64,000 nt of DNA from NCBI GenBank assembly GCA_016871495.1, contig VHDF01000004.1, positions 7,174-71,173 on the forward strand, in the 5' to 3' direction. A program made the translations under genes and the position numbers. Within the stretch, counting starts at the first letter, position 1; the number at the start of each line of letters is the position of its first letter. Under the pieces are notes generated by a model. That model made no database searches, was not told the origin of the DNA, and was given only the letters and a program-made list of their open reading frames with translations. The stretch is from Verrucomicrobiota bacterium. GTDB taxonomy: Bacteria; Verrucomicrobiota; Verrucomicrobiia; Limisphaerales; VHDF01. Positions 1 through 64,000 of the stretch are shown here, in pieces.

Positions 1-7
1 CGGATGT

Positions 8-1501
8 TTGCGCTTGTCCCGGACCACGGCGGGAGCAGCGTCTTGGCTTGTGAAGGCGATCGTCAGAGCGCTCCTGGCGGCGGGGCTGATCGTGACCGGG
101 TTGGCCCGGGCGGAGATCATTGATGTCGGCACTCGCCGCGAGCTCTTCGTCGATGACCTTCTGATCAAACGACTGACCAGCTTGACGGTGAGGTTGCACG
201 AGCCGCGTCCGGCCGGTGTCGCCATTCGCTACGATCTGCCTCATGAGGATCCGCAAACCTGCTTCTACACCACGGTCCTCAAGGACGGCGACCGGTTCCG
301 CATGTACTACCGGGCGGCGAGACCAGCGGAACATCACGCGATGACCTGCTACGCCGAGAGCCGGGACGGCATCGTCTGGGTCAAGCCCGAGGTCGGCGTG
401 GTGGAGATCAACGGATCGTCGCGCAACAACGCGATCCTCTTCGAGGGCGACACCTTCTGCCCGTTCATCGACGACCGGCCCGGCGTGCCGGCGGAGGAGC
501 GGTACAAGGCGAACGTCGAAGTGAAGGAAGGACTGGTGGGGTTCGTTTCGTCCGACGGCATTCGCTGGCGCCGGTTGCCGGGAATACTCGTGCCGCGCAG
601 CCTCCCGAACCACTTCGACTCGCAGAACGTAATGTTTTGGTCGGCCGCCGAGGGCCGCTACGTGCTGTTGGCGCGGTACATGGTGGGAGGGAAGAGCGAA
701 CGTGCCGGCGGAATCCGGTCCACCGCACGCGCGACCTCGCCGGATTTCCGGACCTGGAGTCCGCCGGTGCCGATGACCTACGGCGACACTGCTTCGAGCC
801 GCCCGTCGCAGCACCTCTACGTCAACCAAACGACGCCTTATTTCCGTGCCCCCCACCTCTACCTCTCGTTGGCGGCGCGCTTCCAGCGTGGGCGTCGTGC
901 CCTGAGCGAGGAGCAGGCGGCCCAGCTCGGTCTAACCGCCGACACCGGTGGGGCGGAGGACATCTCGGACACGGTCCTGATGACGAGCCGGGCGGGCTCG
1001 GCGACTTACGATTTCATCCGGAGGGAAAGCTTCATCCGGCCGGGCCTGGGAGCCAGCCACTGGGTCTCGCGTTCCAATTATGCGGCGCTGGGAGTGTTGC
1101 CGACGGGGCCGGCCGAGATTTCCGTCTACGTGCAACGGAACTACGGGCAGAGGTCCGCTTTCCTTGAGCGCCTTACCCTCCGGACCGACGGCTTTGCTTC
1201 GATCCATGCCGGCTATGAGGGCGGCGAACTGTTGACGAAACCGCTGCGCTTCGACGGCCGCGCCCTTGAAGTGAACCTCTCGACCAGCGCAGCCGGTGGC
1301 CTCAGGGTGGAAATCCAGGACGCCGACGGGCGGCCGATCCCGGGATTCGCCCTGGCTGACAGCGAGGAACTGATCGGGGACGACATCGAGCGGATCGTCT
1401 CGTGGCGGGGAAGCCCGGACCTCGGATCCCTGCGGGGCAAGACCATTGGCCTGCGGCTCGTGCTCAGGGATGGTGACCTGTATTCGCTGCGTTTCCGGTA
1501 G
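8..1501 (+). CDS. secreted hypothetical protein (possible beta-propeller glycoside-hydrolase-like fold)
   Basis: 497-aa ORF with a TTG start; the frame stays open to the window edge. N-terminal hydrophobic signal-like segment AIVRALLAAGLIVTGLARA. No diagnostic catalytic motif recognised. Confidence 0.6.
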   Translation: MRLSRTTAGAASWLVKAIVRALLAAGLIVTGLARAEIIDVGTRRELFVDDLLIKRLTSLTVRLHEPRPAGVAIRYDLPHEDPQTCFYTTVLKDGDRFRMYYRAARPAEHHAMTCYAESRDGIVWVKPEVGVVEINGSSRNNAILFEGDTFCPFIDDRPGVPAEERYKANVEVKEGLVGFVSSDGIRWRRLPGILVPRSLPNHFDSQNVMFWSAAEGRYVLLARYMVGGKSERAGGIRSTARATSPDFRTWSPPVPMTYGDTASSRPSQHLYVNQTTPYFRAPHLYLSLAARFQRGRRALSEEQAAQLGLTADTGGAEDISDTVLMTSRAGSATYDFIRRESFIRPGLGASHWVSRSNYAALGVLPTGPAEISVYVQRNYGQRSAFLERLTLRTDGFASIHAGYEGGELLTKPLRFDGRALEVNLSTSAAGGLRVEIQDADGRPIPGFALADSEELIGDDIERIVSWRGSPDLGSLRGKTIGLRLVLRDGDLYSLRFR

Positions 1502-1525
1502 CGCGGCCTAGGACTTTCTGGTTGC

Positions 1526-1821
1526 GGCGACCGAGGGGCATCGATCTTCCACGAGGACCGGGACCGGGAGTTGTTCATCACCACGCTGGCCGAGGCGTGC
1601 GCCGAACCTGATTGGCTGGTCCACGCCTATGGTCTCATGGGAAATCATTTTCAACTGGTGGTCGAGATGCCCCAGGGGAATCTGGTCGCCGAGATGAAAC
1701 GGTCTCTCGACGCCGACACGAGCCGACTCAACCGCTTGGCTGTGCGTGCCGCACGCAGACAGGGCGGCACAAGCTGTTCGGTCACCAGTTCAGCGGCCGT
1801 GACAAGGCGTTGGTGATGGAC
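1526..1821 (+). pseudogene. IS200/IS605-type (COG1943-like) Y1 transposase remnant, 5'-truncated and frameshifted
   Basis: One frame reads GDRGASIFHEDRDRELFITTLAEACAEPDWLVHAYGLMGNHFQLVVEMPQGNLVAEMK. Another frame continues RHKLFGHQFSGRDKALVMD. This matches the HAYxLMxNHxHLV core and the KLFGHLFxGRYK block of the family. There is no start codon, and the frame shifts at about 1740-1765. Confidence 0.6.
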
Positions 1822-1842
1822 GCCAGCAGTCCGACTCTTGAA

Positions 1843-1971
1843 CGGCCCATTACCATCGGGCTGCGCAGGGATGCGAGGATCGACTCCGTGGAAATCGTCT
1901 GGCGGGGAGGACGGAATCAGGCGGTCCTTGATCCTCAGTCCAACACGCTTCTCCGCGTTCGGGAGTCCCGG
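1843..1971 (+). pseudogene. C-terminal remnant of an ASPIC/UnbV (CRTAC1-like) protein
   Basis: ITIGLRRDARIDSVEIVWRGGRNQAVLDPQSNTLLRVRE resembles the HFGLG..IDxVEVxWPSG...L.V.E tail of that family. No upstream gene body is present. Confidence 0.4.
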
Positions 1972-2091
1972 TCCGGTCGTTGCGTGTTGTCGCGGAGCGT
2001 GTGAGGGTGCTCCCGCCTGCGTCGCGCGGCCTTTCGCCCCGTCTTTCTGCGACCCGTTTCAGCGACTGTCGGTGGCGAGGTGAGACTTGAG

Positions 2092-2432
2092 GTGGATCCA
2101 GAGGTTGGCGGTGACCGGGTTGTCGTGGTCACGCAGACAGCCCTGTCTGCTGTGGTGCAGGCTGCCCAGCCTGCGGGGCGACGAAGGGAACCAGGCCGCC
2201 TATTTCATGCACGGGACGCCCGGTGAGGACACCTGGCACAAACACAGAGGCAGGCGCGATGGTAGGCCGCGTGCCCTCACGCGGCAAACTGTCGCGGATT
2301 CAAGCTCAGTATGAATGATCCGGGCTGGGCGCGTGGAGAGCATGGATGGGCCTCGTTCTTCACCCGCCGGGCCGTCGGCGATACGGCAGGCTGGGCAGCC
2401 TGCGCCACACGACAGACCACTTCGGGATGCAC
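2092..2432 (+). mobile_element. MITE family B, copy B1 (full length, interrupted by nested element D1)
   Basis: Left end gtggatccagaggttggcggtgacc, right end cttcgggatgcac. Collinear with copy B3 except for a 129-bp insertion. Flanked by ggtgagacttg (2079-2089) and ggtgagaactg (2433-2443). Confidence 0.8.
2196..2324 (+). mobile_element. MITE family D, copy D1 (nested inside B1, right terminus diverged)
   Basis: About 129 bp, similar to 46943-47075 throughout (ccgcctatttca...ggtgaggacac...ggccgcgtgccctcacgcggca...attcaagctc). Confidence 0.75.
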
Positions 2433-2549
2433 GGTGAGAACTGGCACCTGCCCGGTTTCCGTTGACTTCAGCCGTGTGGCGCAACTAACGTTCAAAGGCC
2501 GTGGCCTTGTTCTCGTCGGGCTGAAAGGACGCAGTGCCGCGATCGAGTT

Positions 2550-4001
2550 ATGATTCGTGTTCTAGGATCCACGAACAGGGTATGCGGTGGTCTGACCCGC
2601 AGGGAAATGTTACGCGTCGGCGGCCTATCCCTGTTTGGCATGTCATTGCCGCAACTGCTTCGAGCCGAAGCGAGCCTTTCCACTGATCCGGGTCGTGGCA
2701 AAGCCAAGAGCGTCATCCTTCTTTTTCTCTTCGGTGGGCCGCCCGTTCAGGAGACGTTCGATCCCAAACCGGATGCACCGAGGGAATATCGTGGTGAATT
2801 CGGAAGCATTCGCACGAATGTCCCCGGCATCCATTTCTGCGAGTATCTGCCACGAATGGCCAAGTGGATGGACCGATCGACGTTGATCCGCTCGTTCACC
2901 CACGATTCCAACGACCACAGCGCCGGGCTGCTCCATACCATGACCGGTGTCGCACCCGAGCGGATCGAGTCCTTGGTTCCGATTCTTCCTACACAGGCCC
3001 CGGGCATGGGTGCCGTCCTTGAATACCTTGCGCGGGATGAGCGCCGGACAGCTCCAGCGTCGGTGTGGATGCCGTGTTATCCGGGATGGGGGCAGGACAT
3101 CTTTCGACCTGGCCCTTACGGTGGATACCTGGGTCGGAAGTATGATCCTCTGTTCACGCAATGCGTGATCACGGAGAAGTACGAAGCGAAGGATTTTTAC
3201 GACACTCGCATGGAGCCCGCGGGCCACGTGCAGGTGCCTTCGACCCTGCTGAACACGGAGATCACCTTGGATCGCTTTCATCAGCGAAGGTCACTGGTCG
3301 AGCAATTGCAGGCGGGTGCGGACCGCTTCCGCGGGGCGGATTACCAATCGTTCGACGATTTCCAGCGCAAAGCGTTCGAAATTCTATCCGATCGGCGCAC
3401 TGGCGAGAGTCCGTGGCGTGCGTTCGATCTCAGCGGGGAGTCCGCGGCATTGCGTGACCGTTATGGGCGGCACCTCTACGGCGAGTCGGCGCTGACCGCC
3501 CGGCGCTTGATCGAACGCGGCGTCCGCTTTGTGACCGTGTCGTGGGAGAGTTTCGAGAAACAAGGCAGTGATCCCACGGCATGGGACACGCATGAGCGGC
3601 ATTTCCCCGTCCTGCGGGATTTTCATTTGCCCGCACTGGATCAAGTTTACTCCGCGCTGTGCGAAGACCTGGAGTCGCGAGGTCTGCTCGATGAAACGTT
3701 GGTGGTCGTGATGGGCGAAATGGGGCGTTCGCCCAAGGTAAACGCCAAAGGGGGACGAGACCACTGGTCCTATTTGCAGAATGTCCTCCTGACCGGGGCG
3801 GGCGTGAAGCACGGGTTTACTTATGGCTCTTCGGATTACCGGGCGTTTCATGTCGAGTCGCACCCCGTTTCACCGGCGAATCTCATCGCCACCCTTTTCG
3901 CCGCGATGGGGATCGACCCTGGCACCATGCTCCACGGGGTGGATGGGCGCCCCCACCCCTTGGTTCCGGGGGGCGCTCCCGTCACGGAGGTCCTGGCATG
4001 A
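2550..4001 (+). CDS. DUF1501 domain protein (sulfatase-fold, Tat-type N-terminus)
   Basis: 483-aa ORF. TRREMLRVGGLSLFG N-terminus; VILLFLFGGPPVQETFDPKPDAP and GEMGRSPKVN..GGRDHW blocks are typical of DUF1501. Confidence 0.9.
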   Translation: MIRVLGSTNRVCGGLTRREMLRVGGLSLFGMSLPQLLRAEASLSTDPGRGKAKSVILLFLFGGPPVQETFDPKPDAPREYRGEFGSIRTNVPGIHFCEYLPRMAKWMDRSTLIRSFTHDSNDHSAGLLHTMTGVAPERIESLVPILPTQAPGMGAVLEYLARDERRTAPASVWMPCYPGWGQDIFRPGPYGGYLGRKYDPLFTQCVITEKYEAKDFYDTRMEPAGHVQVPSTLLNTEITLDRFHQRRSLVEQLQAGADRFRGADYQSFDDFQRKAFEILSDRRTGESPWRAFDLSGESAALRDRYGRHLYGESALTARRLIERGVRFVTVSWESFEKQGSDPTAWDTHERHFPVLRDFHLPALDQVYSALCEDLESRGLLDETLVVVMGEMGRSPKVNAKGGRDHWSYLQNVLLTGAGVKHGFTYGSSDYRAFHVESHPVSPANLIATLFAAMGIDPGTMLHGVDGRPHPLVPGGAPVTEVLA

Positions 4002-4026
4002 ATTTTGACCCGAGCCGGATACCTTT

Positions 4027-4830
4027 ATGAGTAGTGCTCTCTGCAAGCCTCGGTCAGCGCACGCCTTCACGCTGATTGAACTTCTCGTCGTCATCGCGAT
4101 CATCGCCATTCTGGCGGGGTTGCTCATGCCGTCGCTCGCCAGAGCGAAACGATCGTCCTACAACACGGCGTGCACCTCCAATCTGCGGCAAATGGGCATC
4201 GCCCTGGCCATCTATGCCACCGATCACAACGACGCGTCGGCTTTGATCTGGGAACGGCACTTCAGTGACCCACCCATTCCGGGTGCCGTGGGCAACGGAC
4301 GCGGCCATACCGTCTTCGGCATGCTCATGACGCGGAGCGGTGTGCCGGTGAACGTGTTTCGGTGCCCAGCCGATCGCCGGAAATACACACTGACGGAAAC
4401 AAATTTCTGGCAGCCGCTGAGCAGTGATTTACCCCGAGAACTGGAGCTTTTCCCGTTCGATTATTCCGCCATTGCGATCGGTTGGGGCATGCCCAATCGA
4501 CGCATCCCTTGGAGTTTTCCAAAGCAGAGTCCGTTCAGAACGACACGCATCGAGAATCCCTCCAGCATGTTCATGGTTTGGGACGGCCACGAGCCCACAT
4601 GGACTATGGGCACTGGTTTCGCCGGTGTTCGAGAGTTGCTGGACCCTGTCCAAAAGCTCCCGCCGTCTCACTTCCTCTTTCAAACGACTTTCCGCCACTC
4701 GGATCCTCGCCCGGACCGTCGGAAGGACATTCGGCGCGGACCCAACGCCATTCTGGCGGACGGTCACGTCGAGGGGCGAATCAACGTTCTCAAATACAAA
4801 GACGAAAACTTCAACGTGCCCGGCACGTAA
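4027..4830 (+). CDS. prepilin-type N-terminal cleavage/methylation domain protein with H-X9-DG C-terminus (DUF1559-like)
   Basis: [28 protein letters not shown] pseudopilin leader; C-terminal LADGHVEGR motif. Confidence 0.9.
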
Positions 4831-4952
4831 CATTCCCCTTCCCTCAACACGAAATCGAGCGGGCACGCGCCCACCGATGGCGGATGTCGGCCCAGGCTGC
4901 AAAGTGGTGGTTCATCGGGTGGCAGCATCTCAAACCCAACTGAATCGAGAGA

Positions 4953-5210
4953 GTCATCCTGATCTTGGTTCGTGGCCGGGATTCCCCCCCTCCGTGTCTT
5001 GGTGCCTCCGTGAGAACAAGGGCAACCGGCGCGCGGACTTCAGCCCGTTTCGACGTGGAAGAACACCAAGCACGGGATATGACCCACGTTCTCGATCTTC
5101 GACGCTGAAGCGGCGTGAACGCCGCGGTCCGAGCCGTGATGGAGCAGTGACGAGCGGACTAGGAAAGCGAGGGATCTCACGGAGACACGAAGGCACGGAG
5201 AGGGGATGAC
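4953..5210 (+). mobile_element. MITE family C, copy C1 (full length, about 258 bp)
   Basis: Termini gtcatcc / ggatgac. The subterminal inverted repeat ccctccgtgtcttggtgcctccgtgaga (left) pairs with tctcacggagacacgaaggcacggagagg (right). Flanked by atcgagaga (4944-4952) and atcgagggc (5211-5219). Confidence 0.75.
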
Positions 5211-5220
5211 ATCGAGGGCG

Positions 5221-5333
5221 GTGCATTCAGAGGTTGTCGGTGACCGGGTTGTCCTGGTAACGCAGACAGCCCTGTCTGCTGTGTCGCAGGCTGCCCAGCC
5301 TGCGGGGCGACGTAGGGAACCAGGAGCGTGGGG
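5221..5333 (+). mobile_element. MITE family B, copy B2 (left half only)
   Basis: gtgcattcagaggttgtcggtgaccgggttgtcctggtaacgcagacagccctgtctgc... is collinear with the left arm of B3 and diverges after gggaaccagg. Confidence 0.75.
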
Positions 5334-5445
5334 CGCTTTCGATCCGGCGGATGCGCTTCTCCTTCAAAACAACAGCCAGGTCACCCTTGCGGATGGCCTG
5401 GCCACTCAACTCAACCCAACTCAACCCAACTCAAAAAATCGAATG

Positions 5446-5610
5446 CTAATCCTCAAAAGATTCCGCCCAGTCTCGCTGCCTCATGATCTCTTTGATCTTG
5501 CGACGCTCGTAACGATGCTTTTGGGCTTTGGCGGGGCGATCATCCACCTGCCGGAAGGGATGTTTGGTGTTGCGAATCACGTCCGTAACGACATCGAGAG
5601 ACTTGTTCAT
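5446..5610 (-). CDS. small basic hypothetical protein (54 aa, below the ORF-track cut-off)
   Basis: Hand translation: MNKSLDVVTDVIRNTKHPFRQVDDRPAKAQKHRYERRKIKEIMRQRDWAESFED. AAAGGA lies about 12 nt upstream of the ATG. It sits in a locally AT-richer stretch. No homology recognised. Confidence 0.35.
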   Translation of the reverse strand: MNKSLDVVTDVIRNTKHPFRQVDDRPAKAQKHRYERRKIKEIMRQRDWAESFED

Positions 5611-5797
5611 AGTTCAATCGGTCCTTTCTACAGATGTGCTGACAGCGGGAAGAATGCCAACCTCCTTTGTTGACTCTCATGTTGGCACCGCAAGCTGGCA
5701 GGAGTGCGATCATAGCCGGTTATCGACTCACTCTTATGATCGCCAGAATTCGTAAAACGTTCAAGAAAATGTCGATTTTTGTTGCTTTAGCCAGCAT

Positions 5798-6724
5798 TTA
5801 TCGAGTCAGCGGAAGAGCCGCAAACCGGCCTGAGGTCCATTCCCCCTCCGACTTCTCATGCTTGAAAACCAGTCCGTAGGACTCCAAAGCCTGTCGCACG
5901 GCCGCGAACTGACGCCGCAAAATCCCCGCAACCACCAAATCTCCTCCAGGTGCCACCCGCACCGCAAGGCGCCTGGCCTGGGTCACCAGCAAATCGTCGA
6001 TCAAGTTCGCGCAAACCACTTCGAAACGGCGGGACGGTCGTAGGGGCAGCCGCTGAACGTCGCCCCAGGATACCGCAACGCGCGCCTCCACCCGGTTCCG
6101 TCGTGCATTGGCCTTCGCGTTTTCCACGCAGGCCGGATCGAAATCCATGGCCTCGACCGGACCATACCCCAGTTTCGCCGCCGCGATGGCCAAAATACCC
6201 GTGCCGGTCCCCAGATCCAGAAAGGACTGTTTTGCCAGGGGCCGCCGCAAGGATACGATTTGTTCGAGGCAGTAGCGCGTTGTGGCGTGCTGCCCGGTCC
6301 CAAAGCTCAGCCCCGGGTCGAGCACCACGCCCACCTGGCCAACCCGAGGACGGCGAATGCTCCAGCTTGGTCGAACCAAAAGTTTCCCACCGGCGACAAA
6401 GGGCTTGAAATGCTTCTTCCAGGACTCCGCCCAGTTTTCTTTGCGGACGCCCGCAACGCGCATCCGCAACGGTCCGGTGATCGCCCCCTCCCCAACCCAC
6501 CGGCGTAATTCCAGGCGCAGTCGCGACATCACTTTGGTCCCGAACATTCCTTTTCCGGGCCTTGGATTCGCTAGATAGATGGAGACCCTCGACCGTCCGG
6601 TCTTGAGATTGTGATAGATGGCCGGAGAGACCCCAAACCTTGTTCCGAGCAGAGTTTCCACGAGTTCTTCACTCGCCGCCGGAATCTCAACCGCGATCTC
6701 GACCCAGGCTTCGCGCGTCGTCAC
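5798..6724 (-). CDS. prmA: ribosomal protein L11 methyltransferase
   Basis: 308 aa. SAM-binding FLDLGTGTGILAIAAAKLG and the overall PrmA layout. The GTG start overlaps the upstream stop (GTGA). Confidence 0.9.
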   Translation of the reverse strand: MTTREAWVEIAVEIPAASEELVETLLGTRFGVSPAIYHNLKTGRSRVSIYLANPRPGKGMFGTKVMSRLRLELRRWVGEGAITGPLRMRVAGVRKENWAESWKKHFKPFVAGGKLLVRPSWSIRRPRVGQVGVVLDPGLSFGTGQHATTRYCLEQIVSLRRPLAKQSFLDLGTGTGILAIAAAKLGYGPVEAMDFDPACVENAKANARRNRVEARVAVSWGDVQRLPLRPSRRFEVVCANLIDDLLVTQARRLAVRVAPGGDLVVAGILRRQFAAVRQALESYGLVFKHEKSEGEWTSGRFAALPLTR

Positions 6725-8211
6725 GCGAGCAACCCCTTAACCACTTCGCTGCCCGGCTTGGTCACATTGGTCAGGCGTTGATTCACTCCCTGGACCGGGT
6801 AGGTCAACTTCAGGTGATCGAAGCCGAGCAGATGAAGCATGGTCGCATGCAAATCATGGACGGAAACCTTGTCGATCACAGCCTGGTACCCGAACTCATC
6901 CGTTTCGCCAAGGCTATGGCCAGGTTTCGACCCGCCCCCCGCCATCCACAGGGTAAAGGCAGCGGGGTTATGGTCGCGTCCAATCAACTTCATCTCCACC
7001 CCATTCCGGTTTTCTCGCATCGAGGTCCGGCCAAACTCGCCACTCCAGAGGACCAGCGTGTCTTTGAGCAACCCCTGCTGTTTGAGATCCATGATCAACG
7101 CCATGATGGGCTTGTCCAGACTCTGGCATTTGTCCTTGAATCCCTTGTTCAACGCCTCGTTCTCCCCGGCGCCGTGGCTGTCCCAACCCCAGTCGAAAAG
7201 CTGGATGTAACGGACGCCACGTTCAACCAATCGCCGGGCGAGCAGACAATTGTTTGCGAACGATTCCTTGCCGGGCTGAGTGCCGTAGAGTTCGTGAATC
7301 GCCGCCGGTTCCTGGCCAATATCAAACGCGTCGCTGGCCGCGACCTGCATCTTGAACGCCATCTCGTATTGGGCGATGCGCGTCAAGGTCTCGGGATCCC
7401 CGGCCTCCTTCGCGGTTTGGCGGTTGATGGCCGTAATGGCATCCAAGGACCTCCGGCGCATGTCCCGCGAAATTCCCGGCGGATTCGAGAGGAAAAGCAC
7501 CGGATCCCCCTGAGACCGGCATTGCACGCCCTGATAAACGGAAGGCAGAAAACCCGCGCCCCACACGGATTTCCCGGCGTCGGGATTCTTGCCGCCGCTC
7601 GTGAGCACGATGAATCCCGGCAAATTCTGATTCTCCGATCCCAAGCCGTACGTGGTCCACGCGCCAGCGCTAGGGAAACCGGGATTCTGATTGCCGGTGT
7701 GGAGCAGGAGTTGTGCGGGACCATGATTGAATTGATCCGTGACCATGGATTTCACGAAACAAATCTCGTCGGCCACTTTGGCAAACTCGGGCAGACGGTC
7801 GGAGATCCATTGCCCGGATTGGCCATGCTGTTTGAACGGGAACTGAGGCCCCAGCATCTTGGGCACACCTTGAATAAACGCGAATTTCTTGCCCTTCAAA
7901 AGCGATTCCGGGCAATCCTGACCGTCGAGCTTCGCCAGTTCCGGTTTGTAGTCGAACAGCTCCAACTGGCTCGGAGAACCCGCCATGTGCAGGTAAATCA
8001 CGCGCTTGGCTCTCGCGGGAAGCGGCGCCGCCATCGGTGACAAAGGTTGAGCAGGGTTTCGAACCAAAGGCGCGGAGGATCCCCACGCTCGACCGGTTGA
8101 CTGGGCGAGCCACAAAGCGCCCAAGCCCAGCCCGCAATCCCTCAAAAAGTGTCGCCTCGTCCGGTGCAGGAGATCCTCATGCATCAGTTCATCCCAGAAG
8201 TTCATAGGCAT
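6721..8211 (-). CDS. DUF1501 domain protein (Tat signal)
   Basis: 496 aa. TRRHFLRDCGLGLGALWLAQ Tat-like leader; YLHMAGSPSQLELFDYKP and GEFGRTSMREN blocks. Confidence 0.9.
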   Translation of the reverse strand: MPMNFWDELMHEDLLHRTRRHFLRDCGLGLGALWLAQSTGRAWGSSAPLVRNPAQPLSPMAAPLPARAKRVIYLHMAGSPSQLELFDYKPELAKLDGQDCPESLLKGKKFAFIQGVPKMLGPQFPFKQHGQSGQWISDRLPEFAKVADEICFVKSMVTDQFNHGPAQLLLHTGNQNPGFPSAGAWTTYGLGSENQNLPGFIVLTSGGKNPDAGKSVWGAGFLPSVYQGVQCRSQGDPVLFLSNPPGISRDMRRRSLDAITAINRQTAKEAGDPETLTRIAQYEMAFKMQVAASDAFDIGQEPAAIHELYGTQPGKESFANNCLLARRLVERGVRYIQLFDWGWDSHGAGENEALNKGFKDKCQSLDKPIMALIMDLKQQGLLKDTLVLWSGEFGRTSMRENRNGVEMKLIGRDHNPAAFTLWMAGGGSKPGHSLGETDEFGYQAVIDKVSVHDLHATMLHLLGFDHLKLTYPVQGVNQRLTNVTKPGSEVVKGLLA

Positions 8212-11138
8212 TATCGTACCATGAAGGCGTCAAGGTTTAGGATGGCGTTGGCCACCACCGTCAAAGCTGCGCGCTCGGGAGACCCTCCCAGTTTCCGGGC
8301 CTCCTCCGGTTTGGTTTGAAAATCGCGCAAAGCACCGCCGTAAAGTTCCGTCAAGGCCGCCACCATCGCTTTCGGAGGAGCCGCCAGAGTGAGCTTCCGG
8401 ATCCCGCGTTCAATTTGATCGCGCGGCTTGCCTCCCCCATCGCTCATCGAACCCGCCATGGCCACGGCCATCTCCAGAAATGCAGGGTCATTCATCGTCG
8501 CCAGGGCCTGCAAAGGCGTGTTGCTCGGGGTTCGCCTGGCCGTGCAAGCGTCGCGTGTTGGAGCGTCAAAGGTCAGGAACAAGGGATAACCACTCGTGCG
8601 CCGGTGAAAGGTGTACAAGCTTCGGCGAAACCGGTTCTCATTGGTGGCGATCTGCCACTTTTCCCCGCTGTACACCGTGTTCCATACGCCGTCCGGCTGT
8701 GGGGGAAAAACGGGAGGCCCAAAGGTCTTGGTCGAAAGTAATCCGGTCACCGCCAGGGCCTGATCCCGCACCATCTCCGCCGTCAAGCGCGCCCGTGGCC
8801 CCCGCGCATACCAACGATTCCGCGGATCCTTCTCCCAATGCTTCGAGGATACCCGTCCGGATTGTCCGTAGGTCGCGGACAAAGCAAACTCTCGCAGCAA
8901 GCCCTTAATCGACCAGCGCAAATCATCCCGCAGCCTTAAAGCCAGAAAATCGAGCAACTCGGGATGCGTGGGCCGCGATCCCGAGGTCCCGAAATCGCCG
9001 AGCGTGTCCACCAGGCCCTGGTCGAACATCTCCGCCCAAAGCCGGTTGGCCAGCACTCGCGCTGCCAGCGGATTGTCTTTCCCGACGAGCCACTTCGCGA
9101 GATCCAATCTTGTCAGTTCACTCGCCCCCCGGGGAGGACGCACCAGCTCAGGAATGCCGGGACGCACGGCTTCGTCCAAGGTCATGCGATTGCCACGGAT
9201 GAATACTCTCGTTTCGCGCCGGGCGTCGGCGTCACGCTCGAACACCACGGGCACATTGGCTCCCTTCACTTCTTTGGGCAGGGTGCGCGCGGAATTCCAG
9301 CTTTTCCACCGTTCCTGCCGCGGGGTTGATCCGGCCATTTCGGTCCATCGCCGATCCTGCGAGGTGGCCAGGTCGAACTGCGTCAAGGCGCAGCCTTGCA
9401 CACCCGAGTTCGACGCGATGCCATGTTCAAGGGTCAACTCCAAAGTCGCGCCCGAGGGCGGGGTGAGCGGCTCTGCGAACACCAGCACGCACTCGCGGGC
9501 TCCCTTCATCACGGGGTAACTGCCAAAACCCCCGCCGCCACCCTCGATGATTCTCATGGGTTCAAACGGACCCGCCAAATAATCCGCCACCACTTCCCGA
9601 AACAGCACGGGCTGGTTCGAGGCGCCCGGCACCGAGTAGCTCGCCAGGAGTTTGGAGAAGATCTGGCCTCGCTCCGGAGGACTCTTCGGATCGACGGATG
9701 TCGGAAAGATCCGCACCCGCAGCGCGGTGGCCCCGGCCGGGACTTCGGACTTCAAAGTGTACTTTACCGACACCGGGAGAGTGCCGCCCGCAGTGACCCG
9801 GCCTTGATCCGTCACTTCCAACTTACCCCCGGTGGGCCTTGCTTCCGTGGGTTTCAGAATCCGCCAATCGGAGATTTGCCCCCAAACCTTGCGTCCTTCC
9901 TCGTGGAGCCGTCGCCGCTCGCGCCGAGCCTCCACCTGGGTCCGCAACAACTCGTTCCTTTGACCTTCGTCGTTGGCAAAAAAGAGCCGGGGGAAATCGT
10001 CGTTCTGATCACAATCCTCGGTGCTGTCGAAAAAGGCGGCAAAGCGATAATAGTCGCGGTGCGGAAATGGATCGTAGGGGTGGTGATGACACTGCGCGCA
10101 GGCGAAGGTGGTCGCCTGCCAGGCTGTCCACGTGGTGTTCACCCGGTCGAGAACGGCCACGGTTCGATACTCCTCGTCGTCCGTGCCTCCTTCGGTGTTG
10201 TTCTGGGTGTTCCGGTGGAAAGCCGTGGCCAGCAGGTCATCGGCTGACGGTTCCGGGAGCAAGTCTCCCGCGAGTTGCTTGATGGTAAACTGATCGTAGG
10301 GCATGTCCGCGTTGAACGCGCGAATCACCCAGTCCCGCCAGGGCCAGATTTCACGTGAGGGATCCTTTTCGAATCCAAACGTGTCCGAGTAACGCGCCAG
10401 ATCAAGCCAAACGGACGCCCAGCGTTCGCCGAACGCGGAGGAGGCCAGCAAACGATCCACCGCGTCCTCCTTGGCCTTCTTCTTGTCCCGCTTGGACTCG
10501 CGCACAAACACCGTGTATTCGTCCACCGTGGGTGGCAAACCGGTTAAATCCAGAGAAACGCGGCGCAGCCATTCGGCCGGGGCAGCCTCCGGGGAGGGGC
10601 GAAGCCCCTGGGATTCCATCGCCGCCAAAACAAAGTAATCCGCCCCAGTGCGAGGCCATCCGCCTTGCCGGACTCTCGGCCGGGTTTGCGGCTGGGGAGG
10701 AATGAAGGACCAATGCTCGCTCCAACGCGCACCTGCTTGAATCCATTGCCGAAGCTTGTTGACCTCGGCAACCGAAAGCCTGGGTCCGTGATCCGAAGGC
10801 GGCATGCGGTCGTCCTCATCCGAGGTCGTCACCCGCTGGATCAACTCCGACTCCTCCGGTTTTCCAGGAACAATGGACCATTTCCCCGACTTGCCGCGAG
10901 CCAGCGCCTGGTCACGATAAAGAAAAGACAGTTTGCCCGCCTCTTTGACTCCGCCATGACAGGCGGTGCAGTGCTGAGCGAAAAGCGGGCGAATATCCCG
11001 GTTGAAATCAATCCCAGAAGCCGCTTTCGCGTCAGCCCGGGCGGCCGGCAAGGCCGACGCCACGACCAGGAGCGCGAGCGCCCACCCCACTGCAAAGATG
11101 GAGCCGGGGCTGAGGAAGGGAAAACGGGCGGATATCAT
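8211..11138 (-). CDS. PSCyt1 cytochrome c / DUF1549 / DUF1553 (PSD1) protein
   Basis: 975 aa. Signal peptide, CTACHGG heme-binding motif, long DUF1549/DUF1553-type body. Its stop overlaps the start of the downstream DUF1501 gene by 1 nt (TAATG). Confidence 0.9.
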   Translation of the reverse strand: MISARFPFLSPGSIFAVGWALALLVVASALPAARADAKAASGIDFNRDIRPLFAQHCTACHGGVKEAGKLSFLYRDQALARGKSGKWSIVPGKPEESELIQRVTTSDEDDRMPPSDHGPRLSVAEVNKLRQWIQAGARWSEHWSFIPPQPQTRPRVRQGGWPRTGADYFVLAAMESQGLRPSPEAAPAEWLRRVSLDLTGLPPTVDEYTVFVRESKRDKKKAKEDAVDRLLASSAFGERWASVWLDLARYSDTFGFEKDPSREIWPWRDWVIRAFNADMPYDQFTIKQLAGDLLPEPSADDLLATAFHRNTQNNTEGGTDDEEYRTVAVLDRVNTTWTAWQATTFACAQCHHHPYDPFPHRDYYRFAAFFDSTEDCDQNDDFPRLFFANDEGQRNELLRTQVEARRERRRLHEEGRKVWGQISDWRILKPTEARPTGGKLEVTDQGRVTAGGTLPVSVKYTLKSEVPAGATALRVRIFPTSVDPKSPPERGQIFSKLLASYSVPGASNQPVLFREVVADYLAGPFEPMRIIEGGGGGFGSYPVMKGARECVLVFAEPLTPPSGATLELTLEHGIASNSGVQGCALTQFDLATSQDRRWTEMAGSTPRQERWKSWNSARTLPKEVKGANVPVVFERDADARRETRVFIRGNRMTLDEAVRPGIPELVRPPRGASELTRLDLAKWLVGKDNPLAARVLANRLWAEMFDQGLVDTLGDFGTSGSRPTHPELLDFLALRLRDDLRWSIKGLLREFALSATYGQSGRVSSKHWEKDPRNRWYARGPRARLTAEMVRDQALAVTGLLSTKTFGPPVFPPQPDGVWNTVYSGEKWQIATNENRFRRSLYTFHRRTSGYPLFLTFDAPTRDACTARRTPSNTPLQALATMNDPAFLEMAVAMAGSMSDGGGKPRDQIERGIRKLTLAAPPKAMVAALTELYGGALRDFQTKPEEARKLGGSPERAALTVVANAILNLDAFMVR

Positions 11139-11287
11139 GGCTTGATCTGAACCAGTCTAAAGCCGGAGGGCGGGCCAGGCAATTCGGCGGTTGAAGAAAG
11201 TTTGCCGATTCTTGGCCTTTACCCCGTCGGACTCGAGCGGACCCGAAGGCTGCCTCATCGATGCTTCCAAATGGAAGCATCGGAAAG

Positions 11288-14200
11288 TCATTCGAGTTCG
11301 CTCGCGGCCCAAGGTCGCTCCCTTCCCATGTGCGCTTCTCTTATGGCGCGAACCTGCTCCGCCTTGACGGGACTCGCTCCCTCCCCAAAACGGGATCTCA
11401 CAAAGGACAATACTTCGGCAATCTGGGCGTCTGTCATTCCCGCCATTCCGGGCATGGGCACCGAATTCGGTCCTCCATAGCTCTGCCCAGCGACGGTCAA
11501 CGGACCCGTCAGGCCATGCAAGACCACTTTGATCAGCCGCGCGGCATCACCCTTGACCCATTCACTGCCGGCGAGCGGCGGATAAACCCCGGGCAGCCCT
11601 TTTCCCTCGGGCTGGTGACAGGGCAGACACGCCATGTCATAAAGCTGCCCGCCTTCAGACGGCGGGACGTAAGGCTTGGATATCAAGGCTCGAAGGGCCT
11701 CCTCCCCGGTCTTCGAAAGCGACAGTCCGCCTTGAGCCAGAAGAGGCGCCCAGCGAGGCTGCAAGGTTCGCGCACTCAAGCGCAGAGCGTAATCCAGAAA
11801 AGGATCGCGGCCTCCTTCCCAGGCTGCTGCCACCACCTCCACGGCATCGGGACCCGGCAGGTAAGTGGACGCCACGGCGGCTTCCAGTCGAACCCTCGGA
11901 TGCTCGTCTCGGGCCGCGGACAAGAGGGAGGTTCGTGCTTCCGCCAGAGCTTCCCCCCATCCCCCCGCCACGCGAGCGCCGTAGGCCCGCACTCTCGCGT
12001 CTCGGGCTCGCATCAATTTCTGCAGCACCTTCGCCCGCGGAGCTTCGTGAGCTTCAAGCACCCCCGTCACTTCCAGGAGCAACCGCTCGCTCGCGGGATT
12101 CAAATCAGAAAGTCGATCCACCCAGGCGTCGACCTCGCGCAGAACTTCCGCCGCCGGGCGGTAAAAGAGCAACCGCTTCGCTTGATAACGCGTCCAACGT
12201 TCGGATGAATCCAGTTGCTTCAATAAGGCCGCAGCGGGCATGGAGGCGAGATCCGGCTGCTTCACCCCGGCCCTTCCTTTCGCCGTCACTCGCCAAATTC
12301 GCCCGCGTGTCTTGTCGCGGCGAGGATCCGCATAACTGGCCTGATAATGACCAATCGTGGGATTATACCAATCCGCCACATAAATAGCGCCATCGGGACC
12401 CACGCTCACATCCACCGGACGAAAGTCGGGGGTGGACGACCGGACGAGTTTGGGCAACTGCGCGGACTTGAACCCCGCACCCGCGTCGCTCAACCGGTGC
12501 AACTCCACCACCGCGCCGAAATATCCCCCGATCACTGCGCACCCTTGAATGTCGTCCGGCAATGCCCGGGTGCCAATCCAATCCAACGAAGTCGTCTTGG
12601 GCGAGGTGTCAAACAGCGGCCCCACGGAGTGATACTGCTCGGGCGATTTCGCGTAGGAAACATCCGCCGACAACGTGGAGCCACTCCCGATCGGGCTCCC
12701 GCCCCGGACCATGCCCGGCACGGTCCAGTAACCGTGGGGACGGTCCCCCGATTTGTGGAAAACCTGGCCGAAATCATCGAAGGCCACTCCCCAGCAGTTA
12801 GCCCCCGCCATGCCGCCTCCAAAAAATCCGTCCAGACGCAACGTCCGCGGACGCCAGCGCCAAACCGCCGAGCGGTCGAGCCGGGCGATGCCCCATGGCG
12901 TTTCCACGCGCGAAAAAGCATGCAAACCTTGCGTGAACCAAAGGCTCCCATCAGGACCGTGGGAGATCGAATTCACCAACTGATGCGTGTCCCCAATGCC
13001 GAATCCGCTCATCACGACCCGCCGAACGTCTGCTTTGCCATCGCCGTTGGTGTCGCGGTAATGCGCAATCTGATCGAAATCGCATACAAACACACCTCCA
13101 TCCCCCGGTTCCACTCCCTGAACCATGGTCAATCCTTCGGCAAAGCGCCACGACTTGTCCGCACGTCCGTCGCCATCCGAATCCTCCAAAACCAAAATAT
13201 AATCGGCCGGCGTGGCACTGGCCTGGGACTGCGGATAGGTCGGGGAACAGGCGACATACAACCTTCCTCGCTCATCCCACGAGCATTGCGTCGGCTTCAC
13301 AACCCCCTCGCGCTCGGAGGCGAATAAGTTGATCTGATATCCGTCCGCCAATTCGAACTTGGCCAGTTGCTCTTCAGGGGTAAGCCCCTTGGAAGGTTCG
13401 GGCGAAGCGGCCCGCGGCGGGGTCAAACGCCCCTCCACCGCCTCGCCTCGCGCCAGGGCATGAATGCGGGCGTCGGCTGTGGCCAGCAGCGGGCGGTGAC
13501 GTTCGAGGGCTTCCTTCAAAGAGGGTTCGCCACCGCCCGCCTTCGCGAACGATGTCGCCACCCGGTCGCCGTACACAAACGACCAATTGGCGGGCCGCCA
13601 ACTGTCGAACCACAGCCGGTTCTTCTCCAGAATGGCCTCCCGCAGCGGACTCAGGAGGGCGGCCGCTTGAGGCCTGATTCCAAGCTGGCTCGCCATCACG
13701 CGCGCCACTTCTTCCAGGCCCGCTTCGTGGGCATGAAGACCATCCTCGGTGAGCCGGACCGAACCGAGGGGCCGCTCCAGAATCGGCCGGAATAGATCGA
13801 CGAAAAGGGCGCCTCGCCGACGGGCCAGGTCTCGAATGGCGCTTGTGTAAGCCGCCACATCACCATTGCGCAACGTCAGGTCGGGCGCGTGCGAGGCCAG
13901 GGGTTTCTCGAAGGGCATCGGTGAGACCAGGACGACCTTCCGGGTGCGGCCCGCGAATTGATCCAGCAATCGATGGTAAGCCGCCACAAATTCAGGCAGC
14001 CGCCCGACTCCGTCCAGTGCTTCCATTTGGCCAAACTGCGCGAGGATGACCGTCGCCCCGGCGGCTTCCAACTGGCGCAGCCACGATCCAAAATTCAGAT
14101 CGCGCCATTGTTCGTAGACGGTATCCGCCTCCCAGGCCATCGATCGAACTCGCGGCGCTTGCGAAGCGAATCCGGAAGCGAGAAGGGTTTCCAGCGCCCC

Positions 14201-14977
14201 TGACTTCTGCTCGCGCACGAAATTCTCCTGCCCCACCAACACCACGACTTCATTCGTGCCCAGTTCGAAGATCCCGCCGGGAAATTCGGGCGTGGGCAGT
14301 GCGGGTTGACCGTGTCCGATCCGCCCGAGGATCTCCGCTTCGGGTGGAATGATGGAATCGGGAAGGACTTCGAGGGTGATGTTGCGGAAGGAAATCTCAG
14401 CCTTGCAATCGCCGTGAATTTGAAGGGCGATCACCCCCTCGGTTTCGATCGCCGGGTCCCTTTCCACCCACGTCGCCGTCCGCTGCCCGTTCAGCACAAG
14501 GGTCGCCTGCGGGCCCGTGGCGATGATTTCGTAACGGTTCCATTCCCCGGGCCGTTCGAGGCTCGCCACCAAGTTGGTGTCGGCCATGACCAGCATGCGA
14601 TTGCGGCGTGATTCGTCATAAACGCAGCCGCTGAATCCAGCCCCGATATCCGCCTGAAATCCGGACATTTCGTTGGGCGGTTGCGCGATGCGTTTGCTGC
14701 GGAATTGAACCCCGCCGTTGATGAACCCCTCCGTGCCGACCAGTCGATACTCCAGGCGCAGATGAAAATTCTTGTAGCGCTGAGTGGTGGCCAGGAATTC
14801 GTTGCGCGGATTGCCGGCCATGGATCCGCCCACGATGACGCCCTCTCGGACCCGCCAGACCGCGTTCGTCTCCCCTTCCCAACCCGCCAGACTGCGGCCA
14901 TCGAACAACGGAACCGGTGCCGCATGCAGGCGCAGCGCGAGCGCAAAGAGACCAAGGAGCCAGAGGGCGAATTTCAT
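11288..14977 (-). CDS. multidomain secreted protein: DUF1080 + SGNH/GDSL-like hydrolase + PVC-type dehydrogenase beta-propeller + HEAT repeats + C-terminal cytochrome c
   Basis: 1229 aa. Signal peptide MKFALWLLGLFALALRLHA; FDGRSLAGWEG...WRVREGVIVGG (DUF1080); C-terminal CLPCHQPEGKG heme motif. Domain order inferred from motif recall. Confidence 0.85.
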   Translation of the reverse strand: MKFALWLLGLFALALRLHAAPVPLFDGRSLAGWEGETNAVWRVREGVIVGGSMAGNPRNEFLATTQRYKNFHLRLEYRLVGTEGFINGGVQFRSKRIAQPPNEMSGFQADIGAGFSGCVYDESRRNRMLVMADTNLVASLERPGEWNRYEIIATGPQATLVLNGQRTATWVERDPAIETEGVIALQIHGDCKAEISFRNITLEVLPDSIIPPEAEILGRIGHGQPALPTPEFPGGIFELGTNEVVVLVGQENFVREQKSGALETLLASGFASQAPRVRSMAWEADTVYEQWRDLNFGSWLRQLEAAGATVILAQFGQMEALDGVGRLPEFVAAYHRLLDQFAGRTRKVVLVSPMPFEKPLASHAPDLTLRNGDVAAYTSAIRDLARRRGALFVDLFRPILERPLGSVRLTEDGLHAHEAGLEEVARVMASQLGIRPQAAALLSPLREAILEKNRLWFDSWRPANWSFVYGDRVATSFAKAGGGEPSLKEALERHRPLLATADARIHALARGEAVEGRLTPPRAASPEPSKGLTPEEQLAKFELADGYQINLFASEREGVVKPTQCSWDERGRLYVACSPTYPQSQASATPADYILVLEDSDGDGRADKSWRFAEGLTMVQGVEPGDGGVFVCDFDQIAHYRDTNGDGKADVRRVVMSGFGIGDTHQLVNSISHGPDGSLWFTQGLHAFSRVETPWGIARLDRSAVWRWRPRTLRLDGFFGGGMAGANCWGVAFDDFGQVFHKSGDRPHGYWTVPGMVRGGSPIGSGSTLSADVSYAKSPEQYHSVGPLFDTSPKTTSLDWIGTRALPDDIQGCAVIGGYFGAVVELHRLSDAGAGFKSAQLPKLVRSSTPDFRPVDVSVGPDGAIYVADWYNPTIGHYQASYADPRRDKTRGRIWRVTAKGRAGVKQPDLASMPAAALLKQLDSSERWTRYQAKRLLFYRPAAEVLREVDAWVDRLSDLNPASERLLLEVTGVLEAHEAPRAKVLQKLMRARDARVRAYGARVAGGWGEALAEARTSLLSAARDEHPRVRLEAAVASTYLPGPDAVEVVAAAWEGGRDPFLDYALRLSARTLQPRWAPLLAQGGLSLSKTGEEALRALISKPYVPPSEGGQLYDMACLPCHQPEGKGLPGVYPPLAGSEWVKGDAARLIKVVLHGLTGPLTVAGQSYGGPNSVPMPGMAGMTDAQIAEVLSFVRSRFGEGASPVKAEQVRAIREAHMGRERPWAASELE

Positions 14978-15037
14978 GGATGCCCCCGAGCCTAGCGAGT
15001 TCGCGCCCGGCTCGCCAACCCGGAATTCAGAATCACA

Positions 15038-15844
15038 TTACCACGCGCCGCGGTGGCCGCCATCCCCGGTGTAGGTCCAATACTTCTCGTACATGCGTTG
15101 AATCGGCTTCCAAAGAACCGAGCCGTCCACATAAGCCACATGCCCGCCCACGGACCCTGCCTGGCGTGCGGTGGTGGGTTGTTGAATCGGGTAATGATAG
15201 ATATGCCCTTTCCTCTTGATGGCTCCAGCCCTTCCATGCGGCGCAATCACCCAATTGTAACCACCCACTCCATTCGCCGCCCAGCTGTTCAGATCTGAGA
15301 AAAGCACCAGCTTCTGCGTTTCGGCCAGGGCGTTGGTATTGACGAGATTCGGCAAGTCTCCCAGCTTGATCACCGACTGCCACCCCGCCGTCGGAGGCAT
15401 GCTGCGCCCTCCGTGATAATGGTAACCAATGTAAAAACCAGTGCCCGTCTGAAAGCGGCTGTTCGGCCGGTCGGTGATCCCCGGCAAAGACAAGGGATAG
15501 ACATTCGGACAGTCGAATACTTTGTCGCCAAAACTATTGCTGATCGATTGATACATCACGGTGGAAATACTCATGAGGAAGGAATCCCCGCCATTGCGAA
15601 TGCCGTCAAACACCCTGTCGTTGTTGTCCAGCGCATAGACATGCGTGGCGATGCCGAGCTGGCGCAGGTTTCCAATGCAATTCGCGCGTTTGCCTCTCTC
15701 CCGGGCCGAACTGAGCGCGGGCAGAAGGAGTCCCGCCAGGATGGCGATGATGGCGATCACCACCAGAAGCTCGATCAGGGTGAATCCGGTCCGTGCCTCA
15801 CGAGTGGAAGGGCAGCGCGAGCCCAAGAAATTCGGGGGAACCAT
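15038..15844 (-). CDS. prepilin-type N-terminal cleavage/methylation domain protein (H-X9-DG / DUF1559-like)
   Basis: [38 protein letters not shown] prefer the internal ATG at 15844 (MVPPNFLG...) over the track start at 15925, because pseudopilin leaders are short. Confidence 0.85.
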
Positions 15845-16010
15845 GCACTCACTTTTCTCCAACCACCCCGCGCTGGCAAGCATCACTTTTCCAGCGGAAA
15901 GGGACGCACAAACCCCGCCCATCATTCCCAGCGAAGCCCTCGAGCCCGCCCATGAAATGCCTGTTCCACGACCCGGAATCGCCGGCCCGGTTGAGCGTGA
16001 AACCTGCGGA

Positions 16011-16976
16011 TTAGCGCCGTGCCGGACGAGCCCACTCCGCCGCCAACCGATCCAGCAGGGCCACTGGCGCGGGGCCGTCGTGGATGACCACGCGATAGCG
16101 CAGCACCAGGGGACGGGTCGGATCCAGCGCGACCTCCGCGGGCGCGGTAATGCACGGATTGATCATGCGCGTGACCCGATGGTTGTGCCACCAGGTGGGC
16201 GGATTGGACGGGTGCTGCACCACCGCCACTCCGCCCCGCTTGCCATCCGGAAAATCGATGGTGAAACCGTACCACGGCGCGTCCGGCCAATCGGATTCAG
16301 GCTTGGTATGGACCGGATCCGGCAACGCGACTTTGCCTGCGGGATTGAACGCTTCGATGCGGCCCTCCTTGCGCAACCGGACGCAAAAGCCTCCGAAGGC
16401 CCATCTCCCCAACTGGGTGGGCGCGGTCGGCGTGAGCTTGTAAGTCAACTCAAGGACGTTGGCGTCGGGGGCCGAGCGCAGTTTGGCTTCCAGCGTTTCG
16501 TTGATCAGGACCTCCTGGTCGGCAACCCACTCGTTGTCCGCTTGAAAATCAGCCGAAACCCCGAACGCCCTGACGCCCCGCAACCCACGATGGCGGATCA
16601 CGCGGCCCACCTTGGGCGCCGGTTCTCCCCAGCCCCAAAAGTCTCCTTTCTTCGTTCCCCGAACCTCAACCCAGCCGAGAAAAAGTCCGCGATGATGTTT
16701 GTGATCGGCGGGGGCAAGATCGGTCATCACCAGCCCTGATGGCGTCGTCAGAGGGTGAAAGAAGGCGCCACTTTCAACCGAAAGCCCGGTTCCCGCGGGG
16801 GCGACCGTCTGATATCGTGCCACAACGTGGCCGTCGCGATTTCGGATGGCCACACCTTCCTTCGAGGGTTCGATTCCAAATTTGCCGGACGGAAACGCCG
16901 GCAAACCTCCCGCCAGAAAGGGAAGCGCCGCCAGGAGCCAAACCAAGGTAGGTGCGGTAATGACCATGCCCCCCAA
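16011..16976 (-). CDS. PmoA-like family protein (DUF6807-type)
   Basis: 321 aa. Signal-like N-terminus; [34 protein letters not shown] matches the YFHPL...DHxHHRG block recalled for this family. Confidence 0.7.
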
Positions 16977-17009
16977 ACAACCCTTCTCTCCCCTCGCCTG
17001 TCAAGCGAG

Positions 17010-18071
17010 TCAGCCCAAATGTCGCGAAAAGTAGCCCTCGTAGAGACGGTTGCGCAGCCTCATTTCGCCCCCACGACCCGGCACCATCACCCCGCCGGAT
17101 TGCAAGCAATGGAGCTGATGCTCGTCGGGCTGAGCGCCACCGTCCAACACCCGTCGCAACGCTTCGAGCAAGGGTCGATTCTTCGAAAGCAACAAAACGA
17201 TGCGCTTGAGGTGGTCGGAGAAAATTCCATCCGACCGGCCGGCCGCCTCGCCAAACTTCGCCCAGAGGGACGGATTCAGCACCAGCTCATGCAGACTTCG
17301 CCGCACGAGGTAGGGCTGGCCTCCGACCCAGTCGTAAAAAGCGTCGAGATCCACCTCGGATTTCAGAGGCGAACCGTAGCGATCATTGAGATCTGCGACT
17401 TGAGCCCGGGTCAAATCCTGGATGTCCAGCTTCTTCCCCACGTTGAACGGGGAGAGGTTCAGATCCGTAATGAACAAATGCCCTTCGGTGGCATAAGAGA
17501 CGATCCATTGCAGCTTCGACCAGGGTCCCTGAACATCCAGCGCCCTTTCGTTGTACCAGGCGCGCATCAGGCTGAATACTTCGCTCGCCAAACTGCTCAC
17601 GATCAGCCGGTCGGCTTCGTCCATCGCCCACACGAGCGGCTGTTGCCGGTCTCCAAGCACTGCCTCCTTCACAAACCGCTCAAAGTTTCGATTGGGACTG
17701 AGCCGGTCGTCCCAATGGTCCGTGAGATCCTCATCCAAATCGAGCTGCGCCGCCAATGAGGTGGCCAGAGCACGGTAGAAGGAAGGCAGATCCTTCAAGT
17801 CAGCGGTGTTGAGTTTTTGAAAGTCTGTCAGCACCACCCCTTTGCCGGTTTGCCGCGCATACTCCAACCCCCGGGCCAGCAAGGAGGTCTTGCCAATCTG
17901 GCGGGCTCCTTTGATCAGAATCACCCCTTCTCCCTTCGAGATTTCATCCTTCAATTCCTGATCTACCGCTCGCTCCACGTAAAAGGGCGATTGCAAACTG
18001 ACCGCACCACCGACAGCCTCAAGCGGGAAAAGCGGGGGCCGGACACCGGCGGGGAATGAGGGGTGGATCAT
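17010..18071 (-). CDS. stand-alone AAA-like (STAND-type) ATPase
   Basis: Walker A GARQIGKTS, Walker B LVWAMDEAD, long helical C-terminus. Start taken at ATG 18071 (MIHPSFPAG...), because the track start at 18260 would overlap carB. Confidence 0.8.
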   Translation of the reverse strand: MIHPSFPAGVRPPLFPLEAVGGAVSLQSPFYVERAVDQELKDEISKGEGVILIKGARQIGKTSLLARGLEYARQTGKGVVLTDFQKLNTADLKDLPSFYRALATSLAAQLDLDEDLTDHWDDRLSPNRNFERFVKEAVLGDRQQPLVWAMDEADRLIVSSLASEVFSLMRAWYNERALDVQGPWSKLQWIVSYATEGHLFITDLNLSPFNVGKKLDIQDLTRAQVADLNDRYGSPLKSEVDLDAFYDWVGGQPYLVRRSLHELVLNPSLWAKFGEAAGRSDGIFSDHLKRIVLLLSKNRPLLEALRRVLDGGAQPDEHQLHCLQSGGVMVPGRGGEMRLRNRLYEGYFSRHLG

Positions 18072-18240
18072 GACAAAATCTAATGAAGTTAAGCATCGAT
18101 TCCCACTGGAAGCAACGTTGGATTTCGTGGGGATCAGGGCGGAATCCGCACAAAACGAATGACAAACCAGGGCTGATCGCGTTGACTTTGCGCCGCTCGA
18201 ACGCGGCGCGGCTGGGCCGCCCACGCGGACGGCACTCGAC

Positions 18241-19755
18241 ATGCCCAAACGCACCGACATTCACTCCGTTCTTATCGTGGGCGCCGGCCCGATCGTCATC
18301 GGCCAAGCCTGCGAATTCGACTACTCCGGCACCCAGGCCTGCAAAGCGCTCCGGGAGGAAGGTTATCGCGTCGTCCTGGTCAACTCGAATCCGGCGACGA
18401 TCATGACCGATCCGGAATTCGCCGACCGCACCTACATCGAGCCGATCACGCCCGAAGCCGTCGAAAAGATTATCGTCCGGGAACTGGCCGAGTTGAAGCG
18501 GCTGACCCGGCCCGGCGGACCGGACAAGCTCGTGCTCCTGCCCACCCTGGGAGGTCAAACGGCACTCAACACCGCCATGGCCTTGCACAAAAAGGGTGTC
18601 CTGGAACGGCATGGCGTCGAAATGATTGGCGCCAAGGCCGAGGCGATCCACAAAGGGGAGGACCGCGAAGCCTTCAAGCAGTTGATGCTGCAAATCGGTT
18701 TGGACGTTCCCATTTCCGGCACGGCCCACAACATGGACGAGGCCCGGAACGTGGCGGAACGTATCGGCAAGTTCCCGCTCATCATCCGTCCCGCGTTCAC
18801 CCTCGGCGGCACCGGCGGCGGCATTGGCTATAACCGGGAGGAATTTGAAGCCATCGCCAAGCGAGGGATCGACCTCTCCCCCGTCAGCGAGGTGTTGATC
18901 GAGGAATCCTTGCTCGGATGGAAAGAGTTCGAGATGGAGGTCATGCGGGATCGTGCCGACAATTGCGTCATCATTTGCTCGATCGAGAATTTCGACCCGA
19001 TGGGCATTCACACGGGCGATTCGATCACCGTGGCTCCGATCCAGACCCTGACCGACAAGGAATATCAAATCATGCGGGACGCGAGCTTCGCGGTCATCCG
19101 TGCCGTCGGAGTCGAAACCGGCGGATCGAACATCCAGTTCGCGGTCAACCCCGCAAACGGGCGGATGGTGGTGATCGAAATGAACCCGCGGGTGAGCCGC
19201 AGTTCCGCCCTGGCCTCCAAAGCCACCGGGTTCCCCATCGCCAAGATCGCGGCCAAACTCGCCGTCGGATATCTCCTCGACGAGATTCGAAACGACATCA
19301 CGCGCGAAACACCGGCCAGCTTCGAACCGACCATCGACTACGTGGTCACCAAGATCCCCCGCTTTGCCTTCGAAAAATTTCCCCAAGCCGACCCCACGCT
19401 CACCACGCAGATGAAGTCGGTCGGCGAGGCGATGGCCATCGGGCGCACCTTCAAGGAATCGCTCCAGAAATGCCTGCGCTCCCTCGAAATCGGTCGCAGC
19501 GGGCTGGGGGGCGACGGCAAGCCCTGGCGCATCGGCGCCGAGATTTACGGAGACCGTGACCTCCTGCCGCGGGATCTCATCAAGGGAAAGTTGAGCGCCC
19601 CCAACGCCGAGCGCATTTTCTTCATCCGCCACGCTCTCCGGGCCGGGTTCACCATCGAAGAGGTCAACCACCTCACCTCCATCGATCCCTGGTTCCTGAC
19701 CCAAATCAAAGAGATCGTCGATTTCGAGGAGGAATTGGCGAGCGCGAGAGCGTGA
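18241..19755 (+). CDS. carB: carbamoyl-phosphate synthase large subunit, N-terminal half only
   Basis: [58 protein letters not shown]... The first ATP-grasp is intact. The ORF stops at 504 aa, shortly after [19 protein letters not shown]. Confidence 0.9.
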
Positions 19756-19799
19756 GCTCGTGAAGCCGGCCGGGGACGCGATGGCCAATCGTGGGGCGA

Positions 19800-20183
19800 T
19801 CAACCCGGCGGCGCCATCCGAAACTCCTCCACGACGCGTCCGCCCATCAAGTGCTCCTGGATGATGCGTTCCAGCACGTCCGGGGCGCAGGAATGATACC
19901 AAACCCGGTCGGGATAAATCACTGCGATCGGCCCCCGCACGCATAGCCTCAGGCAGTTTGCCTTCGTTCGCAGCACCGAACCCTTCGTCCCCGCCAAGCC
20001 CAGTTCCTTCAGGCGCCGCTTGAGAAACTCCCACGATTCCAGTCCCCTTTCCTTCGCACAGCACTTGGGCTCGGTCTGATCCGCGCACAGAAAGATATGC
20101 CGGGTGGCCCCGAAAAGGCCCACCGATTCCGCCGCGGTCGCAAGCGCCTCATCCATCGCTTCCTCACGAAAGGTTGACCACAT
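19800..20183 (-). CDS. thioredoxin-like [2Fe-2S] ferredoxin domain protein
   Basis: [14 protein letters not shown]...[23 protein letters not shown] pattern (COG3411-like). The alternative start at 20156 (MDEAL) would avoid the overlap with the upstream gene. Confidence 0.7.
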
Positions 20184-21126
20184 TCGCCGGACAACCGGCC
20201 AGAAACGACCGTGCGTTCTCCACGGCGACCGCCATCAAACGCGAGCGTGCGGACCGGCTGGCCCAGGCGATATGCGGAGTGACCAAACACCGCGGAGCGG
20301 TCAACAATGGATTGCCCCCGGGAGGAGGCTCCACGGACAACACGTCCAGTCCCGCGCCGGCCAGTCGACCTTCGGTCAAGGCCCTGGCCAAGGCTGTCTC
20401 ATCAATCAGCGGCCCTCGGCTGGTGTTGATCAAAAACGCGGTGGGCTTCATGAGCGCCAGCCGGCGCTCGTTGACCAGCCCCTGCGTGGCGGGGGTCAGC
20501 GGACAATGCAAACTCAGCACGTCAGCCCCCGAGAACAACGCGTCCAGCTCAACGAACTCGATCCCCTCTTGCGCGGGCCGGTCTGGCTTCGAAGAAGACG
20601 CGATCACCTTCATCCCGAAGGCCTGGCCGAGCTTTGCCACGGCGGCCCCGATACGCCCCAGTCCCACAATGCCCAGCGTCTGACCATGCAATTCCACCAG
20701 GGGATGATCCCAGTAGCAAAAATCAGGGCATTGCGACCACCGGCCTTTCCGGACGGTGCTGGCGTGATGCCCCACTTGCAAAGCAAGTTCTAAAATCAGT
20801 CCGAAGGTCATCTGCGCAACAGACGCGGTGCCATAGGCCGGGACATTCGAAACAGCGATGCCCCGGCTTCTCGCCGCCTGCGCGTCCACAATGTTGAAGC
20901 CCGTGGCCAGCACGCCGATGTAACGCAACGATGGAAGCTCCTCCATCGCGGCGGCGCTAACCGGCGTCTTGTTCGTCAGGACCAGTTCCGCCCCTTGGGC
21001 CCGCGCGACCACCTCCGCCGCCGGAGTGCGGTCATAAATGACACAGTCTCCCAGCGCCTTGAGAGGGTCCCAGGATAAATCCCCGGGATTCAGCGTATGA
21101 CCGTCGAGAATGACGAGGCGCGGCAT
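20164..21126 (-). CDS. D-isomer-specific 2-hydroxyacid dehydrogenase (glycerate dehydrogenase/hydroxypyruvate reductase-like)
   Basis: 320 aa. NAD-binding [23 protein letters not shown]; C-terminal TPHIAWAS. Confidence 0.85.
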
Positions 21127-21141
21127 GGACCCGGCTTCCGT

Positions 21142-21936
21142 CTAGTACTTGGCCGCTTCCTTGTTTCCGCCCCGGCCAAGATGGTTGAGAATTTCGCGCG
21201 ATTTGGACAGCAAGAACCCGGCCTCGCTCGCCACGGCGACAAATCGAAAACCTTGCTCCAGCCGACGCTTCGCCGACGCGGCGTCCGCCACATGAATGCC
21301 CGGGGCAATGCCCCGTTTCCGGCACACCTCCAGCACTTTCTCCAGCGCGCTGACAAAGCGTGGATCGTCGCTCTCGAAGGAAGGGGGCCTCCCCATCGAG
21401 TTGTGCAGATCGTTGGGCCCGATAAACAATACATCAATGCCCGGCACCCCGGCGATCGCCTCCAGATTCGCCACCGCATCGATATGCTCGACCATCAACA
21501 CGACCAGAATCTCCTCATTGGCTCTCGCATAATAGGTCGCCGCGTCCGTGTCGAAATTGGTCGCATGAAGCAGTCCACCGATGGAACGTCGCCCCAACGG
21601 AGCGTAACGGGCCGCCGCCACCGCGTCCTCAGCCTCCGCTTTGGAATTCACCATTGGCACCACCACCCCCCAGGCTCCCGTGTCCAGAACACGCTTGATG
21701 TTTTCCCCGGTATTCCAGGGCACCCTCGTCAGGGGCACGCATCCCGCACCCGCCAGGATGGCGTAGCTCTGCGCCGCGCTCTCAAACGAGGTCGGACTGT
21801 GCTCCAGCTCAATCGTCAGCCAATCGAACCCCGTCCGCGCCATCAAACTCGCCACCAAGGGATCCGGCAACGTCAGCCAAGTCCCCACACAAGATTCGCC
21901 TTGGGCCAGGCGGGATCGCACCGTGTTCTTTTTCAT
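21142..21936 (-). CDS. HpcH/HpaI family 2-keto-3-deoxy-acid aldolase
   Basis: MKKNTVRSRLAQGESCVGTWLTLPDPLVASLMARTGFDWLTIELEHSP. Start taken at ATG 21936. Confidence 0.85.
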   Translation of the reverse strand: MKKNTVRSRLAQGESCVGTWLTLPDPLVASLMARTGFDWLTIELEHSPTSFESAAQSYAILAGAGCVPLTRVPWNTGENIKRVLDTGAWGVVVPMVNSKAEAEDAVAAARYAPLGRRSIGGLLHATNFDTDAATYYARANEEILVVLMVEHIDAVANLEAIAGVPGIDVLFIGPNDLHNSMGRPPSFESDDPRFVSALEKVLEVCRKRGIAPGIHVADAASAKRRLEQGFRFVAVASEAGFLLSKSREILNHLGRGGNKEAAKY

Positions 21937-21949
21937 GAGGATCGAAAAT

Positions 21950-22951
21950 CTATTGGACCTTGGCGCGCAACTTGGGGCTGCGATACACAGCCTCATCCAC
22001 GACCCAGCGCGGACGCCTTCCCTGCATTGCGTTCACGATGGCTTCCGCGGCGGCCATGCTGACTTTTTCGCCCGTTTCTCGCGTGAACGAGGCTTGATGC
22101 GGCGTGAGCAACAAACGCGGAGTGGAGCGGAGCGGATGGTCCGCCGGAAGCGGCTCGACGGCGAAGGCGTCCACCGCCGCCCCCGCGAGGACTCCTTCCT
22201 GGAGCACTTTGACCAAGGCCGCCTCGTCCACCAGCGCTCCCCGGGCGGTGTTGATCAAGTAGGCGGTGGACTTCATTTTCCTCAAGCGAGTCTCGTTGAG
22301 CAGGCCACGGTTGTCGGGCGTCAACGAGGCGTGGAGGCTGACGAAATCGCTTTGCTCCAGCAGCGTGTCGAGATCCACAAAACGAATGCCCAACTTTTCC
22401 GCCTCGGCATTCGGCGCGATGTCGTAGGCCAGGATCCGCATGTCGAAACCTCGCGCCCGTTTGGCCATGGCTTGCCCGATGCGGCCGCAGCCGATCAAAC
22501 CCAGGCTCTTGCCATGCACGTCGTGACCCCAGGCCGATTTCCACAAACCCTGCTTCATCGACTCGTGGCCCTCGGCCAAACGGCGGGCGACTCCGAGCAG
22601 GAGAGAAAAGGCGTAGTCCGCGACGGCGTCATTGAGGAGTCCGGGAGTATAAGCCACCATGATCCCCTGCTCCGTGGCGGCCGGGACATCAATGGCGTCG
22701 TAACCCACACCCCAACGCGAAATCATTTTCAGCGAGGCCGCCTCGGGAGCACGCAGCAACTCGGCTTTAAAGTGGTCCATGCTGGCCAAAACCGCGTCCA
22801 CGCCGGGTAATTGCGGCAACAGTTCGGGCACGGTCAGCGGACCGAGCTTGGGCGGGACGAGGACTTCGGCGCCCGATGCTTTGAGGAACTTGGTGGCCGC
22901 CTCGCCTACTTCACGGAAAGTGCGTGCGGTGATAAGAATTCGCCAGGACAC
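21950..22951 (-). CDS. D-isomer-specific 2-hydroxyacid dehydrogenase (phosphoglycerate dehydrogenase-like)
   Basis: GLIGCGRIGQAMAKRARGFDMRILAYD NAD motif. Probable GTG start at 22951; the 5' extension in the track is R/P/G-rich and unconvincing. Confidence 0.8.
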   Translation of the reverse strand: MSWRILITARTFREVGEAATKFLKASGAEVLVPPKLGPLTVPELLPQLPGVDAVLASMDHFKAELLRAPEAASLKMISRWGVGYDAIDVPAATEQGIMVAYTPGLLNDAVADYAFSLLLGVARRLAEGHESMKQGLWKSAWGHDVHGKSLGLIGCGRIGQAMAKRARGFDMRILAYDIAPNAEAEKLGIRFVDLDTLLEQSDFVSLHASLTPDNRGLLNETRLRKMKSTAYLINTARGALVDEAALVKVLQEGVLAGAAVDAFAVEPLPADHPLRSTPRLLLTPHQASFTRETGEKVSMAAAEAIVNAMQGRRPRWVVDEAVYRSPKLRAKVQ

Positions 22952-23604
22952 GGGCGCCAAGTCTAAAACCCGTCGCGCAAATAGCAAGATGGGGAAAGTG
23001 CCGGGTGTGAATGGAAGGGGCGGGCGCGGAGCACGGCCAGGTGCCAGACCACCAGCCGCAGCCAGGTTCGAACTTCGAGACGCAAGGGATTCCTCAGTCG
23101 AGCCCGCGTCGACGAAGCCGCTGCGACTGATCCCGCCGGGCGGGACACAATCGCGCCCCATCGAAGGGCCAAGGCGGGATCGTCAGCCACTTCCGATCAC
23201 ACCCAAGCGCCCGGAAAACCACGGAGGACGAATAATTCATCGACCGAATGGAGAATCCCGGTTCTCGAATCACTTCATGTGGACGGTCAGGCCCGGCCAT
23301 GGTCCTTTCTCCCGACCACCCAAGCCAGTTCGGGCCAGGTTCGTTGTCTACGCCGTCCGGACAAGATCCACCCCAGAAACGTTGAACGAACGAGCCCTTC
23401 GTAGGTGGCCAAGCAGATCGCGATCGCACCCCACGCCAACGATGACATCGCGCGGCATTTCTTGGCCGACACGCTCTCGGGAGACGGTCAAAAGACTCTC
23501 ATCAGCCTCATTTCCTTGTTCAGCCTCGCGGTGATCGCGGTCTATTCGCGCGCGGTTCGAAAGAGGATCGGACGCGTATCCCCGCGTCCCGACGGACAGG
23601 AGCG

Positions 23605-24345
23605 CTAAACCCCCCCGAACCGGCGGTGGCGGCGCGTATATTCCTCCAGCGCTTCGAAGAATTGTGGCTTGCGAAAATCAGGCCAAAGCGTCGGCGTCAC
23701 CACCAACTCGGAATACGAGATCTGCCAGAGCATAAAGTTGCTCACCCGCATTTCCCCGCTGGTGCGGATCAGCAAGTCCGGATCGGGCCAATGCCTGGTA
23801 TAGAGGTGTTGCGAAATGACTTGTTCATTGATTTCGGCAGGTTCGATCTCGCCTCTTCGCATCTTGTCGCCAATTTCACGCACCGCTTCCACGATTTCAG
23901 TCCGGCCGCCGTAACTCAGCGCGAGGATCAACGTCAGGCCCTTATTCTTCGCGAGCGCGGCCTGCGTTTTCGCCAACTGCTTCTGCACAAACTCGGGCAG
24001 GCGGTAGATTTGCCCGATGACTTCGAGCCGGACATTGTTCCGCTGCAATTCTCCGATCTCCATTTTCAAGAACCGGGCAAGATACTTCATGAGGGTATCA
24101 ACCTCGTCCTTGGGACGATTCCAATTCTCGACACTAAACGCGTAAAGCGTCAGGTACTTGATTCCCAGTTCGCCCCCGGCTCGTACGATGGACCGCACCG
24201 ACTCCACGCCCTGGCGATGCCCTTCCACCCTGGGCAACTGGCGTGCCTTGGCCCAGCGCCCGTTGCCGTCCATGATCACCGCCACATGGGTCGGGATGTT
24301 CGACCTTGCCTGGGCGCTTAATGCCGGATGGAGTTCTTTGGTCAT
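23605..24345 (-). CDS. uppS: isoprenyl transferase (undecaprenyl-diphosphate synthase)
   Basis: HVAVIMDGNGRWAKARQLPRVEGHRQG and RTSGEMRVSNFMLWQISYSEL motifs. Confidence 0.93.
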   Translation of the reverse strand: MTKELHPALSAQARSNIPTHVAVIMDGNGRWAKARQLPRVEGHRQGVESVRSIVRAGGELGIKYLTLYAFSVENWNRPKDEVDTLMKYLARFLKMEIGELQRNNVRLEVIGQIYRLPEFVQKQLAKTQAALAKNKGLTLILALSYGGRTEIVEAVREIGDKMRRGEIEPAEINEQVISQHLYTRHWPDPDLLIRTSGEMRVSNFMLWQISYSELVVTPTLWPDFRKPQFFEALEEYTRRHRRFGGV

Positions 24346-24935
24346 GGCGAAGGAATAGGTTTCGGCGGACGCCCGCGCAGTTGCAAATCATGCTGCTGGG
24401 CCAAGCATTCCGTGACGACATGATAAGCAGCCGCTTGCTGTTCCGGGTTTGCGTCCGGGTTGTTCTGGATCTGGCGGGCGACTGCGATCGCCTTCTCCGG
24501 CTCCTCCATCGCCTGATAACCGCTCGCCAGAAGCATCAAACCCTCAAAGTCCGTAGGCGACTTGTCCAGTTCGTCCTGGATCAACTCCACCGCCTCTTTC
24601 AGCCGGCCTTCGGAAGCCGCGAATCGAGCTTCGTCGTAATGGGGTCGGAAGGCGCCGAGTTTCACCGGGATGCTGAACAAGAAGCGCGAGAAGGAAATCG
24701 AGTAGCGATGGGCAAAGTAGGGCGCCCACAGCACGACGACGAAAACAAACACGAAGAAGAGCAGCGTGGTTCCGAGGGCCATGGGTTCGATCCAACCCTT
24801 CGCCAGGAGCCAAACCAGCGGTGCGGTCACGACGAGCTTCAGCTTGGCCCCGCTTGGGGCATCTTGAACTCGTGTCCATGGATAGAGCAGGGCCAAAACC
24901 ACCGCCGTCACCAGAAAGGGAACCATGGCCTGCAC
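24342..24935 (-). CDS. membrane protein with C-terminal TPR-like region
   Basis: 197 aa. At least three hydrophobic helices followed by helical repeats (GRLKEAVELIQDELDKSPTDFEGLMLLASGYQAMEEPEKAIAV). 4-nt overlap with uppS. Confidence 0.7.
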   Translation of the reverse strand: MQAMVPFLVTAVVLALLYPWTRVQDAPSGAKLKLVVTAPLVWLLAKGWIEPMALGTTLLFFVFVFVVVLWAPYFAHRYSISFSRFLFSIPVKLGAFRPHYDEARFAASEGRLKEAVELIQDELDKSPTDFEGLMLLASGYQAMEEPEKAIAVARQIQNNPDANPEQQAAAYHVVTECLAQQHDLQLRGRPPKPIPSP

Positions 24936-24955
24936 TCAGTTCCTGGAATCGGTTT

Positions 24956-25237
24956 CTATGCCGTCCATGGCGTGGAGGACGCAGCCATGGCGTCGAGAAA
25001 ACGCTCGAAGGTCAGCGAACCTGCTGCTCGATCCTTTTGAGCGATGGGGGCAAACCCGCGAAGAAAAGCGACCTGCCGCATGAGACTCTGAGTCAGGAAT
25101 GGAGTTTTGTAACCCTTTCCTGTAAACCGATACTTCCAAACGCACGAACGACTCGAATCGAGACGCTCAAAACGTCGCTTGACCCCTCTCCGACTGGGAA
25201 CGGGTTGCAGAATGCCTCGATCGACACAAGCCATCAC
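24956..25237 (-). CDS. hypothetical protein (possible remnant of foreign gene)
   Basis: 93-aa ORF with protein-like composition (WKYRFTGKGYKTPFLTQSLMRQVAFLRGF) in locally lower-GC DNA next to the R-M remnant. No family recognised. Confidence 0.3.
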   Translation of the reverse strand: MMACVDRGILQPVPSRRGVKRRFERLDSSRSCVWKYRFTGKGYKTPFLTQSLMRQVAFLRGFAPIAQKDRAAGSLTFERFLDAMAASSTPWTA

Positions 25238-25300
25238 AGACTTATTACGGGTTAGTCGAACGAGGCGGCAAGCAGTTTCACCGCTCCCTCAGAAAGGTCG

Positions 25301-25515
25301 GTGCATCCAGAGGTTTTCGGTGACCGGGTTGTCGTGGTAACGCAGACAGCCCTGTCTGCTGTTTCGCAGGCTGCCTGGCCTGCGGGGCGACGAAGGGAAC
25401 CAGGCGTGTGGAGAACAGGGCAGGGCCTCGTTCTTCACCCGCCGGGCCGACGGGCCGTCGGCGATACGGCAGGCTGGGCAGCCTGCGCCACACGACAGAC
25501 ATCTTCGGGATGCAC
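25301..25515 (+). mobile_element. MITE family B, copy B3 (intact reference copy, 215 bp)
   Basis: Termini gtgcatccagaggtt / cttcgggatgcac. Arms are complementary (caggctgcctggcctgc vs gcaggctgggcagcctg). Internal hairpin gcagacagccctgtctgc. Flanked by cagaaaggtc (25290-25299) and cagaaagctc (25518-25527). Confidence 0.85.
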
Positions 25516-25588
25516 GGCAGAAAGCTCGCCGTTGGGATGAGCGCCCACCATCGGAAACCCACACATGACGAAAAGACAGTCGGCTGGG

Positions 25589-25960
25589 GATGACTCAACG
25601 ATGTTGCAGGCTTCTACGGACTCCCTTCGGTGCGCCCTCATCGAGGCCGACCGCGTGGACGGCATGGTCGCCTTACCCGGCCAACTCTTCAACCGCACCC
25701 AGATTCTCGTCCGCCTCTGGTTCTTCGCGAAAAGCCAAGCCGACGGCGATACCTTCGAGGAAAAGATGCCGCGCCTCGTCGCCGAACGACAGGGTCAGTT
25801 CGCAGAGTCGGCCAGACTTGAAAGGTCCAGGCTACAATTGAACGCACTGGCCACAGCCCAGTCTGGCCGCCGTAGCTTTGGCGGAGGCGGGTTCGCCGAG
25901 TCCACGAAAAGGGAAGCCGCTATACGCGCCAGCCTAAAGAGGCTAGACTGCAACCTATGA
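25589..25960 (+). pseudogene. hsdM: type I restriction-modification methyltransferase (HsdM) C-terminal remnant
   Basis: [36 protein letters not shown] matches the conserved [33 protein letters not shown] block. TFEEKMPRLVAERQGQFAESARLE matches the HsdM tail. There is an internal deletion and a duplicated tail, and no N-terminal body. Confidence 0.7.
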
Positions 25961-26361
25961 GCAAAGCACGATTCACCGAGCGTCAGGCCGACGTGCGCGA
26001 GAGTGCCGCCCGCCTTGCCGAAGCAGTGGCCCAACCGGAAAGCGATCTTATCCGCGACGCCACCATCCACCGCTTTGAGTTCACCTTTGAAGTCGTGTGG
26101 AAGACCCTCAAGCTCTACCTCGAACGTCAGGGGCACGAATGTGGCGGGCCACGGCCGACGCTCAAGAAGGCCTTCGCCGAGAACCTGATCTCTACCACCG
26201 AAGAAGCCGACCGCTGGTTCCAGATGCTCGAAGAGCGCAACCTCACCAGCCACGCCTACGATGAAGCCCTCGCCATCCAAATCTACCGACACATCGTGCA
26301 AGACTACGCTCCCTTGCTCGGTGGCATGGCGGAGAGGATCCAAACCCTGAAATGGGACTGA
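25957..26361 (+). CDS. HEPN-domain nucleotidyltransferase substrate-binding protein (HI0074 family, HepT-like toxin)
   Basis: 134 aa. Rx4H motif RNLTSH at about 26236-26253. The ATGA start/stop overlap with the hsdM remnant fits the usual position inside type I R-M operons. Confidence 0.85.
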   Translation: MSKARFTERQADVRESAARLAEAVAQPESDLIRDATIHRFEFTFEVVWKTLKLYLERQGHECGGPRPTLKKAFAENLISTTEEADRWFQMLEERNLTSHAYDEALAIQIYRHIVQDYAPLLGGMAERIQTLKWD

Positions 26362-26365
26362 CCGC

Positions 26366-26683
26366 ATGAAGACCCTCGCCCTCCGCGAACGAGACCTTGC
26401 CATGCTACGCCGCACCTTCCGCTCATTCCCGTGCGTACGTTCTGTGCACCTCTTCGGCTCACGCGCCACCGGCCACGCCCGCCGCACCTCCGACATTGAT
26501 CTCGCCATCTCCGCCCCGGGCGCCACCATCGACGAGTGGCTGGCACTGACCGATGCGCTCGACGAAGCCCCCATCATCTACGAGTTCGACGTCGTCCGCA
26601 CCGAACGCGCGCACAACCCCCGGCTTCTCGAAAGGATCGCCCGCGAAGGCGTGCTCATCTATCCAGAGCACCCCATCGCATAA
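26366..26683 (+). CDS. minimal nucleotidyltransferase (MNT, MntA-like antitoxin partner)
   Basis: 105 aa. LFGSRATGHARRTSDIDLAI = the GSx(n)DxD NTase motif. Starts 4 nt after the HEPN gene. Confidence 0.85.
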   Translation: MKTLALRERDLAMLRRTFRSFPCVRSVHLFGSRATGHARRTSDIDLAISAPGATIDEWLALTDALDEAPIIYEFDVVRTERAHNPRLLERIAREGVLIYPEHPIA

Positions 26684-26926
26684 AGCCAAGATCGAGTTGA
26701 ACCGGCGGATGAATTCTAAGCCGCCTCGTTCTTCGACACTCTTGCGACCCGCACCTTCGAGTTCTCCTGGCCGCGAAGGAAGTTCTGCGCGCCTTCGATG
26801 AGCAGGTGAAGCTGTTGTTCCAGTAAATCCACGTCAACCTCCACCCATCCCGTTCCTCGACCCCATTCTCACCGCTTGGGCTTTCGACCGGGAGGTTGAT
26901 GCATTGTGTCGTGCCTCTCCCGCCCA

Positions 26927-27056
26927 GTGCATCCCGATGTTGCCGGTGATGCAGGTAGGGCGCGTCCGTCCCGGCGCGCCCCCGGAGCATGATGTTTTGC
27001 ATCCCGTGGGCGGCGGGCTGGGACAGGCCCGCCCTACCAACAACATCGGGATACAC
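26927..27056 (+). mobile_element. MITE family A, copy A1 (130 bp)
   Basis: TIR gtgcatcccgatgttg / caacatcgggatacac. Flanked by tctcccgccc at 26916-26925 and 27059-27068. Confidence 0.9.
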
Positions 27057-27120
27057 GGTCTCCCGCCCCTCACGCCATTTTCACATTGCGGCTGCACGGG
27101 CCCCGAGCGACACTCCAGGC

Positions 27121-28647
27121 ATGTTCGCCAAGGTGTGTGCGGCCGCGGTTCAGGGGATTGACGCGTACCCTGTCGAGGTCGAAGTGAATTCCGGATGGGG
27201 TGACACCAATGTGGTCATTGTGGGCCTTCCCGACGCCGCCGTGCGCGAATCGCGCGACCGCGTGGGCACCGCCTTGTCCAATTCCGGCTTCAAATTCCCC
27301 ATGGGCAAAACCACGATCAATCTGGCCCCGGCGGATATCAAAAAGGAAGGACCCAGCTTCGACTTGCCCATCGCCTTGGGACTGCTCGCCGCCAGCGGCC
27401 AGGTCGAAACGGATCTGCTGGAGGATTTCGTCATCACGGGAGAACTCGCGCTGACCGGCGCCGTGAGGCCTGTGAAAGGCGCGCTCGCCATTGCCCTGCG
27501 AGCCAAAGCCGAGGGGCGGCGCGGCATCCTGCTTCCCGCGGAGAACGCCAATGAGGCCGGTGTCGTCCGGGGCATCGAAGCCATTCCGATTCGAAATCTG
27601 CGGGAAGCCTCCGAGTTTCTTGAGGGCGCGCGCGCGCTGCCGGCTGTTCACCTCAACGCCGAACAAATGTTTGATGCGCCCCTGGAGGACGATGTGGATT
27701 TCGCGGAGGTCAAGGGGCAGGAATCGGTGAAGCGCGCCTTGGAAATCGCCGCCGCCGGCGGGCACAACGCGCTGCTGATCGGCCCTCCTGGCACGGGCAA
27801 ATCGATGCTTGCCCGCCGGCTCCCCACCATTCTCCCGCCCCTCACCCTTGATGAGGCCCTCGAAACCACCAGGATTCATAGTGTCACCGGGCTGCTGGAA
27901 GCGCACCAGGCCTTGGTCACTCGACGACCCTTTCGTTCCCCTCATCACACGGCCAGCGATGCCGGATTGTTGGGCGGCAACGCGCATCCGACCCCTGGAG
28001 AAATCTCGCTCGCCCATCATGGCGTGCTCTTCCTGGACGAACTGCCTGAGTTCAAACGAAGCGTGCTCGAAACGATGCGACAACCCCTCGAAGAAGGTCG
28101 CGTCACCATCTCTCGTGCCGCCGGTAGCGTCACGTTCCCTTCCCAATTCATGCTCGTCGCGGCCATGAATCCCTCCCCGGACGGCAAGATGCCTGGTGAA
28201 TCGCGCTGCTCGCCTCGCGAAATTCAGAATTACCTGGGACGCGTTTCCGGTCCGCTCCTGGATCGCATCGATTTGCATGTCGAAGTGCCGGCGGTTCCGT
28301 TCAAGGACATGGCCGCCGCAGCGCCGGGGGAAACTTCCGCTGCCATCCGAGCCCGCGTGATCACGGCCCGCCATCGCCAGCAGGAGCGATTCAAGAACCG
28401 GCCTCGCCTCACTTGCAACGCGCGCATGGGTGCGCGAGATCTCAAGCAATACTGCCCTCTCGACACCACCTGCCTCGATCTCTTGAAGGCGGTGATGACG
28501 GATCAGAATCTGAGCGCCCGAGCCTACGATCGTATCATCAAAGTCGCGCGCACCATCGCCGACCTAGCCGGGCAGGAAACCATCAACCCCGACCACGTCG
28601 GGGAAGCCATCGGCTTTCGATCCTTGGACCGGCAGATCTGGTCGTAA
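27121..28647 (+). CDS. comM: YifB/ComM family Mg-chelatase-like ATPase
   Basis: MFAKVCAAAVQGIDAYPVEVEVN...DLPIALGLLAASGQ (Lon-like N-domain); Walker A GPPGTGKSMLARR. Start at ATG 27121; the track's 5' extension runs through MITE A1. Confidence 0.92.
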   Translation: MFAKVCAAAVQGIDAYPVEVEVNSGWGDTNVVIVGLPDAAVRESRDRVGTALSNSGFKFPMGKTTINLAPADIKKEGPSFDLPIALGLLAASGQVETDLLEDFVITGELALTGAVRPVKGALAIALRAKAEGRRGILLPAENANEAGVVRGIEAIPIRNLREASEFLEGARALPAVHLNAEQMFDAPLEDDVDFAEVKGQESVKRALEIAAAGGHNALLIGPPGTGKSMLARRLPTILPPLTLDEALETTRIHSVTGLLEAHQALVTRRPFRSPHHTASDAGLLGGNAHPTPGEISLAHHGVLFLDELPEFKRSVLETMRQPLEEGRVTISRAAGSVTFPSQFMLVAAMNPSPDGKMPGESRCSPREIQNYLGRVSGPLLDRIDLHVEVPAVPFKDMAAAAPGETSAAIRARVITARHRQQERFKNRPRLTCNARMGARDLKQYCPLDTTCLDLLKAVMTDQNLSARAYDRIIKVARTIADLAGQETINPDHVGEAIGFRSLDRQIWS

Positions 28648-28812
28648 CGCGGACACACAGGCCTTCCCCCCCATTCGCGGCAAATTCCAACCCGTCGCCG
28701 ACGTCCAGGCTCAGACCCTCTGACCTTGAAGGGGGGGAAGGGTGGGGCGTGGAACGAAAAGGAGCCGCAATGAGGAGGTCTTGGATTTTTCGGAAGCGGC
28801 AGGAGCGAGGGA

Positions 28813-28950
28813 GTGATCCTGATCTTGATTCGTGACCGGGATTCCGTCCCTCCGTGTCTTGGTGCCTCCGTGAGAAACTTGGCCATCGGCGCGCGGGCTT
28901 CAGCCCGCTTCGACGTGGAACAACACCGAGCGCAGGGCATGAGCCGACGG
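28813..28950 (+). mobile_element. MITE family C, copy C2 (left part only)
   Basis: gtgatcctgatcttgattcgtgaccgggattccgtccctccgtgtcttggtgcctccgtgaga... is collinear with 4953-5090. The right arm is missing. Confidence 0.7.
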
Positions 28951-29067
28951 TCATCAAGCTCCGCGGCTGGCTCACCTCAACGAAACGATTCTTCCGACCT
29001 CCGGCTCATCTACCGACCAGTGGGCTCAAACTGATCCCACGCCAGGTCAGGAGTTCTGAGGATGGAT

Positions 29068-30552
29068 TCACAACGGACGCAAGATCGACTGTGGACGCAG
29101 ATAATCGAAGAAGGTTTCGGGGCTGTTGACGCCTCCACCCATGCCGCTCAGGTTGCAGCCGCCATACGGCACGCCGTGCGGAAACAAGTTGTGGGCGTTA
29201 ATCCAGCTGTTCCCCGCCACCATCGCTTCGGCGACGCGATTGGCGCGCTCCAAGTTTCGGCTCCAGACACTGTTGGCCAATCCGTAATGGGACCGGTTCA
29301 CGATTTCGACCGCCTCCTGCTCGTCGCGAAAACGAACGAGATACGCGACCGGACCGAAGATCTCCTCCCGGCACGCCACGTTGTCCGGCGAGCCGGTCAG
29401 GAGAGCGGGAGAGACGTAAAACCCTTTTTCATGGCCGGCCACGGTGGCGACTCCGCCTCGCAGAAGACACTGGGCTCCTTCCTTTTCACCCTTTTCCAGA
29501 TAACCCAGCACTCGATCCCGCTGCTTGGCGCTCACGACGGGACCCATCTGAGTCTCCGCGTCCCATTCATGGCCGATGCGGGTGGACCGCAAAGCTTTGG
29601 CTGCCCCGTCCGCCAGCGCGTCGAATATCTTTTCATGCACCAGCCACCGTGTGGCTGTGCAACAGACCTGGCCCGCGTTTAAGGTGATGGCGCCCGCGAG
29701 AGCTTTCGCGGTGGCTTCCACGTCGACGTCGTCAAACACCACCGCAGCCCCCTTGCCTCCCAGTTCCAGTTTCGCGGGAATCAAATTGCGTCCGGCGGCC
29801 TCGCCTACCAGGCGCCCCACTTCAGGCGAACCGGTAAAGGACATGCGCCGGAGCCCCGGATGCCTTGCCAGAGCCGCGCCCGCCGTTTCCCCCAATCCCG
29901 TCACAACATTGACCACACCTTTGGGAATGCCTACCTCCTCGGCCAACTTGGCAAAATACAGGGTCGAAAGCGGCGTGTCCTCGGCTGGTTTGATCACAAC
30001 CGTGTTTCCCGCGGCCAGCGCCGGTGCGATCCCCCACCCCACCAACAGCAAGGGAAAATTCCAGGGAAAAATGAATCCGCATGGACCGTAGGGTACTCGT
30101 ATGGATCGGGCCTCGAATCCGGAAACCGCAATGGGTTCCCGGCGACGCGCGTGGACGGAGAGATCGGCAAAATACCGCAACGTCGCGGAAACATTGGGGA
30201 TGTCTCCCTGCAGCGCCGCCCCGAACGGTTTCCCGACGTCCCAGGACTCGATCTGGGCGAGAACGGGCCGGCGCTGGTCCACCAAGTCGGCGAGCCGGTG
30301 CAGGAAAACCGCGCGTTCGTTGGCCGGCAATCCAGCCCAGCCACTCGCTCGAAAGGCATCCTGGGCGGACCGGACCGCTCGATCCACTTCTCGCTCGCCC
30401 CCGGCGGCGACGCGAGCGATCGGCTTGTCATCGCCGGGATCACGCGTCTCGAATGTTGCGCCACCCTCGGCCTCCACCCATTGTCCGCCGATGAACATGC
30501 GCAGGGGTTGATGCGAGAGGAATTCTGAGACTTCAGGAAGCATGGAGGTCAT
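29068..30552 (-). CDS. NAD(P)-dependent aldehyde dehydrogenase
   Basis: 494 aa. ELGGKGAAVVFDD and FTGSPEVGR motifs plus the catalytic-Cys region NAGQVCCTATR. Confidence 0.92.
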   Translation of the reverse strand: MTSMLPEVSEFLSHQPLRMFIGGQWVEAEGGATFETRDPGDDKPIARVAAGGEREVDRAVRSAQDAFRASGWAGLPANERAVFLHRLADLVDQRRPVLAQIESWDVGKPFGAALQGDIPNVSATLRYFADLSVHARRREPIAVSGFEARSIRVPYGPCGFIFPWNFPLLLVGWGIAPALAAGNTVVIKPAEDTPLSTLYFAKLAEEVGIPKGVVNVVTGLGETAGAALARHPGLRRMSFTGSPEVGRLVGEAAGRNLIPAKLELGGKGAAVVFDDVDVEATAKALAGAITLNAGQVCCTATRWLVHEKIFDALADGAAKALRSTRIGHEWDAETQMGPVVSAKQRDRVLGYLEKGEKEGAQCLLRGGVATVAGHEKGFYVSPALLTGSPDNVACREEIFGPVAYLVRFRDEQEAVEIVNRSHYGLANSVWSRNLERANRVAEAMVAGNSWINAHNLFPHGVPYGGCNLSGMGGGVNSPETFFDYLRPQSILRPL

Positions 30553-30640
30553 AGCAAAAACGGTTCGGGGTTAGGGCGACCACTCTCGACCCGATCTCCA
30601 CGAAAGGCAACGAAAAGCCTCGATCGCCGACCTTGGCCGG

Positions 30641-30769
30641 TTCATCCCGATGTTGCCGGTGATGCAGGTAGGGCGCGTCCGTCCCGGCGCGCCGCCGGAG
30701 CATGATGTTTTGCATCCAGCGGGCGGCGGGCTGGGACAGGCCCGCCCTACCAACAACATTGGGATACAC
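30641..30769 (+). mobile_element. MITE family A, copy A2
   Basis: Same 130-bp consensus. Flanked by the 19-nt direct repeat gaccttggccggttcatcc (30629-30647 / 30772-30790); the second copy doubles as the left end of B4. Confidence 0.9.
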
Positions 30770-30782
30770 GGGACCTTGGCCG

Positions 30783-30941
30783 GTTCATCCAGAGGTTGTC
30801 GGTGACCGGGTTGTCGTGGTCACGCAGACAGCCCTGTCTGCTGTGGTGCAGGCGGCCCAGCCTGCGGGGCGACGAAGTGAACCCGGCGCGTGGAGATCAT
30901 GGAAGGGCCTCGTTCTTCACCCGCCGGGCCGATGGGCCGAC
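30783..30941 (+). mobile_element. MITE family B, copy B4 (left arm plus centre, right arm lost)
   Basis: gttcatccagaggttgtcggtgaccgggttgtcgtggtcacgcagacagccctgtctgc... is collinear with B3 up to cacccgccgggccga. Confidence 0.8.
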
Positions 30942-31099
30942 GCGCACCGTTCAACCCGCCCCGCGTGTAGGCCTTGGCCCTGGCAACACCCATGTCCTTG
31001 CACCTGCCATGCCCCTGCGAAGACATATCCGAAACGGCGTGAACGCCGCGGTCCGAACGGCATCCTGCGAACGCGCCGGATCCACCGGGCCGGCCGGCG

Positions 31100-32209
31100 T
31101 CAGAGGCCTTCCACAAATTTCTGCATGGCCTCTTCCTGCCTCTCGATCGAATCCACCAGTTTAAATTGGGTGCGCGCTCGATCCAGATTGTGATTCGGCC
31201 GATGAACGCGGAAATACGTGTCTCCTTTGAGGTAATCCGTAAGAAACCTCAACCCGATGGTGAACGTGATCAGCTTTCCCGAGAAGGCAACGAGGGCTTT
31301 CTCCGGTTTGGTCAAGAAACCCGCGGTCTTCTCGATGTACCCCTTGGCCAAGGCCCGAAACATGGGCATGCGCATTTGCACTTTGTCGAGATCCTGCTCG
31401 TCTTCGAGCGTCGGACTCGTCGTCGTCCGCACCATGTCGCCGAAATCGTAAAGCGCGCACCCCGGCATGACCGTGTCGAGATCGACCACGCACATCGCCT
31501 CGCCGCTGACGGTTTCGAGCATGACGTTGTTGAACTTGGTGTCATTATGGGTGATTCGCTCGGGAATCCGTCCCTTCGCAAGCCCCTGGACAATGACGGA
31601 AACGATTTTTTCCCGCTCCAAGGCGAAAGCGATCTCCTTCTGAGCGGTGCTGGCTCGATTGACCCGGTCTTCGGTAACCGCCTTTTGCAGCGCCTGGAAT
31701 CGTTTGGGAGTGTGGTGAAAATCAGGAATGGTTTCGTTCAGTCGTTTTCCCGGCAGATCCACGAGCTGCGCCTGAAAAGTGCCAAAGGCACAACCCGCCT
31801 GATAAGCCTGGGAGGACGTTTCCACCGCTTCGAAAGTTTTCACGCGTTCGACGAACACAAACGTGCGCCAGCAATCGCCCTGGGCCGATCTGTAATAGGG
31901 TTTCCCGTCGCGAGTGGGAACCAGTGTCAGCACCCGTCGCGTGATGTCCTTGGCTTTTGAGGATTCAAGCTTGGCGCGAATGTGCCCGGTCACCCGCATC
32001 AGGTTGTCCGTCAATCCATCGGGATCCTTGAAGACTGTCGTGTTGATTTTCTGGTGGATGTAACGCACTTGCACTCCGCCTTGCCCGTAGGTGGCGGTGT
32101 AGGTCTCGTTGATGTGCCCAATCTTGCAAGGCTCGGCGTGAAGAATCTCGCCGTAAATCTGGAATTGCCTCGAAATCTCCTGGATCTGCGCTTCTTGATA
32201 CAGAGACAT
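31100..32209 (-). CDS. aminoglycoside-phosphotransferase-fold kinase, N-acetylhexosamine 1-kinase (NahK)-like
   Basis: 369 aa. EPCKIGHINETYTATY...RYIHQKINTTVFKDPDGLTDNLMRVTGHI parallels the N-terminus of NahK-type kinases; HNDTKFNNVM catalytic loop. Confidence 0.7.
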   Translation of the reverse strand: MSLYQEAQIQEISRQFQIYGEILHAEPCKIGHINETYTATYGQGGVQVRYIHQKINTTVFKDPDGLTDNLMRVTGHIRAKLESSKAKDITRRVLTLVPTRDGKPYYRSAQGDCWRTFVFVERVKTFEAVETSSQAYQAGCAFGTFQAQLVDLPGKRLNETIPDFHHTPKRFQALQKAVTEDRVNRASTAQKEIAFALEREKIVSVIVQGLAKGRIPERITHNDTKFNNVMLETVSGEAMCVVDLDTVMPGCALYDFGDMVRTTTSPTLEDEQDLDKVQMRMPMFRALAKGYIEKTAGFLTKPEKALVAFSGKLITFTIGLRFLTDYLKGDTYFRVHRPNHNLDRARTQFKLVDSIERQEEAMQKFVEGL

Positions 32210-32212
32210 AAA

Positions 32213-33541
32213 TCACGGCTGGCCGACGCAATAAATCTTCTGCAATGTCCGAATAAACAGCTTCCCGTGCGCCGCAATGATCGATGCCCGGGATTCGTTT
32301 TCGCCTGGGTCACCCATGGGGACGGTGGCTAGAATGGATCCTTTCTCGGCGTCCACCACCGTCACTTCACTCGCAAAATTCATGATGTAGATCTTGCCGT
32401 CGGCGGCCAGGGGCGAGGCCTCGTATTTCGACCGTCCCGGCGTTTCCAACGTCCATTTGATTTTCCCGGTCGCCGGCTCCACGCGACTCAGGCTGCGGCG
32501 CTGGTCCCCCAGGATGATGAAATCGCCGCCGTAAAACGCCGGCGTGGGCACGTCACTGCTCAGTGTGCGCTGCTCGGCGCTGGTCCAAGCCAGCCCGGAA
32601 TCTGGAACCGCGCCGTGAGCTCCCGCTTTCACGGCGTAGATGGGAGAACCCTTGGGGGCACACGCCAGGATGACGCCGGCCCCGGCGATCGGCGAAGGGA
32701 CGAGCCGCCAGTGACCAATCTTGGTCGGATTCCAAGTGCCCCATCGCCACAACTCCTTGCCCGTCTCCGGATCGTGGCCCGAAACACAATCACCCCCCGT
32801 AATGAGCAGTTCCTTCCGGCCTTGGTACGTCCAGGGCATCGGGGTGGAGAAAGACTCCAAGGACTCCGCGACGGCCTCGCTGGGTCGAACATGTCTCCAA
32901 AGCGTCTTTCCCGTTTGAGGATCCAGAGCGAGCAGGAACGATTCGGCTCCCGGCTTCCCCTTGCCATGAACGGGTTGATTGCGTTGCAAAACCTGCTGAT
33001 AAATTTTGCCACCGCTGATCACAGGGGAACTGGAAAAGGTCCATTGAAACGCGAAATCGCCATAGTCAGCCTGGAGGTTGCGCCGCCAATACTCCTCCCC
33101 CTGAAGTCCGAAACAGACCATCTCGCCATTGCCGAAGAAAAAGACCACCCGTTCACCGTCCGTGGCGGGCGAAGGCGACGCGAAATTGCTGCGTTCGTCC
33201 CGGGAATATCCATCAATCACCTTCTTGGACCAGCGCTCCTTCCCGGTCTTGCGATCCAAGGCCATGGCTCGCAACTCGCGCGCGTTCTTGTCGGCCGTGG
33301 TCACGAACAAGGTGTCCCCCCACACCACCGGCGTGGAAGCCGAGGGTCCGGGCAAGACGGCGGTCCAGACCACGTTCTCGGTCTTCGAGAATTGACTTGG
33401 CAATCCCTTTTCGGAGGTGGAACCGTTGAATTCGGGTCCTCGCCATTGCGGCCAGTTTGCCGCGGCGGCGGCGGTGGACACGGCGAGCGCGCCGCAGAGG
33501 GCCGCGCTTCTTTTCAAAATGCTTTGTGTAGAAAGGCCCAT
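32213..33541 (-). CDS. PQQ-like beta-propeller repeat protein (secreted)
   Basis: 442 aa. Signal peptide; the NWPQWRGPEFNGS opening typical of this family. Only 3 nt upstream of the kinase gene. Confidence 0.85.
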   Translation of the reverse strand: MGLSTQSILKRSAALCGALAVSTAAAAANWPQWRGPEFNGSTSEKGLPSQFSKTENVVWTAVLPGPSASTPVVWGDTLFVTTADKNARELRAMALDRKTGKERWSKKVIDGYSRDERSNFASPSPATDGERVVFFFGNGEMVCFGLQGEEYWRRNLQADYGDFAFQWTFSSSPVISGGKIYQQVLQRNQPVHGKGKPGAESFLLALDPQTGKTLWRHVRPSEAVAESLESFSTPMPWTYQGRKELLITGGDCVSGHDPETGKELWRWGTWNPTKIGHWRLVPSPIAGAGVILACAPKGSPIYAVKAGAHGAVPDSGLAWTSAEQRTLSSDVPTPAFYGGDFIILGDQRRSLSRVEPATGKIKWTLETPGRSKYEASPLAADGKIYIMNFASEVTVVDAEKGSILATVPMGDPGENESRASIIAAHGKLFIRTLQKIYCVGQP

Positions 33542-33626
33542 AACGATCGGCTGGGGTGTTGTGCGTCGATCCTAAGCAAATCCTTGGCGGCCCGAAAATC
33601 AAAAAGAACGCGCGAGATCCGTTCCG

Positions 33627-33756
33627 GCGCATCCCGATGTTGCCGGTGATGCAGGTAGGGCGCGTCCGTCCCGGCGCGCCGCCGGAGCATGATTTTTTGC
33701 ATCCAGTGGGCGGCGGGCTGGGACAGGCCCGCCCTACCAACAACATCGGGATACAC
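33627..33756 (+). mobile_element. MITE family A, copy A3
   Basis: Flanked by gatccgttc at 33616-33624 and 33759-33767. Confidence 0.9.
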
Positions 33757-33765
33757 GGGATCCGT

Positions 33766-34341
33766 TCACCGCAGGACGACGCCCATCCCCGGAGCTTCGA
33801 CATATTCTGCCTCATGGCCTTCAGACTGTTCGCCGTTCTTCAGACACCGCGCTTTGAGGTGAATTCGTCCGTCAGGCAAGAATTCCATCACGGTTCGCAC
33901 CTCGGTAATGCCCCGAGGATGGCCCATGACCTCTTCCGTCGTCATGATCTTGTCCTTCGCCATGACCAGGACTCCACGCGCGAAAAACCCCGCCGTGGTG
34001 AAGTAGTACGATTCCAACCGCAGGGTCTTGACGTTCCAGACAATCGTGGTTTCTCCACCATACTCGCCTTGGTTGACCGAATGCACCACCCGGATCGCAT
34101 GACCGTTGAGGATGCGTTCCCAGCGCACGACATCGACGATCGGCTTTTCGCCGGGTCCGCCCTTGAATTCGCCTCGCCACGTCTTGCCGACCAAACGTTT
34201 CAGCGGATCCAGAGGGGGGGCCAAACTTCGTTCCGGCTCAGCCGCAGCCAGATCGCTGAAGCCGCAAAAAAGAATGACCAGCAGAATCGCCGGTCGTGGG
34301 GAATAGCCGGCGAAGGCACCTCGAATGAAGAAAAAGTTCAT
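33766..34341 (-). CDS. secreted hypothetical protein
   Basis: Start at ATG 34341 (MNFFFIRGAFAGYSPRPAILLVILFCGFSDLAAAEP signal). 191 aa. No family recognised. Confidence 0.65.
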   Translation of the reverse strand: MNFFFIRGAFAGYSPRPAILLVILFCGFSDLAAAEPERSLAPPLDPLKRLVGKTWRGEFKGGPGEKPIVDVVRWERILNGHAIRVVHSVNQGEYGGETTIVWNVKTLRLESYYFTTAGFFARGVLVMAKDKIMTTEEVMGHPRGITEVRTVMEFLPDGRIHLKARCLKNGEQSEGHEAEYVEAPGMGVVLR

Positions 34342-34862
34342 GGCGAATTCCGCGGCACTCAAATGATCAGGTCCAGGCGACGACCACAAGACATCCACCG
34401 CATGCCCGGCAGTGTAGCCCCGCCCTGCCCTTTGCCAAGCCACAGTCCCGAGGAGAAAGGCCTGAAGAAGGCCGTCCGCTTTGATCATCCCAGCGAACTG
34501 TCGCGGAGAGCTTTTGTGTACCCCAGTCCCAAGTGGTTTTGGGGAAACGCCTCAATCCACGGGTAACACGCAGCAAGGCATGTCTGGACGACGCCTGGAG
34601 GTGCGATGGACAGGTTCGCATCATCGACATTCCATCGATCACGCCCACGACGGCGGGCCGTTCTAAATCCGCGCTTCTTTCAGCCGCGCGAACCCCCTTT
34701 CGCGACCCCGTCGGAATTCTTACGCGCGGATTTAGGGAAACGAAGGAAACCTTGACAAGATCGTACTCCCTATTTCTGGCCAGGAATCCCCACTCCCCGC
34801 CAAACCCATGCCCAACCAGGGCATGGAGTCCATTGGGGGGGCGGCCCAAACCTGCATTTCTT

Positions 34863-35921
34863 ATGAACATGAAACGAAAGATCCTCGTTCTGACCTTGGC
34901 TGCTTTGATCGCTGACACCCGTTGCCGCTTGGCTGCAGAAGACGTGGTATCGATTCAAACGGGCTCTCATGTGGTGGGAACGGGCGACAAGGCGTGGCAT
35001 TACTTGATCCTCGAAGGCGAGGATTACAACAGCAAGCTCGGGGAAAACCTGGCGGCGGGATTTACCCGGGTGGACAACAGCGCCGGGAGAACCAACGCCC
35101 TGGGCAACCCCGTGCTCGGCAAAGACACGACGGCTTCCAAGAAAGGCGCGCTCTTTACCCAGACAACCTTTGGCCAGCACACGGACAAGGTGACCTACAA
35201 GGTGCAATTTGCGAAGGCCGGGACGTATTACCTCTACATGCGGTTTACGTTGTTCGAGAACGGAGGGAACCCGGCGAATTACTTGAACGAAGACTCGTTC
35301 TATGTCCCGCCGGATTTTGGGAAAGATCCCCAGACGGACTGGCCGTTAAGCGACCGTGGAGGTTATACCGAGGGGTGTTGTGACGGCGGCTTCTTGACGA
35401 TCCGCGAGAAAGGATTGGATCCCGTGACCCGGAACGCGGGAGACGACGCGGGGCGGGCGTATTGGGAGGGCAATTTTCATTGGAACGAACTCTCCTCGAG
35501 CCAGTTCTTGAACGCGGAAACCCAGGGTCAACCCCGTCTGCGCTTCCGCTATGAAGTCAAGGCGGACCAGGTGGGCAAGCCTTTGGATTTTACGATCTCT
35601 TATCGCGAAGGCGGGGTGACGGTGGATCTCTTCCTGTTCAGCACCAATCCCGATCTCATGAGCCAATTCACTCATGGGGAACTCGATCAGACCCTTTTAG
35701 GAGGCGTGGCCGCTCCAAGTCTGGTGGCGGCAAAATCCGGGAACAACGTCCGAATACTATGGCCGGGGTCCACCCAAGGATATGTGCTGGAATCCTCGTC
35801 CGCCGTCGCAGGGGCACCTTGGACCGCGGTGACTACCGTTCCTCAAACGTCGGGTGATCAGCAAGTGGTGACTGTGGATGGCTCGAGTGGAGTGAGATTC
35901 TACCGGCTCCGGAAGCCTTGA
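34863..35921 (+). CDS. secreted hypothetical protein with CBM-like N-domain and C-terminal RFYR-ending module
   Basis: Start at ATG 34863 (MNMKRKILVLTLAALIA signal). Has an EGEDY segment and a GTYYLYMRF segment. The tail is ...VRILWPGSTQGYVLESSS...WTAV...VRFYRLRKP. Confidence 0.75.
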   Translation: MNMKRKILVLTLAALIADTRCRLAAEDVVSIQTGSHVVGTGDKAWHYLILEGEDYNSKLGENLAAGFTRVDNSAGRTNALGNPVLGKDTTASKKGALFTQTTFGQHTDKVTYKVQFAKAGTYYLYMRFTLFENGGNPANYLNEDSFYVPPDFGKDPQTDWPLSDRGGYTEGCCDGGFLTIREKGLDPVTRNAGDDAGRAYWEGNFHWNELSSSQFLNAETQGQPRLRFRYEVKADQVGKPLDFTISYREGGVTVDLFLFSTNPDLMSQFTHGELDQTLLGGVAAPSLVAAKSGNNVRILWPGSTQGYVLESSSAVAGAPWTAVTTVPQTSGDQQVVTVDGSSGVRFYRLRKP

Positions 35922-36073
35922 GGAGAAGGAAAGGACCGGGATCGAGATGTTGACTTGAGGCGGAGACCACTGTGAGGCGCCCGAAGAAGCCGTGGGCTCG
36001 ACGATCAAGAGTATCTCTGACCCTCCGGAGTTCTGACCACGGAAAACCGACTTGTTGAATCGGCACCGGTCCC

Positions 36074-36203
36074 GTGTATCCCGATGTTGGTGGTAGGGCG
36101 GGCCTGTCCCAGCCCGCCGCCCGCTGGATGCAAAACATCATGCTCCGGCGGCGCGCCGGGACGGACGCGCCCTACCTGCATCACCGGCAACATCGGGATG
36201 CAC
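36074..36203 (-). mobile_element. MITE family A, copy A4 (inverted orientation)
   Basis: Flanked by cggcaccggtc at 36061-36071 and 36204-36214. Confidence 0.9.
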
Positions 36204-36443
36204 CGGCACCGGTCTCCGCTCAATTTTCCACCTTGCCAGGCGAACCGGAGACGCTACTCTCCCGTCCGCCTGGAAGCCGTGAGTGCGGTTTTCAATGAGG
36301 CTGAGAAAAGTCGTTCAACCAACAACCTAACCTCAACCCTCCGTTGCCTACGCAACGTTTGGTCCCGTTAGGGCAATGGAGTCTTCAAAGGGACCCTCGT
36401 CCCCCCAAAGCCTCCCGTCGTTACCGTTCATCATCATTCCGTT

Positions 36444-38126
36444 ATGCTGACCATGGAAGAAGCCTTGCGGCAGAGCAATATGCGCTTTGCCGCCGGCGAA
36501 ATCGTCAAAGGCACCGTCATCGAACTTCGTCCCAAAGAAGTTCTGGTGGACATCGGTTACAAGAGCGAAGGATCCATCCCCGGTTCCGAATTCGCGGACA
36601 TCAAGACCGTCAAGCTTGGAGACCAAGTGGATGTCCTGATCGAGAAACTTGAGGACAAGGAAGGCATGGTCGTCCTGTCCAAGGAAAAGGCGGAATTCAA
36701 ACAGAACTGGGAGAAAATCCTCACCATTTGCAATGAAGGCGGCACCATCAACGGCAAGGTCAAGGCGGTGGTCAAAGGAGGCTTGATCGTCAATATCGGG
36801 GTCGAGGCTTTCCTGCCCGCTTCCCAAATCGACATCGTTCCGCCCCGCAATCTGAACGGCTTCGTCGGCAACACCTACGCTTTCAAGGTCGTCAAGATCA
36901 ACCAAGAGCGGCAAAATATCGTCCTCTCCCGCCGGGAACTCATTGAGCAGGAACGCAACGAACGACGTCTCAAGCTTCTCTCGGAGATGACCCCGGGCGA
37001 TATTCGCAAGGGCACCGTCAAGAACATCACCGACTTCGGCGCTTTCATTGACCTCAACGGTCTTGACGGCCTTCTTCACATCACCGACATGTCCTGGGGC
37101 CGGATCGGCCACCCCTCGGAAATGCTCAAGGTCGGGCAGGAAATCGACGTCGTCGTGCTCGATATCAACCGGGAGAAGGAACGCGTCAGCCTCGGTCTCA
37201 AGCAAAAGTTGGCCAACCCCTGGGACAGCATCGAGTCCAAGTATCCCATCGGAACCCGCGTCAAAGGCAAGATCGTCAACCTGGTTCCCTACGGCGCATT
37301 CGTCGAACTCGAACCGGGTGTCGAAGGACTCGTCCACGTCACCGAACTCTCCTGGACCAAGCGCATCGCCAAGCCTTCGGACGTGCTCAAGCAGGAACAA
37401 GAGGTCGAAGCGGTGGTGCTCGGCATCAACCGGGATGAGCAAAAGATCTCCCTCGGCATCCGCCAACTGGAGACCAATCCTTGGGACAAAGCCCTCGAAA
37501 AATATCCCCACAACACCAAGGTCAAAGGCAAGGTCCGCAACCTCACCAGTTACGGCGCCTTCATCGAACTCGAAGAAGGCCTCGACGGCATGGTTCATGT
37601 GTCCGACATTTCCTGGACCCGCAAGATCAACCATCCCTCGGAAGTGCTGAAGAAGGGCGACGAGGTCGAGGTGATGGTGCTCGAAATCGACAAGGCGAAC
37701 CAGCGCATTTCAGTCGGCATCAAACAGCTCAGCGAAGATCCCTGGAAGAACATCGACCAGTTCTACAAAGTGGGCGATCTGGTCTCGGGCAAGGTCACCA
37801 AACTCGCCAGTTTCGGCGCGTTCGTCGGCCTCCAGCACGACATCGATGGCTTGGTTCACATCTCCCAGGTCAGCGAGGAGCGCGTGGACAAAATCAAGAA
37901 CGTGCTCAAGGTCGGCCAGGATGTGAATGCCCGCGTCATCAAGATCGACAAAGGCGACCGCCGCATCGGCCTGTCCATCAAAGCGGCGAACTACTCGCCC
38001 GAGCAACTCAAAGCCGAGCAAGCCATGTTGGATTCCCTCAAGCCGGGTGAAGACCTCGTGGCCCTGCAACACGCCTTCGACGCGGCGGACGATGCCCGCG
38101 AAAAGGACGTCAAGGGCCCCGAGTAG
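36444..38126 (+). CDS. rpsA: 30S ribosomal protein S1
   Basis: 560 aa with six S1 (OB-fold) repeats, e.g. GEIVKGTVIELRPKEVLVDIGYKSEG and GTVKNITDFGAFIDLNGLDGLLHITD. Confidence 0.95.
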   Translation: MLTMEEALRQSNMRFAAGEIVKGTVIELRPKEVLVDIGYKSEGSIPGSEFADIKTVKLGDQVDVLIEKLEDKEGMVVLSKEKAEFKQNWEKILTICNEGGTINGKVKAVVKGGLIVNIGVEAFLPASQIDIVPPRNLNGFVGNTYAFKVVKINQERQNIVLSRRELIEQERNERRLKLLSEMTPGDIRKGTVKNITDFGAFIDLNGLDGLLHITDMSWGRIGHPSEMLKVGQEIDVVVLDINREKERVSLGLKQKLANPWDSIESKYPIGTRVKGKIVNLVPYGAFVELEPGVEGLVHVTELSWTKRIAKPSDVLKQEQEVEAVVLGINRDEQKISLGIRQLETNPWDKALEKYPHNTKVKGKVRNLTSYGAFIELEEGLDGMVHVSDISWTRKINHPSEVLKKGDEVEVMVLEIDKANQRISVGIKQLSEDPWKNIDQFYKVGDLVSGKVTKLASFGAFVGLQHDIDGLVHISQVSEERVDKIKNVLKVGQDVNARVIKIDKGDRRIGLSIKAANYSPEQLKAEQAMLDSLKPGEDLVALQHAFDAADDAREKDVKGPE

Positions 38127-38157
38127 TCTCACTCGACCACGCCACTTCCTTCCACAA

Positions 38158-38184
38158 GGCGGACTCTCCGGAGTCCGCCTTTTT
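38158..38184 (+). terminator. rho-independent terminator of rpsA
   Basis: ggcggactc-tccg-gagtccgcc: perfect 9-bp stem with a 4-nt loop, followed by ttttt. Lies 32 nt after the rpsA stop. Confidence 0.8.
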
Positions 38185-38425
38185 CGTGCCCGATTCAACC
38201 TCCCGACTAACTTGATGCTTAAGTGACTCACCATTCCGCACCCCGGCCCGGCGGAGTTCTTTTGCTGGAAACGGCAATGGATCAGCATCGACATCCAAGG
38301 CCCTGCGTGCGTCTCCCACCTTCGACACCGCTTGTTCAACCACTCACTCATCCCTCCACGTGACAAACGCGGATCCGTCCCGTTAAGGTGGACGCCAGCC
38401 GCCATTCCAGTCTTGAGCCTGCACC

Positions 38426-39952
38426 ATGCCTTTGTTTCGAACCTCCCTTCAAACCGCCTGCCTCCTCATTCACCCGGTGCGCCAGTCGTCCGCGTTCCTG
38501 TCCATGGGCCGGGTCATGACCACGGGGCTCCCGGGGTCCACCCATCGACCTCCGAAACGCTTTTCCCTCGGAACCTTGCTCGTGGCTCTCGCCTTGCTGG
38601 CGGCGTGCGTGGCGCAAGCTCAAGCCCCCCGAGCCCAGCGGGAGCGGTTTCGCAAGAGCCCCCAGCCCAACATCATTCTCATCGTGGCGGACGATTTGGG
38701 CTACGGTGATCTCGGCTGCTACGGCCAAACCCGAATCAAGACCCCCAACCTCGATCGCCTCGCGGCGGAAGGCATGCGCTTCACCCAGTTTTACGCGGGG
38801 GCCGCGGATTCCACCCCCTCCCGAGCCGCGCTCATGACCGGACTGCACACGGGCCACGGACGCATTCGCGGCAACAAGCCCATCGCGCTCGCGCAGGAGG
38901 ACACCACCCTCGCCGAAGTCCTGCGCGCGGTGGGATACAAGACCTGCGCTCTGGGCAAGTGGGGCCTGGGATCCGCCGGTTCGACCGGCATGCCCACGAA
39001 ACAGGGATTCATCGATTGGTTCGGATACCTCGATGACGTTCACTCGCAAAACTACTACCCCACGTCACTCTGGCGCAATGAACGCACCTTCACCTTGCGA
39101 GGCAACCTTTATGGAAAACGCACGGAATACTCCCACGATTGGTTCACGAAGGCTTCGTTGAATTACATCCGCCAACAGGAAATCGAATCTTTCTTTCTCT
39201 ACATCGCCTACACGCTGCCGCAGGCCAACCAGGAACGCCAGAAGGCCGTTCGAGACGGCCTGGAAGTTCCCAACGACCATCCTTACACCAAGGAACCTTG
39301 GCCCCAAGCGGAGAAGAACAAGGCCGCGATGATCACCCGACTCGATCAGGATGTCGGACGCATCCTGAACGCCGTTCGCACCACGCGACTCGACGAACAT
39401 ACCCTGATCTTGTTCACCAGCGACAACGGACCGCACGAGGACGGCGGCAACAAGACGGCTTTCTTTCGCAGCGCAGGTCCGCTGCGCGGGATCAAGCGCG
39501 ACCTTTACGAGGGCGGCATCCGCGTACCCATGATCGCGCGCTGGACAGGCAAGATCCCCGAGGGGATCGTCAGCGATCAAGTCTGGGCCATGTGGGATTT
39601 GCTGCCGACTTTGGCTGACATTGCCGGGGCCAAGCCGCCGGAGAAACTCGACGGCCTCTCCATGGTCCCCGCCCTGCTCGGAAAAGAACAGAGCGAGCAA
39701 CACGAATTCCTCTACTGGGAATCCCACGAACCTGGCTTCCAGCAGGCCATCCGCTTCAAAGAATGGAAGGGCATGCGAACCGCGCCGGGCAAGGACCTTG
39801 AGCTCTACCATCTCGTTCGGGATCCGGGCGAAACAAACAACGTGGCCGCCAGTCAACAGGAGATCACCATGAAGCTGTCGGATCTGCTCAAATCAGCCCG
39901 CCGGGAATCCCCCGATTGGCCGCTAACTTCGACCAGCCCTTCGCCGAAATGA
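38426..39952 (+). CDS. arylsulfatase-family protein, Ser-type active-site motif
   Basis: NIILIVADDLGYGDLGCYG...; the FGly motif reads S-T-P-S-R (AADSTPSRAALMTG, Ser codon at 38810-38812) instead of C-x-P-x-R. Exact start is uncertain (several in-frame Met). Confidence 0.88.
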   Translation: MPLFRTSLQTACLLIHPVRQSSAFLSMGRVMTTGLPGSTHRPPKRFSLGTLLVALALLAACVAQAQAPRAQRERFRKSPQPNIILIVADDLGYGDLGCYGQTRIKTPNLDRLAAEGMRFTQFYAGAADSTPSRAALMTGLHTGHGRIRGNKPIALAQEDTTLAEVLRAVGYKTCALGKWGLGSAGSTGMPTKQGFIDWFGYLDDVHSQNYYPTSLWRNERTFTLRGNLYGKRTEYSHDWFTKASLNYIRQQEIESFFLYIAYTLPQANQERQKAVRDGLEVPNDHPYTKEPWPQAEKNKAAMITRLDQDVGRILNAVRTTRLDEHTLILFTSDNGPHEDGGNKTAFFRSAGPLRGIKRDLYEGGIRVPMIARWTGKIPEGIVSDQVWAMWDLLPTLADIAGAKPPEKLDGLSMVPALLGKEQSEQHEFLYWESHEPGFQQAIRFKEWKGMRTAPGKDLELYHLVRDPGETNNVAASQQEITMKLSDLLKSARRESPDWPLTSTSPSPK

Positions 39953-39986
39953 GCTTCGCGATTTAGGAAGCGTGCAACAATGACTT

Positions 39987-40052
39987 CAGATTTTCAACGG
40001 GCTGCGACAGGTCGAAGGACGACACCGCCGCGCTCCGGGGCAAAATGAGAAC
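39987..40052 (+). repeat. short repeat family E, copy E1
   Basis: cagattttcaacgggctgcgacaggtcgaaggacgacaccgccgcgctccggggcaaaatgagaac is about 80% identical to 58444-58509. Confidence 0.65.
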
Positions 40053-40341
40053 GACTGCGAAAGAGATAGAACAAAATACTTAGGGGCAGACATGTCGAGC
40101 ACCTCAGGAATCCCAACGGGATTCCGCCCCGAAGCCCAAGGTTGCGAGGAACGAGCGACCTTGGGTCACAGTTCGCAAATACAAACCAATCCCAACGGGG
40201 TTGTGACGAAACCCCATTTCCGTTTGGCGGAACCGCTTCTGCTGTGACGTGGATGGACCCTATGAACGGCGTGCCTCAAAGCACGAGGATCGATCGTCCG
40301 CGCCTTGCCAGGGAAGGATTGGAGTTTCGGCTCGGATTCGC

Positions 40342-41790
40342 TTAGAAGTTGATCGTGGTTTGCACGTAGAACCAATCGGCGTCTTTCGCTCCCCCCGAGG
40401 CGGCCTTCGACTGGTTGATGTAACCCTCCGCAAAAAAGTGTCCATATCCACCTCGGAGGGTAAACCACTTGTTGGGCGTATACGTGGCGTCCAAATCCAA
40501 CTCCGTGCCCAAGAACTTGTCGTAACTGGAATTCCTGCCGTAGCCGCTCCCCAATCGCCCTGCGCCTTGCTGTGGATAAAACAGATCGCGATCGTCCACG
40601 AGGCAAAACGCGTGGTAATCCAAACTCACCAGCAGGGTCTTTTCCGGCCTGAACGAGAAGCCCACCTTGGGATTGTGAACGTTGCGCCAGCCGATCAAAT
40701 CCATGTATCCGTAATGCTTGTGATTGGTCGCAAACAAGTTGTCCAAGGTGCGATTCTTTCCGTCCGTGGGATCGGCATCCCCGGAAGCGTAGTTGTACTC
40801 GAAGTGCACGCGTGGCTTGGTCTGCTCCCGGGCCCAGGTATATCCCACATTGACACTTCCCGCGCACGCTTCGTGATCAACCCTCGTGCCCCCAACGTTA
40901 ATGCTCCCCAGTTGATAAACGAATTCCGCGGTGTAATCCCATGCCCCCAACTTTCCTGGCAAAGATTTAAACCGAGTCCCGAAGGAATAGATGTCACGTG
41001 CGCTGCCAGCGCTGCTGTTTTGCGGCATGCCCGGCGCCGTCCCGCGCACACCCGCCGCCGCCGTTCCCGCGGACGCGTTCCGTGAAAGGACGTAGATCTC
41101 CGTCGCTTGAATGGGAATGATTTTCGAGCAGGAACCGTAAATTCCACTAAACCAATCGTAGTCGTCCGCGACATTGAACTGGTGGTTGTCCACGAGCACT
41201 TGACGCCCGCCGAACACGTCGAACCACTGGGCCTCGGACTCGTAACGCAGCTTCGCCGCATCAAACACCCTTCCCACATTGATCCAGTCCCCGGCACCGA
41301 TCAAACGCTCGTCCCCGTAGCTCATTTCCTGGCGCCCGATTTTGGCCGCGACCGGAAACTTTTCGAAATCCCCCAGGCGAACGTAGGCCTGGTGCAAGTC
41401 AAACTGATCCGCCCCCGGATTGACCGGCGACGCCTCCCCGCTGCTCGAACTATCCCGGCCCTCCAGATACACACTCAGCCAGGACACCGGGGTGTAGCCG
41501 ATATGAAGCTTCTCGCGGAGGAGGAAGAAGTCGTCGTCGTTGTCCACGCCGGCGCCTTGAAAATCCAAACTCGGAAGCGCGGGTCCTGCGTTGTTGAAAT
41601 TTTCGTATCGAAACCGGAACTGCCCCCCAATGTCCCAGGCCTTGAAGGACGCGTTTTCGCCTCGCAGCCACTCGTTGAAAACGCTTGGGGAAGTTTGCGC
41701 AGGCCCACGCTGAGGGGGCGCCGCCGCCTGAACCACCGAAGCCGCCGCCACCGCCATCCAACTGCCGACCATCCAAGGATTCGTTTTCAT
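40342..41790 (-). CDS. outer-membrane beta-barrel, alginate-export-family-like porin
   Basis: 482 aa. Signal peptide; FRFRYENF opening; alternating beta-strand pattern; terminal ...YVQTTINF (C-terminal Phe). Confidence 0.7.
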   Translation of the reverse strand: MKTNPWMVGSWMAVAAASVVQAAAPPQRGPAQTSPSVFNEWLRGENASFKAWDIGGQFRFRYENFNNAGPALPSLDFQGAGVDNDDDFFLLREKLHIGYTPVSWLSVYLEGRDSSSSGEASPVNPGADQFDLHQAYVRLGDFEKFPVAAKIGRQEMSYGDERLIGAGDWINVGRVFDAAKLRYESEAQWFDVFGGRQVLVDNHQFNVADDYDWFSGIYGSCSKIIPIQATEIYVLSRNASAGTAAAGVRGTAPGMPQNSSAGSARDIYSFGTRFKSLPGKLGAWDYTAEFVYQLGSINVGGTRVDHEACAGSVNVGYTWAREQTKPRVHFEYNYASGDADPTDGKNRTLDNLFATNHKHYGYMDLIGWRNVHNPKVGFSFRPEKTLLVSLDYHAFCLVDDRDLFYPQQGAGRLGSGYGRNSSYDKFLGTELDLDATYTPNKWFTLRGGYGHFFAEGYINQSKAASGGAKDADWFYVQTTINF

Positions 41791-41821
41791 AGTTTGATTC
41801 GTTCCATCCGCAAGCGAAGAA

Positions 41822-43849
41822 TTAGCGAGCCAGTTCTACTCCCAAAATGCAGACGTCGTCCTGAAAAACCGACGAAACGCCAAAATTTCTGACGGAATTG
41901 ACAACTTGTGGCAAGAGCTCCTGCAAAGGGAGCAGCCTCAACTCCCCGACGATACGGGCAAGATCCTCGTGCTCGAACATCACCCCATTGGGACCTTCCA
42001 CCTCGAACAAACCGTCTGTGAAAAGCAGCAAGCGGTCCCCCGGAAAGATCGATTGTTGCTGCGTCAAATAGACTGACCCCTCAAAAAGCCCCAATGCGCC
42101 CGGACCCTTTTGATCCGGTGAGCCTACTTTCTGCACGGTGGCTCCCGTCCCCGGCACATACAGTGGCTTTGGGTGCGCCGCAGAAGACCAGCGCATCTCC
42201 TGGCGCTTCAAGTCGAGCACCGCCATGAAAGCCGTGGTGAACAGGATGCTTCCGGTGGGTTGCAGAATGCCCCGCAGGTCCCGGTTGAGGTGCGTGAGAA
42301 CCCCTCCCGGATCTCCCGCCTCTCCCTTCAATTCCTCCACCAACGCCCGGATCATGGCCGTCACCAAAGAAGACCGAACCCCATGACCCATCACATCGCA
42401 AATAAAGATCGCGACTTGAGTGTCTGAGATGGGCAGCACATTGAAAAAATCACCCCCTAGCGTTCCCGAAGGGAGATAACAATGGGCAAAACGAAAACGC
42501 GAAGCCGAGGGCTCCACACCGCGAGGAAATACGGGATACTGCGACGGCATCATGGCCTGCTGGATCTCCATGGCCATCCTCAGATCCTGCTCCAACTGAT
42601 CGTTCTTCGCTCGCAGTTCCTCCCGGCTCGCCGCCAGTTCCCGCACGGCCAGACGCTCCCGCTCCTCCGCGAGCTTCTTTTCCGTAATATCCCAAAAAAT
42701 GCCCTGCAACCCGATGATGCGGCCTTGCGCGTTATAGAGCGGCGTCTTGACCACCTGCACATACAGCTTACCGCCCTCCGGAGGCTGATGCTCCTCGATG
42801 ACTTCCAAAGATTTGCCCGTCTCCAAAATAATCCGATCGTCGCGCTGGTACTTTTCCGCGAGCTCGGGAGGGAAAAAATCGAAATCCGTCCGCCCCAAAA
42901 TCTCCTCCAAGGGTTTGCCCAGAGTGAGACAAAAACGCTGGTTGGCAAACGTGAAACGCTCGGATAAATCCTTGCGGAAGATGTTCTGCGGCAGCGTCTC
43001 CACCAGCGAGTGATACAGGGTTTCCGAATTGCGCAGCTTTTCTTCGGCGTGCTTCCTCGTCGTGATGTCCTCCACCGTCCCCTCGTAGTAAAGCACTTGC
43101 CCGTTCCGTCCACGAATGGCCCGCACGTTCTCCGAAATCCAGATCACACTCCCATCCTTGCGATAGATCTGGGATTCAAAACCATTCACCACGTCGCTCT
43201 GCTCCATGAGCCTGACGAAATCGCCCCGGCGCTGGGGATCCACATACAAACGCGAAGCGATGTCCGTGATGTGCGCCATCAAGTCCTCAGGCGATTCGTA
43301 CCCGTAAATGCGCGCCAAGGCCGGATTGGCCGACAAAAAATGCCCGTCCGACGTGGTCTGAAAAATGCCCTCCACAATGTTGTCCCAAATGCGGTGGTAC
43401 TTTTCCTCCGACCGGATCAACGCCAGTTCCGAGTGCTTTCGTCCGATCGAGTACTGAATCGATCGGGAGAGCAGGGCCGAGTCCAGTTGCTCCTTCGACA
43501 AGCAATCCTGCGCGCCGCCACCCAACAAGCCGATGGCACCTTCCAATTGAGCCGCCGACCCCAACACGATGATGGGGATCTGGGCCGCCAAATCATCCAA
43601 CCGCCGAATGCCCGACAATCCATTCAGACCAGGATGATCCAAATCGGCCAGCAACACGTGCCAGCCGGGCGAGGCCAGACGTGCCTCGGCTTCCTCCATG
43701 TTCGCAGCCACCGCGACGGCGTACTTCGGCTTCACCCGCTCGTGCAGCCATTCGCTCACCCGGCGCGACAACCCTTCCTCGCCTTGAAGCATCAACACAC
43801 GGATGCCGTCGCCCAGCAGCACCTCGAGATTCGAATCGTGATTGGACAT
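41822..43849 (-). CDS. response-regulator receiver / PAS-PAS / PP2C (SpoIIE-RsbU-type) phosphatase
   Basis: 675 aa. Receiver with LLADLD acceptor region; two PAS segments (EEKYHRIWDNIVEGIFQTT..., SETLYHSLVETLPQNIFRKD...); GDFFNV...ICDVMGHGVRSS phosphatase core. Confidence 0.88.
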   Translation of the reverse strand: MSNHDSNLEVLLGDGIRVLMLQGEEGLSRRVSEWLHERVKPKYAVAVAANMEEAEARLASPGWHVLLADLDHPGLNGLSGIRRLDDLAAQIPIIVLGSAAQLEGAIGLLGGGAQDCLSKEQLDSALLSRSIQYSIGRKHSELALIRSEEKYHRIWDNIVEGIFQTTSDGHFLSANPALARIYGYESPEDLMAHITDIASRLYVDPQRRGDFVRLMEQSDVVNGFESQIYRKDGSVIWISENVRAIRGRNGQVLYYEGTVEDITTRKHAEEKLRNSETLYHSLVETLPQNIFRKDLSERFTFANQRFCLTLGKPLEEILGRTDFDFFPPELAEKYQRDDRIILETGKSLEVIEEHQPPEGGKLYVQVVKTPLYNAQGRIIGLQGIFWDITEKKLAEERERLAVRELAASREELRAKNDQLEQDLRMAMEIQQAMMPSQYPVFPRGVEPSASRFRFAHCYLPSGTLGGDFFNVLPISDTQVAIFICDVMGHGVRSSLVTAMIRALVEELKGEAGDPGGVLTHLNRDLRGILQPTGSILFTTAFMAVLDLKRQEMRWSSAAHPKPLYVPGTGATVQKVGSPDQKGPGALGLFEGSVYLTQQQSIFPGDRLLLFTDGLFEVEGPNGVMFEHEDLARIVGELRLLPLQELLPQVVNSVRNFGVSSVFQDDVCILGVELAR

Positions 43850-43911
43850 GACCTTTCCCGCATTTCACTTCGGAATTTCCAATTTTCAATTCCCAATTCT
43901 ACATTTCGGAC

Positions 43912-45009
43912 ATGAACGACTCCGGACCGACGACTCCCCCGAAGGCTGCTTCTCGCCGGGGCACGGACTCGCGGGTCGCCAATCGATTCTCCCCTCTTCA
44001 TCTCGAACCGGATCCCGAAGCCGAATCCCCGCCTGACGCCCCAGCCACTCAGTTTCTGCCAGACCACTCGGCCACGGTCATCAGCCGCAACGACAGCCCC
44101 GACCTCGGTTTCGAGGTCAGCTTGAATCCCTATCGCGGCTGCGAGCATGGATGCGCCTACTGTTACGCGCGGCCCACCCATGAGTATCTGGGCTTTTCCG
44201 CCGGACTCGATTTCGAGTCGAAAATCATGTTCAAGCCGCGCGCTCCGGAGTTGCTGGCTCGCGAACTGTGCGCGCCAGGCTGGCAGCCCAAGTGGATGGC
44301 GTTGAGCGGGGTCACCGACCCTTACCAACCGGTGGAGAGCCGGATGACCATCACTCGCCGCTGTTTGGAAGTGCTGGCGGAATTCCGGCAACCCGTCACC
44401 ATTGTGACCAAAAACCAACTGGTCGCGCGGGACATCGACCTCTTGGCAATACTCGCGGAATACCACGCCATTTCGGTTTATGTCAGCATCACCACCCTCG
44501 ACCCCGGACTTCGCTCGCGGCTCGAACCTCGCACTTCGCCGCCCGCAGGACGACTGGCGGCCATCCGCGCGCTTCGCAAGGCAGGCATTCCCGTCGGGGT
44601 GCTGACCGCTCCCATCATCCCCGGATTGAACGACTCCGAAATCCCCGCCATCCTCAACGCGGCGGCCGAAGCCGGCGCTTCCTTCGCATCCTACACCCTC
44701 CTCCGCCTCCCCCTCGCGGTGAAACCCATTTTTCTCGAATGGCTCGACCGCGCGGCGCCTCTCGGAAAGAACAAGATTCTGGCCAACCTCCGCGATGTCC
44801 GCGATGGACACTTGAATTCCAGCGAGTTTGGAGAACGCATGCGAGGAACAGGTCCCGCCGCACAACGCCTCCGCGACTGGTTCCGCATCTCGCGGACTCG
44901 CTCGGGACTTGCCCCTCGCGGACCCGAACTCTCCTCCGCATCCTTTCAGGTCCCTCCGCGAGTGCTCAAATCGCTCCGGGAATCCAAAGGCCAGTTGGAA
45001 CTTTTCTAG
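43912..45009 (+). CDS. PA0069-family radical SAM protein
   Basis: 365 aa. NPYRGCEHGCAYCYARPTHEYLG (CxxxCxxC cluster) in the family-typical context. Confidence 0.88.
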   Translation: MNDSGPTTPPKAASRRGTDSRVANRFSPLHLEPDPEAESPPDAPATQFLPDHSATVISRNDSPDLGFEVSLNPYRGCEHGCAYCYARPTHEYLGFSAGLDFESKIMFKPRAPELLARELCAPGWQPKWMALSGVTDPYQPVESRMTITRRCLEVLAEFRQPVTIVTKNQLVARDIDLLAILAEYHAISVYVSITTLDPGLRSRLEPRTSPPAGRLAAIRALRKAGIPVGVLTAPIIPGLNDSEIPAILNAAAEAGASFASYTLLRLPLAVKPIFLEWLDRAAPLGKNKILANLRDVRDGHLNSSEFGERMRGTGPAAQRLRDWFRISRTRSGLAPRGPELSSASFQVPPRVLKSLRESKGQLELF

Positions 45010-45017
45010 GACTCATC

Positions 45018-45857
45018 GTGCGCCTCTTCGACGCCCACAATCACCTCCAGGACGATCGACTGGCGCCCCATCGTGACGCCATCATTCGCGAAACACGCGC
45101 CGCCGGAGTTCAAGCCATGGTGGTCAATGGTTCATGCGAGAAAGATTGGCCGCTCGTCGCCCGCTTGGCCCAAGAGAATTCGGGATGGGTTCTCCCGTCG
45201 TTTGGATATCATCCGTGGTCCATCCACGAGAGAACTCCGGAATGGAAGGCCGTGCTCCAGCAGCAACTGGAGTCCACGCCTGGAGGAATCGGCGAAATCG
45301 GACTGGATCGCTGGAAAACCGGGCTCGACTATGCCGGACAAGAACCGGTCTTCCTTGAACAACTGGCGCTCGCCGCCGACCGCGAACTGCCGGCTTCCAT
45401 CCATTGTCTTCAAGCCTGGGGACGACTGCTGGAACTCTTGCGGCAGGGCCCGGTCCCGCGACCGGGATTTCTCCTCCATTCCTATGGAGGACCGGTGGAA
45501 ATGATTCCCGCCCTCGTCAAACTGGGAGCTTACTTTTCGTTTCCCGGCTACTTCATGCACGAACGCAAAGCGCGGCAGCGGGCGGCATTTCAAGTCGTGC
45601 CTGCGGACCGGTTATTGATCGAAACGGATGCGCCAGACCAGCCGTTGCCTGAGGATCGAATTCGATTCCGCCTGGAACCCGTCGCGGGTGGGCGAACTCC
45701 CAATCATCCGGCGAACTTGGCGGCGGTGGCGGAGTTCCTCGCGGGGTGGCTGGGCCAGGATCTCGCGATTCTTTGCTCGCAACTTGAAGAGAATTTCTGT
45801 CGATTGTTCGGAACGCTTTTCAAAAGTCATCCACCAAGGATCGAACGGGTGGAGTGA
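45018..45857 (+). CDS. TatD-family metal-dependent hydrolase
   Basis: GTG start at 45018 (VRLFDAHNHLQDD); GEIGLD, SIHC, LHSYGG and ETDAPD motifs. The track's 529-aa version overlaps the radical SAM gene and is rejected. Confidence 0.88.
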   Translation: MRLFDAHNHLQDDRLAPHRDAIIRETRAAGVQAMVVNGSCEKDWPLVARLAQENSGWVLPSFGYHPWSIHERTPEWKAVLQQQLESTPGGIGEIGLDRWKTGLDYAGQEPVFLEQLALAADRELPASIHCLQAWGRLLELLRQGPVPRPGFLLHSYGGPVEMIPALVKLGAYFSFPGYFMHERKARQRAAFQVVPADRLLIETDAPDQPLPEDRIRFRLEPVAGGRTPNHPANLAAVAEFLAGWLGQDLAILCSQLEENFCRLFGTLFKSHPPRIERVE

Positions 45858-46069
45858 AACGAGTCGAACCGCTCCAGGAACGGAACCAAAAGCAGGAGAA
45901 AAACCAAGCCTGACGAGAACGGGACCAAGCCAGCCCAGAAGATCCGACATGGACCTGAACCTAAGCGCCGATCAGGATGGGACCGTCAAGGCAGGCAGAC
46001 TCAAGCCGTGTCCACGGCTTGATCGTCGGTTGGCATCTTGTTGACTTGTCCGTCATCTGAAAACGCGTC

Positions 46070-46942
46070 GTGAACAAGGAACCTTTCAAACGCAAACTGC
46101 TGGATCTCGCGTTTTCAAACCACGGCTCTCAGTGGCTCAGGTTCCTTCGCGCCCATCGATGGAAGCCCGAACCGATGCGCCGGGTACATGCTTATGGAGT
46201 CGGACTTCCGCGTCCCGGCACTCATTCCATCGCCGGATTGTTGGGACGGTCCCTGAGGTCCGAACACGAACCTCTGGCGGCGACGACGCTCCGGGAAATC
46301 CGGTTATGGCAACAGGGGAAACGCACGGATGAAACACACCGAACCTTTCTCCTCCTTCGAGACCGCCATCTGGGGTTTGAGGTGGAGGCTTCCCACTTCT
46401 TGGTTTATTCGACCCCGATGCTGGCGGAATTGTTCCCGCGGGCGAGGTTCGTGTTCACGGTGAGGGAACCCGCGAGTTGGCTGGATTCGGAAATGACCCA
46501 GAATTTAGTGACCGACGCCTTGCCGGGCCGGGAATGGCGGGAATACGAAGAGCACCGTTACAGTGGCCGGGTGCGCCCGGGCGAAACGCCTGTTCTGCCC
46601 GCCAACGCGCGGCTATTCCCGCTGCAGGCTTATCTACGATACTGGGTTGATCACTGCGACCGCATCCTGAAGGCGGTGCCACCCGATCGCTTGCTGCTGG
46701 TCTTCACGCACGAACTGACACAAAGAGTGGACGAAGTGGCAAGGTTCGTTGGCGTCGCCCCGGACACCCTGGACCTTTCATCCAAGCAGTTGGACAGCAA
46801 TGAAAAGCGACGACGCGGAGACGCGGCGCAGGAGTTCGGACGGGATCGTGTGGTGCAAGGCATTCGCGAAATCTGCCTGCCCTGGATTCAAGCCCAACTC
46901 CCGGCCCTGATCCCGGCCTTGGCGGAACGCGGAGTCGCTTAG
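46070..46942 (+). CDS. sulfotransferase-family protein
   Basis: 290 aa. GLPRPGTHSI resembles the 5'-PSB loop (PKxGTT) and FTVREPASWLDS resembles the 3'-PB region. GTG start. Confidence 0.65.
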   Translation: MNKEPFKRKLLDLAFSNHGSQWLRFLRAHRWKPEPMRRVHAYGVGLPRPGTHSIAGLLGRSLRSEHEPLAATTLREIRLWQQGKRTDETHRTFLLLRDRHLGFEVEASHFLVYSTPMLAELFPRARFVFTVREPASWLDSEMTQNLVTDALPGREWREYEEHRYSGRVRPGETPVLPANARLFPLQAYLRYWVDHCDRILKAVPPDRLLLVFTHELTQRVDEVARFVGVAPDTLDLSSKQLDSNEKRRRGDAAQEFGRDRVVQGIREICLPWIQAQLPALIPALAERGVA

Positions 46943-47075
46943 CCCGCCTATTTCACGCACGAGACGCCCGGTGAGGACACCGGGCCTCCAAACAGAGAGG
47001 CCGTCGCGATTATAGGCCGCGTGCCCTCACGCGGCACGCTTTCCCGAATTCAAGCTCGAGTGTGAAATAGGCGGG
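46943..47075 (+). mobile_element. MITE family D, copy D2 (133 bp, perfect 14-bp TIR)
   Basis: cccgcctatttcac ... gtgaaataggcggg. Begins at the nucleotide after the sulfotransferase stop codon. Confidence 0.8.
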
Positions 47076-47096
47076 TTGGCGCCTGCATCCACCCTC

Positions 47097-47672
47097 TCAA
47101 TACAACCCAGCAATGGAGCTGGCCATATTCCGGGAGGTCGAGCCCATGCCAAAGGTTCGGGCCGACTTTTCCAAGCGACCGACAATGGCCTCAAATTCGG
47201 CCAGACTCAATGGACGCGTGGCGAGAATGAGGGCGGAAACGCGCCAAAGATAGTCATGCAGAGATCCGAGACTCTTGCCGTCGGGCCGTTTGCGCAACGC
47301 GACGAAAATCTCTTCCAGCTCGGCGTCTCGGGGCGGCTTCACGACCCGTGTGTACTGCGTCAGGTGTTGGTCGAAGATGGAGAACTCCATCAAATAGGCC
47401 GAGGGGTAGTCTCTTAGCTCAGGAGGCTTCGCCTCCCCGCGGCATAACTCCCGGAGTGGCGGCGCATTCCACAACTTGACGTCCTCGCCATGGACAAAAG
47501 GAATTTGAGATCGTGCAAAGCCACTCGGCTCGACCGAAGCGTCCTCGGACTGCATCACCGGAATGAGGAAGTTCGTCGAAGGCTCACTGGCCGTGCCAAG
47601 TCCCTTCGAAAATTCGAGAAAGGACGGAATGTATCGGTCGGGATCGTAAAAGCTCTTTGCACGGTGAGTCAC
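47097..47672 (-). CDS. orphan hypothetical protein
   Basis: 191-aa ORF with normal amino-acid composition. No signal peptide and no motif recognised. Bracketed by MITEs D2 and A5. Confidence 0.55.
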   Translation of the reverse strand: MTHRAKSFYDPDRYIPSFLEFSKGLGTASEPSTNFLIPVMQSEDASVEPSGFARSQIPFVHGEDVKLWNAPPLRELCRGEAKPPELRDYPSAYLMEFSIFDQHLTQYTRVVKPPRDAELEEIFVALRKRPDGKSLGSLHDYLWRVSALILATRPLSLAEFEAIVGRLEKSARTFGMGSTSRNMASSIAGLY

Positions 47673-48000
47673 GCCTTGGTCTCGACCGTTCCGCCCCAGA
47701 CTTCAAGCAGGAAATGAGAGATCCAAACTGCGGGCGCCAGGGCCAACTGAAATCCTCGGAGCGAGGAGCCGACCCACTGCGGACCGGACTCGAACCGGCA
47801 GGCCGACGGCAGATTTTTGGCGGGCTATACAATGCAACGATGCCGGGGCGAACAGCCGCACACCGGGATGACGGGGGGTCGGTCAGAAAAGACGGTGTTC
47901 CGATCGGAACCTCATTTGTGTCCGTGCCGCCGCGATGACCCGCAACCGCCCACGCCGATTCGCACCTGCACTCGGTTCGAATCCTTTCATCCGCGTCTCC

Positions 48001-48139
48001 GTGTATCCCGATGTTGTTGGTAGGGCGGGCCTGTTCCAGCCCGCCGCCCACGGGATGCAAAACATCATGCTCCGGCGGCGCGCCGGGACGGACGCGCCCT
48101 ACCTGCATCACCGGCAACATCGGCAACATCGGGATACAC
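48001..48139 (-). mobile_element. MITE family A, copy A5 (139 bp, internal 9-bp duplication)
   Basis: Flanked by tccgcgtctcc (47990-48000) and tccgcgtttcc (48142-48152). cggcaacat is duplicated at 48112-48129. Confidence 0.9.
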
Positions 48140-48185
48140 CGTCCGCGTTTCCGAAGCAGCTTCATCGCTTGAGTAAATCACGACG

Positions 48186-49598
48186 TTGGGCATGATGACC
48201 GGCATGATCCGCGATTCCGATTCCTCCCGACGAAGTTTCATTCAACGCGTCAGCGCAGCATCCGCCGCATCGATCATCCCGTCACCCGCGTGGAGCGGGT
48301 CCAAGCCCGGCTTCCGCATCGCGCCCTTCCGCTTCCCGGTGACGCCTCCCGTGGGACACCCGCTTTGCGGTGGCTGGATTGCCCCGGTGGCAGCCATCGA
48401 GGACGATCTGGAAGCGGTGGGATTCGTTCTCCTCGGCGCATCGGACCCCATTGTCGTGTGTGCGGTGGACTGGACCGGTTTGCTTAACGACGCGTATCAG
48501 GTCTGGAGGTCTGCATTGGCAGAGGCGGCTGGCACCACGCCGGACCGGGTAGCGGTCCAGTGTGTGCATCAACACGACGCGCCTTTCGTCTGCCTGGCCG
48601 GGCAGAGGTTGCTCGATGAAGCCCGCAGCGGGCTGAGCGTCGTCGCTCTCGATTTTTTTCACCGGTGTCTATCCGCGGGTCGTGCCGCGGTACGCGAGGC
48701 GTTGCCCAAAGCCCGCCCCGTGACGCACGTGGGATTCGGATCCGCGGTGGTGGACCGCATCGCGAGCAACCGTAGGGTCGATCAAGGTCCCGATGGCAAA
48801 GTTCGCAAAATGCGAGGCAGCTCCTGCCGCGATGCGGACTTGATCGCCATGCCTGAAGGCCTGATAGATCCCCTCTTGAGGACGGTCGCGTTTTTCGAGG
48901 AAGACCGAAAGATCGCGGCGTGCCATTATTACGCGACCCATCCGATGAGCCATTATGGGCAGGGCCGAGTCAGTTCGGATTTTGCCGGGCTCGCCCGCAA
49001 GCGACTGCAAGCGGAGGAACCTGACTGCCACCACATCTACTTCACGGGGTGTGCCGGCAATCTGGCGGCCGGGAAATACAACGACGGCTCGCCCGCCGCG
49101 CGAATTCAGCTCACTCAGCGACTGTTCGAGGCCTTGAAATCCTCGCAGTCGGCCATGCCACGAAGCCCGCTCGATCGAGTGCGCTGGCGCACCCATCGGT
49201 TCCGCCCTGAAGCTCCGCCTCAGCCCGCCATGGACGAACTCCGTGCCATCGTCCGGAAGACCGATGCTTCCCGGGTGGACCGCATCCGTTCCGCCATGCG
49301 GCTCGCCTACACGGAGCGGTTGCGAAATCACGCACCGATCCTGCTCACCGCCTTGGAACTCAATGAAGGCTCCATCCTTCACCTGCCTTCCGAATGTTTC
49401 GTCGAGTATCAACTTCGCGCCCAATCGATGCGCCGGGGCCAATTCGTCGCCTCGGCAGCCTACGGTGATGGAGGCCCCTGGTATATTCCCACCCGTGACG
49501 AATATCCTCGCGGCGGTTATGAAGTTTCCATGGCTTTCAGCGCCGACAGCATTGATGCCCTGCTGACGGCCGGAATCAAGGATCTGCTGAGCACCTGA
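48186..49598 (+). CDS. Tat-signal hypothetical protein (distant neutral-ceramidase-like layout)
   Basis: 470 aa. SSRRSFIQRVSAASAASIIP Tat-like leader. The C-terminal block LHLPSECFVEYQL...YGDGGPWYIPTRDEYPRGGYE parallels the partial ORF at 63637-64000. Confidence 0.75.
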   Translation: MGMMTGMIRDSDSSRRSFIQRVSAASAASIIPSPAWSGSKPGFRIAPFRFPVTPPVGHPLCGGWIAPVAAIEDDLEAVGFVLLGASDPIVVCAVDWTGLLNDAYQVWRSALAEAAGTTPDRVAVQCVHQHDAPFVCLAGQRLLDEARSGLSVVALDFFHRCLSAGRAAVREALPKARPVTHVGFGSAVVDRIASNRRVDQGPDGKVRKMRGSSCRDADLIAMPEGLIDPLLRTVAFFEEDRKIAACHYYATHPMSHYGQGRVSSDFAGLARKRLQAEEPDCHHIYFTGCAGNLAAGKYNDGSPAARIQLTQRLFEALKSSQSAMPRSPLDRVRWRTHRFRPEAPPQPAMDELRAIVRKTDASRVDRIRSAMRLAYTERLRNHAPILLTALELNEGSILHLPSECFVEYQLRAQSMRRGQFVASAAYGDGGPWYIPTRDEYPRGGYEVSMAFSADSIDALLTAGIKDLLST

Positions 49599-49669
49599 AG
49601 TTTCCTGGAGCGCACCCCTCGGAAAGACCGCCTTTTCCATTGCCTCCCCCGCTCGCCACGGGCTAATCC

Positions 49670-50704
49670 TTGGCTATGCACTCGACACGACTTGCCTCCC
49701 GTCTTTTCCTCCTGCTCTCGGGCCTCCTGACACTGATCCAACCGCAAGCCGCCGAGAAGTTCGAGTCGGTGCTGACTCCCGATCCGTTGATGGGCAACTA
49801 CGAAGGCACCTGGACGGCGCCGGACGGCAAATTCAAACTCAGCGCCCAGGTGCGATCGCTGGGATCAGGACAATACGACGGCTTCCTGCTCCTCATCCGT
49901 GACAAAAACCATGTCGCCGCGGTGCAACTGAAGTCGGGCGGTGCCAACGAATCCGGGGCTGTGAAAATTTCCGGCCTGTCGCTGCCGGCAAAACCCGGCG
50001 GCGAGTTGCAGCCCAAGGTAACCGTGGAAGCCCGCCTCCGAGACGGAATCTTCGAAGGCACGTTCTCGGGCGACTTGGGACAGGGCCATTTTCGCGGAGA
50101 CAAAATCGTCCGGCAACCGGACAGCTTGGGAGCCAGGCCGCCTTCGGACGCGATTGTCTTGTTCGACGGCAAGGACACCAGCAGGTTTACCAATTTCAAC
50201 TGGAAGGTCCTGGGGGACGGAGCCATGGAAGTCGGGGGCAACAACATTGTGACTTCCGAGAAATTGGGGAGTTTCAAGCTTCACCTGGAATTCAAGACGC
50301 CGTTCATGCCCAAAGCCCGCGGCCAGGCCCGCGGTAACAGCGGAGTGTATCTCCAATCCATTTACGAAGTGCAGGTGCTCGACTCTTTCGGTTTGCTGCC
50401 TTTGCAAATCAACGACTGCAGCAGCATCTATGGAGTGAAAGCGGCCAGCGGCAATGCCTGTTTGCCCCCTTTGCAATGGCAGACATATGACATCACCTTT
50501 CGCGAAGGCAAAGCGGGAGCTCCGCCTGCCATCACCGTCGTTCACAACGGTGTGACCGTTGTCGATCAAGCCCCGGTACCCTCCCAACTCGTGGGCAAGG
50601 GCGGCGGTGGAGGCATCCCCCACGGCGGCTTCTTGATGCTCCAGAATCACGGTGATCCCGTACAATACCGTAACATCTGGGCAGTACGGCTCGGGGATCT
50701 GTAA
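49670..50704 (+). CDS. DUF1080 (3-keto-disaccharide-hydrolase-like) domain protein, secreted
   Basis: 344 aa. Signal peptide; the C-terminal half FDGKDTSRFTNFNWKV...FKLHLEFK...GNSGVYLQSIYEVQVLDS matches DUF1080. Confidence 0.85.
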   Translation: MAMHSTRLASRLFLLLSGLLTLIQPQAAEKFESVLTPDPLMGNYEGTWTAPDGKFKLSAQVRSLGSGQYDGFLLLIRDKNHVAAVQLKSGGANESGAVKISGLSLPAKPGGELQPKVTVEARLRDGIFEGTFSGDLGQGHFRGDKIVRQPDSLGARPPSDAIVLFDGKDTSRFTNFNWKVLGDGAMEVGGNNIVTSEKLGSFKLHLEFKTPFMPKARGQARGNSGVYLQSIYEVQVLDSFGLLPLQINDCSSIYGVKAASGNACLPPLQWQTYDITFREGKAGAPPAITVVHNGVTVVDQAPVPSQLVGKGGGGGIPHGGFLMLQNHGDPVQYRNIWAVRLGDL

Positions 50705-50773
50705 CGGCGGCTTCCTCCACAACCTTTCCCCAGGGTCAGCGTCGATTCGCACCGGCTGCCTCATTTCCCTCCC

Positions 50774-53311
50774 ATGGTCAGGAATTTTGTTCACGCGTCG
50801 CGGAGGCGGTCCGCCTCGCAATTCCTCTGGTTCGTCGGCCTGGTGTTCGCCGTGGCACCCTTGCTGAGAGCCCAGTTCTCAGCGCTTCCCTTGCGTGTTT
50901 TCTCCGAAAACGTGCAGATGGGCGCCGAACCCCGCACCACGTTGGTCCTCGGCCGCGACGGCATGCTTTACGGAGCCACCCTGCTGGCGGGTGGCACGCT
51001 CAAAGGCACGCTTTTTCGCATGCGGACGGACGGAGGCGATTATCGTATCCTTCACCGATTCACCTCGACCGAGCCGGATCTTGGCTCGAGTCCCTACGGG
51101 CGGCTGCTCGAAGCCGGGGACGGGCATTTCTACGGCACCACCTACGAGGGAGGGCCCGCTAATCGTGGTGTCATTTATCGACTGGAACGCGGGACCTGGG
51201 TTTTCACCGTCTTGCACGCTTTCACGGGCGGAACCAACGACGCCGCCAAACCCTACGGAGGTTTGGTCGAGGGCAGTGACGGCGCACTCTACGGGACCAC
51301 ATTCCTGGGTGGCGCGTCCAACCGAGGATCCTTTTTCAGGATTCGCAAGGACGGCACGGGCTTCGCGGCGCTCAAGCATTTCAGCGATGCGCCGGGCGAC
51401 GCGTCGCAGCCCACATCGACATTGCTCAAGGGTTCCGACGGGCGATTCTACGGCACTTCCTATCTTGGCGGCGCGTCCAGCATTGGAACGGTGTTCCGCA
51501 TCCAAGAGGATGGTTCGGGCTTCACTCTTCTGCAAAGTTTCACCGGACAAGGCGGGGATGGATCCTATCCGTTCGGCGGCTTGATCGAAGGGGTCGATGG
51601 ATTGCTCTACGGCACGACCTCCGCGGGCGGCCAGAGTCAGTTTGGAACCCTTTTCAAGCTGGGAAAGGATGGTTCCGGCTACACCTTGTTGCATCGCTTC
51701 AACACTCTGGAGGCGGGTGGACATCAGCCCTACGGCGAGCTCTTCCAGGCCAGGAGCGGATTGTTGTATGGCACCACTGCGTTCGGGGGGACCAACGATC
51801 AAGGGACGGTGTTTCAAATTGCCACCAACGGCACTTCTTACATCATTCACCGGCGCTTTCAGGGCGGACTCGCTGATGGCGCCGTTTCTTACGCGGGGCT
51901 GGCGCAAGATGCAGACGGATGGTTGCACGGCGTCGCCGTGACCGGAGGATCCGTCGACTCGGGCCTGGCGTTTCGAATGCGGCCTGATGGTTCGGGTTAT
52001 TCGATCTCGCATCAATTCGCCGGCACCGAGGGGGAAGCAGCGAGCCCCTACACCGCCCTGATCGAGGGGCGGGACGGAATCCTTTACGGAACGACCTTCC
52101 AAGGCGGCCACACCAATTTGGGCACCATTTTCCGAGTCAATCGAGACGGTGGAGATTACCGCATCTTGCACAGCTTCAGCGGTCCGGATGGGTCACAGCC
52201 CTACGCTGGGGTCATCGAAACCCGGGACGGATTCCTGTTCGGTGCCGCCGGGGGCGGAGGTCAGCGCAACGCGGGAACCCTTTTTCGACTCCACAAGGAT
52301 GGATCGGGATTCGCGGTCTTGAAACATTTCGAGGGCACCGTCCAGGACGGCATGATCCCTTTCGGGCGGTTGCTCGAAGCCGACGACGGCATGATCTATG
52401 GCACCACCTCGGGCGACGTGGGCACTGCAAACTACGGCACTTTGTTCAGGCTGCGCCCGGACGGTTCAGCCTACCAGGTATTGCGAACGTTCTCCGGCAC
52501 CGGAGGCGGCGGAACACAGCCGTTCGGCGGTCTCGTGCAGGGACCAGGCGGCTGGCTCTATGGCACCACCGCCTACCGGGATGCCACCAATAACGGGACG
52601 ATCTTTCGTGTAGGCAAAGACGGATCCGGCTTCAGCACCCTTCATGCCTTTGGAGATCGTCCGGAGGATGGAACCTTTCCGTTCCACGGACTCACTCTGG
52701 CTTCCGACGGCTTCCTCTATGGCACCACGTTTTCGGGAGGTTTGACCCAGCACGGCACGATTTTTCGGATCCGCCCCAGCAGCGACAATTACGAAGTGCT
52801 GCACCGCTTCCGCGGGGGGCCGGTCGATGGATCACTCCCCTCTGCGAACGCAGGCTTGGTCGAGGGCAAGGATGGGGCGCTCTACGGAGTGACTTACAGC
52901 GGAGGAGTATCCAATCTCGGAACCGTTTACCGCCTGGCCAAGGGCGGTGGACCGGTGTCCATCCTTACGCATTTCACGGGCAACACGAGAGCCGGAGCTC
53001 AGCCCTATGGTGGGCTGACGATCGCTCGGGACGGTTTGATCTATGGCACGACGCATAGCGGCGCGGCCGGATGCGGAGCTTTGTTTGTGCTGGGGCCGGA
53101 AGCCACGCTGGCGTTTTCGCCACCGTCAAACGTCAGGTTGCTTGGACCGAACGGTCGGCGATTCTCCCTGCAGACCTCGGAAGATTTATCGAATCCGAAC
53201 GGTTGGCGCTCCCTGAGCGAACTCACCATCATTGAGGGAGTCGCCCTTTACTCGGACCCCGCGGCGAACGGTATCTCCCAGCGATTCTATCGCGCCGTGT
53301 GGAAACCGTGA
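50774..53311 (+). CDS. GloVer (Gloeobacter/Verrucomicrobia) tandem-repeat protein
   Basis: 845 aa. About 14 tandem ~47-aa units of the form LYGTT..GG...GT(I/L/V)FR...DGSG..(V/I)LH.F.G. Signal-like N-terminus. The tail ends QRFYRAVWKP. Confidence 0.88.
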   Translation: MVRNFVHASRRRSASQFLWFVGLVFAVAPLLRAQFSALPLRVFSENVQMGAEPRTTLVLGRDGMLYGATLLAGGTLKGTLFRMRTDGGDYRILHRFTSTEPDLGSSPYGRLLEAGDGHFYGTTYEGGPANRGVIYRLERGTWVFTVLHAFTGGTNDAAKPYGGLVEGSDGALYGTTFLGGASNRGSFFRIRKDGTGFAALKHFSDAPGDASQPTSTLLKGSDGRFYGTSYLGGASSIGTVFRIQEDGSGFTLLQSFTGQGGDGSYPFGGLIEGVDGLLYGTTSAGGQSQFGTLFKLGKDGSGYTLLHRFNTLEAGGHQPYGELFQARSGLLYGTTAFGGTNDQGTVFQIATNGTSYIIHRRFQGGLADGAVSYAGLAQDADGWLHGVAVTGGSVDSGLAFRMRPDGSGYSISHQFAGTEGEAASPYTALIEGRDGILYGTTFQGGHTNLGTIFRVNRDGGDYRILHSFSGPDGSQPYAGVIETRDGFLFGAAGGGGQRNAGTLFRLHKDGSGFAVLKHFEGTVQDGMIPFGRLLEADDGMIYGTTSGDVGTANYGTLFRLRPDGSAYQVLRTFSGTGGGGTQPFGGLVQGPGGWLYGTTAYRDATNNGTIFRVGKDGSGFSTLHAFGDRPEDGTFPFHGLTLASDGFLYGTTFSGGLTQHGTIFRIRPSSDNYEVLHRFRGGPVDGSLPSANAGLVEGKDGALYGVTYSGGVSNLGTVYRLAKGGGPVSILTHFTGNTRAGAQPYGGLTIARDGLIYGTTHSGAAGCGALFVLGPEATLAFSPPSNVRLLGPNGRRFSLQTSEDLSNPNGWRSLSELTIIEGVALYSDPAANGISQRFYRAVWKP

Positions 53312-53461
53312 GAAGCAGGGCGGGTCGCAAAGAAGAGCGACTCGCCAATTACTTACGCTTGCATGGTTGGGAAACGCGGACGATCAAGTCGCCGCCATGC
53401 GGGGCAGCCAGGAAACTCCTGACCGCGCAACCCGGATGAAGTTTCCCGGGTCGATCCGGTT

Positions 53462-54652
53462 TCAGTTTTCGCCCAGCAAACGTTCAAGACCATTCACGAG
53501 CCGGTCGAAAGCTTCGCCCGCTTCCCTTGTTTCGAGCGCGCCGTAAGCCACTCTGAGCGCGCACTCTTTCTCCAGTCCGAACGCGCTTCCCGGAATCACC
53601 GCCACCCCCGCCTGCTCGACGAGCCGCTCCACGCAAGCCATGGAGGAACGGGTGCCAGGAAGCCGGACCATCACATAAAATGCCCCTTCGGGTTCGTTGA
53701 ATTCCAGCTTCCCCTCCAGCCGCCGCAGCTTCTGCCGTAAAAGCGATCGATTCCCGGCAATCATCTGTGAACGCGCCTCGCAGTACGCTCGTCCCGCCCG
53801 CAGCGCCCCGAGGGCGGCCAACTGCGACACCGCCGGCGCGCAAATGAGCAGGGTATCCTGAATCTTTCGCACAGGTTCAAGCAGATCCGCGGGCATGGTC
53901 ATGAATCCAATGCGCCAACTCGCGAAGCCATACGCTTTGGAAAGGGAATAGAGCGAAATCGTGTGATCCTCTGCCCCTTCGAATCCCCCCGGGGAAACCA
54001 CCTTCATGCCATCCCAGGCGAAATACTCGTAGGCCTCGTCGTGGATATGGAACAACCCCTTCTCCCGACAGAGTTCATTCACCGCACGCAATTCCTCCTC
54101 GCGGTACACCGCACCCGTGGGATTGTTCGGGGAAACGGTCACGATGGCCCGCGTCTTCGGAGTGACCAGAGCTCGCAGGCGATCCGGCAGCAAGTGATAA
54201 TCCGGTCCCGTGGGCGCGAGCACCGGACGCGCATGGGCCATGACAATAGCCATCTCGTGGTTGAAGTAGTAAGGAAGTGGAAGGATGACTTCATCGCCCT
54301 CGTCCGCCACCGCCAGAATGGCGTTGTAAAACGCAAGGTTTCCTCCCGCGGTCACCACCAACCGGCTCCGTTTCCCGGTTTCAAGGCCGTTTTCATGGCG
54401 CAATTTGGCCGCCCACGCGTCCACCAACGCGGGCATGCCCGTCACCGGTTTGTATTTATGGATGTCTGGAGCGAGCAACCCCTCCCGCATCGCCGCTTCC
54501 GCTTCAGGCGGAGGCCCGTAGTAAACCACGCCTTGCCCAAGTGAAATGGTGCCAGGATGACGCCGAATCAGATCCGCCACCACCGGAATGACCGGTGTCT
54601 GCACGCGGCTCATCCGAGGGGAGCGGCCGCGCTCGTCGCCGAGTTCACTCAT
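53462..54652 (-). CDS. class I/II pyridoxal-phosphate-dependent aminotransferase
   Basis: Start at ATG 54652 (MSELGDERG...) or 54613. YSLSKAYGFASWRIGF PLP-lysine motif; NPTGAVY. Confidence 0.88.
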   Translation of the reverse strand: MSELGDERGRSPRMSRVQTPVIPVVADLIRRHPGTISLGQGVVYYGPPPEAEAAMREGLLAPDIHKYKPVTGMPALVDAWAAKLRHENGLETGKRSRLVVTAGGNLAFYNAILAVADEGDEVILPLPYYFNHEMAIVMAHARPVLAPTGPDYHLLPDRLRALVTPKTRAIVTVSPNNPTGAVYREEELRAVNELCREKGLFHIHDEAYEYFAWDGMKVVSPGGFEGAEDHTISLYSLSKAYGFASWRIGFMTMPADLLEPVRKIQDTLLICAPAVSQLAALGALRAGRAYCEARSQMIAGNRSLLRQKLRRLEGKLEFNEPEGAFYVMVRLPGTRSSMACVERLVEQAGVAVIPGSAFGLEKECALRVAYGALETREAGEAFDRLVNGLERLLGEN

Positions 54653-54701
54653 GGGAAAGGATTCGGAAGAGCGGAAGCCAGCTTTGGTCCGGCAAAGCCC
54701 G

Positions 54702-55079
54702 TCAAGGAGATCGCCCCTTGGTATTCGAGGGGTTCGGCGCAGCGGGGGGCTTGTTGGTGCCCGCCGCTGCGGGATTCGGTGTCCAGGTGATCCCAAAATG
54801 GTTGACCAATTGTCGCGCCGTATCGTTCGTGGCCGACATTTGCACCAAGTCGCGAGAGAAAAGCTCCAGACGGGGTTCGATCTGGCTTTGAAGCAGACGA
54901 GCCTCCGGCAGCATGGCCACCTGCCGCTTTTGCGCTTGAAGCATTTCGCCGCGCTGCCCAATCAGATTCAACGTTTGCAGGACATTGGCAACGAGCAGCG
55001 AAATGAGAACTGCCATCAAACCGAGGAATGGGGTCGCGGGCGTCTCGTGGCCGTGGGAGGCGTGGGAAGTCGGTTCCAT
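54702..55079 (-). CDS. small single-pass membrane protein (paralog 2)
   Basis: 125 aa. TM helix FLGLMAVLISLLVANVL, then a Q-rich helical region and a Pro/Ala-rich tail. Same layout as the adjacent 93-aa ORF. Confidence 0.55.
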   Translation of the reverse strand: MEPTSHASHGHETPATPFLGLMAVLISLLVANVLQTLNLIGQRGEMLQAQKRQVAMLPEARLLQSQIEPRLELFSRDLVQMSATNDTARQLVNHFGITWTPNPAAAGTNKPPAAPNPSNTKGRSP

Positions 55080-55093
55080 GAGGGCAGGTGAGA

Positions 55094-55375
55094 TCAGCGC
55101 CGGGAGGGCGCGTTGGTGGGATCCGCCAGAATGAATTTGTGCTGAATCAACAACCGCTTCAAGGAAGGATCGCGCTCCGCTCCCCGCATCGTCTGGCCCA
55201 CAAGATTGTTCATCGTGTTTTGGACCGATTGCGCCCTTTGAATTTCCGTTTGCGACTCGGCGAGTTGCCGGTTCAACCTGCCGTTCAGCGTCGCCAGAAT
55301 CAGGTTGCTGAACACCACGGCGGCGCAGGCGACTCCCAAAACGTTGAAGAGATTGGTTTGTTTACGCGACATCAT
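55094..55375 (-). CDS. small single-pass membrane protein (paralog 1)
   Basis: 93 aa. TM helix LFNVLGVACAAVVFSNLILA, then a Q-rich helical region. Confidence 0.55.
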   Translation of the reverse strand: MMSRKQTNLFNVLGVACAAVVFSNLILATLNGRLNRQLAESQTEIQRAQSVQNTMNNLVGQTMRGAERDPSLKRLLIQHKFILADPTNAPSRR

Positions 55376-55395
55376 GTCCAGAGGCGAACGATTGT

Positions 55396-55884
55396 TTGGT
55401 GCGAACAGCGCGGCCTAGTTTAGGGGTGATGCCCGCGCGCCGTCACGCCCCATTTCCGCGCTTGAATTCCAAGGCTCCTTGGCCTGAACTGAAGCCCGCG
55501 CTTGGGCTCACCTATACCAAACCCAGTGGAGGCGTTTGTTTCGGGCTTCACTGCCTTCTTTGTACGATTCCCGATCGGCGTGGTCCTCATGATGACCGCC
55601 TTCGCCGCGTACTGTCGTTGGGATGGGCTCCAGGGACGTTGTTCTTGGTCTTCGCCTGGGCCGAACACGGCTTTTGGGTTTTGGCAGGGTTGATTTCCCT
55701 CTGCCTGATGCTGCTCTTTTTCTACCTGTTCGTTCAGGACATCAACGCGTTCGGCAGTTTGGGAGCCATGGTGCTGAGCGCGGCGATTTACTACATCCCG
55801 ATAGGTCTCGAGGAAAAAACATGGGCCCGGGGCATTGCCATCAACGGCGCCATCCTGACCGTGCTCTGGCTCGCCCCCGTATGA
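55396..55884 (+). CDS. hypothetical polytopic membrane protein, start uncertain or possibly frameshifted
   Basis: The C-terminal ~90 aa are clearly hydrophobic (LFLVFAWAEHGFWVLAGLISLCLMLLFFYLF..., GAMVLSAAIYYIPIG, AINGAILTVLWLAPV). A further TM-like segment (AFVSGFTAFFVRFPIGVVLMMTAFAAY) lies upstream in another frame (55502-55693). Confidence 0.45.
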   Translation: MVRTARPSLGVMPARRHAPFPRLNSKAPWPELKPALGLTYTKPSGGVCFGLHCLLCTIPDRRGPHDDRLRRVLSLGWAPGTLFLVFAWAEHGFWVLAGLISLCLMLLFFYLFVQDINAFGSLGAMVLSAAIYYIPIGLEEKTWARGIAINGAILTVLWLAPV

Positions 55885-55995
55885 TGGGAGCGCAGAGCGC
55901 TCGCCGCGTTGGAACGAGCGGATCAAATCCACGAGGAATAGGTCACTCCCATCGGAGCCTTTCCGTCCAAACAGACCTTCGCATCATTCGCCGCG

Positions 55996-57357
55996 TCAGC
56001 CTTTCATCGACGCCCCCACGAAGGTGTAATCGTAAGGTTTTCGCATCGCGCGCGCCATCCACACGTTGGATTCCTTGGCGCCCTCGCCCACAAACCGTTC
56101 CTTGCCGGGATCCCACTGCAGTTTCCGTCCTGAACGCAAAGCGATGACGATCAAGTGTCCGACCACCGCCGACCGATGTCCCGCCTCGACCGATGCAATC
56201 GGTGTCTTGCGAGAGCGAACGCACTCGAAGAAATTGGCCATGTGATCCTGGCTGATTTCCAGCCGAGCCGCCGTGCTCGGCAACGGGGTCTCGATGATCT
56301 CGTCCCGGCTCGCTCGTAAATCCGAACGATTCACCCAAATCCAACCGTCGGTGCCGACGAATCTCAGACCGTTGCGCTGTCCATCGGGCTTGATGATGCC
56401 GCCAAAAGGCGTGTCATCAGGCGTCGTCCTCACCATTTGAGTAACCCCATGGGCCCAGCCCAAGGTGGCTTCGAATTCCGTCGGAGTGGTGTAGCCCGAC
56501 GGCAGGGACGGAGTCGTCACGCGCGCTTCGATGCTGAGCGGACCGTCCTGACCAATCGCCCAGAGCGCAATGTCATTGTGATGCGCGCCCCAATCCGTGA
56601 CGGGTCCACCCGCGTAATCCCACCACCAGCGAAAGGTGCTATGGCAGCGTTCTTTGAAGTAAGGGGCCTGCGGAGCCTGCCCCAGCCAAAAGTCGTAATT
56701 GAAATGGGCCGGCGGGGTCTGCTGAACAAAGGGACCCGCGCGAATTCCGGCGGGGACAAAGACATGAACCTCCTTCAACCTGCCCAGTCGGCCATTCCTG
56801 ACCAACTCGCAAGCGAGCCGGAACTTCTTGTCGCTCCGCTGTTGAGTGCCGGTTTGAAAGACCACGCCGTTTCGTCGAACGGCACGGACCAGCCGCTTTC
56901 CTTCGTCGATGGTCAAGGTCAGGGGCTTTTCTCCATAAACATCTTTCTTGGCAAGTGCGCCGCCCAAATTGACCAGGGTGTGCCAATGATCGGGGGTGGC
57001 CTGCACCACGATATGAATGTCGTCGCGCTCCAACGCCTTCCGGAAATCCTCGTAGAGGGCGGGTTTCTTCCCATCGACCGCGAACGGTTTCGCCGCCGCT
57101 TCCGCGTGCTCGCGGTCCACATCACAAATCGCGAGGATTTCGCCGAAACGACTCGCGTTCTTGGCGTCCGCCCGCCCCATGCCTCCACACCCCACCACGG
57201 CAATGCCTGGACGGTCGTTGGGTGAGAGTCGGCGTGGAGCGGGGGCCGCCGCCAGGTCCTGCTCAATAAACCAGCGAGGCAGCCCGGTCGCCGCCGAAAC
57301 CGCGGCGCAGGTGGAGAAAAATCGACGGCGCGAAATCTGAAAGGGCGTTTGCATCAA
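55996..57357 (-). CDS. Gfo/Idh/MocA-family oxidoreductase with Tat signal
   Basis: 453 aa. ISRRRFFSTCAAVSAATGLP leader; Rossmann motif GIAVVGCGGMGRADA. Confidence 0.9.
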   Translation of the reverse strand: MMQTPFQISRRRFFSTCAAVSAATGLPRWFIEQDLAAAPAPRRLSPNDRPGIAVVGCGGMGRADAKNASRFGEILAICDVDREHAEAAAKPFAVDGKKPALYEDFRKALERDDIHIVVQATPDHWHTLVNLGGALAKKDVYGEKPLTLTIDEGKRLVRAVRRNGVVFQTGTQQRSDKKFRLACELVRNGRLGRLKEVHVFVPAGIRAGPFVQQTPPAHFNYDFWLGQAPQAPYFKERCHSTFRWWWDYAGGPVTDWGAHHNDIALWAIGQDGPLSIEARVTTPSLPSGYTTPTEFEATLGWAHGVTQMVRTTPDDTPFGGIIKPDGQRNGLRFVGTDGWIWVNRSDLRASRDEIIETPLPSTAARLEISQDHMANFFECVRSRKTPIASVEAGHRSAVVGHLIVIALRSGRKLQWDPGKERFVGEGAKESNVWMARAMRKPYDYTFVGASMKG

Positions 57358-57544
57358 CGAAGCAAACGCCGGTGAGCCTTCGCGGTCAAGCGCCGGACGG
57401 CACGTTCAACGGCGGCGGCGAATCCGTGCCTGTGCTAATCCAAGCTCCGAGGCCGATTCACGCCTCCACCAGAACATCATCCCCACCAGCGCCAATCCCC
57501 CAACCCAGCCGGAATGGCCGTCCGGCACCGACGCGGGCGATGCC

Positions 57545-58294
57545 TCAAGTCGGAACATGGTCGAAATCAACTTCGATGTCCGAAGCCGGATGAAGCGGGT
57601 CAATCTGATTAAGATTCACCAGCCGAATGCCCAGGTGTTGCCCCGCCAGCACGGTCGTTCCAGTCGTAAAAGAGACCGTGCTCGTTCGCCACTGTCCGTT
57701 GGGAATCGCCCCGGCCAAACTGTTGTTGTCGGAGGCCAATACCGTTCCTCCCGCCATGAGATCCACCCGATAACCCGGGAAACCTTCCAGGTTGAAAAAC
57801 ACTCCGGTACGCGATCTGGCCGAGTCGATATTCCCAATCTCGACCTGAAGGGTATAGGTCGTTTCCGGCTCCAACATGCTGGCCAGCGTCTGGACGAATC
57901 CATACTCTGATTGGCCGCCGGTGGAGGCAAAATTGAACGCGATGCCTACCCGCTGGCCATGCGCCGCGCCATGATCGAACCCCTCATATACCCCCGGGTT
58001 TCCGATGGGATCCAGTTCTGGAAACAGGGTCCCAATGTAGTAATTGGGTCCATCGCCAGAACTCGTGATATTGGCCGGGTCGTAAAGATTCCACCCGTTG
58101 AGCGCGCCAAAGGTGAATTCGTGAATGACGAACTCGCCGGAGATATCCTCAAAACTTGGATTCACCACTGGAACAGAGGCCCCCAACAGCGCGCTCGCGC
58201 CCAGGGGCAGCAAACTCGCGATCAGAAACCGGTGATGGGTCAATTTCTTGGAGCTGGAAGCACAGCGATTCATAGCGACTCGGCTCTGAAGCAT
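57545..58294 (-). CDS. secreted protein; probable frameshifted VPDSG/PEP-CTERM-type cargo
   Basis: 249 aa. Signal peptide; the VVNPSFEDISGEF opening common in exosortase cargo. A sorting-signal-like tail is encoded just downstream in another frame (see findings). Confidence 0.7.
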   Translation of the reverse strand: MLQSRVAMNRCASSSKKLTHHRFLIASLLPLGASALLGASVPVVNPSFEDISGEFVIHEFTFGALNGWNLYDPANITSSGDGPNYYIGTLFPELDPIGNPGVYEGFDHGAAHGQRVGIAFNFASTGGQSEYGFVQTLASMLEPETTYTLQVEIGNIDSARSRTGVFFNLEGFPGYRVDLMAGGTVLASDNNSLAGAIPNGQWRTSTVSFTTGTTVLAGQHLGIRLVNLNQIDPLHPASDIEVDFDHVPT

Positions 58295-58443
58295 CTGTCA
58301 TGCCGAACCTCGCTCGCCACCACGCTACCGTGAGGCCAGCTTGGCCAACCCTGTGGAATTGGTTTCCTCACCAGCCATGCTCATTTTGGGGAGCGCGGCT
58401 GTGTCGAAGACCAGCCGCAGCGCGCGGACAGATCGGAAGATTC

Positions 58444-58509
58444 CAGATTTTTCAACGTGCTGCGGCTGGTCGAAAGACGACCAGCCGCGCTCCGGGGCAA
58501 AATGAGAAC
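58444..58509 (+). repeat. short repeat family E, copy E2 (perfect 11-bp-stem hairpin)
   Basis: cagatttttcaacgtgctgcggctggtcgaaagacgaccagccgcgctccggggcaaaatgagaac. The stem is gcggctggtcg / cgaccagccgc. Confidence 0.65.
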
Positions 58510-58579
58510 TCCTGTTTCTGCACAGTAACTCATTGAATCCTAATCCCCACAATGCCACCTTCCAACGCATCCCGATGCT

Positions 58580-59740
58580 ATGAAATGCCGAATTCTCCTG
58601 GCCCTAGGGGCCTTCTGCGGCTGCGTGATTCTCAGAGGTCAGATCATGATTTCTGCGAATGAGAACAAAATCGACTTGACCAGCGGCGGACCGAAAGTGG
58701 TCCATAATCCGCGTCCCGACTCGCTCACCTTTCTCGATTTCTCGGTTTTCCCTCCCCGCGTGCAACATCTCGAAGGGGTCGAGAACTCGGTCCTGGGCCC
58801 GCCGTCCAATGTCGCCATCAGCCCTGACGGACGCCTCGCCCTCATCGCCAATTCGATCCGTGTCCCCTTCCCCGGAGCGACGAATTGGGTCCCCGAAAAC
58901 TCCATCCATATCCTCGATTTGACGTCGCGCCCCCCTGCCCTCGCCGGCCGCGTCAACGTCGAGGCCCAGCCTTCAGGCATCTCGTTTACTCCGAACGGAC
59001 GCCAGGCCCTGGTGGCCAATCGCGCCGCCGGCACGGTCTCGCTCCTCCATGTGGACGGCCTCAAAGTTCGCCATGAGGGTTCCGTCAAAGTCTGCGAGCC
59101 CATCGAAGCGGTTTCGGACGTGGCCGTGAGTCCCGACGGACGTCTCGCCCTGGCGAGCGCGCAAAAAGGAGGCTTCCTGGCGGTGCTGCGAATCGAACCC
59201 GGTCATCTGCATTTCACCGGACGAAAAATTTCGGTCAGCGGCCAACCCTACCGGTGCCTCATCACCCCGGATGGACAACTGGGATTGGTAGCCGGAGGAG
59301 GAGCAGGCAATGCTCGCGACTTGGACGCGTTGAGCATCGTGGATCTCACCGGCGCCTCACCGCAAACCGTGGCTTATGTGCCTTTGGGGGCTTCCCCGGA
59401 GTCCATTGAGTTGAGTCCGGACGGAAAACACCTGGCCGCGGTGGTCATGGACGGTTCGAACCTGGCGCCGGGCGATCCGCACAAAACGAAGCAGGGCCAG
59501 CTCGTCATGCTCAGGCGGAAAAGCCAGCGGTTCGTCGAAACGCAACGAGTCCCGATCGTCCCGATTCCGGAAGGGGTGGCCTTCACAGCGGACGGCAGAT
59601 TCTTGGTGGTGCAAGGCCACCCTGACCGCGTCTTGCAGGTATTCGCCGTCAAATCCGGGCGCGTCTCGGATACCGGCCATCGTATTCCCGTTCCGGGCAT
59701 GCCTTCCGCGTTGCGCGCGTGGGTGCCCGCTCGGAGATAA
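58580..59740 (+). CDS. secreted beta-propeller protein (YVTN / 7-bladed lactonase-like)
   Basis: 386 aa. Signal peptide; recurring blades V(A/E)(I/V/L)SPDG(R/K)xL(A/L), e.g. VAISPDGRLALIANS, VAVSPDGRLALASA, IELSPDGKHLAAV. Confidence 0.8.
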   Translation: MKCRILLALGAFCGCVILRGQIMISANENKIDLTSGGPKVVHNPRPDSLTFLDFSVFPPRVQHLEGVENSVLGPPSNVAISPDGRLALIANSIRVPFPGATNWVPENSIHILDLTSRPPALAGRVNVEAQPSGISFTPNGRQALVANRAAGTVSLLHVDGLKVRHEGSVKVCEPIEAVSDVAVSPDGRLALASAQKGGFLAVLRIEPGHLHFTGRKISVSGQPYRCLITPDGQLGLVAGGGAGNARDLDALSIVDLTGASPQTVAYVPLGASPESIELSPDGKHLAAVVMDGSNLAPGDPHKTKQGQLVMLRRKSQRFVETQRVPIVPIPEGVAFTADGRFLVVQGHPDRVLQVFAVKSGRVSDTGHRIPVPGMPSALRAWVPARR

Positions 59741-59873
59741 GCACACATCGGGAACCCATGCGTGCGACACCTCAGTCCGGCGCCATCCGTCGCAGCCAGC
59801 TGATCTGGATTTCCGCGGGTTGTGAATCACCACGCGTAAGATCGACCGTCCCAAGAGCAGACTCAGAAACGAA

Positions 59874-61199
59874 ATGGATCCCAGGATGAAAACCGCCCCT
59901 CCCTCAACCCATTGTGACGACACCCGTCGTGGACGTCGTACTTTTCTCAAGCAGGCCTTTATGGCGGCGGGACTCGCCGCGATAAGCCAACCCACAGGCC
60001 AGGCCCAAACTCGGTCTCAGTCCGCCCCCCCGAAGGATCCCTATGCCGGAGGGCCAAGGATCACCCAAGGCCAGCCTCCGCGGCTCAAAACGAAATTGAG
60101 GATTACCAAGCTCGAAACGTTTCTGGTCAAGCCGCGCTGGCTCTTCCTGAAGATCCACACCGACGCCGGCATCGTGGGGCTGGGCGAGCCCATCACGGAA
60201 GGGCGAGCGCGCACCTGCGCGATGGCCGTGGAGGAAGCCTCGCACTACTTGATCGGCAAGGATCCCCGCAACGTCATTCACCACTGGCAGGCAATTTACC
60301 GGCATGCCTTCTATCGCGGCGGCCCCATCCTTACGAGCGCGCTCAGCGGCATCGAACAGGCCCTTTGGGATATCAAAGGGAAATTCATGGGGGTGCCGGT
60401 TTACGAACTCCTGGGTGGCCCCACGCGGGACCGAGTCCGTGTTTATGCCCATGCCGGCAGCCCGCAATCGTTGAAAACGCGGAAGGCCGAGGGGTTCACC
60501 GCCTTCAAAACCGGGATCAAAAACTCGACCCGCTCGGGCATCGTCACCCACCCGCGCTTCATCGAGGAAGCTTCCCAGGCATTCGGCGAATTGCGCGAGG
60601 CGGGAGGGAAGGATGTGGACATCGGGATCGACTTCCATGGCGCCATCAGCCCGCAGAATGCCAAGCTCCTCATCAAGGCCCTGGAACCGATGCAGCCGAT
60701 GTTTATCGAGGAACCCGTGCAATGCCAAAATGTCGATGCCATGGCCGACATCGCCCGCGGAACTCACCTCCCGATCGCCACCGGAGAGCGCATTTTCACG
60801 AAATGGGGATTCCGCGAAATCTTGGAGAAACAAGCGGCGTCCATCTTGCAGCCCGATCTCTGCCACGCCGGGGGGATCTTCGAAGGCCGCCTGATCGCCG
60901 GCATGGCGGAGGCCTACTACGCCGCCATCGCACCCCATAATCCCCTGGGCCCCATCTCCCTTGCCTGCGGACTTCAACTGGCCGCATCCGTCCCCAATTT
61001 CCTTTGCCAGGAGCAGGTTTCGCTCGGCGAAGGCTACCTGAAGAAACCCTTCAAGATTGAAAAAGGGTTCGTCGAAATCCCCGAAGGACCCGGCCTAGGC
61101 ATCGAACTCGACGACAACCAAATTGAGGGCAAACTCAACCACGACTGGCGCAATCCGGAAACCTACGACCCTGCGGACGGCTCCGTCGTGGATTGGTGA
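59874..61199 (+). CDS. D-galactonate-dehydratase-like enolase-superfamily enzyme with N-terminal Tat signal extension
   Basis: Residues from about 73 onward align by recall with DgoD (RITKLETFLVKPRWLFLKIHTDAGIVGLGEPITEGRARTCAMAVEE...LWDIKGK...). The N-terminal 72 aa carry GRRTFLKQAFMAAGLAAISQPTGQAQ. An alternative TTG start sits at the DgoD-equivalent position. Confidence 0.88.
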   Translation: MDPRMKTAPPSTHCDDTRRGRRTFLKQAFMAAGLAAISQPTGQAQTRSQSAPPKDPYAGGPRITQGQPPRLKTKLRITKLETFLVKPRWLFLKIHTDAGIVGLGEPITEGRARTCAMAVEEASHYLIGKDPRNVIHHWQAIYRHAFYRGGPILTSALSGIEQALWDIKGKFMGVPVYELLGGPTRDRVRVYAHAGSPQSLKTRKAEGFTAFKTGIKNSTRSGIVTHPRFIEEASQAFGELREAGGKDVDIGIDFHGAISPQNAKLLIKALEPMQPMFIEEPVQCQNVDAMADIARGTHLPIATGERIFTKWGFREILEKQAASILQPDLCHAGGIFEGRLIAGMAEAYYAAIAPHNPLGPISLACGLQLAASVPNFLCQEQVSLGEGYLKKPFKIEKGFVEIPEGPGLGIELDDNQIEGKLNHDWRNPETYDPADGSVVDW

Positions 61200-61206
61200 C
61201 CCGCTT

Positions 61207-61422
61207 TCATCCTCCGGCCACAATTCTCACGATTTCCATCCGATCCCCGGACCCCAATGGGCGTTGAGCGAATTCAGAAGGAGAGACGGGCTCGCCATTG
61301 AGCTCCACCACCACGCTGCGCGGAAGCAGTGCCTGCTGCACCAGAAAATCGTGCAGAGTGCAGGGCAGGTTCACCTGTTTGCGCTGCCCGTTGGCGATGA
61401 CCCAGCCTTCCGTGGTTTCCAT
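61207..61422 (-). CDS. thiS: ThiS/MoaD-type sulfur-carrier protein
   Basis: METTEGWVIANGQRKQVNLPCTLHDFLVQQALLPRSVVVELNGEPVSPSEFAQRPLGSGDRMEIVRIVAGG. The length, the NGE...GD..EIV pattern and the terminal GG match ThiS. Alternative start at 61437. Confidence 0.85.
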   Translation of the reverse strand: METTEGWVIANGQRKQVNLPCTLHDFLVQQALLPRSVVVELNGEPVSPSEFAQRPLGSGDRMEIVRIVAGG

Positions 61423-61454
61423 TGGCCGTTCGTCCATGAGGGTTGGATCGAGGT

Positions 61455-62513
61455 TCACCTCGCGCTGACGTGCGGAGCGCCCAGCGTTCGCCAGCGTTGA
61501 ACCTCGTCCCACCGGTTCAGTCGGCACCGAAAAAAACGCAAAAGCCAGCAGTCGGATCGAACTCGCATCCCGGCTAACCTTCGCCTCGCCTCCCACACGT
61601 GGCGCCAGTGTTTCACGGCGTCAAGCAACGCGTCCCCATAGGCCTTCTTGAGAAACGAAGTCCTTCGAATCAACAGGCATCCCGCCAGCGCTTCCAAGGC
61701 CAGCCCCAGGCATTGCACCGGCACGAACCAGAGCCACAGCCATTCCGTGTTTTTCGCCATGACCCAGAGTCCGTTCCGATTGGCGAAATAACGCTTCGTG
61801 TCGCTGGTGCGGAACTCGACGACGTTGCCGCCCCCGGCCGGATTCACATCGACCGCCCCTCGATGATGCATGCGGGCCGAGGGCGCGGCGATCGCCCGCC
61901 CACCCGCCACCCACAGCCGCATCGTCAAATCCAGCTCATCCGAGTACATGAAAAAGAGCTCATCGAACCCGCCCAGGCGCTCGAACCAATCCCTTCGTAT
62001 GAGATAGCCGCACCCCTCCGGCATCAACACCTCCCGCACAGCTTCATGTTCCTCTCGCGTGCTCACCCAGCCAAACACGTCGAACCCCGCCGCGCCCAGG
62101 GATTGAAACCGGTCGTCGTGATAATCGAGCACTTTGGGCATCGCCGCCTGCGCCCGAAAGCGCTCCGCCTCTCCCACCAGCCGTTCCAGGCATTCCGGCT
62201 CCAGCCAGGCGTCATGATTCAAAAAGAAGAGCCATTCGCCTCGGGCAACCGCCGCCGCCCGATTGTTGCCCGCACAGAATCCCACATTGCCCCCCATTCG
62301 CATGAATCGCGATGATTTCCAACCCGAGACCCATCGTTCACACATCAGGTCCGAACCATCCGCGCTGGCATTGTCCGCGACGATCAACTCAACGCGACCG
62401 GCGCACGTTTGCGCTCTCACCGAGTCGAGGCACCTGTCGATCCACGCCCGCCCGTTGTAGTTCAGAACCACCACGCTGACCCAGGGTCGTGCCTGAACGG
62501 TTTCCTCGTTCAC
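61455..62513 (-). CDS. family 2 glycosyltransferase
   Basis: WVSVVVLNYNGRAWIDRCLDSVRAQT...ELIVADNASADGS, the GT-A opening. Confidence 0.9.
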   Translation of the reverse strand: MNEETVQARPWVSVVVLNYNGRAWIDRCLDSVRAQTCAGRVELIVADNASADGSDLMCERWVSGWKSSRFMRMGGNVGFCAGNNRAAAVARGEWLFFLNHDAWLEPECLERLVGEAERFRAQAAMPKVLDYHDDRFQSLGAAGFDVFGWVSTREEHEAVREVLMPEGCGYLIRRDWFERLGGFDELFFMYSDELDLTMRLWVAGGRAIAAPSARMHHRGAVDVNPAGGGNVVEFRTSDTKRYFANRNGLWVMAKNTEWLWLWFVPVQCLGLALEALAGCLLIRRTSFLKKAYGDALLDAVKHWRHVWEARRRLAGMRVRSDCWLLRFFRCRLNRWDEVQRWRTLGAPHVSAR

Positions 62514-63616
62514 AAGACCTTCTCCCCTCGGGCCCGGGCTTCCAGCCAGTCACACGCTTCCGGCAGGATTCGGGACCAATGCATGGACTGGGCTCGCTCC
62601 CAAGCCTGACGGCGATACGCTTGGTAACGTTCGGGATGTTGCAAACACTCCGCCAGACGATCCGCCAAGGCCTCCGGTGTTTCCGCGCGCGCCAGCACGC
62701 CCGTTCGCTCATCCAAAGTCGATTCCCGCAAACCTTCCACCGGATAGACGGCGGCCGGCGTGCCCATCGCATTGGCTTCGATCACGTTCAGCCCCCATCC
62801 TTCTCTCTGGGACGCGTGCAACAACCAATGAGACGCGCGAAGCATCTGGTCCTTGGCCGCTTCGGAAAGCGGTCCGGTAAATTCCACCATCGCCTCCAGG
62901 TTCCGTTCCTTGACCATTTGTCTCAAAGCCGGCTCGGCATCGCCCGAACCCACAATGGTGAGTCGCGCAGCCACACCACGATCGTGGAGCAATGCGAGGG
63001 TGCGAATCAAATGATCCACCCTCTTGTTCGGAGCCAAACGCGAAACCGCCGCCAGACGCAACGGAACCTGCAAAGGCTTGGGATCCAGCTCCTCCAATGC
63101 CCTCGTGTGGACGCCGTAGCGAATGATTTTCACCTGGCGGACCCCATGGCGCATCAACTGGTCGCGCGTCGATTCGCACGCGGTCCAAAACACCTCTTTC
63201 CGATACAACCAGTGGGTCCATCGTTCCTGCTGCCGCCCGATCCAATTCCAAGGCCAGCGATAGAAAGCATTCCAAATCGGCCCCAGCACTTCATGAATGT
63301 AAGAAACGCGGGAGGTCTGCGCCCACCACGGAGTGTACCAGGGAATGCCATGATGCTGATCGATGACCAGATCGAAGCGGGGTTGCGTCCGGCACCAGGC
63401 ACGCGCGGCCAAGAATGATTTTCCCACGCCTCCCCCCCTCCGCACGGTGAGCCGTCCCCAGCGCTCCTCCGGGAGGCAGCCGGGAAACGAGTTGGCAAAC
63501 CACACCACCTCATGACCGCGCTCAGCCAGCGCTGTCAGGTAGCCCTCCGTCACTCGCTCCGCGCCCCCCGATTGCGGGTTCTTCGGATCGCGCCAGTTCA
63601 ACATCAAGAATCGCAT
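62510..63616 (-). CDS. family 4 (GT-B) glycosyltransferase
   Basis: Start at ATG 63616 (MRFLMLNWRDPKNPQSGGAERV...). The C-terminal EGWGLNVIEANAMGTP motif. 4-nt overlap with the GT2 gene. Confidence 0.88.
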   Translation of the reverse strand: MRFLMLNWRDPKNPQSGGAERVTEGYLTALAERGHEVVWFANSFPGCLPEERWGRLTVRRGGGVGKSFLAARAWCRTQPRFDLVIDQHHGIPWYTPWWAQTSRVSYIHEVLGPIWNAFYRWPWNWIGRQQERWTHWLYRKEVFWTACESTRDQLMRHGVRQVKIIRYGVHTRALEELDPKPLQVPLRLAAVSRLAPNKRVDHLIRTLALLHDRGVAARLTIVGSGDAEPALRQMVKERNLEAMVEFTGPLSEAAKDQMLRASHWLLHASQREGWGLNVIEANAMGTPAAVYPVEGLRESTLDERTGVLARAETPEALADRLAECLQHPERYQAYRRQAWERAQSMHWSRILPEACDWLEARARGEKVL

Positions 63617-63636
63617 CTCGCCGGATCGAGGAGCGA

Positions 63637-64000
63637 TTAGCGATTCGCGGGAGACGACCGCGTCTTCCTCGGTGCGGGCAGCTCGCGCACCAGCTTCAAG
63701 GCCTCCTCCATGTAGGTCTCCCCCGCCATCTCCCCCAGCGAAGTCCTCGAGACATAATCGTAGATCTTGAAACTCCCCCAATCGACTTTGGTCAACAGAT
63801 AGCCAAAGGCATCATTCGTGAGCCCGAAGAGAAAATTGTGCTCACCGCGCATGTTCCGCTTCAAATAATAGCCGATGTTGGGAAGCGCCTCGCCGGGGAT
63901 GGTCAGGATTTGCGCGCCGCCCAGATGAACCACATTGAGTTGCGTGGCGAGTTTGCCGTCCGTCCGTTCCGGATACTTCAAGGGAGAGCCCTTGAGAATC
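63637..64000 (-). CDS. C-terminal part of a hypothetical protein (neutral-ceramidase-like layout), truncated by the window edge
   Basis: The frame is open to position 64000. ...VVHLGGAQILTIPGEALPNIGYYLK...LTNDAFGYLLTKVDW... parallels the C-terminus of the 48186-49598 product. Confidence 0.7.
   Translation of the reverse strand, partial: ILKGSPLKYPERTDGKLATQLNVVHLGGAQILTIPGEALPNIGYYLKRNMRGEHNFLFGLTNDAFGYLLTKVDWGSFKIYDYVSRTSLGEMAGETYMEEALKLVRELPAPRKTRSSPANR

Follow-up and report, generated by a model that had tools for sequence, protein, structure and literature searches.

Bacterial MITEs such as Correia/CREE (Neisseria), RUP, ERIC, and Nezha are short, non-coding, multi-copy, and intergenic. 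In prokaryotic Mutator-like elements, the inverted repeats measure 18-39 bp and their terminal C is conserved, with direct repeats 8 or 9 bp long on the flanks (Guerillot et al. 2014, PMC3942029). Insertion upstream of sigma-A promoters has been described for TnGBS/ISLre2 and for 13 ISs of the ISKra4 group, and elements of the latter group whose repeats are 83-100% complementary insert in both orientations (Guerillot et al. 2014, PMC3942029). The repeat considered here, family A, is very probably a MITE belonging to an ISKra4-like IS of the Mutator type, and it most likely tends to land at a fixed distance upstream of promoters.

The window, by which we mean the whole 64-kb stretch of DNA that was analyzed, contains five copies of family A that are ~97% identical, each with its own direct repeat (Table 1). 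The sequence-only reading of this DNA had found the five copies at the same loci, as the terminus scan and the alignment confirm, but had given the element a length of 130 bp. The five-way alignment corrects this length to 134 bp (143 bp in A5), spanning CGGTGCATCCCGATGTTG…CAACATCGGGATACACGG; the conserved block takes in the invariant terminal C and gains 2 nt at the left end and GG at the right end. At three or fewer mismatches, the 16-nt terminus GTGYATCCCGATGTTG matches the window 17 times against 1.09 matches expected. Ten of the 17 come from the five A copies, at two ends each, and most of the others are ends of a second family, B. The terminal inverted repeats of family A, CGGTGCATCCCGATGTTG and CCGTGTATCCCGATGTTG, agree at 16 of 18 positions, and the repeats as a whole extend over ~18-25 bp with a terminal C that is invariant at both ends. 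The extra length of A5 comes from a 9-bp tandem duplication, already recognized in the earlier reading, that places CCGATGTTG twice within the left inverted repeat. Computed fold energies (-83.9 and -86.6 kcal/mol for the two strands; z -6.4 and -7.9) agree with the prediction that the element folds as a single long hairpin from either strand. At 134 bp, the element is below the ~500 bp that bounds a MITE, has no coding capacity of its own, and is crossed only by spurious overlapping ORFs.

All five copies are intergenic and lie 2.4-12 kb apart with genes between them, an arrangement that bears out the earlier dismissal of CRISPR repeats, which are short and regularly separated by unique spacers of 25-50 bp. 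A1 has a HepT/MNT pair on one side and a ComM-like gene on the other, and A2 is flanked by an APH-like gene and an aldehyde dehydrogenase gene. A3 is upstream of a BamB-like gene and starts 8 nt past a stop codon. A4 is upstream of rpsA (36444-38126), whose product is 100% identical to a protein of a Verrucomicrobia MAG, and A5 is upstream of a 464-470-codon ORF.

Table 1. Positions of family A and family B elements, target-site duplications of family A, and a predicted promoter-like site in the window.
Feature	Positions	Strand	Remarks
A1, 134-bp copy	26925-27058	+	left end CAGTGCATCC, right end GGGATACACGG
A2, 134-bp copy	30638-30771	+	five-way alignment
A3, 134-bp copy	33625-33758	+	five-way alignment
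A4, 134-bp copy	36072-36205	-	five-way alignment
A5, 143-bp copy	47999-48141	-	five-way alignment
A1 duplication TCTCCCGCC	26916-26924 / 27059-27067		9/9 match
A2 duplication GACCTTGGC	30629-30637 / 30772-30780		9/9 match
A3 duplication GATCCGTTC	33616-33624 / 33759-33767		9/9 match
A4 duplication GCACCGGTC	36063-36071 / 36206-36214		9/9 match
A5 duplication TCCGCGTCT / TCCGCGTTT	47990-47998 / 48142-48150		8/9 match
A1 right promoter-like site (predicted)	27086-27123	+	TTGCGG 27086-27091 (19 nt past the duplication), 17-nt spacer, GACACT 27109-27114
B1, 345-bp MITE, common terminus superfamily	2090-2434	+	duplications TGAGACTTG and TGAGAACTG, 7/9
B2, truncated B copy, left end alone kept	5219-5325	+	
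B3, 219-bp MITE, common terminus superfamily	25299-25517	+	duplications CAGAAAGGT and CAGAAAGCT, 8/9
B4, older related element adjoining A2 right duplication	30781-30968	+	right end degenerate

The target-site duplication is 9 bp at all five window copies. Direct repeats that differ in sequence from locus to locus had been described before, and this description stands; their reported length of 9-19 bp does not, as the duplications are uniformly 9 bp long. The repeats read as 10-11 bp had included element bases or a chance extra C, and the one read as 19 bp at A2 arose because the 9-bp target of A2 adjoins the left end of a B element, which also begins CGGTTCATCC. A metagenome scan with CSGTGYATCCCGATGTTG returned at least 77 loci. 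Among the matches listed in this terminus scan are 10 further distinct A insertions in metagenome contigs, with duplications matching at 9, 7, 8, 8, 9, 9, 8, 9, 9, and 9 of 9 positions. A 9-bp duplication is thus present at 15 of 15 independent A insertions with 7-9 of 9 positions matching, where the chance of a match of at least 7/9 at such spacing is ~0.0024 per site, and the description of family A as a foldback MITE with locus-specific duplications holds throughout. Together, the matches listed and the window provide 15 distinct insertions that are complete and 2 more that are partial. Pairwise identity among the 15 distinct copies averages 97.4% (range 95.5-100%), and the differences are mostly single-copy changes. 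This pattern resembles what a recent transposition burst would leave, not a conserved RNA gene.

The rpsA-bearing contigs come from JGI samples 3300020193, 3300020074, and 3300020578, which we take to be Lake Tanganyika metagenomes, and the contigs with the ten further A insertions are presumably also from Lake Tanganyika. No empty pre-insertion site was found among the rpsA, BamB-like, and MNT-gene contigs reached by exact-protein look-ups, which contain the MITE or break inside it, and RpsA relatives at ~90% identity, which are not syntenic, provided none either. We attribute the missing empty site to the scarcity of suitable data and do not take it as evidence of immobility. A PLSDB plasmid search with the A element gave no match, and a genome-contig collection scanned with both termini contained no A copy. 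A match to a Bdellovibrio MAG in this last scan was rejected as an unrelated AT-rich hairpin with only a 12-mer in common.

A tblastn search of the 64-kb window finds no transposase or IS remnant, consistent with the earlier observation that an autonomous partner is missing there. The sequence-only reading had proposed a search for an IS with ends beginning GTGCATCC and duplications of 9-11 bp, and such an IS, 2.2 kb long and ISKra4-like, is present on Verrucomicrobia contigs. These full-length elements with the A terminus, found in other Verrucomicrobia, are 2,196-2,272 bp long and contain two ORFs, as in L057, where termini 2,196 bp apart enclose both. ORF1 matches Pfam DruA/DUF4338 (E 3.7e-27). 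ORF2 is a 414-aa transposase whose best model is NCBIfam NF033572, the ISKra4 family, with E 5e-49 to 2e-56 (L057 at E 2e-56) and aligned positions 23-421 of 422; its score of 167-192 bits (192 for L057) falls below the NCBI curated cut-off of 205. The ISH6 and ISLre2 models are far weaker on this transposase (ISLre2 E 1e-14 to 1e-16), which among annotated proteins comes closest to cyanobacterial ISKra4 transposases, at ~27% identity. There are 844 homologues at E <=1e-20, most of them 414 aa long and on contigs of ~2.2-2.6 kb; two among the best 120 of these 844 have a named source, in both cases a Verrucomicrobia MAG. In longer contigs, the DruA/DUF4338-transposase gene pair is conserved and is bounded by A-type ends.

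The link between this IS and family A lies in the ends and the duplications. The A left end is identical to the end of the 2.2-kb IS at 18 of 18 positions, terminal C included. For the right ends of A1, A3, and A5, 22 of 23 positions agree with the L057/L093 ends CSGTGCATCCCGATGTTGTTGGTGG; the right end of B1 resembles the L085/L087 type, with agreement at 16 of 16 positions. Beyond the terminal 18-23 bp, no similarity between MITE and IS was found. Perfect 9-bp duplications surround the IS in L085, L087, L089, and L093. L057 was considered as a case without a duplication, and this reading was rejected: the contig is an assembly chimera, and the partner of its left flank is found on the right of L090, with CCGCCCGCC present in both. 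Also rejected as an IS was L023, with termini 1,453 bp apart; it has no transposase, and its two ends belong to separate things. Judged from these sequence relationships, an ISKra4-type transposase is most likely the mobilizer of family A in trans.

Family B, the second family in the window, has the related ends CGGTGCATCCAGAGGTTG and CCGTGCATCCCGAAG. The duplications of B1 and B3 are imperfect 9-mers, and B1 holds a nested ~125-bp insertion of another repeat. Other short MITE families with the A terminus, of 90, 137-146, 161-162, and 307 bp among the matches listed, also have 9-bp duplications and occur on contigs from many JGI, ENA, and TARA samples, which we take to be from peat, soil, sediment, and microbial mats.

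Alignment on the junction of 64 flanks from 32 insertions reveals a TTG at one fixed place in 19 of the 64: it begins exactly 19 nt past the duplication, or 28 nt from the element end. With a background of 0.017 per position, this corresponds to P ~1e-18, or ~6e-17 when corrected for 55 positions. The TTG box may face either end of the element. Within family A, 9 of 15 insertions have the TTG at this offset on at least one side (P ~2.5e-10), and the full-length ISs have the identical offset at four sites, one of them upstream of rplM-rpsI. The TTG flanks also resemble promoters further downstream: at a spacing of 16-18 nt, the best -10 matches average 3.3 of 6 positions compared with 2.1 of 6 in the other flanks (Mann-Whitney P 1.7e-4), and A+T is 61% in the -10 window compared with 38% in the spacer.

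In the window, the ATG at 27121 that follows the predicted site to the right of A1 is in frame with the Mg-chelatase/ComM-like ORF. At A2, a minus-strand TTGCCT (30610-30605) points toward the aldehyde dehydrogenase gene starting at 30552. A4 is followed by TTGCCA (36233-36238), a 16-nt spacer, and TACTCT (36255-36260), with the rpsA ATG at 36444 downstream, and A5 by TTGAGT (48169-48174) and an in-frame ATG at 48204 that opens a 464-codon ORF. The B elements have similar flanks, with TTGACT at 2462-2467 beside B1, upstream of a DUF1501 gene (2550-4001), and TTGCCG 19 nt beyond the left duplication of B3. The Pfam-supported genes that read away from an element on its TTG side in the window are those for the ComM-like protein, aldehyde dehydrogenase, RpsA, and, at B1, DUF1501. 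The six of 15 A insertions without a TTG at the offset are A3, L009, L012, L042, L046, and L060. A3 has TTGATT 5 nt closer on its left side, and there are near-misses at L042 (TTG one position closer), L046 (TTTCAC and then TACAAT), and L060 (GTGACA).

An in-frame ATG lies 53-55 nt after the duplication at A1 (27121), A5 (48204), L025, L046, L055, and L077. These ATGs coincide with the expected transcript start and suggest leaderless genes, although long ORFs that open with such an ATG are only marginally enriched (6/19 compared with 6/45, P 0.09). A strict sigma-70 consensus scan calls none of the proposed promoters, and a test for outward-reading ORFs on the flanks was crude and uninformative in GC-rich DNA. 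On the TTG and -10 signals, the likeliest reading is that family A targets a fixed position upstream of predicted promoters.

In four of the 15 A insertions (A2, L046, L077, and L078), the 9-bp target adjoins one end of a related element that was already resident. The offset is 0 at A2, L046, and L077, where the resident end scores 14/15 against the terminus consensus, for which the background is ~0.1%; at L078, the offset is 1 and the score is 11/15, with a background of ~1.3% for such a score or better. On the other side of the resident element, L046, L077, and the window each have the 9-mer a third time, in slightly more degenerate form; in the window, this copy of the A2 target lies beyond B4, at 30969-30977, and reads GGCCTTGGC (8/9). 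In L046, another degenerate terminus precedes this third copy. In every stack, the new copy is located between the resident element and a TTG or -10 box. The same 9 bp could be hit again because the promoter would fix the target. Attraction to resident ends instead of to promoters was also considered and rated lower, as the new copy always separates the box from the resident element.

We predict that the elements are recognized through inverted repeats of ~18-23 bp, C(G/C)GTG(C/T)ATCCCGATGTTG(TTGGT), by a DDE transposase of the Mutator-like ISKra4 family (p-MULT 4), which the 2.2-kb IS of other Verrucomicrobia would supply in trans. Cleavage would occur at the terminal C, and the element would integrate across a 9-bp staggered target to give the duplication; by analogy with IS256 and TnGBS, the intermediate could be a circular one of the copy-out/paste-in type. 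Between the 9-bp target and a downstream TTG-type -35 hexamer there would be 18 bp, such that the hexamer is 27 bp from the element end, and because the two ends are nearly identical, the box could be on either side of the element. Copies would collect just upstream of putative promoters and may have some effect on expression, and genes would be spared. Repeat hits on one promoter would reuse the same 9 bp and build ordered stacks with the newest copy nearest the promoter.

Other readings of these data differ in what they leave unexplained. One possibility is that family A is a genuine MITE moved by another enzyme that makes 8-9-bp duplications (IS256, ISLre2, IS1, or IS4/IS903-type) and that its terminus is shared with the ISKra4-like IS by convergence or distant ancestry. 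The window does lack a transposase or IS fragment, the similarity between MITE and IS is confined to 18-23 bp, and the transposase scores below the curated ISKra4 cut-off with weaker ISH6 and ISLre2 matches as well. Against this, the ends are identical at 18/18 (left) and 22/23 (right) positions, including the terminal C, the 9-bp duplication and the unusual TTG offset are common to the flanks of IS and MITE, and the sole coding element among the terminus matches listed is of the ISKra4-like type; we consider another mobilizer highly unlikely. Still harder to credit, in our judgment, is that selection keeps the repeat as a structured RNA or regulatory hairpin (REP/BIME-like, a terminator, an mRNA stabilizer, or an ncRNA gene), even though both strands give a very stable hairpin and the copies are all intergenic, with A3 8 nt past a stop codon. 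Every copy has its own 9-bp duplication, there is no T-run after the stem, and an IS that encodes a transposase has identical ends. Rfam has no match in the window at the gathering threshold, and a consensus fold of 12 distinct sequences shows compensatory changes at 0 of 49 pairs, with 8 pairs broken in one copy each. The sequence-only reading had likewise set aside an ncRNA gene, which the Rfam result and the pairs support, and a REP/BIME-type element, an imperfect palindrome of ~35-40 bp that lacks a target duplication and goes with a RAYT transposase, which would not fit a 134-bp repeat with 9-bp duplications for which no RAYT association was seen. A transposon origin would be compatible with later co-option of some copies as an RNA or regulatory hairpin, which could have occurred.

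The TTG signal itself could be read differently: family A would be a MITE, but the TTG at +19 would reflect a sequence preference of the transposase or the pull of resident ends rather than promoter recognition. We regard this as unlikely, although the strict promoter scan finds none of the sites, the ATG-ORF enrichment is marginal (P 0.09), and 4 of 15 insertions adjoin resident ends. A bare preference for TTG would not account for the AT-rich -10-like hexamer that is enriched at 16-18-nt spacing on the TTG side only (P 1.7e-4), or for the annotated genes on that side, which read away from the element. The pull of resident ends is at odds with the box being opposite the resident element in every stack. 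The transposase lineage is, moreover, one with documented promoter targeting (PMC3942029).

With promoter-directed insertion of an ISKra4-type MITE as the preferred reading, an anonymous repeat family of an uncultured Verrucomicrobium is assigned to a specific transposase lineage. No MITE derivatives of the ISKra4 transposase lineage were found described in the literature searched, and family A is, to our knowledge, a new family and the first MITE tied to that lineage. The kind of element and the principle of promoter targeting are already known, and the current understanding of MITE function is unchanged by family A. What would be extended is promoter-targeted transposition (TnGBS, ISLre2, ISKra4), to non-autonomous elements, a new phylum, and a different offset. 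Ordered stacks on one 9-bp target offer a simple genomic signature of site-directed integration, and the flanks of family A provide candidate promoter positions in a group without experimental promoter data. On the practical side, family A repeats break short-read assemblies of the organism.

A broader proposal, for which we see even chances, is that an undescribed superfamily of promoter-homing MITEs and ISKra4-like parents exists across Verrucomicrobia of lakes, peat, soil, and sediment, integrating exactly 27 bp upstream of the -35 box with successive insertions stacking in order. If so, the 27 bp would be one helical turn beyond the ~16 bp of TnGBS/ISLre2, and the transposase might read a promoter-bound sigma factor or RNA polymerase in a different register. 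Successive insertions stacked at one 9-bp site would record insertion history, and the copies would naturally mark promoters, many apparently of leaderless genes, in an uncultured phylum.

Like classical bacterial MITEs, family A has terminal inverted repeats, a foldback hairpin, and, in all likelihood, dependence on an IS transposase in trans, but those MITEs belong to other IS families and have mostly 2-bp duplications (TA for Correia) or duplications of other lengths. We know of no classical bacterial MITE that is tied to ISKra4 or sits at a fixed promoter offset. Eukaryotic Pack-MULEs resemble family A in belonging to the Mutator superfamily, in their ~9-bp duplications, and in their preference for the 5' ends of genes (PMC3942029), but they are much larger and contain captured gene fragments. 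TnGBS ICEs and ISLre2 (p-MULT 3) are similar in their fixed distance upstream of a sigma-A -35 box, their 8-9-bp duplications, and their DDE transposase, whereas that transposase is of another clade and the elements are large and coding, insert in one orientation, and lie 15-17 bp from the -35 box. In the ISKra4 group (p-MULT 4), the box is 13-17 bp from the element (PMC3942029) compared with 27 bp here. Family A has no transposase and has only its ends in common with the 2.2-kb IS, which itself differs from the group in its extra DUF4338/DruA-like gene and in a transposase at ~27% identity that scores below the cut-off. Yet it is the ISKra4 group that shares with family A the terminal C, repeats of 18-25 bp (16/18 between the A ends), duplications of 9 bp, and insertion in either orientation beside sigma-A-type promoters, which are predicted in the case of family A.

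Besides family A, the window holds a second MITE family, B, whose elements are 219–345 bp long, carry ends related to those of A (CGGTGCATCCAGAGGTTG and CCGTGCATCCCGAAG), and are flanked by imperfect 9-mer target duplications. The right end of B, as present in B1, is identical at 16 of 16 positions to the ends of the L085/L087-type full-length IS, the 2.2-kb ISKra4-like elements of other Verrucomicrobia. A third family, C, comprises two copies of ~138 bp that are ~85% identical, and its inverted ends, GAGTCATCCTGATCTTGG and GGGTCATATCCCGTGCTTGG, are similar to the termini of A and B. A fourth repeat of ~125 bp has one copy nested in B1; because the sequence of B3 is uninterrupted at the corresponding point, B3 represents an empty site for this insertion.

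In A5, the 143-bp copy of family A, CCGATGTTG is present twice in tandem within the left inverted repeat (48115–48132). This duplication of 9 bp has the length of the target duplication and, speculatively, could mark an insertion into that terminal repeat that has since been lost. The A and B repeats fragment assemblies of the window's organism: Logan and ENA short-read contigs from independent assemblies of the same organism (L094–L100) stop ~30 nt into A1, A3, and the A2/B4 pair. An AT-rich hairpin of ~120 bp in a Bdellovibrio sp. MAG (L001, 4084–4207), the arms of which start with the same 12-mer as the A elements, ATCCCGATGTTG, is unrelated. It is without the GTGCATCC end, and the shared 12-mer is therefore probably a coincidence.

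Several long open reading frames have an in-frame ATG 53–55 nt past the duplication, two in the window and the others at the insertion sites L025, L046, L055, and L077. The ATG lies ~7 nt past the −10-like hexamer, a predicted promoter box, and this spacing suggests leaderless mRNAs in the window's organism. Other genes in the window include a HepT-like/MNT (nucleotidyltransferase) toxin–antitoxin pair, preceded by a short open reading frame, and an 845-aa open reading frame with at least six repeat units spaced 159 nt (53 aa) apart, in which the motif P(Y/F)G…L(I/V)E…DG…(Y/F)G(T/A) recurs.

Coordinates of repeats, genes, and start codons (in the window unless a locus is named)
Feature	Position	Remark
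B1	2090–2434	
B2	5219–5325	truncated copy
B3	25299–25517	
B4	30781–30968	right end degenerate
Family C	4950–5087; 28810–28947	
Fourth repeat	2196–2320; 46944–47070	first copy within B1
Short ORF	25565–25960	fragmentary N6-DNA-methylase match
HepT-like/MNT pair	25957–26683	
845-aa ORF	50774–53311	
ATG sites	27121; 48204	
DUF4338/DruA-like gene	L057 207–1121; L085 2144–3004; L087 2144–3004	full-length IS

Every full-length IS carries a DUF4338/DruA-like gene, with a product of 270–304 aa, directly upstream of the transposase gene and overlapping it. The encoded protein could possibly have a part in target choice of the IS; the DUF4338 domain has been described as GNAT-like (PMC10853773).

Follow-up and report, generated by a model that had tools for sequence, protein, structure and literature searches.

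In this study, we report that two families of short intergenic repeats, A and B, and more remotely a third, C, found in a 64,000-nt stretch of Verrucomicrobiota DNA (the window), are best read as non-autonomous miniature elements (MITEs) that carry the ends of an ISKra4-like insertion sequence (IS), and that their insertion is guided by promoter-like signals and can stack at one site. We place the probability of this reading at about 0.75. A and B are MITEs; C is more distantly a member of the same group, through a weak relationship. The kind of element is already known and is newly documented here, and the present results do not overturn what is known of MITEs. The window comes from the genome of a freshwater member of the phylum.

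The copies located in the window are given below. The two tips are named after their first bases, CGG and CCG, and flanking TTG boxes are placed by counting from the element tip, position 28 lying 27 nt from the tip to the start of the TTG.

A1, 26925-27058, plus strand: duplication TCTCCCGCC, 9/9; TTGCGG at position 28 on the CCG-tip side (27086-27091).
A2, 30638-30771, plus strand: 134-bp MITE with tips CGGTTCATCC... and ...GGGATACACGG; duplication 9/9.
A3, 33625-33758, plus strand: duplication GATCCGTTC, 9/9; TTG absent at positions 27 and 28, the nearest being at 23.
A4, 36072-36205, minus strand: duplication GCACCGGTC, 9/9; TTGCCA at 36233-36238, position 28 from the CGG tip, upstream of rpsA (36444).
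A5, 47999-48141, minus strand: 143 bp, its CGG tip containing a 9-nt internal duplication; target duplication 8/9; TTGAGT at position 28 (48169-48174).
B1, 2090-2434, plus strand: duplication 7/9; TTGACT at position 28 from the CCG tip (2462-2467); carries an unrelated insert of ~125 nt (family D, ~2193-2317).
B2, 5219-5322, plus strand: truncated B, CGG tip and ~105 nt.
B3, 25299-25517, plus strand: full B, 219 bp; duplication CAGAAAGGT/CAGAAAGCT; TTGCCG at position 28 from the CGG tip (25266-25271, minus strand).
B4, 30781-30969, plus strand: older, degenerate B, CGG tip and ~165 nt of B similarity to ~30945; no second tip recognisable.
C1, 4951-5084, plus strand: ~134 bp; left tip GAGTCATCCTGATCTTGG, right end an imperfect inverted copy of it.
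C2, 28811-28945, plus strand: 85% identical to C1.
B-type CGG-tip remnant (CGATTCAACAAGTCGGTTTTCCGTGG...), 36032-36062, minus strand: ~30 nt, adjoining the A4 duplication.

The left ends of A and B (GTGCATCCCGATGTTGCCGGTGA and GTGCATCCAGAGGTTGTCGGTGA) are identical at 20 of 23 positions, or at 21 of 24 when the preceding G is included, in agreement with an earlier note on this DNA. A degenerate 23-mer with up to three mismatches matched the window nine times (0.00 expected), every time at an element end, and the core ATCCNGANNTTG occurred 13 times against 0.73 expected; eleven of these occurrences are A or B ends and the other two are the exact start of the similarity between C1 and C2. A profile built from 114 termini detected every A and B end in the window (E 1e-6 to 0.02); it missed the ends of C and also the remnant beside A4, which was recognised through the repeat finder and alignment, the A2/A4 match extending to 171 nt at 91%. 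Since C has the core and yet lies outside the terminus profile, its kinship to A and B is real but weak, and the proposal of the earlier note that all three families share a terminus of ~24 nt is borne out for A and B, whereas C shares the core only.

The terminal inverted repeats are CGGTGCATCCCGATGTTGCCGGT and CCGTGTATCCCGATGTTGTTGGT in A and CGGTGCATCCAGAGGTTGTCGGT and CCGTGCATCCCGAAGATGTC in B, and are imperfect in C. Their general form, ~24 nt long, is 5'-C(G/C)GTGCATCC-N4-G(T/G)TTGT(T/C)GGT; conservation fades at about position 24-25, and 80 of 102 tips start with C. The interiors of A, B and C are unrelated to one another, as had been stated before, and the lengths given then (130, ~215 and ~258 bp) are refined to 134 bp for A (five copies, with A5 at 143) and 219 bp for B, but that of C is ~134 bp and not ~258, the C1/C2 similarity and the recognisable inverted end stopping at ~5084 and 28945. 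The interiors are GC-rich and hairpin-forming, the locations are intergenic, and A folds into a hairpin of -44 kcal/mol (z = -4.96). No ORF above chance and no likeness to the transposase or to ORF1 (see below) was found in A, B or C, and none of the elements matched an Rfam family, a tRNA or a solved structure.

Flanking duplications of 9 bp, which vary from locus to locus, were found at A1-A5, B1 and B3: four of the A duplications match at 9/9 and one at 8/9, and the full B copies at 8/9 (B3) and 7/9 (B1). The idea that all three families are flanked by duplications of one geometry was thus upheld for A and the full B copies but not for C1 and C2, where no duplication was seen at any offset tried, or for the truncated B2, which also had none. 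Family D, inserted in B1, served as a control; its inverted repeat differs from those of A, B and C. Exact-protein look-ups for empty sites returned only contigs that either matched the window exactly or broke off at the repeat.

The earlier note had suggested that the autonomous IS be sought in relatives by its ends, and this was successful. Autonomous copies are 2193-2272 bp long and have the same tips and the same 9-bp duplication geometry as the A and B MITEs; the duplications of four of them are ATCCCCGCG, GGTCAGGGC and AGGCAGGAG at 9/9 (L175, L177 and L179) and GCCGCGCGG/GCCGTGCGG at 8/9 (L181). ORF1 matches the Pfam domain DruA/DUF4338 (E = 5.5e-25), and ORF2, which overlaps it by 4 nt, encodes 414 aa. 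ORF2 aligns to positions 25-420 of the 422 in the NCBIfam ISKra4 transposase model NF033572 (E = 1.7e-46) with a score of 159 bits, below the family cut-off of 205 bits; the next best models were ISLre2 (68 bits) and ISH6 (48 bits), and Pfam UPF0236 was matched as well. By sequence comparison, ORF2 is therefore predicted to be an ISKra4-like (prokaryotic Mutator-like, p-MULT 4) DDE transposase scoring under the family cut-off. No relative with a solved structure was found. The layout of DUF4338 gene plus transposase gene was constant in six further loci. The labels 'left' for the CGG tip and 'right' for the CCG tip are not absolute, as in L181 the CCG tip adjoins ORF1.

Assignment of ORF1 as DruA of a Druantia system was rejected, since PADLOC gave no match and ORF1 has no neighbour within the element but the transposase; ORF1 has the domain in common with DruA and is not part of a Druantia system. 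Three autonomous copies on short metagenome contigs (L147, L155 and L156) had no duplication, probably through chimeric assembly across the repeat or because the flank is an rRNA operon. L147 and L156 have a common right flank resembling the end of a 5S/23S rRNA operon and different left flanks, so that these contigs are probably chimeric. Copies on longer contigs had clear duplications.

At least 848 homologues were found, mostly on contigs of ~2.2 kb, and a 2.2-kb IS with these ends is widespread in Verrucomicrobiota. A loose genome scan with a 17-mer containing three degenerate positions, whose listed matches are mostly chance, placed about 22 of 120 loci among the matches listed in Verrucomicrobiota, including Akkermansia; the phylum is clearly over-represented among those matches. 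The exact 23-mer was present at 47 metagenome loci, and the small elements with the same tips in Verrucomicrobiota have interiors that differ by lineage. Taking window and external loci together, 23 unique elements have duplications of 8-9/9, 16 of these unique sites lying outside the window. A scan of viral contigs gave a single uninformative match.

In another reading the repeats are not mobile at all and are host-selected structured RNAs or REP/BIME-type palindromes with a protein-binding end in common. The stable hairpin, the strictly intergenic and promoter-proximal location and the phylum-wide conservation of the tips would suit such sequences, but the 9-bp duplications are locus-specific at 23 independent sites and form no part of a conserved motif, elements that carry a transposase have identical tips and duplications, and the interiors are completely different between lineages. 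Together with the lack of an Rfam match and of a tetranucleotide-tagged REP structure, this makes a non-mobile origin highly improbable. REP/BIME palindromes as such (20-40 bp, no target duplication) were rejected because the elements here measure 134-219 bp and have 9-bp duplications.

Whether one transposase moves the families, as the earlier note had it, could be answered in kind: an autonomous IS with matching ends exists and is ISKra4-like, but it is absent from the window and comprises several sublineages. The window has no transposase or DUF4338 gene, which counts against the reading, and mobilisation in trans in this genome is inferred. The sublineages of the autonomous copies are 78-85% identical in nucleotide sequence and 57-95% in amino acid sequence. 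Tip positions 10-14, which set A apart from B, vary likewise from one end to the other within single autonomous copies (CCCGAAG and CCTGGAG in L147, CCGCCGG and CCGGAGG in L179), so that one enzyme acting on both A and B is plausible; it is unproven, because there are several sublineages and none was recovered from this genome. The competing account has A, B and C each moved by a different IS sublineage, the terminal likeness reflecting common ancestry of the transposases. Besides the split among the autonomous copies, it can draw on an end of L179 (CGGTGCATCCGGAGGTTGTCGGTAG), which is 91% identical over 23 nt to the left tip of B and closer to it than the L175 type, and on C, whose core is altered at some positions and whose ends escape the terminus profile; these data are compatible with a separate element for each family. 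However, the other tip of B (CCGTGCATCCCGAAG...) is of the L175 type, so that B does not derive cleanly from the L179 type, the variation at positions 10-14 within single copies suggests that these positions are tolerated, and the 9-bp stagger and the position-28 signal are the same in A and B. We regard separate sublineages as possible but rather unlikely.

Insertion sites have a further feature in common. In 15 of 26 elements, and in six of the seven in the window (p = 8e-7 for a TTG at position 28), a TTG box begins exactly 18 nt past the duplication and has a -10-like A/T hexamer after it. Counted by flank, 21 of 79 on the CGG-tip side have a TTG at position 28 and seven more have one at position 27, and on the CCG-tip side 6 of 36 have it at position 28; the background per position is ~1.4 and 0.64, respectively. 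Among the 26 elements with both flanks, 15 have the TTG on exactly one side (binomial p = 1.7e-11) and 11 lack it; the bias in orientation is weak (28 of 79 CGG-tip against 6 of 36 CCG-tip flanks, p = 0.055). At 16-18 nt from the box the best match to TATAAT averages 3.09 (controls 2.07), and the A+T fraction of the -10-like hexamer is 0.58 (controls 0.44), both values exceeding all 20000 resamples. This position-28 signal is new here. As judged from sequence, a promoter-like signal at a fixed distance would fit the promoter-directed insertion of the ISKra4 group.

The TTG could instead be a sequence or shape motif that the transposase or the DUF4338 protein reads directly, with no role as a promoter element. 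Only the TTG and the preceding C/G are strongly conserved, a generic sigma-70 consensus scan called no promoter at the A2 and A4 sites, and the distance is unlike that published for promoter-targeting relatives. This explanation nevertheless appears unlikely to us, given the significant enrichment of the A/T hexamer at 16-18 nt, several sites of textbook promoter type (TTGACA-N17-TATTAT at L143, TTGCAA-N17-TATAGT at L135, TTGACA at L127), the orientation of the boxes in the window, which face the starts of adjacent genes, and the documented targeting of promoters by this enzyme family (PMC3942029).

The junction of A2 with B4 brings these features together. The two elements are only 9 nt apart, and the 19-mer GACCTTGGCCGGTTCATCC, reported earlier to precede both, was found at 30629-30647 and 30772-30790. 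It consists of a 9-nt target duplication and a 10-nt tip that is present in every A and B copy. The elements of the site around A2 and B4 are:

30605-30610, minus strand: TTGCCT box, 18 nt past the A2 duplication and at position 28 from the A2 tip, directed toward the aldehyde dehydrogenase gene at 29068-30552 (minus strand).
30629-30637, unstranded: left copy of the A2 target duplication, GACCTTGGC, 9 bp.
30772-30780, unstranded: middle copy of GACCTTGGC, the right duplication of A2, abutting the first base of B4.
30970-30978, unstranded: possible third copy of the 9-mer, GGCCTTGGC, 8/9, which would be the right duplication of B4 (moderate confidence).

Three copies of the 9-mer flank A2 and B4, the third at 8/9 only; a match of 8/9 to GACCTTGGC is expected 0.034 times by chance in 120 nt. 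A2 is 97-98% identical to the other A copies, and B4, which is truncated, is 89% identical to B3. A2, the younger element, most likely re-used a 9-bp site that B4 had used before it, beside the same promoter-like box. A4 and the B-like remnant have the same layout, and there too, ahead of rpsA, an A element would have inserted beside what remains of a B-like tip. An origin of A4 and its neighbour by duplication of the A2/B4 pair was rejected, because the two A elements have different 9-mers (GACCTTGGC and GACCGGTGC), each the same on both sides of its element, and divergence of a duplicated pair cannot yield this pattern.

The earlier note had concluded that the event at the junction involved the shared terminus itself. 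Since the 19-mer splits into a duplication and a common tip, recombination at the terminus is not needed, and the layout is that of two successive insertions into one 9-bp target. An event on the terminus, either recombination between A and B tips (homologous or transposase-mediated) or insertion targeted at the resident inverted repeat, was weighed against this. In two of five cases an A copy has a B-type tip as its neighbour, at a spacing of exactly 9 nt. A2 and B4 moreover have the rare variant GTTCATCC in common, as already observed, a shared G-to-T change with a chance of ~3% given the substitution rate in tips. Autonomous-type tips and the second tip of A have a TTG at 19-21, which is position 28 from a neighbour 9 nt away, and a resident tip of this kind could therefore mimic the target signal. 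Even so, the 9-nt flanks of A2 form a normal target duplication, equal in length to that at every other copy, tip recombination would not recreate the 9-mer on both sides, A2 and A4 each have a genuine gene-proximal box (TTGCCT and TTGCCA) at position 28 on their opposite flank, and the TTG in the tip of B4 is at position 25 from A2 rather than 28. These points render a terminus event quite unlikely. The identical G-to-T in A2 and B4 falls outside the predictions of the stacking model and is most simply explained by gene conversion of a short patch between the direct repeats, which are separated by 143 nt, or by chance. IS30 and IS911 are known to insert beside resident inverted repeats, and the present case resembles them in that the new copy adjoins an existing end a few bp away; unlike there, the spacing here is the duplication, and the promoter-like box on the far side accounts for the position without recognition of a resident end.

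The preferred reading, promoter-guided stacking of MITEs, may be set out as follows. A transposase supplied in trans would bind the ends and move the MITEs, probably by a copy-out/paste-in route through a circle as described for the superfamily, and would cut the target with a 9-bp stagger. A promoter-like signal, made up of a (C/G)TTGC box and an A/T-rich hexamer 16-18 nt after it, would direct insertion, and the element would land with 18 nt between the duplicated 9-mer and the start of the box, which puts the box at position 28 counted from the tip. Because this distance is fixed, a second element drawn by the same signal would cut the same 9 bp and settle between the promoter and the resident, giving the order 9-mer, new element, 9-mer, old element, 9-mer; the stretch 30629-30978 would have arisen in this way, by insertion of the young A2 next to the old B4.

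In the superfamily, the inverted repeats measure 18-39 bp and have C as their terminal base, the direct repeats are 8-9 bp long and the intermediates are circular, and the ISKra4 group, p-MULT 4 of Guerillot et al. 2014, inserts upstream of sigma-A promoters on either side, some members having an extra gene of unknown function (PMC3942029). The distance from the promoter reported for TnGBS, ISLre2 and ISKra4 is 15-17 nt, and for promoter targeting by the ISKra4 group the span to compare with is 13-17 nt (PMC3942029). The elements described here resemble that group in a transposase homologous over its full length, in inverted repeats of ~24 nt with a terminal C, in 9-bp direct repeats and in a promoter-like signal at a fixed distance on either side. 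They differ in that a DUF4338/DruA ORF is a constant partner, ORF2 scores under the family cut-off, the signal is 27 nt from the tip rather than ~16, and MITE derivatives are abundant. The term 'MITE' does not occur in the published account, and Verrucomicrobiota are absent from its list of hosts (PMC3942029). TnGBS and ISLre2 (p-MULT 3) insert 15-17 bp upstream of the sigma-A -35 element and generate repeats of 8-9 bp (PMC3942029). A Mutator-like DDE enzyme and promoter-directed insertion at a fixed distance characterise them and are predicted for the present elements, whereas the transposase here belongs to another clade, both orientations are used in place of one, and the spacing exceeds theirs by about one turn of the helix.

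Bacterial MITEs moved in trans by a parent IS include the Correia, RUP and cyanobacterial families, and in eukaryotes one transposase moves several MITE families in the mPing/Ping/Pong and Stowaway/mariner systems. The A and B elements are like the bacterial MITEs in being short, non-coding and hairpin-forming, with only the inverted repeats in common with the parent, in a target duplication of the parent's length and in the coexistence of several families with unrelated interiors. They are set apart by an ISKra4-like parent, by a tip conserved throughout the phylum and by promoter-proximal, re-usable sites with head-to-tail stacks.

The two-gene ISKra4-like element provides a concrete parent for unexplained intergenic repeats in Verrucomicrobiota, including gut Akkermansia, and would extend promoter-directed insertion from full-length Mutator-like elements to miniature derivatives and to a new phylum. 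The rule that a TTG box lies 18 nt past the duplicated 9-mer can be used for predicting promoters and the order of insertions. More speculatively, and with a low likelihood in our estimation, the partner with the DUF4338/DruA domain (GNAT-like) may steer the transposase to promoters bound by RNA polymerase, one helical turn beyond TnGBS/ISLre2, and the host may have co-opted as upstream promoter modules the MITEs, which would always stand 27 nt ahead of -35 boxes throughout Verrucomicrobiota, Akkermansia among them; if so, landing sites would be re-usable and the ordered stacks would record the history of insertion.

Short-read assemblies are also interrupted by the repeats, with many contigs stopping ~138 nt into the element and autonomous copies mostly on 2.2-kb contigs of their own. 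An X-padded 24-aa peptide gave no match in a protein search; the 24-aa N-terminal peptide at contig ends is the start of ORF1.

The repeats of the window were delimited by repeat finding and alignments. The G+C content of the window is about 60%, and screening it detected neither a tRNA gene nor a match to Rfam. The window's DNA is 100% identical to a metagenome contig from Lake Tanganyika, and its proteins are identical to those of an NCBI MAG, 'Verrucomicrobia bacterium'. The elements of families A, B and C, and two sites beside A2 and B4, are as follows.

Small repeat elements and associated sites (window positions)
A1: 26925-27058, plus strand
A2: 30638-30771, plus strand
A3: 33625-33758, plus strand
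A4: 36072-36205, minus strand
A5: 47999-48141, minus strand, 143 bp
B1: 2090-2434, full copy with a foreign insert
B2: from 5219, partial copy
B3: 25299-25517, full copy, 219 bp
B4: from 30781, partial copy
C1: approximately 4951-5084, 85% identical to C2
C2: 28811-28945, 85% identical to C1
TTGCCT box: 30605-30610, minus strand
GGCCTTGGC: 30970-30978, 8/9 match to the 9-mer beside A2, chance expectation 0.034 in 120 nt

The five A copies are 93-98% identical and 134 bp long, except A5, which is longer because its CGG-tip repeat holds a 9-nt tandem duplication (CGATGTTGC twice, 48117-48134, minus strand). Families A and B share their starting sequence, as proposed in the earlier note: a degenerate 23-mer matched nine element ends in the window, with none expected. 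The core ATCCNGANNTTG occurred 13 times against 0.73 expected, 11 times at A or B ends and twice at the exact start of the similarity between C1 and C2. The inclusion of C in this kinship was borne out by the core but not by a profile built from 114 termini, which detected all A and B ends and missed C; C is only weakly related to A and B. Its length was about 134 bp, not the approximately 258 bp given previously. A fourth family, D (2193-2317, inside B1, and 46941-47057; approximately 120-125 nt, 84-86% identical), has the inverted repeat CCCGCCTATTTCAC...GTGAAATAGGCGGG, which is unrelated to the A/B/C tip, and is an internal control showing that some small repeats of the window lack the shared terminus. 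One D copy breaks B1 at the very point where the similarity of B2 stops.

Elements A and B start with a C and finish with a G, one tip reading CGGTGCATCC and the other CCGTG(C/T)ATCC (the CGG and CCG tips). Four A copies are flanked by perfect 9-bp direct repeats (9/9) that differ from copy to copy (TCTCCCGCC, GACCTTGGC, GATCCGTTC, GCACCGGTC), and the remaining one by TCCGCGTCT/TCCGCGTTT (8/9); B3 (8/9) and B1 (7/9) have direct repeats of the same geometry. Locus-specific duplications had been claimed for all three families, and this held for A, B3 and B1; no duplication was visible in the flanks of C1 and C2. The interior of A forms an extended hairpin with imperfect pairing (folded as DNA: -44 kcal/mol, z = -4.96). 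The 9-bp duplications, inverted tips and hairpin interior are the anatomy of a MITE.

No transposase gene and no DUF4338 gene was found in the window. In metagenomes the exact 23-mer occurred at 47 loci, mostly in inverted pairs of small size; in three pairs the spacing was 2.17-2.2 kb. Such long elements carry two ORFs overlapping by 4 nt. ORF1 (270-292 aa) contains the Pfam DUF4338/DruA domain (E = 5.5e-25), which has been read as a GNAT-like fold (PMC10853773); it matched no PADLOC defence model, no solved relative was found, and although the domain is shared with DruA of Druantia, ORF1 lies outside a Druantia system. ORF2 (414 aa) matched, along its full length, the NCBIfam ISKra4 transposase model (E = 1.7e-46, with a score of 159 bits that falls short of the 205-bit cut-off), and also Pfam UPF0236. 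Transposase homologues numbered at least 848 at E ≤ 1e-20; the majority sit on contigs close to 2.2 kb in size, which is what a repeat assembling alone would give. Autonomous copies on long contigs retained the two-gene layout and the same tips, and were flanked by 9-bp duplications (ATCCCCGCG, GGTCAGGGC and AGGCAGGAG, 9/9; GCCGCGCGG/GCCGTGCGG, 8/9); their similarity to the window MITEs is limited to the approximately 23 terminal nucleotides. Across the window and the retrieved loci, 23 unique elements, small and autonomous, showed duplications of 8-9 of 9. Two autonomous copies have an identical right flank and unlike left flanks (L147, 2311-2690; L156, 5185-5827); by eye, the right flank resembles 5S and the 3' end of 23S, where an rRNA operon finishes, and either the element adjoins more than one such operon or these contigs are chimeras.

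A scan of a genome collection was too loose, chance matches predominating; among the matches listed, approximately 22 of 120 loci were from Verrucomicrobiota, including Akkermansia. There the tip reads GGTGCATCCCGA(A/T)GTTGT(T/C)GGT, followed by lineage-specific interiors, and tips are often paired, inverted, 145-200 bp apart. Contigs of MAGs and metagenomes often end approximately 136-139 nt into an element (L005, L062, L076, L103, L004, L123, L124, L126, L152), so that Verrucomicrobiota assemblies are systematically broken by these repeats. Two contigs labelled as a Bifidobacteriaceae MAG (L012, L031) carry an Akkermansia-type element, with its tip and GGTTGTCGCGCTGCGACAACC interior, which suggests mis-binned Akkermansia DNA.

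Target choice was analysed by reading flanks outward from each tip, the duplication being positions 1-9. Of 79 unique CGG-tip flanks, 21 had a TTG starting at position 28, and seven more had one at position 27 (background approximately 1.4 per position); of 36 CCG-tip flanks, six had it at position 28 (background 0.64). For 26 unique elements both flanks were present and the duplication matched at 7/9 or better; the box lay on exactly one side in 15 of them (binomial p = 1.7e-11) and was absent from 11. Six of seven window elements have it, on the CCG-tip side (A1, B1) or the CGG-tip side (A2, A4, A5, B3), A3 being the exception. Aligned on TTG, the sites read (C/G)TTGC.., with an A/T-rich hexamer 16-18 nt later; the best TATAAT match (mean 3.09 versus 2.07 at control positions) and the A+T fraction (0.58 versus 0.44) both exceeded all 20000 resamples. 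Several sites look like textbook promoters, such as TTGACA-N17-TATTAT (L143) and TTGCAA-N17-TATAGT (L135). Window boxes point to adjacent gene starts (A2 to aldehyde dehydrogenase, A4 to rpsA); a generic consensus promoter scan called no promoter at these two sites.

ISKra4 is assigned to the prokaryotic Mutator-like superfamily, as p-MULT 4, by Guerillot et al. (PMC3942029), who describe inverted repeats that measure 18-39 bp and keep a terminal cytosine, 8- or 9-bp direct repeats, intermediates in circular form and, occasionally, extra genes of unknown function. The elements described here have the terminal C, a repeat of such length and 9-bp duplications. Like TnGBS and ISLre2, part of the ISKra4 group inserts upstream of sigma-A promoters, keeping a fixed distance; for ISKra4-group elements, whose two repeats are nearly identical, the promoter may lie on either side (PMC3942029). 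The distance to the signal is 15-17 nt in these relatives but 27 nt from the tip here, about one helical turn more.

If the distance to the signal is fixed, a second element directed by one and the same box has to cut at the 9 bp already used, and its place will be between that box and the element already there. A2/B4 has exactly this arrangement: TTGCCT, an 18-nt gap, GACCTTGGC, A2, GACCTTGGC, B4, GGCCTTGGC. A2 is young (97-98% identical to other A copies) and B4 old (89% identical to B3, similarity stopping at about 30945, with no second tip). In front of rpsA the order is TTGCCA, an 18-nt gap, a 9-mer, A4, the 9-mer and an approximately 30-nt remnant like a B-type tip; since the 9-mers are identical within each locus and particular to it, the two are independent events. 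The 19-mer GACCTTGGCCGGTTCATCC was located before A2 (30629-30647) and before B4 (30772-30790) as reported, and thus consists of the duplicated 9 nt followed by the 10-nt tip that A and B share; recombination at the shared terminus itself, as had been proposed, is not needed. The variant terminus GTTCATCC is indeed present in both A2 and B4. The outer 10 nt carry eight single substitutions in nine CGG tips (affecting A1, A2, A3, A5, B1, B2 and B4) and none in seven CCG tips (Fisher p approximately 0.01), so the chance of A2 and B4 coinciding in the same base is roughly 3%; the A interior deviates by about 1.5% from consensus. The simplest alternative to coincidence for this G-to-T change is short-patch gene conversion, the direct repeats lying 143 nt from each other. 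Degenerate tips also lie near an intact element's tip in L143 (9 nt; 226-258) and L103 (5 nt; 3411-3439), so stacking may occur beyond the window.

The idea of a transposase shared between the families was right in kind, and the earlier observation largely correct; the reading of the A2/B4 junction was judged wrong. Autonomous copies fall into sublineages at 78-85% nucleotide identity, and the left tip of B is nearer to one end of L179 than to the L175 type. The other tip of B is of the L175 type, the two ends of single autonomous copies differ at positions 10-14, the very positions separating A from B, and A and B have the stagger and position-28 signal in common; that one enzyme acts on both is therefore likely, though not proven. 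As for C, it either is a relative of greater age or depends on a more distant enzyme. The elements are MITEs, a kind already known, and belong to an ISKra4-like insertion sequence that seeks promoters; a literature search found no paper on this terminus or on MITEs of this family. Modestly novel are the occurrence of the tip throughout the phylum, a DUF4338 gene as constant partner, the tip-to-signal distance of 27 nt and stacking through a re-used target site.

Two further repeats were observed in the window. A 31-nt direct repeat (GCCGCGCTCCGGGGCAAAATGAGAAC..; 40027-40057 and 58484-58514, 94% identical, 18 kb apart) is unrelated to the MITE families. The ORF at 50774-53311 (845 aa) contains six diverged coding repeats of approximately 61 nt (51083-52409), spaced at multiples of about 159 nt, which probably represent a repeated protein domain.

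Follow-up and report, generated by a model that had tools for sequence, protein, structure and literature searches.

The stretch analysed here (the window, 64,000 nucleotides of a Verrucomicrobiota contig) encodes G4, a close homologue of galactonate dehydratase, which is normally a cytoplasmic enzyme. G4 has intact catalytic motifs and carries a conserved twin-arginine (Tat) leader. We consider it fairly probable that G4 is a Tat-exported periplasmic enzyme of the D-galactonate dehydratase branch, which would be fed by the secreted beta-propeller protein G3 and whose product would be imported and cleaved in the cytoplasm. The four open reading frames at this locus, G1 to G4, are all present where the sequence-only reading had placed them. 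That reading had combined the four adjacent genes into a single route, but they form two divergent pairs, G1-G2 (minus strand) and G3-G4 (plus strand), and not an operon. The features of the locus are:

55996..57357, minus strand: G1, Gfo/Idh/MocA oxidoreductase with a Tat leader (453 aa; PF01408, 61 bits; PF19051, 95 bits)
57406..57552, minus strand: PEP-CTERM-like sorting tail ASVPDGHSGWVGGLALVGMMFWWRRE, in the +1 frame relative to G2 (three-frame translation)
57545..58294, minus strand: G2, secreted protein with an HpiC1-like (CBM-like) domain (249 aa; PF22825, 182 bits)
58580..59740, plus strand: G3, secreted 7-bladed beta-propeller of the YVTN/Pgl type (386 aa; PF10282, AF2 model, Foldseek)
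59874..61199, plus strand: G4, precursor of a DgoD-like acid-sugar dehydratase of the enolase superfamily (441 aa ORF; MR_MLE_N and MR_MLE_C)
59886..60008, plus strand: twin-arginine leader of G4, residues 5-45 (read from the sequence)
60009..60095, plus strand: P/Q/G-rich linker of G4, residues 46-74 (alignment of 9 related loci and 120 homologues)
60096..61196, plus strand: catalytic core of G4, residues 75-441 (motifs, 3RR1 alignment, AF2 model)

The NCBIfam galactonate dehydratase model NF010624 matches G4 with 442.5 bits, well over its curated equivalog cut-off of 311, with residues 76-441 covering positions 2-382 of the model. Like G4, the putative D-galactonate dehydratase (DgoD, EC 4.2.1.6) of Ralstonia pickettii (PDB 3RR1/3RRA), the closest structure, is a two-domain MR_MLE protein, and 3RR1 aligns full-length to residues 75-441 with 355 bits. 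Both alignments put the beginning of the conserved core at about residue 75, close to the residue ~73 proposed from the sequence. The metal ligands (D253, E279 and E305) and the residues H255, D328 and H355 are in place, and the motifs DFHG (253), FIEEP (277), TGER (303), QPDLCHAGG (326) and APHNP (353) align with the same metal-ligand and His/Asp motifs of 3RR1. In the AF2 model, the N-terminal 70 residues are disordered and are followed by a confident barrel, with a pLDDT mostly above 90 throughout the core. An identity of ~55% to an uncharacterised structure, itself a "putative" DgoD, does not reveal which substrate G4 prefers. The start codon of G4 is likely the ATG at 59886 (MKTAPP...), giving a protein of 437 aa, because the database protein P0001, which is identical to G4 from M5, is 437 aa long and homologues begin with MKT.

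The core is preceded by ...DDTRRGRRTFLKQAFMAAGLAAISQPTGQAQ and then by the linker. The leader comprises an n-region, the segment G20-R21-R22-T-F-L-K26, the h-region QAFMAAGLAAIS and the c-region PTGQAQ; in the AF2 model it appears as a single short helix at residues 22-31, at the h-region, with a pLDDT below 55. It had been described as a (S/T)RRxFLK motif plus h-region plus AxA-like site. The twin arginines and the h-region bear this out, but the residue before the arginine pair is G and the GQAQ of the c-region is not a textbook AxA. The P/Q/G-rich linker, by contrast, was found as described; it contains the clade-conserved motif PY...QG(K/Q)PP(Q/R)(F/L)KTK and has low pLDDT in the AF2 model.

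Judged by comparison of homologues, the leader is a family trait, far beyond chance, and not an artefact of ORF extension. Orthologues retain the N-terminal extension, the loss of which the sequence-only reading had named as the observation that would count against it: of the 120 closest homologues (72-100% identity), 113 have RRxF[LIF], and the remaining seven are shorter gene calls whose start lies within or beyond the leader. Conservation reaches 90% or more at R21, R22 and F24 in a 43-sequence alignment. The in-frame upstream sequence encodes an RR leader in nearly all of the 80 best genomic loci (65-81% identity), which belong to Verrucomicrobiota, Bacteroidota, Planctomycetota, Acidobacteriota, Chloroflexia and Omnitrophota. 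Among representatives at 50% identity, all 12 N-extended proteins have the RR leader, and the other 83 have no extension. Compared with nine related loci, the leader codons contain more third-position differences (36-47) than first- and second-position differences (19-31), and 13-24 codons per pair differ only synonymously, patterns that indicate a translated and constrained leader. It is thus barely credible that the internal TTG (L75) serves as the start codon and yields an ordinary cytoplasmic DgoD. Some gene callers do choose short starts (P0002, for example, at 367 aa) and GC3 is lower in the leader (0.60) than in the core (0.77), but the breadth of the motif across phyla and the synonymous-substitution excess already contradict such a start.

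Another reading takes the leader as an uncleaved membrane anchor or a Sec-routed signal, so that G4 would be tethered to the membrane and not soluble. The c-region without a clean AxA is compatible with this, as is the Pfam TAT_signal HMM, which gave no match to the G4 leader. We regard it as very improbable, however, because AxA-type sites are common in homologues (e.g. AQA|A, ARA|AE and AAE), because conservation of RRxF[LIF], which reflects the SRRxFLK consensus, is specific to Tat recognition, and because Mg-dependent oligomeric enzymes of the enolase superfamily would be expected to refold poorly after Sec export.

The product of the upstream gene, G3, has a Sec-type leader (MKCRILLALGAFCGCVIL) and matches the PF10282 Lactonase profile with 45.9 bits (cut-off 21.7). 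Foldseek searches with its AF2 model (pLDDT 91, pTM 0.90) returned 3FGB, 6NAU and 1RI6 on top and PpgL (6IGB) at rank 11, with TM scores of 0.65-0.71; structurally, G3 lies closest to Pgl-type 6-phosphogluconolactonases and to PpgL, a periplasmic gluconolactonase. In sequence it resembles proven lactonases weakly (19-30 bits, 14-19% identity), about as much as it resembles non-enzymatic YVTN propellers such as 1L0Q. Of the earlier assignment as a signal-peptide propeller of the YVTN/lactonase type, the leader and the fold stand, whereas the lactonase activity is something we infer. G3 is a candidate aldonolactonase of the periplasm, and its gene is a conserved partner upstream of the dehydratase gene.

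The proposed gene order, with a lactonase-like propeller ahead of a dehydratase, is indeed conserved in related Verrucomicrobia: a propeller gene lies upstream of one or more Tat-dehydratase genes in the window, in loci L006, L007, L089, L091 and L092, and in the locus of P0371. A fuller cassette in related Verrucomicrobia consists of the propeller, a Tat-ManD-like dehydratase, a TctCBA (TctC/B and TctA) or MFS transporter located between the two dehydratases, and the Tat-DgoD-like dehydratase. The ManD-like partner, which also bears an RR leader, is 28% identical to G4 and resembles the D-mannonate dehydratase (ManD) subgroup of the enolase superfamily (NF043051 and NF011654, 408 and 396 bits) but falls below both cut-offs (550 and 430). 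The window has no copy of it and contains a reduced two-gene form, G3 plus G4, of the Verrucomicrobial cassette; no transporter, kinase or Eda aldolase was found in the window. Only Verrucomicrobial relatives have the propeller partner, which occurs in 3 of the 85 loci of the cross-phylum set, and one propeller orthologue adjoins a heparinase II/III-like gene instead.

Across phyla, the dehydratase gene is mostly found by itself, surrounded by unrelated genes. Its most frequent immediate neighbour is TctA (5 of 108 immediate neighbours, 7 of 85 loci). A leaderless Eda-type KDPG/KDPGal aldolase is encoded directly downstream in four Acidobacteria loci, and PfkB kinase genes also occur nearby. 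This linkage to Eda aldolase, PfkB and TctA points to a phosphorylative lower pathway in the cytoplasm after import, not to an HpcH-type non-phosphorylative one. The HpcH aldolase suggested as the recipient of the dehydratase product is a real gene of the window (21142-21996), but it lies 38 kb away in a separate cluster that also encodes two 2-hydroxyacid dehydrogenases, and the aldolases linked to the dehydratase elsewhere are of the Eda type.

An exported dehydratase with a different task is an unlikely but not negligible alternative. G4 would then be periplasmic and act on a substrate other than free D-galactonate, such as a different aldonate, an acid derived from uronate or the terminal aldonic acid of an oxidised oligosaccharide, with the propeller as a binding or other catalytic partner. 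In a neighbour-joining tree, the Tat-leader family is monophyletic and separate from the leaderless DgoDs, to which it is ~47-55% identical. Neighbours of the dehydratase include sulfatases (7 loci), polysaccharide-lyase-type genes, and CBM9 and AbfB domains, and G3 is YncE-like by annotation and as near to non-lactonase propellers as to lactonases. Weighing against this alternative are the NF010624 score, the conservation of the complete catalytic motif set and the repeated occurrence of Eda aldolase, PfkB and carboxylate transporter genes near the dehydratase gene.

The minus-strand genes probably have no part in the pathway of G3 and G4. The N-terminus of G1, ...QISRRRFFSTCAAVSAATG, gave a Pfam TAT_signal score of 15.8 bits (E 0.014), below the cut-off of 22.7. 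The NCBIfam BT_2158 model aligns to G1 from residue 9, leader region included, with 132 bits, far from its cut-off of 750, so that G1 is not a member of that equivalog. Its best matches are of the glycoside/C-glycoside 3-dehydrogenase type (8TDF, 101 bits; 8TDH, 97 bits; DgpA, 64 bits), whereas the lactone-forming glucose-fructose oxidoreductase (GFOR) of Zymomonas reaches 29.6 bits. The periplasmic glycoside 3-dehydrogenase pathway is therefore the best match for G1, whose link to G3 and G4 is one of proximity. The proposed role of G1 as the sugar-oxidising first step is not borne out by these matches or by its neighbourhood, which is not conserved, and G1 is probably outside the cassette.

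G2 has a hydrophobic, signal-like N-terminal stretch and was not found as a recurrent neighbour in the dehydratase loci, which places it outside the cassette. It had been called exosortase-cargo-like; it has no in-frame PEP-CTERM, but a PEP-CTERM-like tail follows its stop codon in the +1 frame, a probable frameshift or assembly error. DUF1080/3-keto-disaccharide-hydrolase domains are also encoded in the window.

A complete four-gene unit, in which G1 makes a lactone, G3 opens it, G4 dehydrates the acid and the HpcH aldolase cleaves the product, is accordingly improbable. All four proteins have export-type N-termini, the HpcH aldolase is within the window, and Tat-Gfo/Idh/MocA paralogues occur near the dehydratase in three other loci. 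Yet the strand arrangement, the distance to the HpcH gene and the affinities of G1 argue against it, and the neighbouring paralogues, at only 28-38% identity to G1, are not its orthologues. Paralogues of this kind abound in these phyla, so that their presence in 4 of the 85 dehydratase loci is about the chance expectation.

For the preferred reading, export of a periplasmic dehydratase fed by G3, we propose that G4 is folded and assembled into its Mg2+-containing oligomer in the cytoplasm before the GRRTFLK leader directs it to the periplasm, where cleavage near GQA|Q probably sets it free. There it would dehydrate an aldonic acid, most likely D-galactonate or a close analogue, to a 2-keto-3-deoxy acid, with G3 supplying the substrate by hydrolysing aldonolactones from periplasmic sugar oxidation. 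The keto-deoxy acid would be imported, with the TctCBA or MFS transporter encoded within the cassette of related genomes as candidate importer, and a cytoplasmic kinase and Eda-type aldolase would then cleave it.

Periplasmic oxidation and lactone hydrolysis have precedents in the GFOR and gluconolactonase of Zymomonas mobilis and in PpgL of Pseudomonas aeruginosa. Zymomonas GFOR is a classic Tat substrate. G1 shares with it the Gfo/Idh/MocA fold and the RR leader, at a distance, and G3 shares the 7-bladed Pgl/PpgL-type fold with PpgL, from which it is distant in sequence (19 bits). In the Zymomonas and Pseudomonas systems, the aldonate is imported and dehydration is cytoplasmic, whereas here the export signal is on the dehydratase itself. 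Unlike canonical DgoD (~382 aa), G4 has ~70 N-terminal residues of Tat leader and linker, and its family forms a clade of its own that is encoded not in a dgoRKADT-type operon but in the company of a secreted propeller, a Tat-ManD-like enzyme and TctCBA or MFS transporters. Full-text literature searches found no description of a Tat-leader sugar-acid dehydratase. Hundreds of species, drawn from at least six phyla, conserve the leader, which suggests that sugar-acid dehydration takes place outside the cytoplasm in these bacteria.

All four open reading frames named in the sequence-only reading were recovered at the coordinates given there. They form two divergent pairs, not a single operon: G1 and G2 on the minus strand and G3 and G4 on the plus strand.

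The four genes of the locus
G1, 55996-57357, minus strand: Gfo/Idh/MocA oxidoreductase (PF01408 and PF19051)
G2, 57545-58294, minus strand: HpiC1-like protein with a CBM-like domain (PF22825, 182 bits) and a hydrophobic N-terminus
G3, 58580-59740, plus strand: 386 aa, Sec-type leader, match to the Lactonase family (PF10282, 45.9 bits)
G4, 59874-61199, plus strand: MR_MLE_N and MR_MLE_C domains, galactonate dehydratase (NF010624, 442.5 bits)

The gap between G3 and G4, both on the plus strand, is 133-145 nt. The database protein identical to G4 begins at the second ATG (59886, MKTAPP...) and most homologues begin with MKT..., so this codon is the likelier start. No sigma-70 promoters were recovered in a scan of 57300-61600, a result that says nothing on operon structure, and an intrinsic-terminator scan of the same interval yielded one minus-strand terminator-like site within G3, below the shuffle expectation.

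G4 has the domains and the intact active site of a DgoD-type dehydratase. The MR_MLE_N capping domain (PF02746, 77 bits) and the MR_MLE_C barrel (PF13378, 198 bits) are both present, and the curated equivalog model NF010624 aligns end-to-end (residues 76-441 to model positions 2-382 of 382) with 442.5 bits against a cut-off of 311. Among solved structures the nearest is 3RR1, from Ralstonia pickettii, a putative D-galactonate dehydratase (355 bits over query 75-441 and chain 2-383), with which G4 shares the active-site motifs DFHG (D253, H255), FIEEP (E279), TGER (E305), QPDLCHAGG (D328) and APHNP (H355). By correspondence with known DgoD enzymes, D253, E279 and E305 are the three Mg2+ ligands, and H255, D328 and H355 the His/Asp pair of acid-base functions; the E. 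coli DgoD counterparts are D183, E209 and E235 (carboxylate ligands) and H185, D258 and H285 (acid-base residues). The AlphaFold model shows a confident barrel from residue 75 on. By the family-level sequence comparisons applied, G4 is a member of the DgoD branch of the enolase superfamily, and in a rough neighbour-joining tree its clade lies apart from the leaderless DgoDs.

Ahead of this core, G4 carries the N-terminus MDPRMKTAPPSTHCDDTRRGRRTFLKQAFMAAGLAAISQPTGQAQ, followed by a P/Q/G-rich linker. Its motif G20-R-R-T-F-L-K26 matches the Tat consensus (S/T)-R-R-x-F-L-K, and an h-region (QAFMAAGLAAIS), modelled as a short helix, is present; the c-region PTGQAQ (GQAQ) lacks a clean textbook AxA, although an AxA is frequent in the homologues. 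Residues 1-70 are of low confidence in the AlphaFold model and contain one short helix (22-31), as expected of a signal peptide plus flexible linker. The Pfam Tat profile PF10518 (TAT_signal) gave no match to the leader at E up to 10, a comparison in which short-profile filters limit sensitivity.

The N-terminal extension, read as a Tat leader from the sequence alone, is retained in orthologues. RRxF[LIF], with an uncharged stretch after it, occurs in 113 of the 120 nearest homologues in the database (72-100% identity; most are 420-445 aa long), and the remaining seven are shorter gene calls that start inside or past the leader. In a 43-sequence alignment, conservation of R21, R22 and F24 is 90% or more, with neighbouring leader residues varying freely. 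When each species was represented by one genome, a scan gave 571 relatives; nearly all of the best 80 of these (65-81% identity), which span Verrucomicrobiota, Bacteroidota, Planctomycetota, Acidobacteriota, Chloroflexia and Omnitrophota, have an RR leader encoded upstream in frame. The 80 include a cultured organism, Cyclobacterium xiamenense CGMCC 1.12432, whose orthologue carries the leader. Among 101 near-full-length representatives at 50% identity, 83 are without an N-terminal extension, and all 12 that are extended by 25 residues or more contain an RR motif.

At the codon level, the leader differs from those of nine related loci at 36-47 third positions and at 19-31 first and second positions, with 13-24 synonymous-only codons per pair, a pattern typical of a translated sequence under constraint. 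The lower GC3 of the leader (0.60, against 0.77 in the core) was given no weight either way, the leader being rich in Ala, Pro, Gly and Gln. The conservation of the leader, the N-extended representatives and the pattern of synonymous changes therefore effectively exclude the alternative that the extension is an artefact of a missed internal start. Export and cleavage of G4 are treated here as predictions from a conserved leader.

In the rough neighbour-joining tree, the leader-bearing enzymes fall in about three clades, and that of G4 is monophyletic; this distribution across the sampled sequences suggests repeated acquisition of export signals in the DgoD-like subgroup. Clades of DgoD-like proteins with RR leaders, 36-72% identical to G4, were observed among the database representatives P0121-P0270 (for example, P0132, P0158, P0193 and P0201; and P0181, P0254 and P0266).

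The product of G3 is a 7-bladed propeller (model pLDDT 91, pTM 0.90). The PF10282 match scores 45.9 bits against a gathering score of 21.7 and aligns only residues 75-159, to model positions 246-321. Sequence matches of G3 to solved structures are weak (56 bits to the S-layer YVTN protein 1L0Q and 46 to hydrazine synthase beta), with 21-30 bits to putative 6-phosphogluconolactonases and 19 bits to PpgL. The best structural neighbours found with Foldseek are Pgl-type 6-phosphogluconolactonases (3FGB, 6NAU, 1RI6, 3SCY and 4QRJ; TM 0.65-0.71); the periplasmic gluconolactonase PpgL (6IGB) ranks 11th with a TM in the same range, and the non-enzymatic propeller 1L0Q scores about equally. A putative lactonase role for G3 is in keeping with its modelled fold, with its Pfam match and with its place in the gene order. 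Orthologues of G3 are abundant (54-78% identity) and mostly named YncE-like. At one related locus (L090, 6001-9143), the propeller orthologue is followed by a heparinase II/III-like gene in place of the dehydratase; the propeller may therefore serve more than feeding aldonate dehydratases.

We clustered all open reading frames in 85 loci and tallied the Pfam families of 108 immediate neighbours. Across phyla, this survey gave no universal operon, only modest recurrences: TctA in 7 of the 85 loci, often immediately upstream of the dehydratase, sulfatases and DUF1501 proteins in 7 loci each, and PfkB kinases near the dehydratase, adjacent to it in two loci. A conserved cassette came to light only when the search began from propeller homologues. 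In related Verrucomicrobia, G3 orthologues lie directly upstream of Tat-dehydratases, in the following arrangements.

Gene order at related loci
L006: propeller, DgoD-like
L007, L091 and L092: propeller, ManD-like, DgoD-like
L089 (5426-13021, GCA_044229355.1 JBGATF010000004.1): AbfB-domain protein, propeller, Tat-ManD-like, fused TctC-TctB, TctA, Tat-DgoD-like
P0371 locus: propeller, ManD-like, MFS, DgoD-like
L005: ManD-like, TctC/B, TctA, DgoD-like, without the propeller

With G4 the ManD-like partner shares 28% identity; it also has an RR leader and scores below the curated ManD cut-off (408 against 550 bits). The window carries a reduced two-gene form of this cassette: a search of the window for the ManD-like paralogue found none, and neither a transporter, a kinase nor an Eda aldolase was found in the annotation of the rest of it. 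Of the De Ley-Doudoroff set (galactose dehydrogenase, lactonase, DgoD, KDGal kinase and KDPGal aldolase), the window holds together only the lactonase-like and DgoD-like members.

The sequence-only reading had joined the genes in a candidate exported route from oxidoreductase to lactonase to dehydratase, with an HpcH-type aldolase of the same window as a possible taker of the product. That aldolase is indeed present, in a small cluster of its own.

HpcH/HpaI aldolase, 21142-21996, minus strand: between D-isomer 2-hydroxyacid dehydrogenases at 20164-21126 and 21950-23161 (cluster 20164-23161)

Its link to the dehydratase is not supported: it lies 38 kb away, and the recurrent partner of the dehydratase family elsewhere is not HpcH but an Eda-type aldolase, a leaderless KDPG/KHG enzyme encoded immediately downstream of the dehydratase in four Acidobacteria loci. 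We regard the full route as very improbable.

The place of G1 in that route is likewise tenuous. Its N-terminus (QISRRRFFSTCAAVSAATG) scores 15.8 bits with the Pfam TAT_signal profile, below the cut-off of 22.7. The NCBIfam BT_2158 model (NF058561) covers only residues 9-282, with 132 bits against a cut-off of 750, which places G1 outside this equivalog; on these matches, G1 is assigned to the Gfo/Idh/MocA superfamily only. Its best matches are of glycoside/C-glycoside 3-dehydrogenase types (8TDF, 101 bits; 8TDH, 97; DgpA, 64), and the lactone-forming Zymomonas GFOR scores 29.6 bits. Tat-Gfo/Idh/MocA paralogues occur in 4 of the 85 loci, and we attribute this adjacency to chance because these phyla encode very many paralogues of this kind and those found are only 28-38% identical to G1.

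G2, called exosortase-cargo-like in the sequence-only reading, ends in ...DFDHVPT* with no in-frame PEP-CTERM and no TIGR02595-type match. A PEP-CTERM-like tail (ASVPDGHSGWVGGLALVGMMFWWRRE...RRRR*; VPDG-TM-RR) is located at 57406-57552 on the minus strand, in the +1 frame just after the G2 stop, which points to a 1-nt frameshift, through either genuine pseudogenisation or assembly error. With a CBM-like HpiC1 domain and a frameshifted sorting tail, G2 was rejected as a pathway component.

Several other genes of the window were recorded. A 1229-aa protein (11288-14977, minus strand) combines a 3-keto-disaccharide hydrolase domain (DUF1080), GDSL, a DUF7133 propeller, HEAT and a C-terminal cytochrome c; it is a putative periplasmic dehydrogenase of the PVC type and could supply oxidised sugars. 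A second Tat-like leader (SSRRSFIQRVSAASAASII) begins a 470-aa protein with no Pfam match (48186-49598, plus strand), downstream of which, on the same strand, lie a DUF1080/3-keto-disaccharide hydrolase gene (49670-50704) and then a gene for an 845-aa protein without a Pfam match (50774-53311). In a 529-aa open reading frame (44268-45857, plus strand), the TatD-family hydrolase domain covers only residues 254-515; as the N-terminal ~250 residues match no Pfam family and GC3 is low (0.57), its start may be miscalled. Two DUF1501 proteins and a PSCyt1/PSCyt2/PSD1 protein (2550-4001, plus strand; 6721-8211 and 8211-11138, minus strand) belong to gene pairs that are a hallmark of Planctomycetota and Verrucomicrobiota, in keeping with the nearest homologues being Verrucomicrobial.

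The reading that we consider probable is that G4 is a Tat-exported periplasmic dehydratase fed by the putative lactonase G3, with its product imported and cleaved in the cytoplasm; here we infer the substrates, the lactonase activity and the direction of transport. The G4 precursor would fold and oligomerise with Mg2+ in the cytoplasm, be exported by Tat and be processed near residue 45. Periplasmic oxidation of sugars, for which the 1229-aa protein and possibly G1 are candidates in the window, would yield aldonolactones, to be opened by G3 in the periplasm. There G4 would turn the aldonate, most probably D-galactonate, into a 2-keto-3-deoxy acid. The main rival keeps the export and changes the substrate, to another periplasmic acid sugar or to oxidised oligosaccharide ends; we judge it rather unlikely. 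In the favoured reading, the 2-keto-3-deoxy acid would be imported, in related genomes by the TctCBA or MFS carrier of the cassette, and then phosphorylated and cleaved in the cytoplasm by PfkB-type and Eda-type enzymes.

Zymomonas GFOR with gluconolactonase and Pseudomonas PpgL are precedents for periplasmic oxidation and lactone hydrolysis; dehydration in both systems is cytoplasmic. Enolase-superfamily acid-sugar dehydratases are treated as cytoplasmic; in metabolic reconstructions the aldonate is taken up first and dehydrated afterwards. In the full-text literature searched, no paper was found to describe Tat export of either a galactonate or a mannonate dehydratase, a weak negative given that most subscription papers lie outside its coverage. 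Because of this, and because public annotations of G4-type proteins read only 'galactonate dehydratase', we class the finding as an undescribed, very widespread combination of a known enzyme with a known export signal, with a cassette of its own.

More broadly, we suggest, tentatively and as a possibility short of an expectation, that in many Verrucomicrobiota, Planctomycetota, Acidobacteriota and Bacteroidota of soils and waters the upper half of De Ley-Doudoroff/Entner-Doudoroff-type aldose catabolism (oxidation, lactone hydrolysis and dehydration) takes place extracytoplasmically, through Tat-exported DgoD-like and ManD-like dehydratases whose leader was gained at least three times, and that these bacteria import 2-keto-3-deoxy-aldonates by TTT/MFS carriers rather than sugars or aldonates. 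The cultured Cyclobacterium carrier makes the hypothesis directly testable. If true, a cofactor-light, Mg-dependent oligomer would join the natural Tat cargo, and orphan TctC-type binding proteins and 'YncE-like' propellers of abundant, poorly studied soil phyla would gain a function. The chemistry itself is not exotic; a committed step of sugar-acid catabolism would shift to the periplasm, and the transported molecule would be the keto-deoxy acid, no longer the aldonate.
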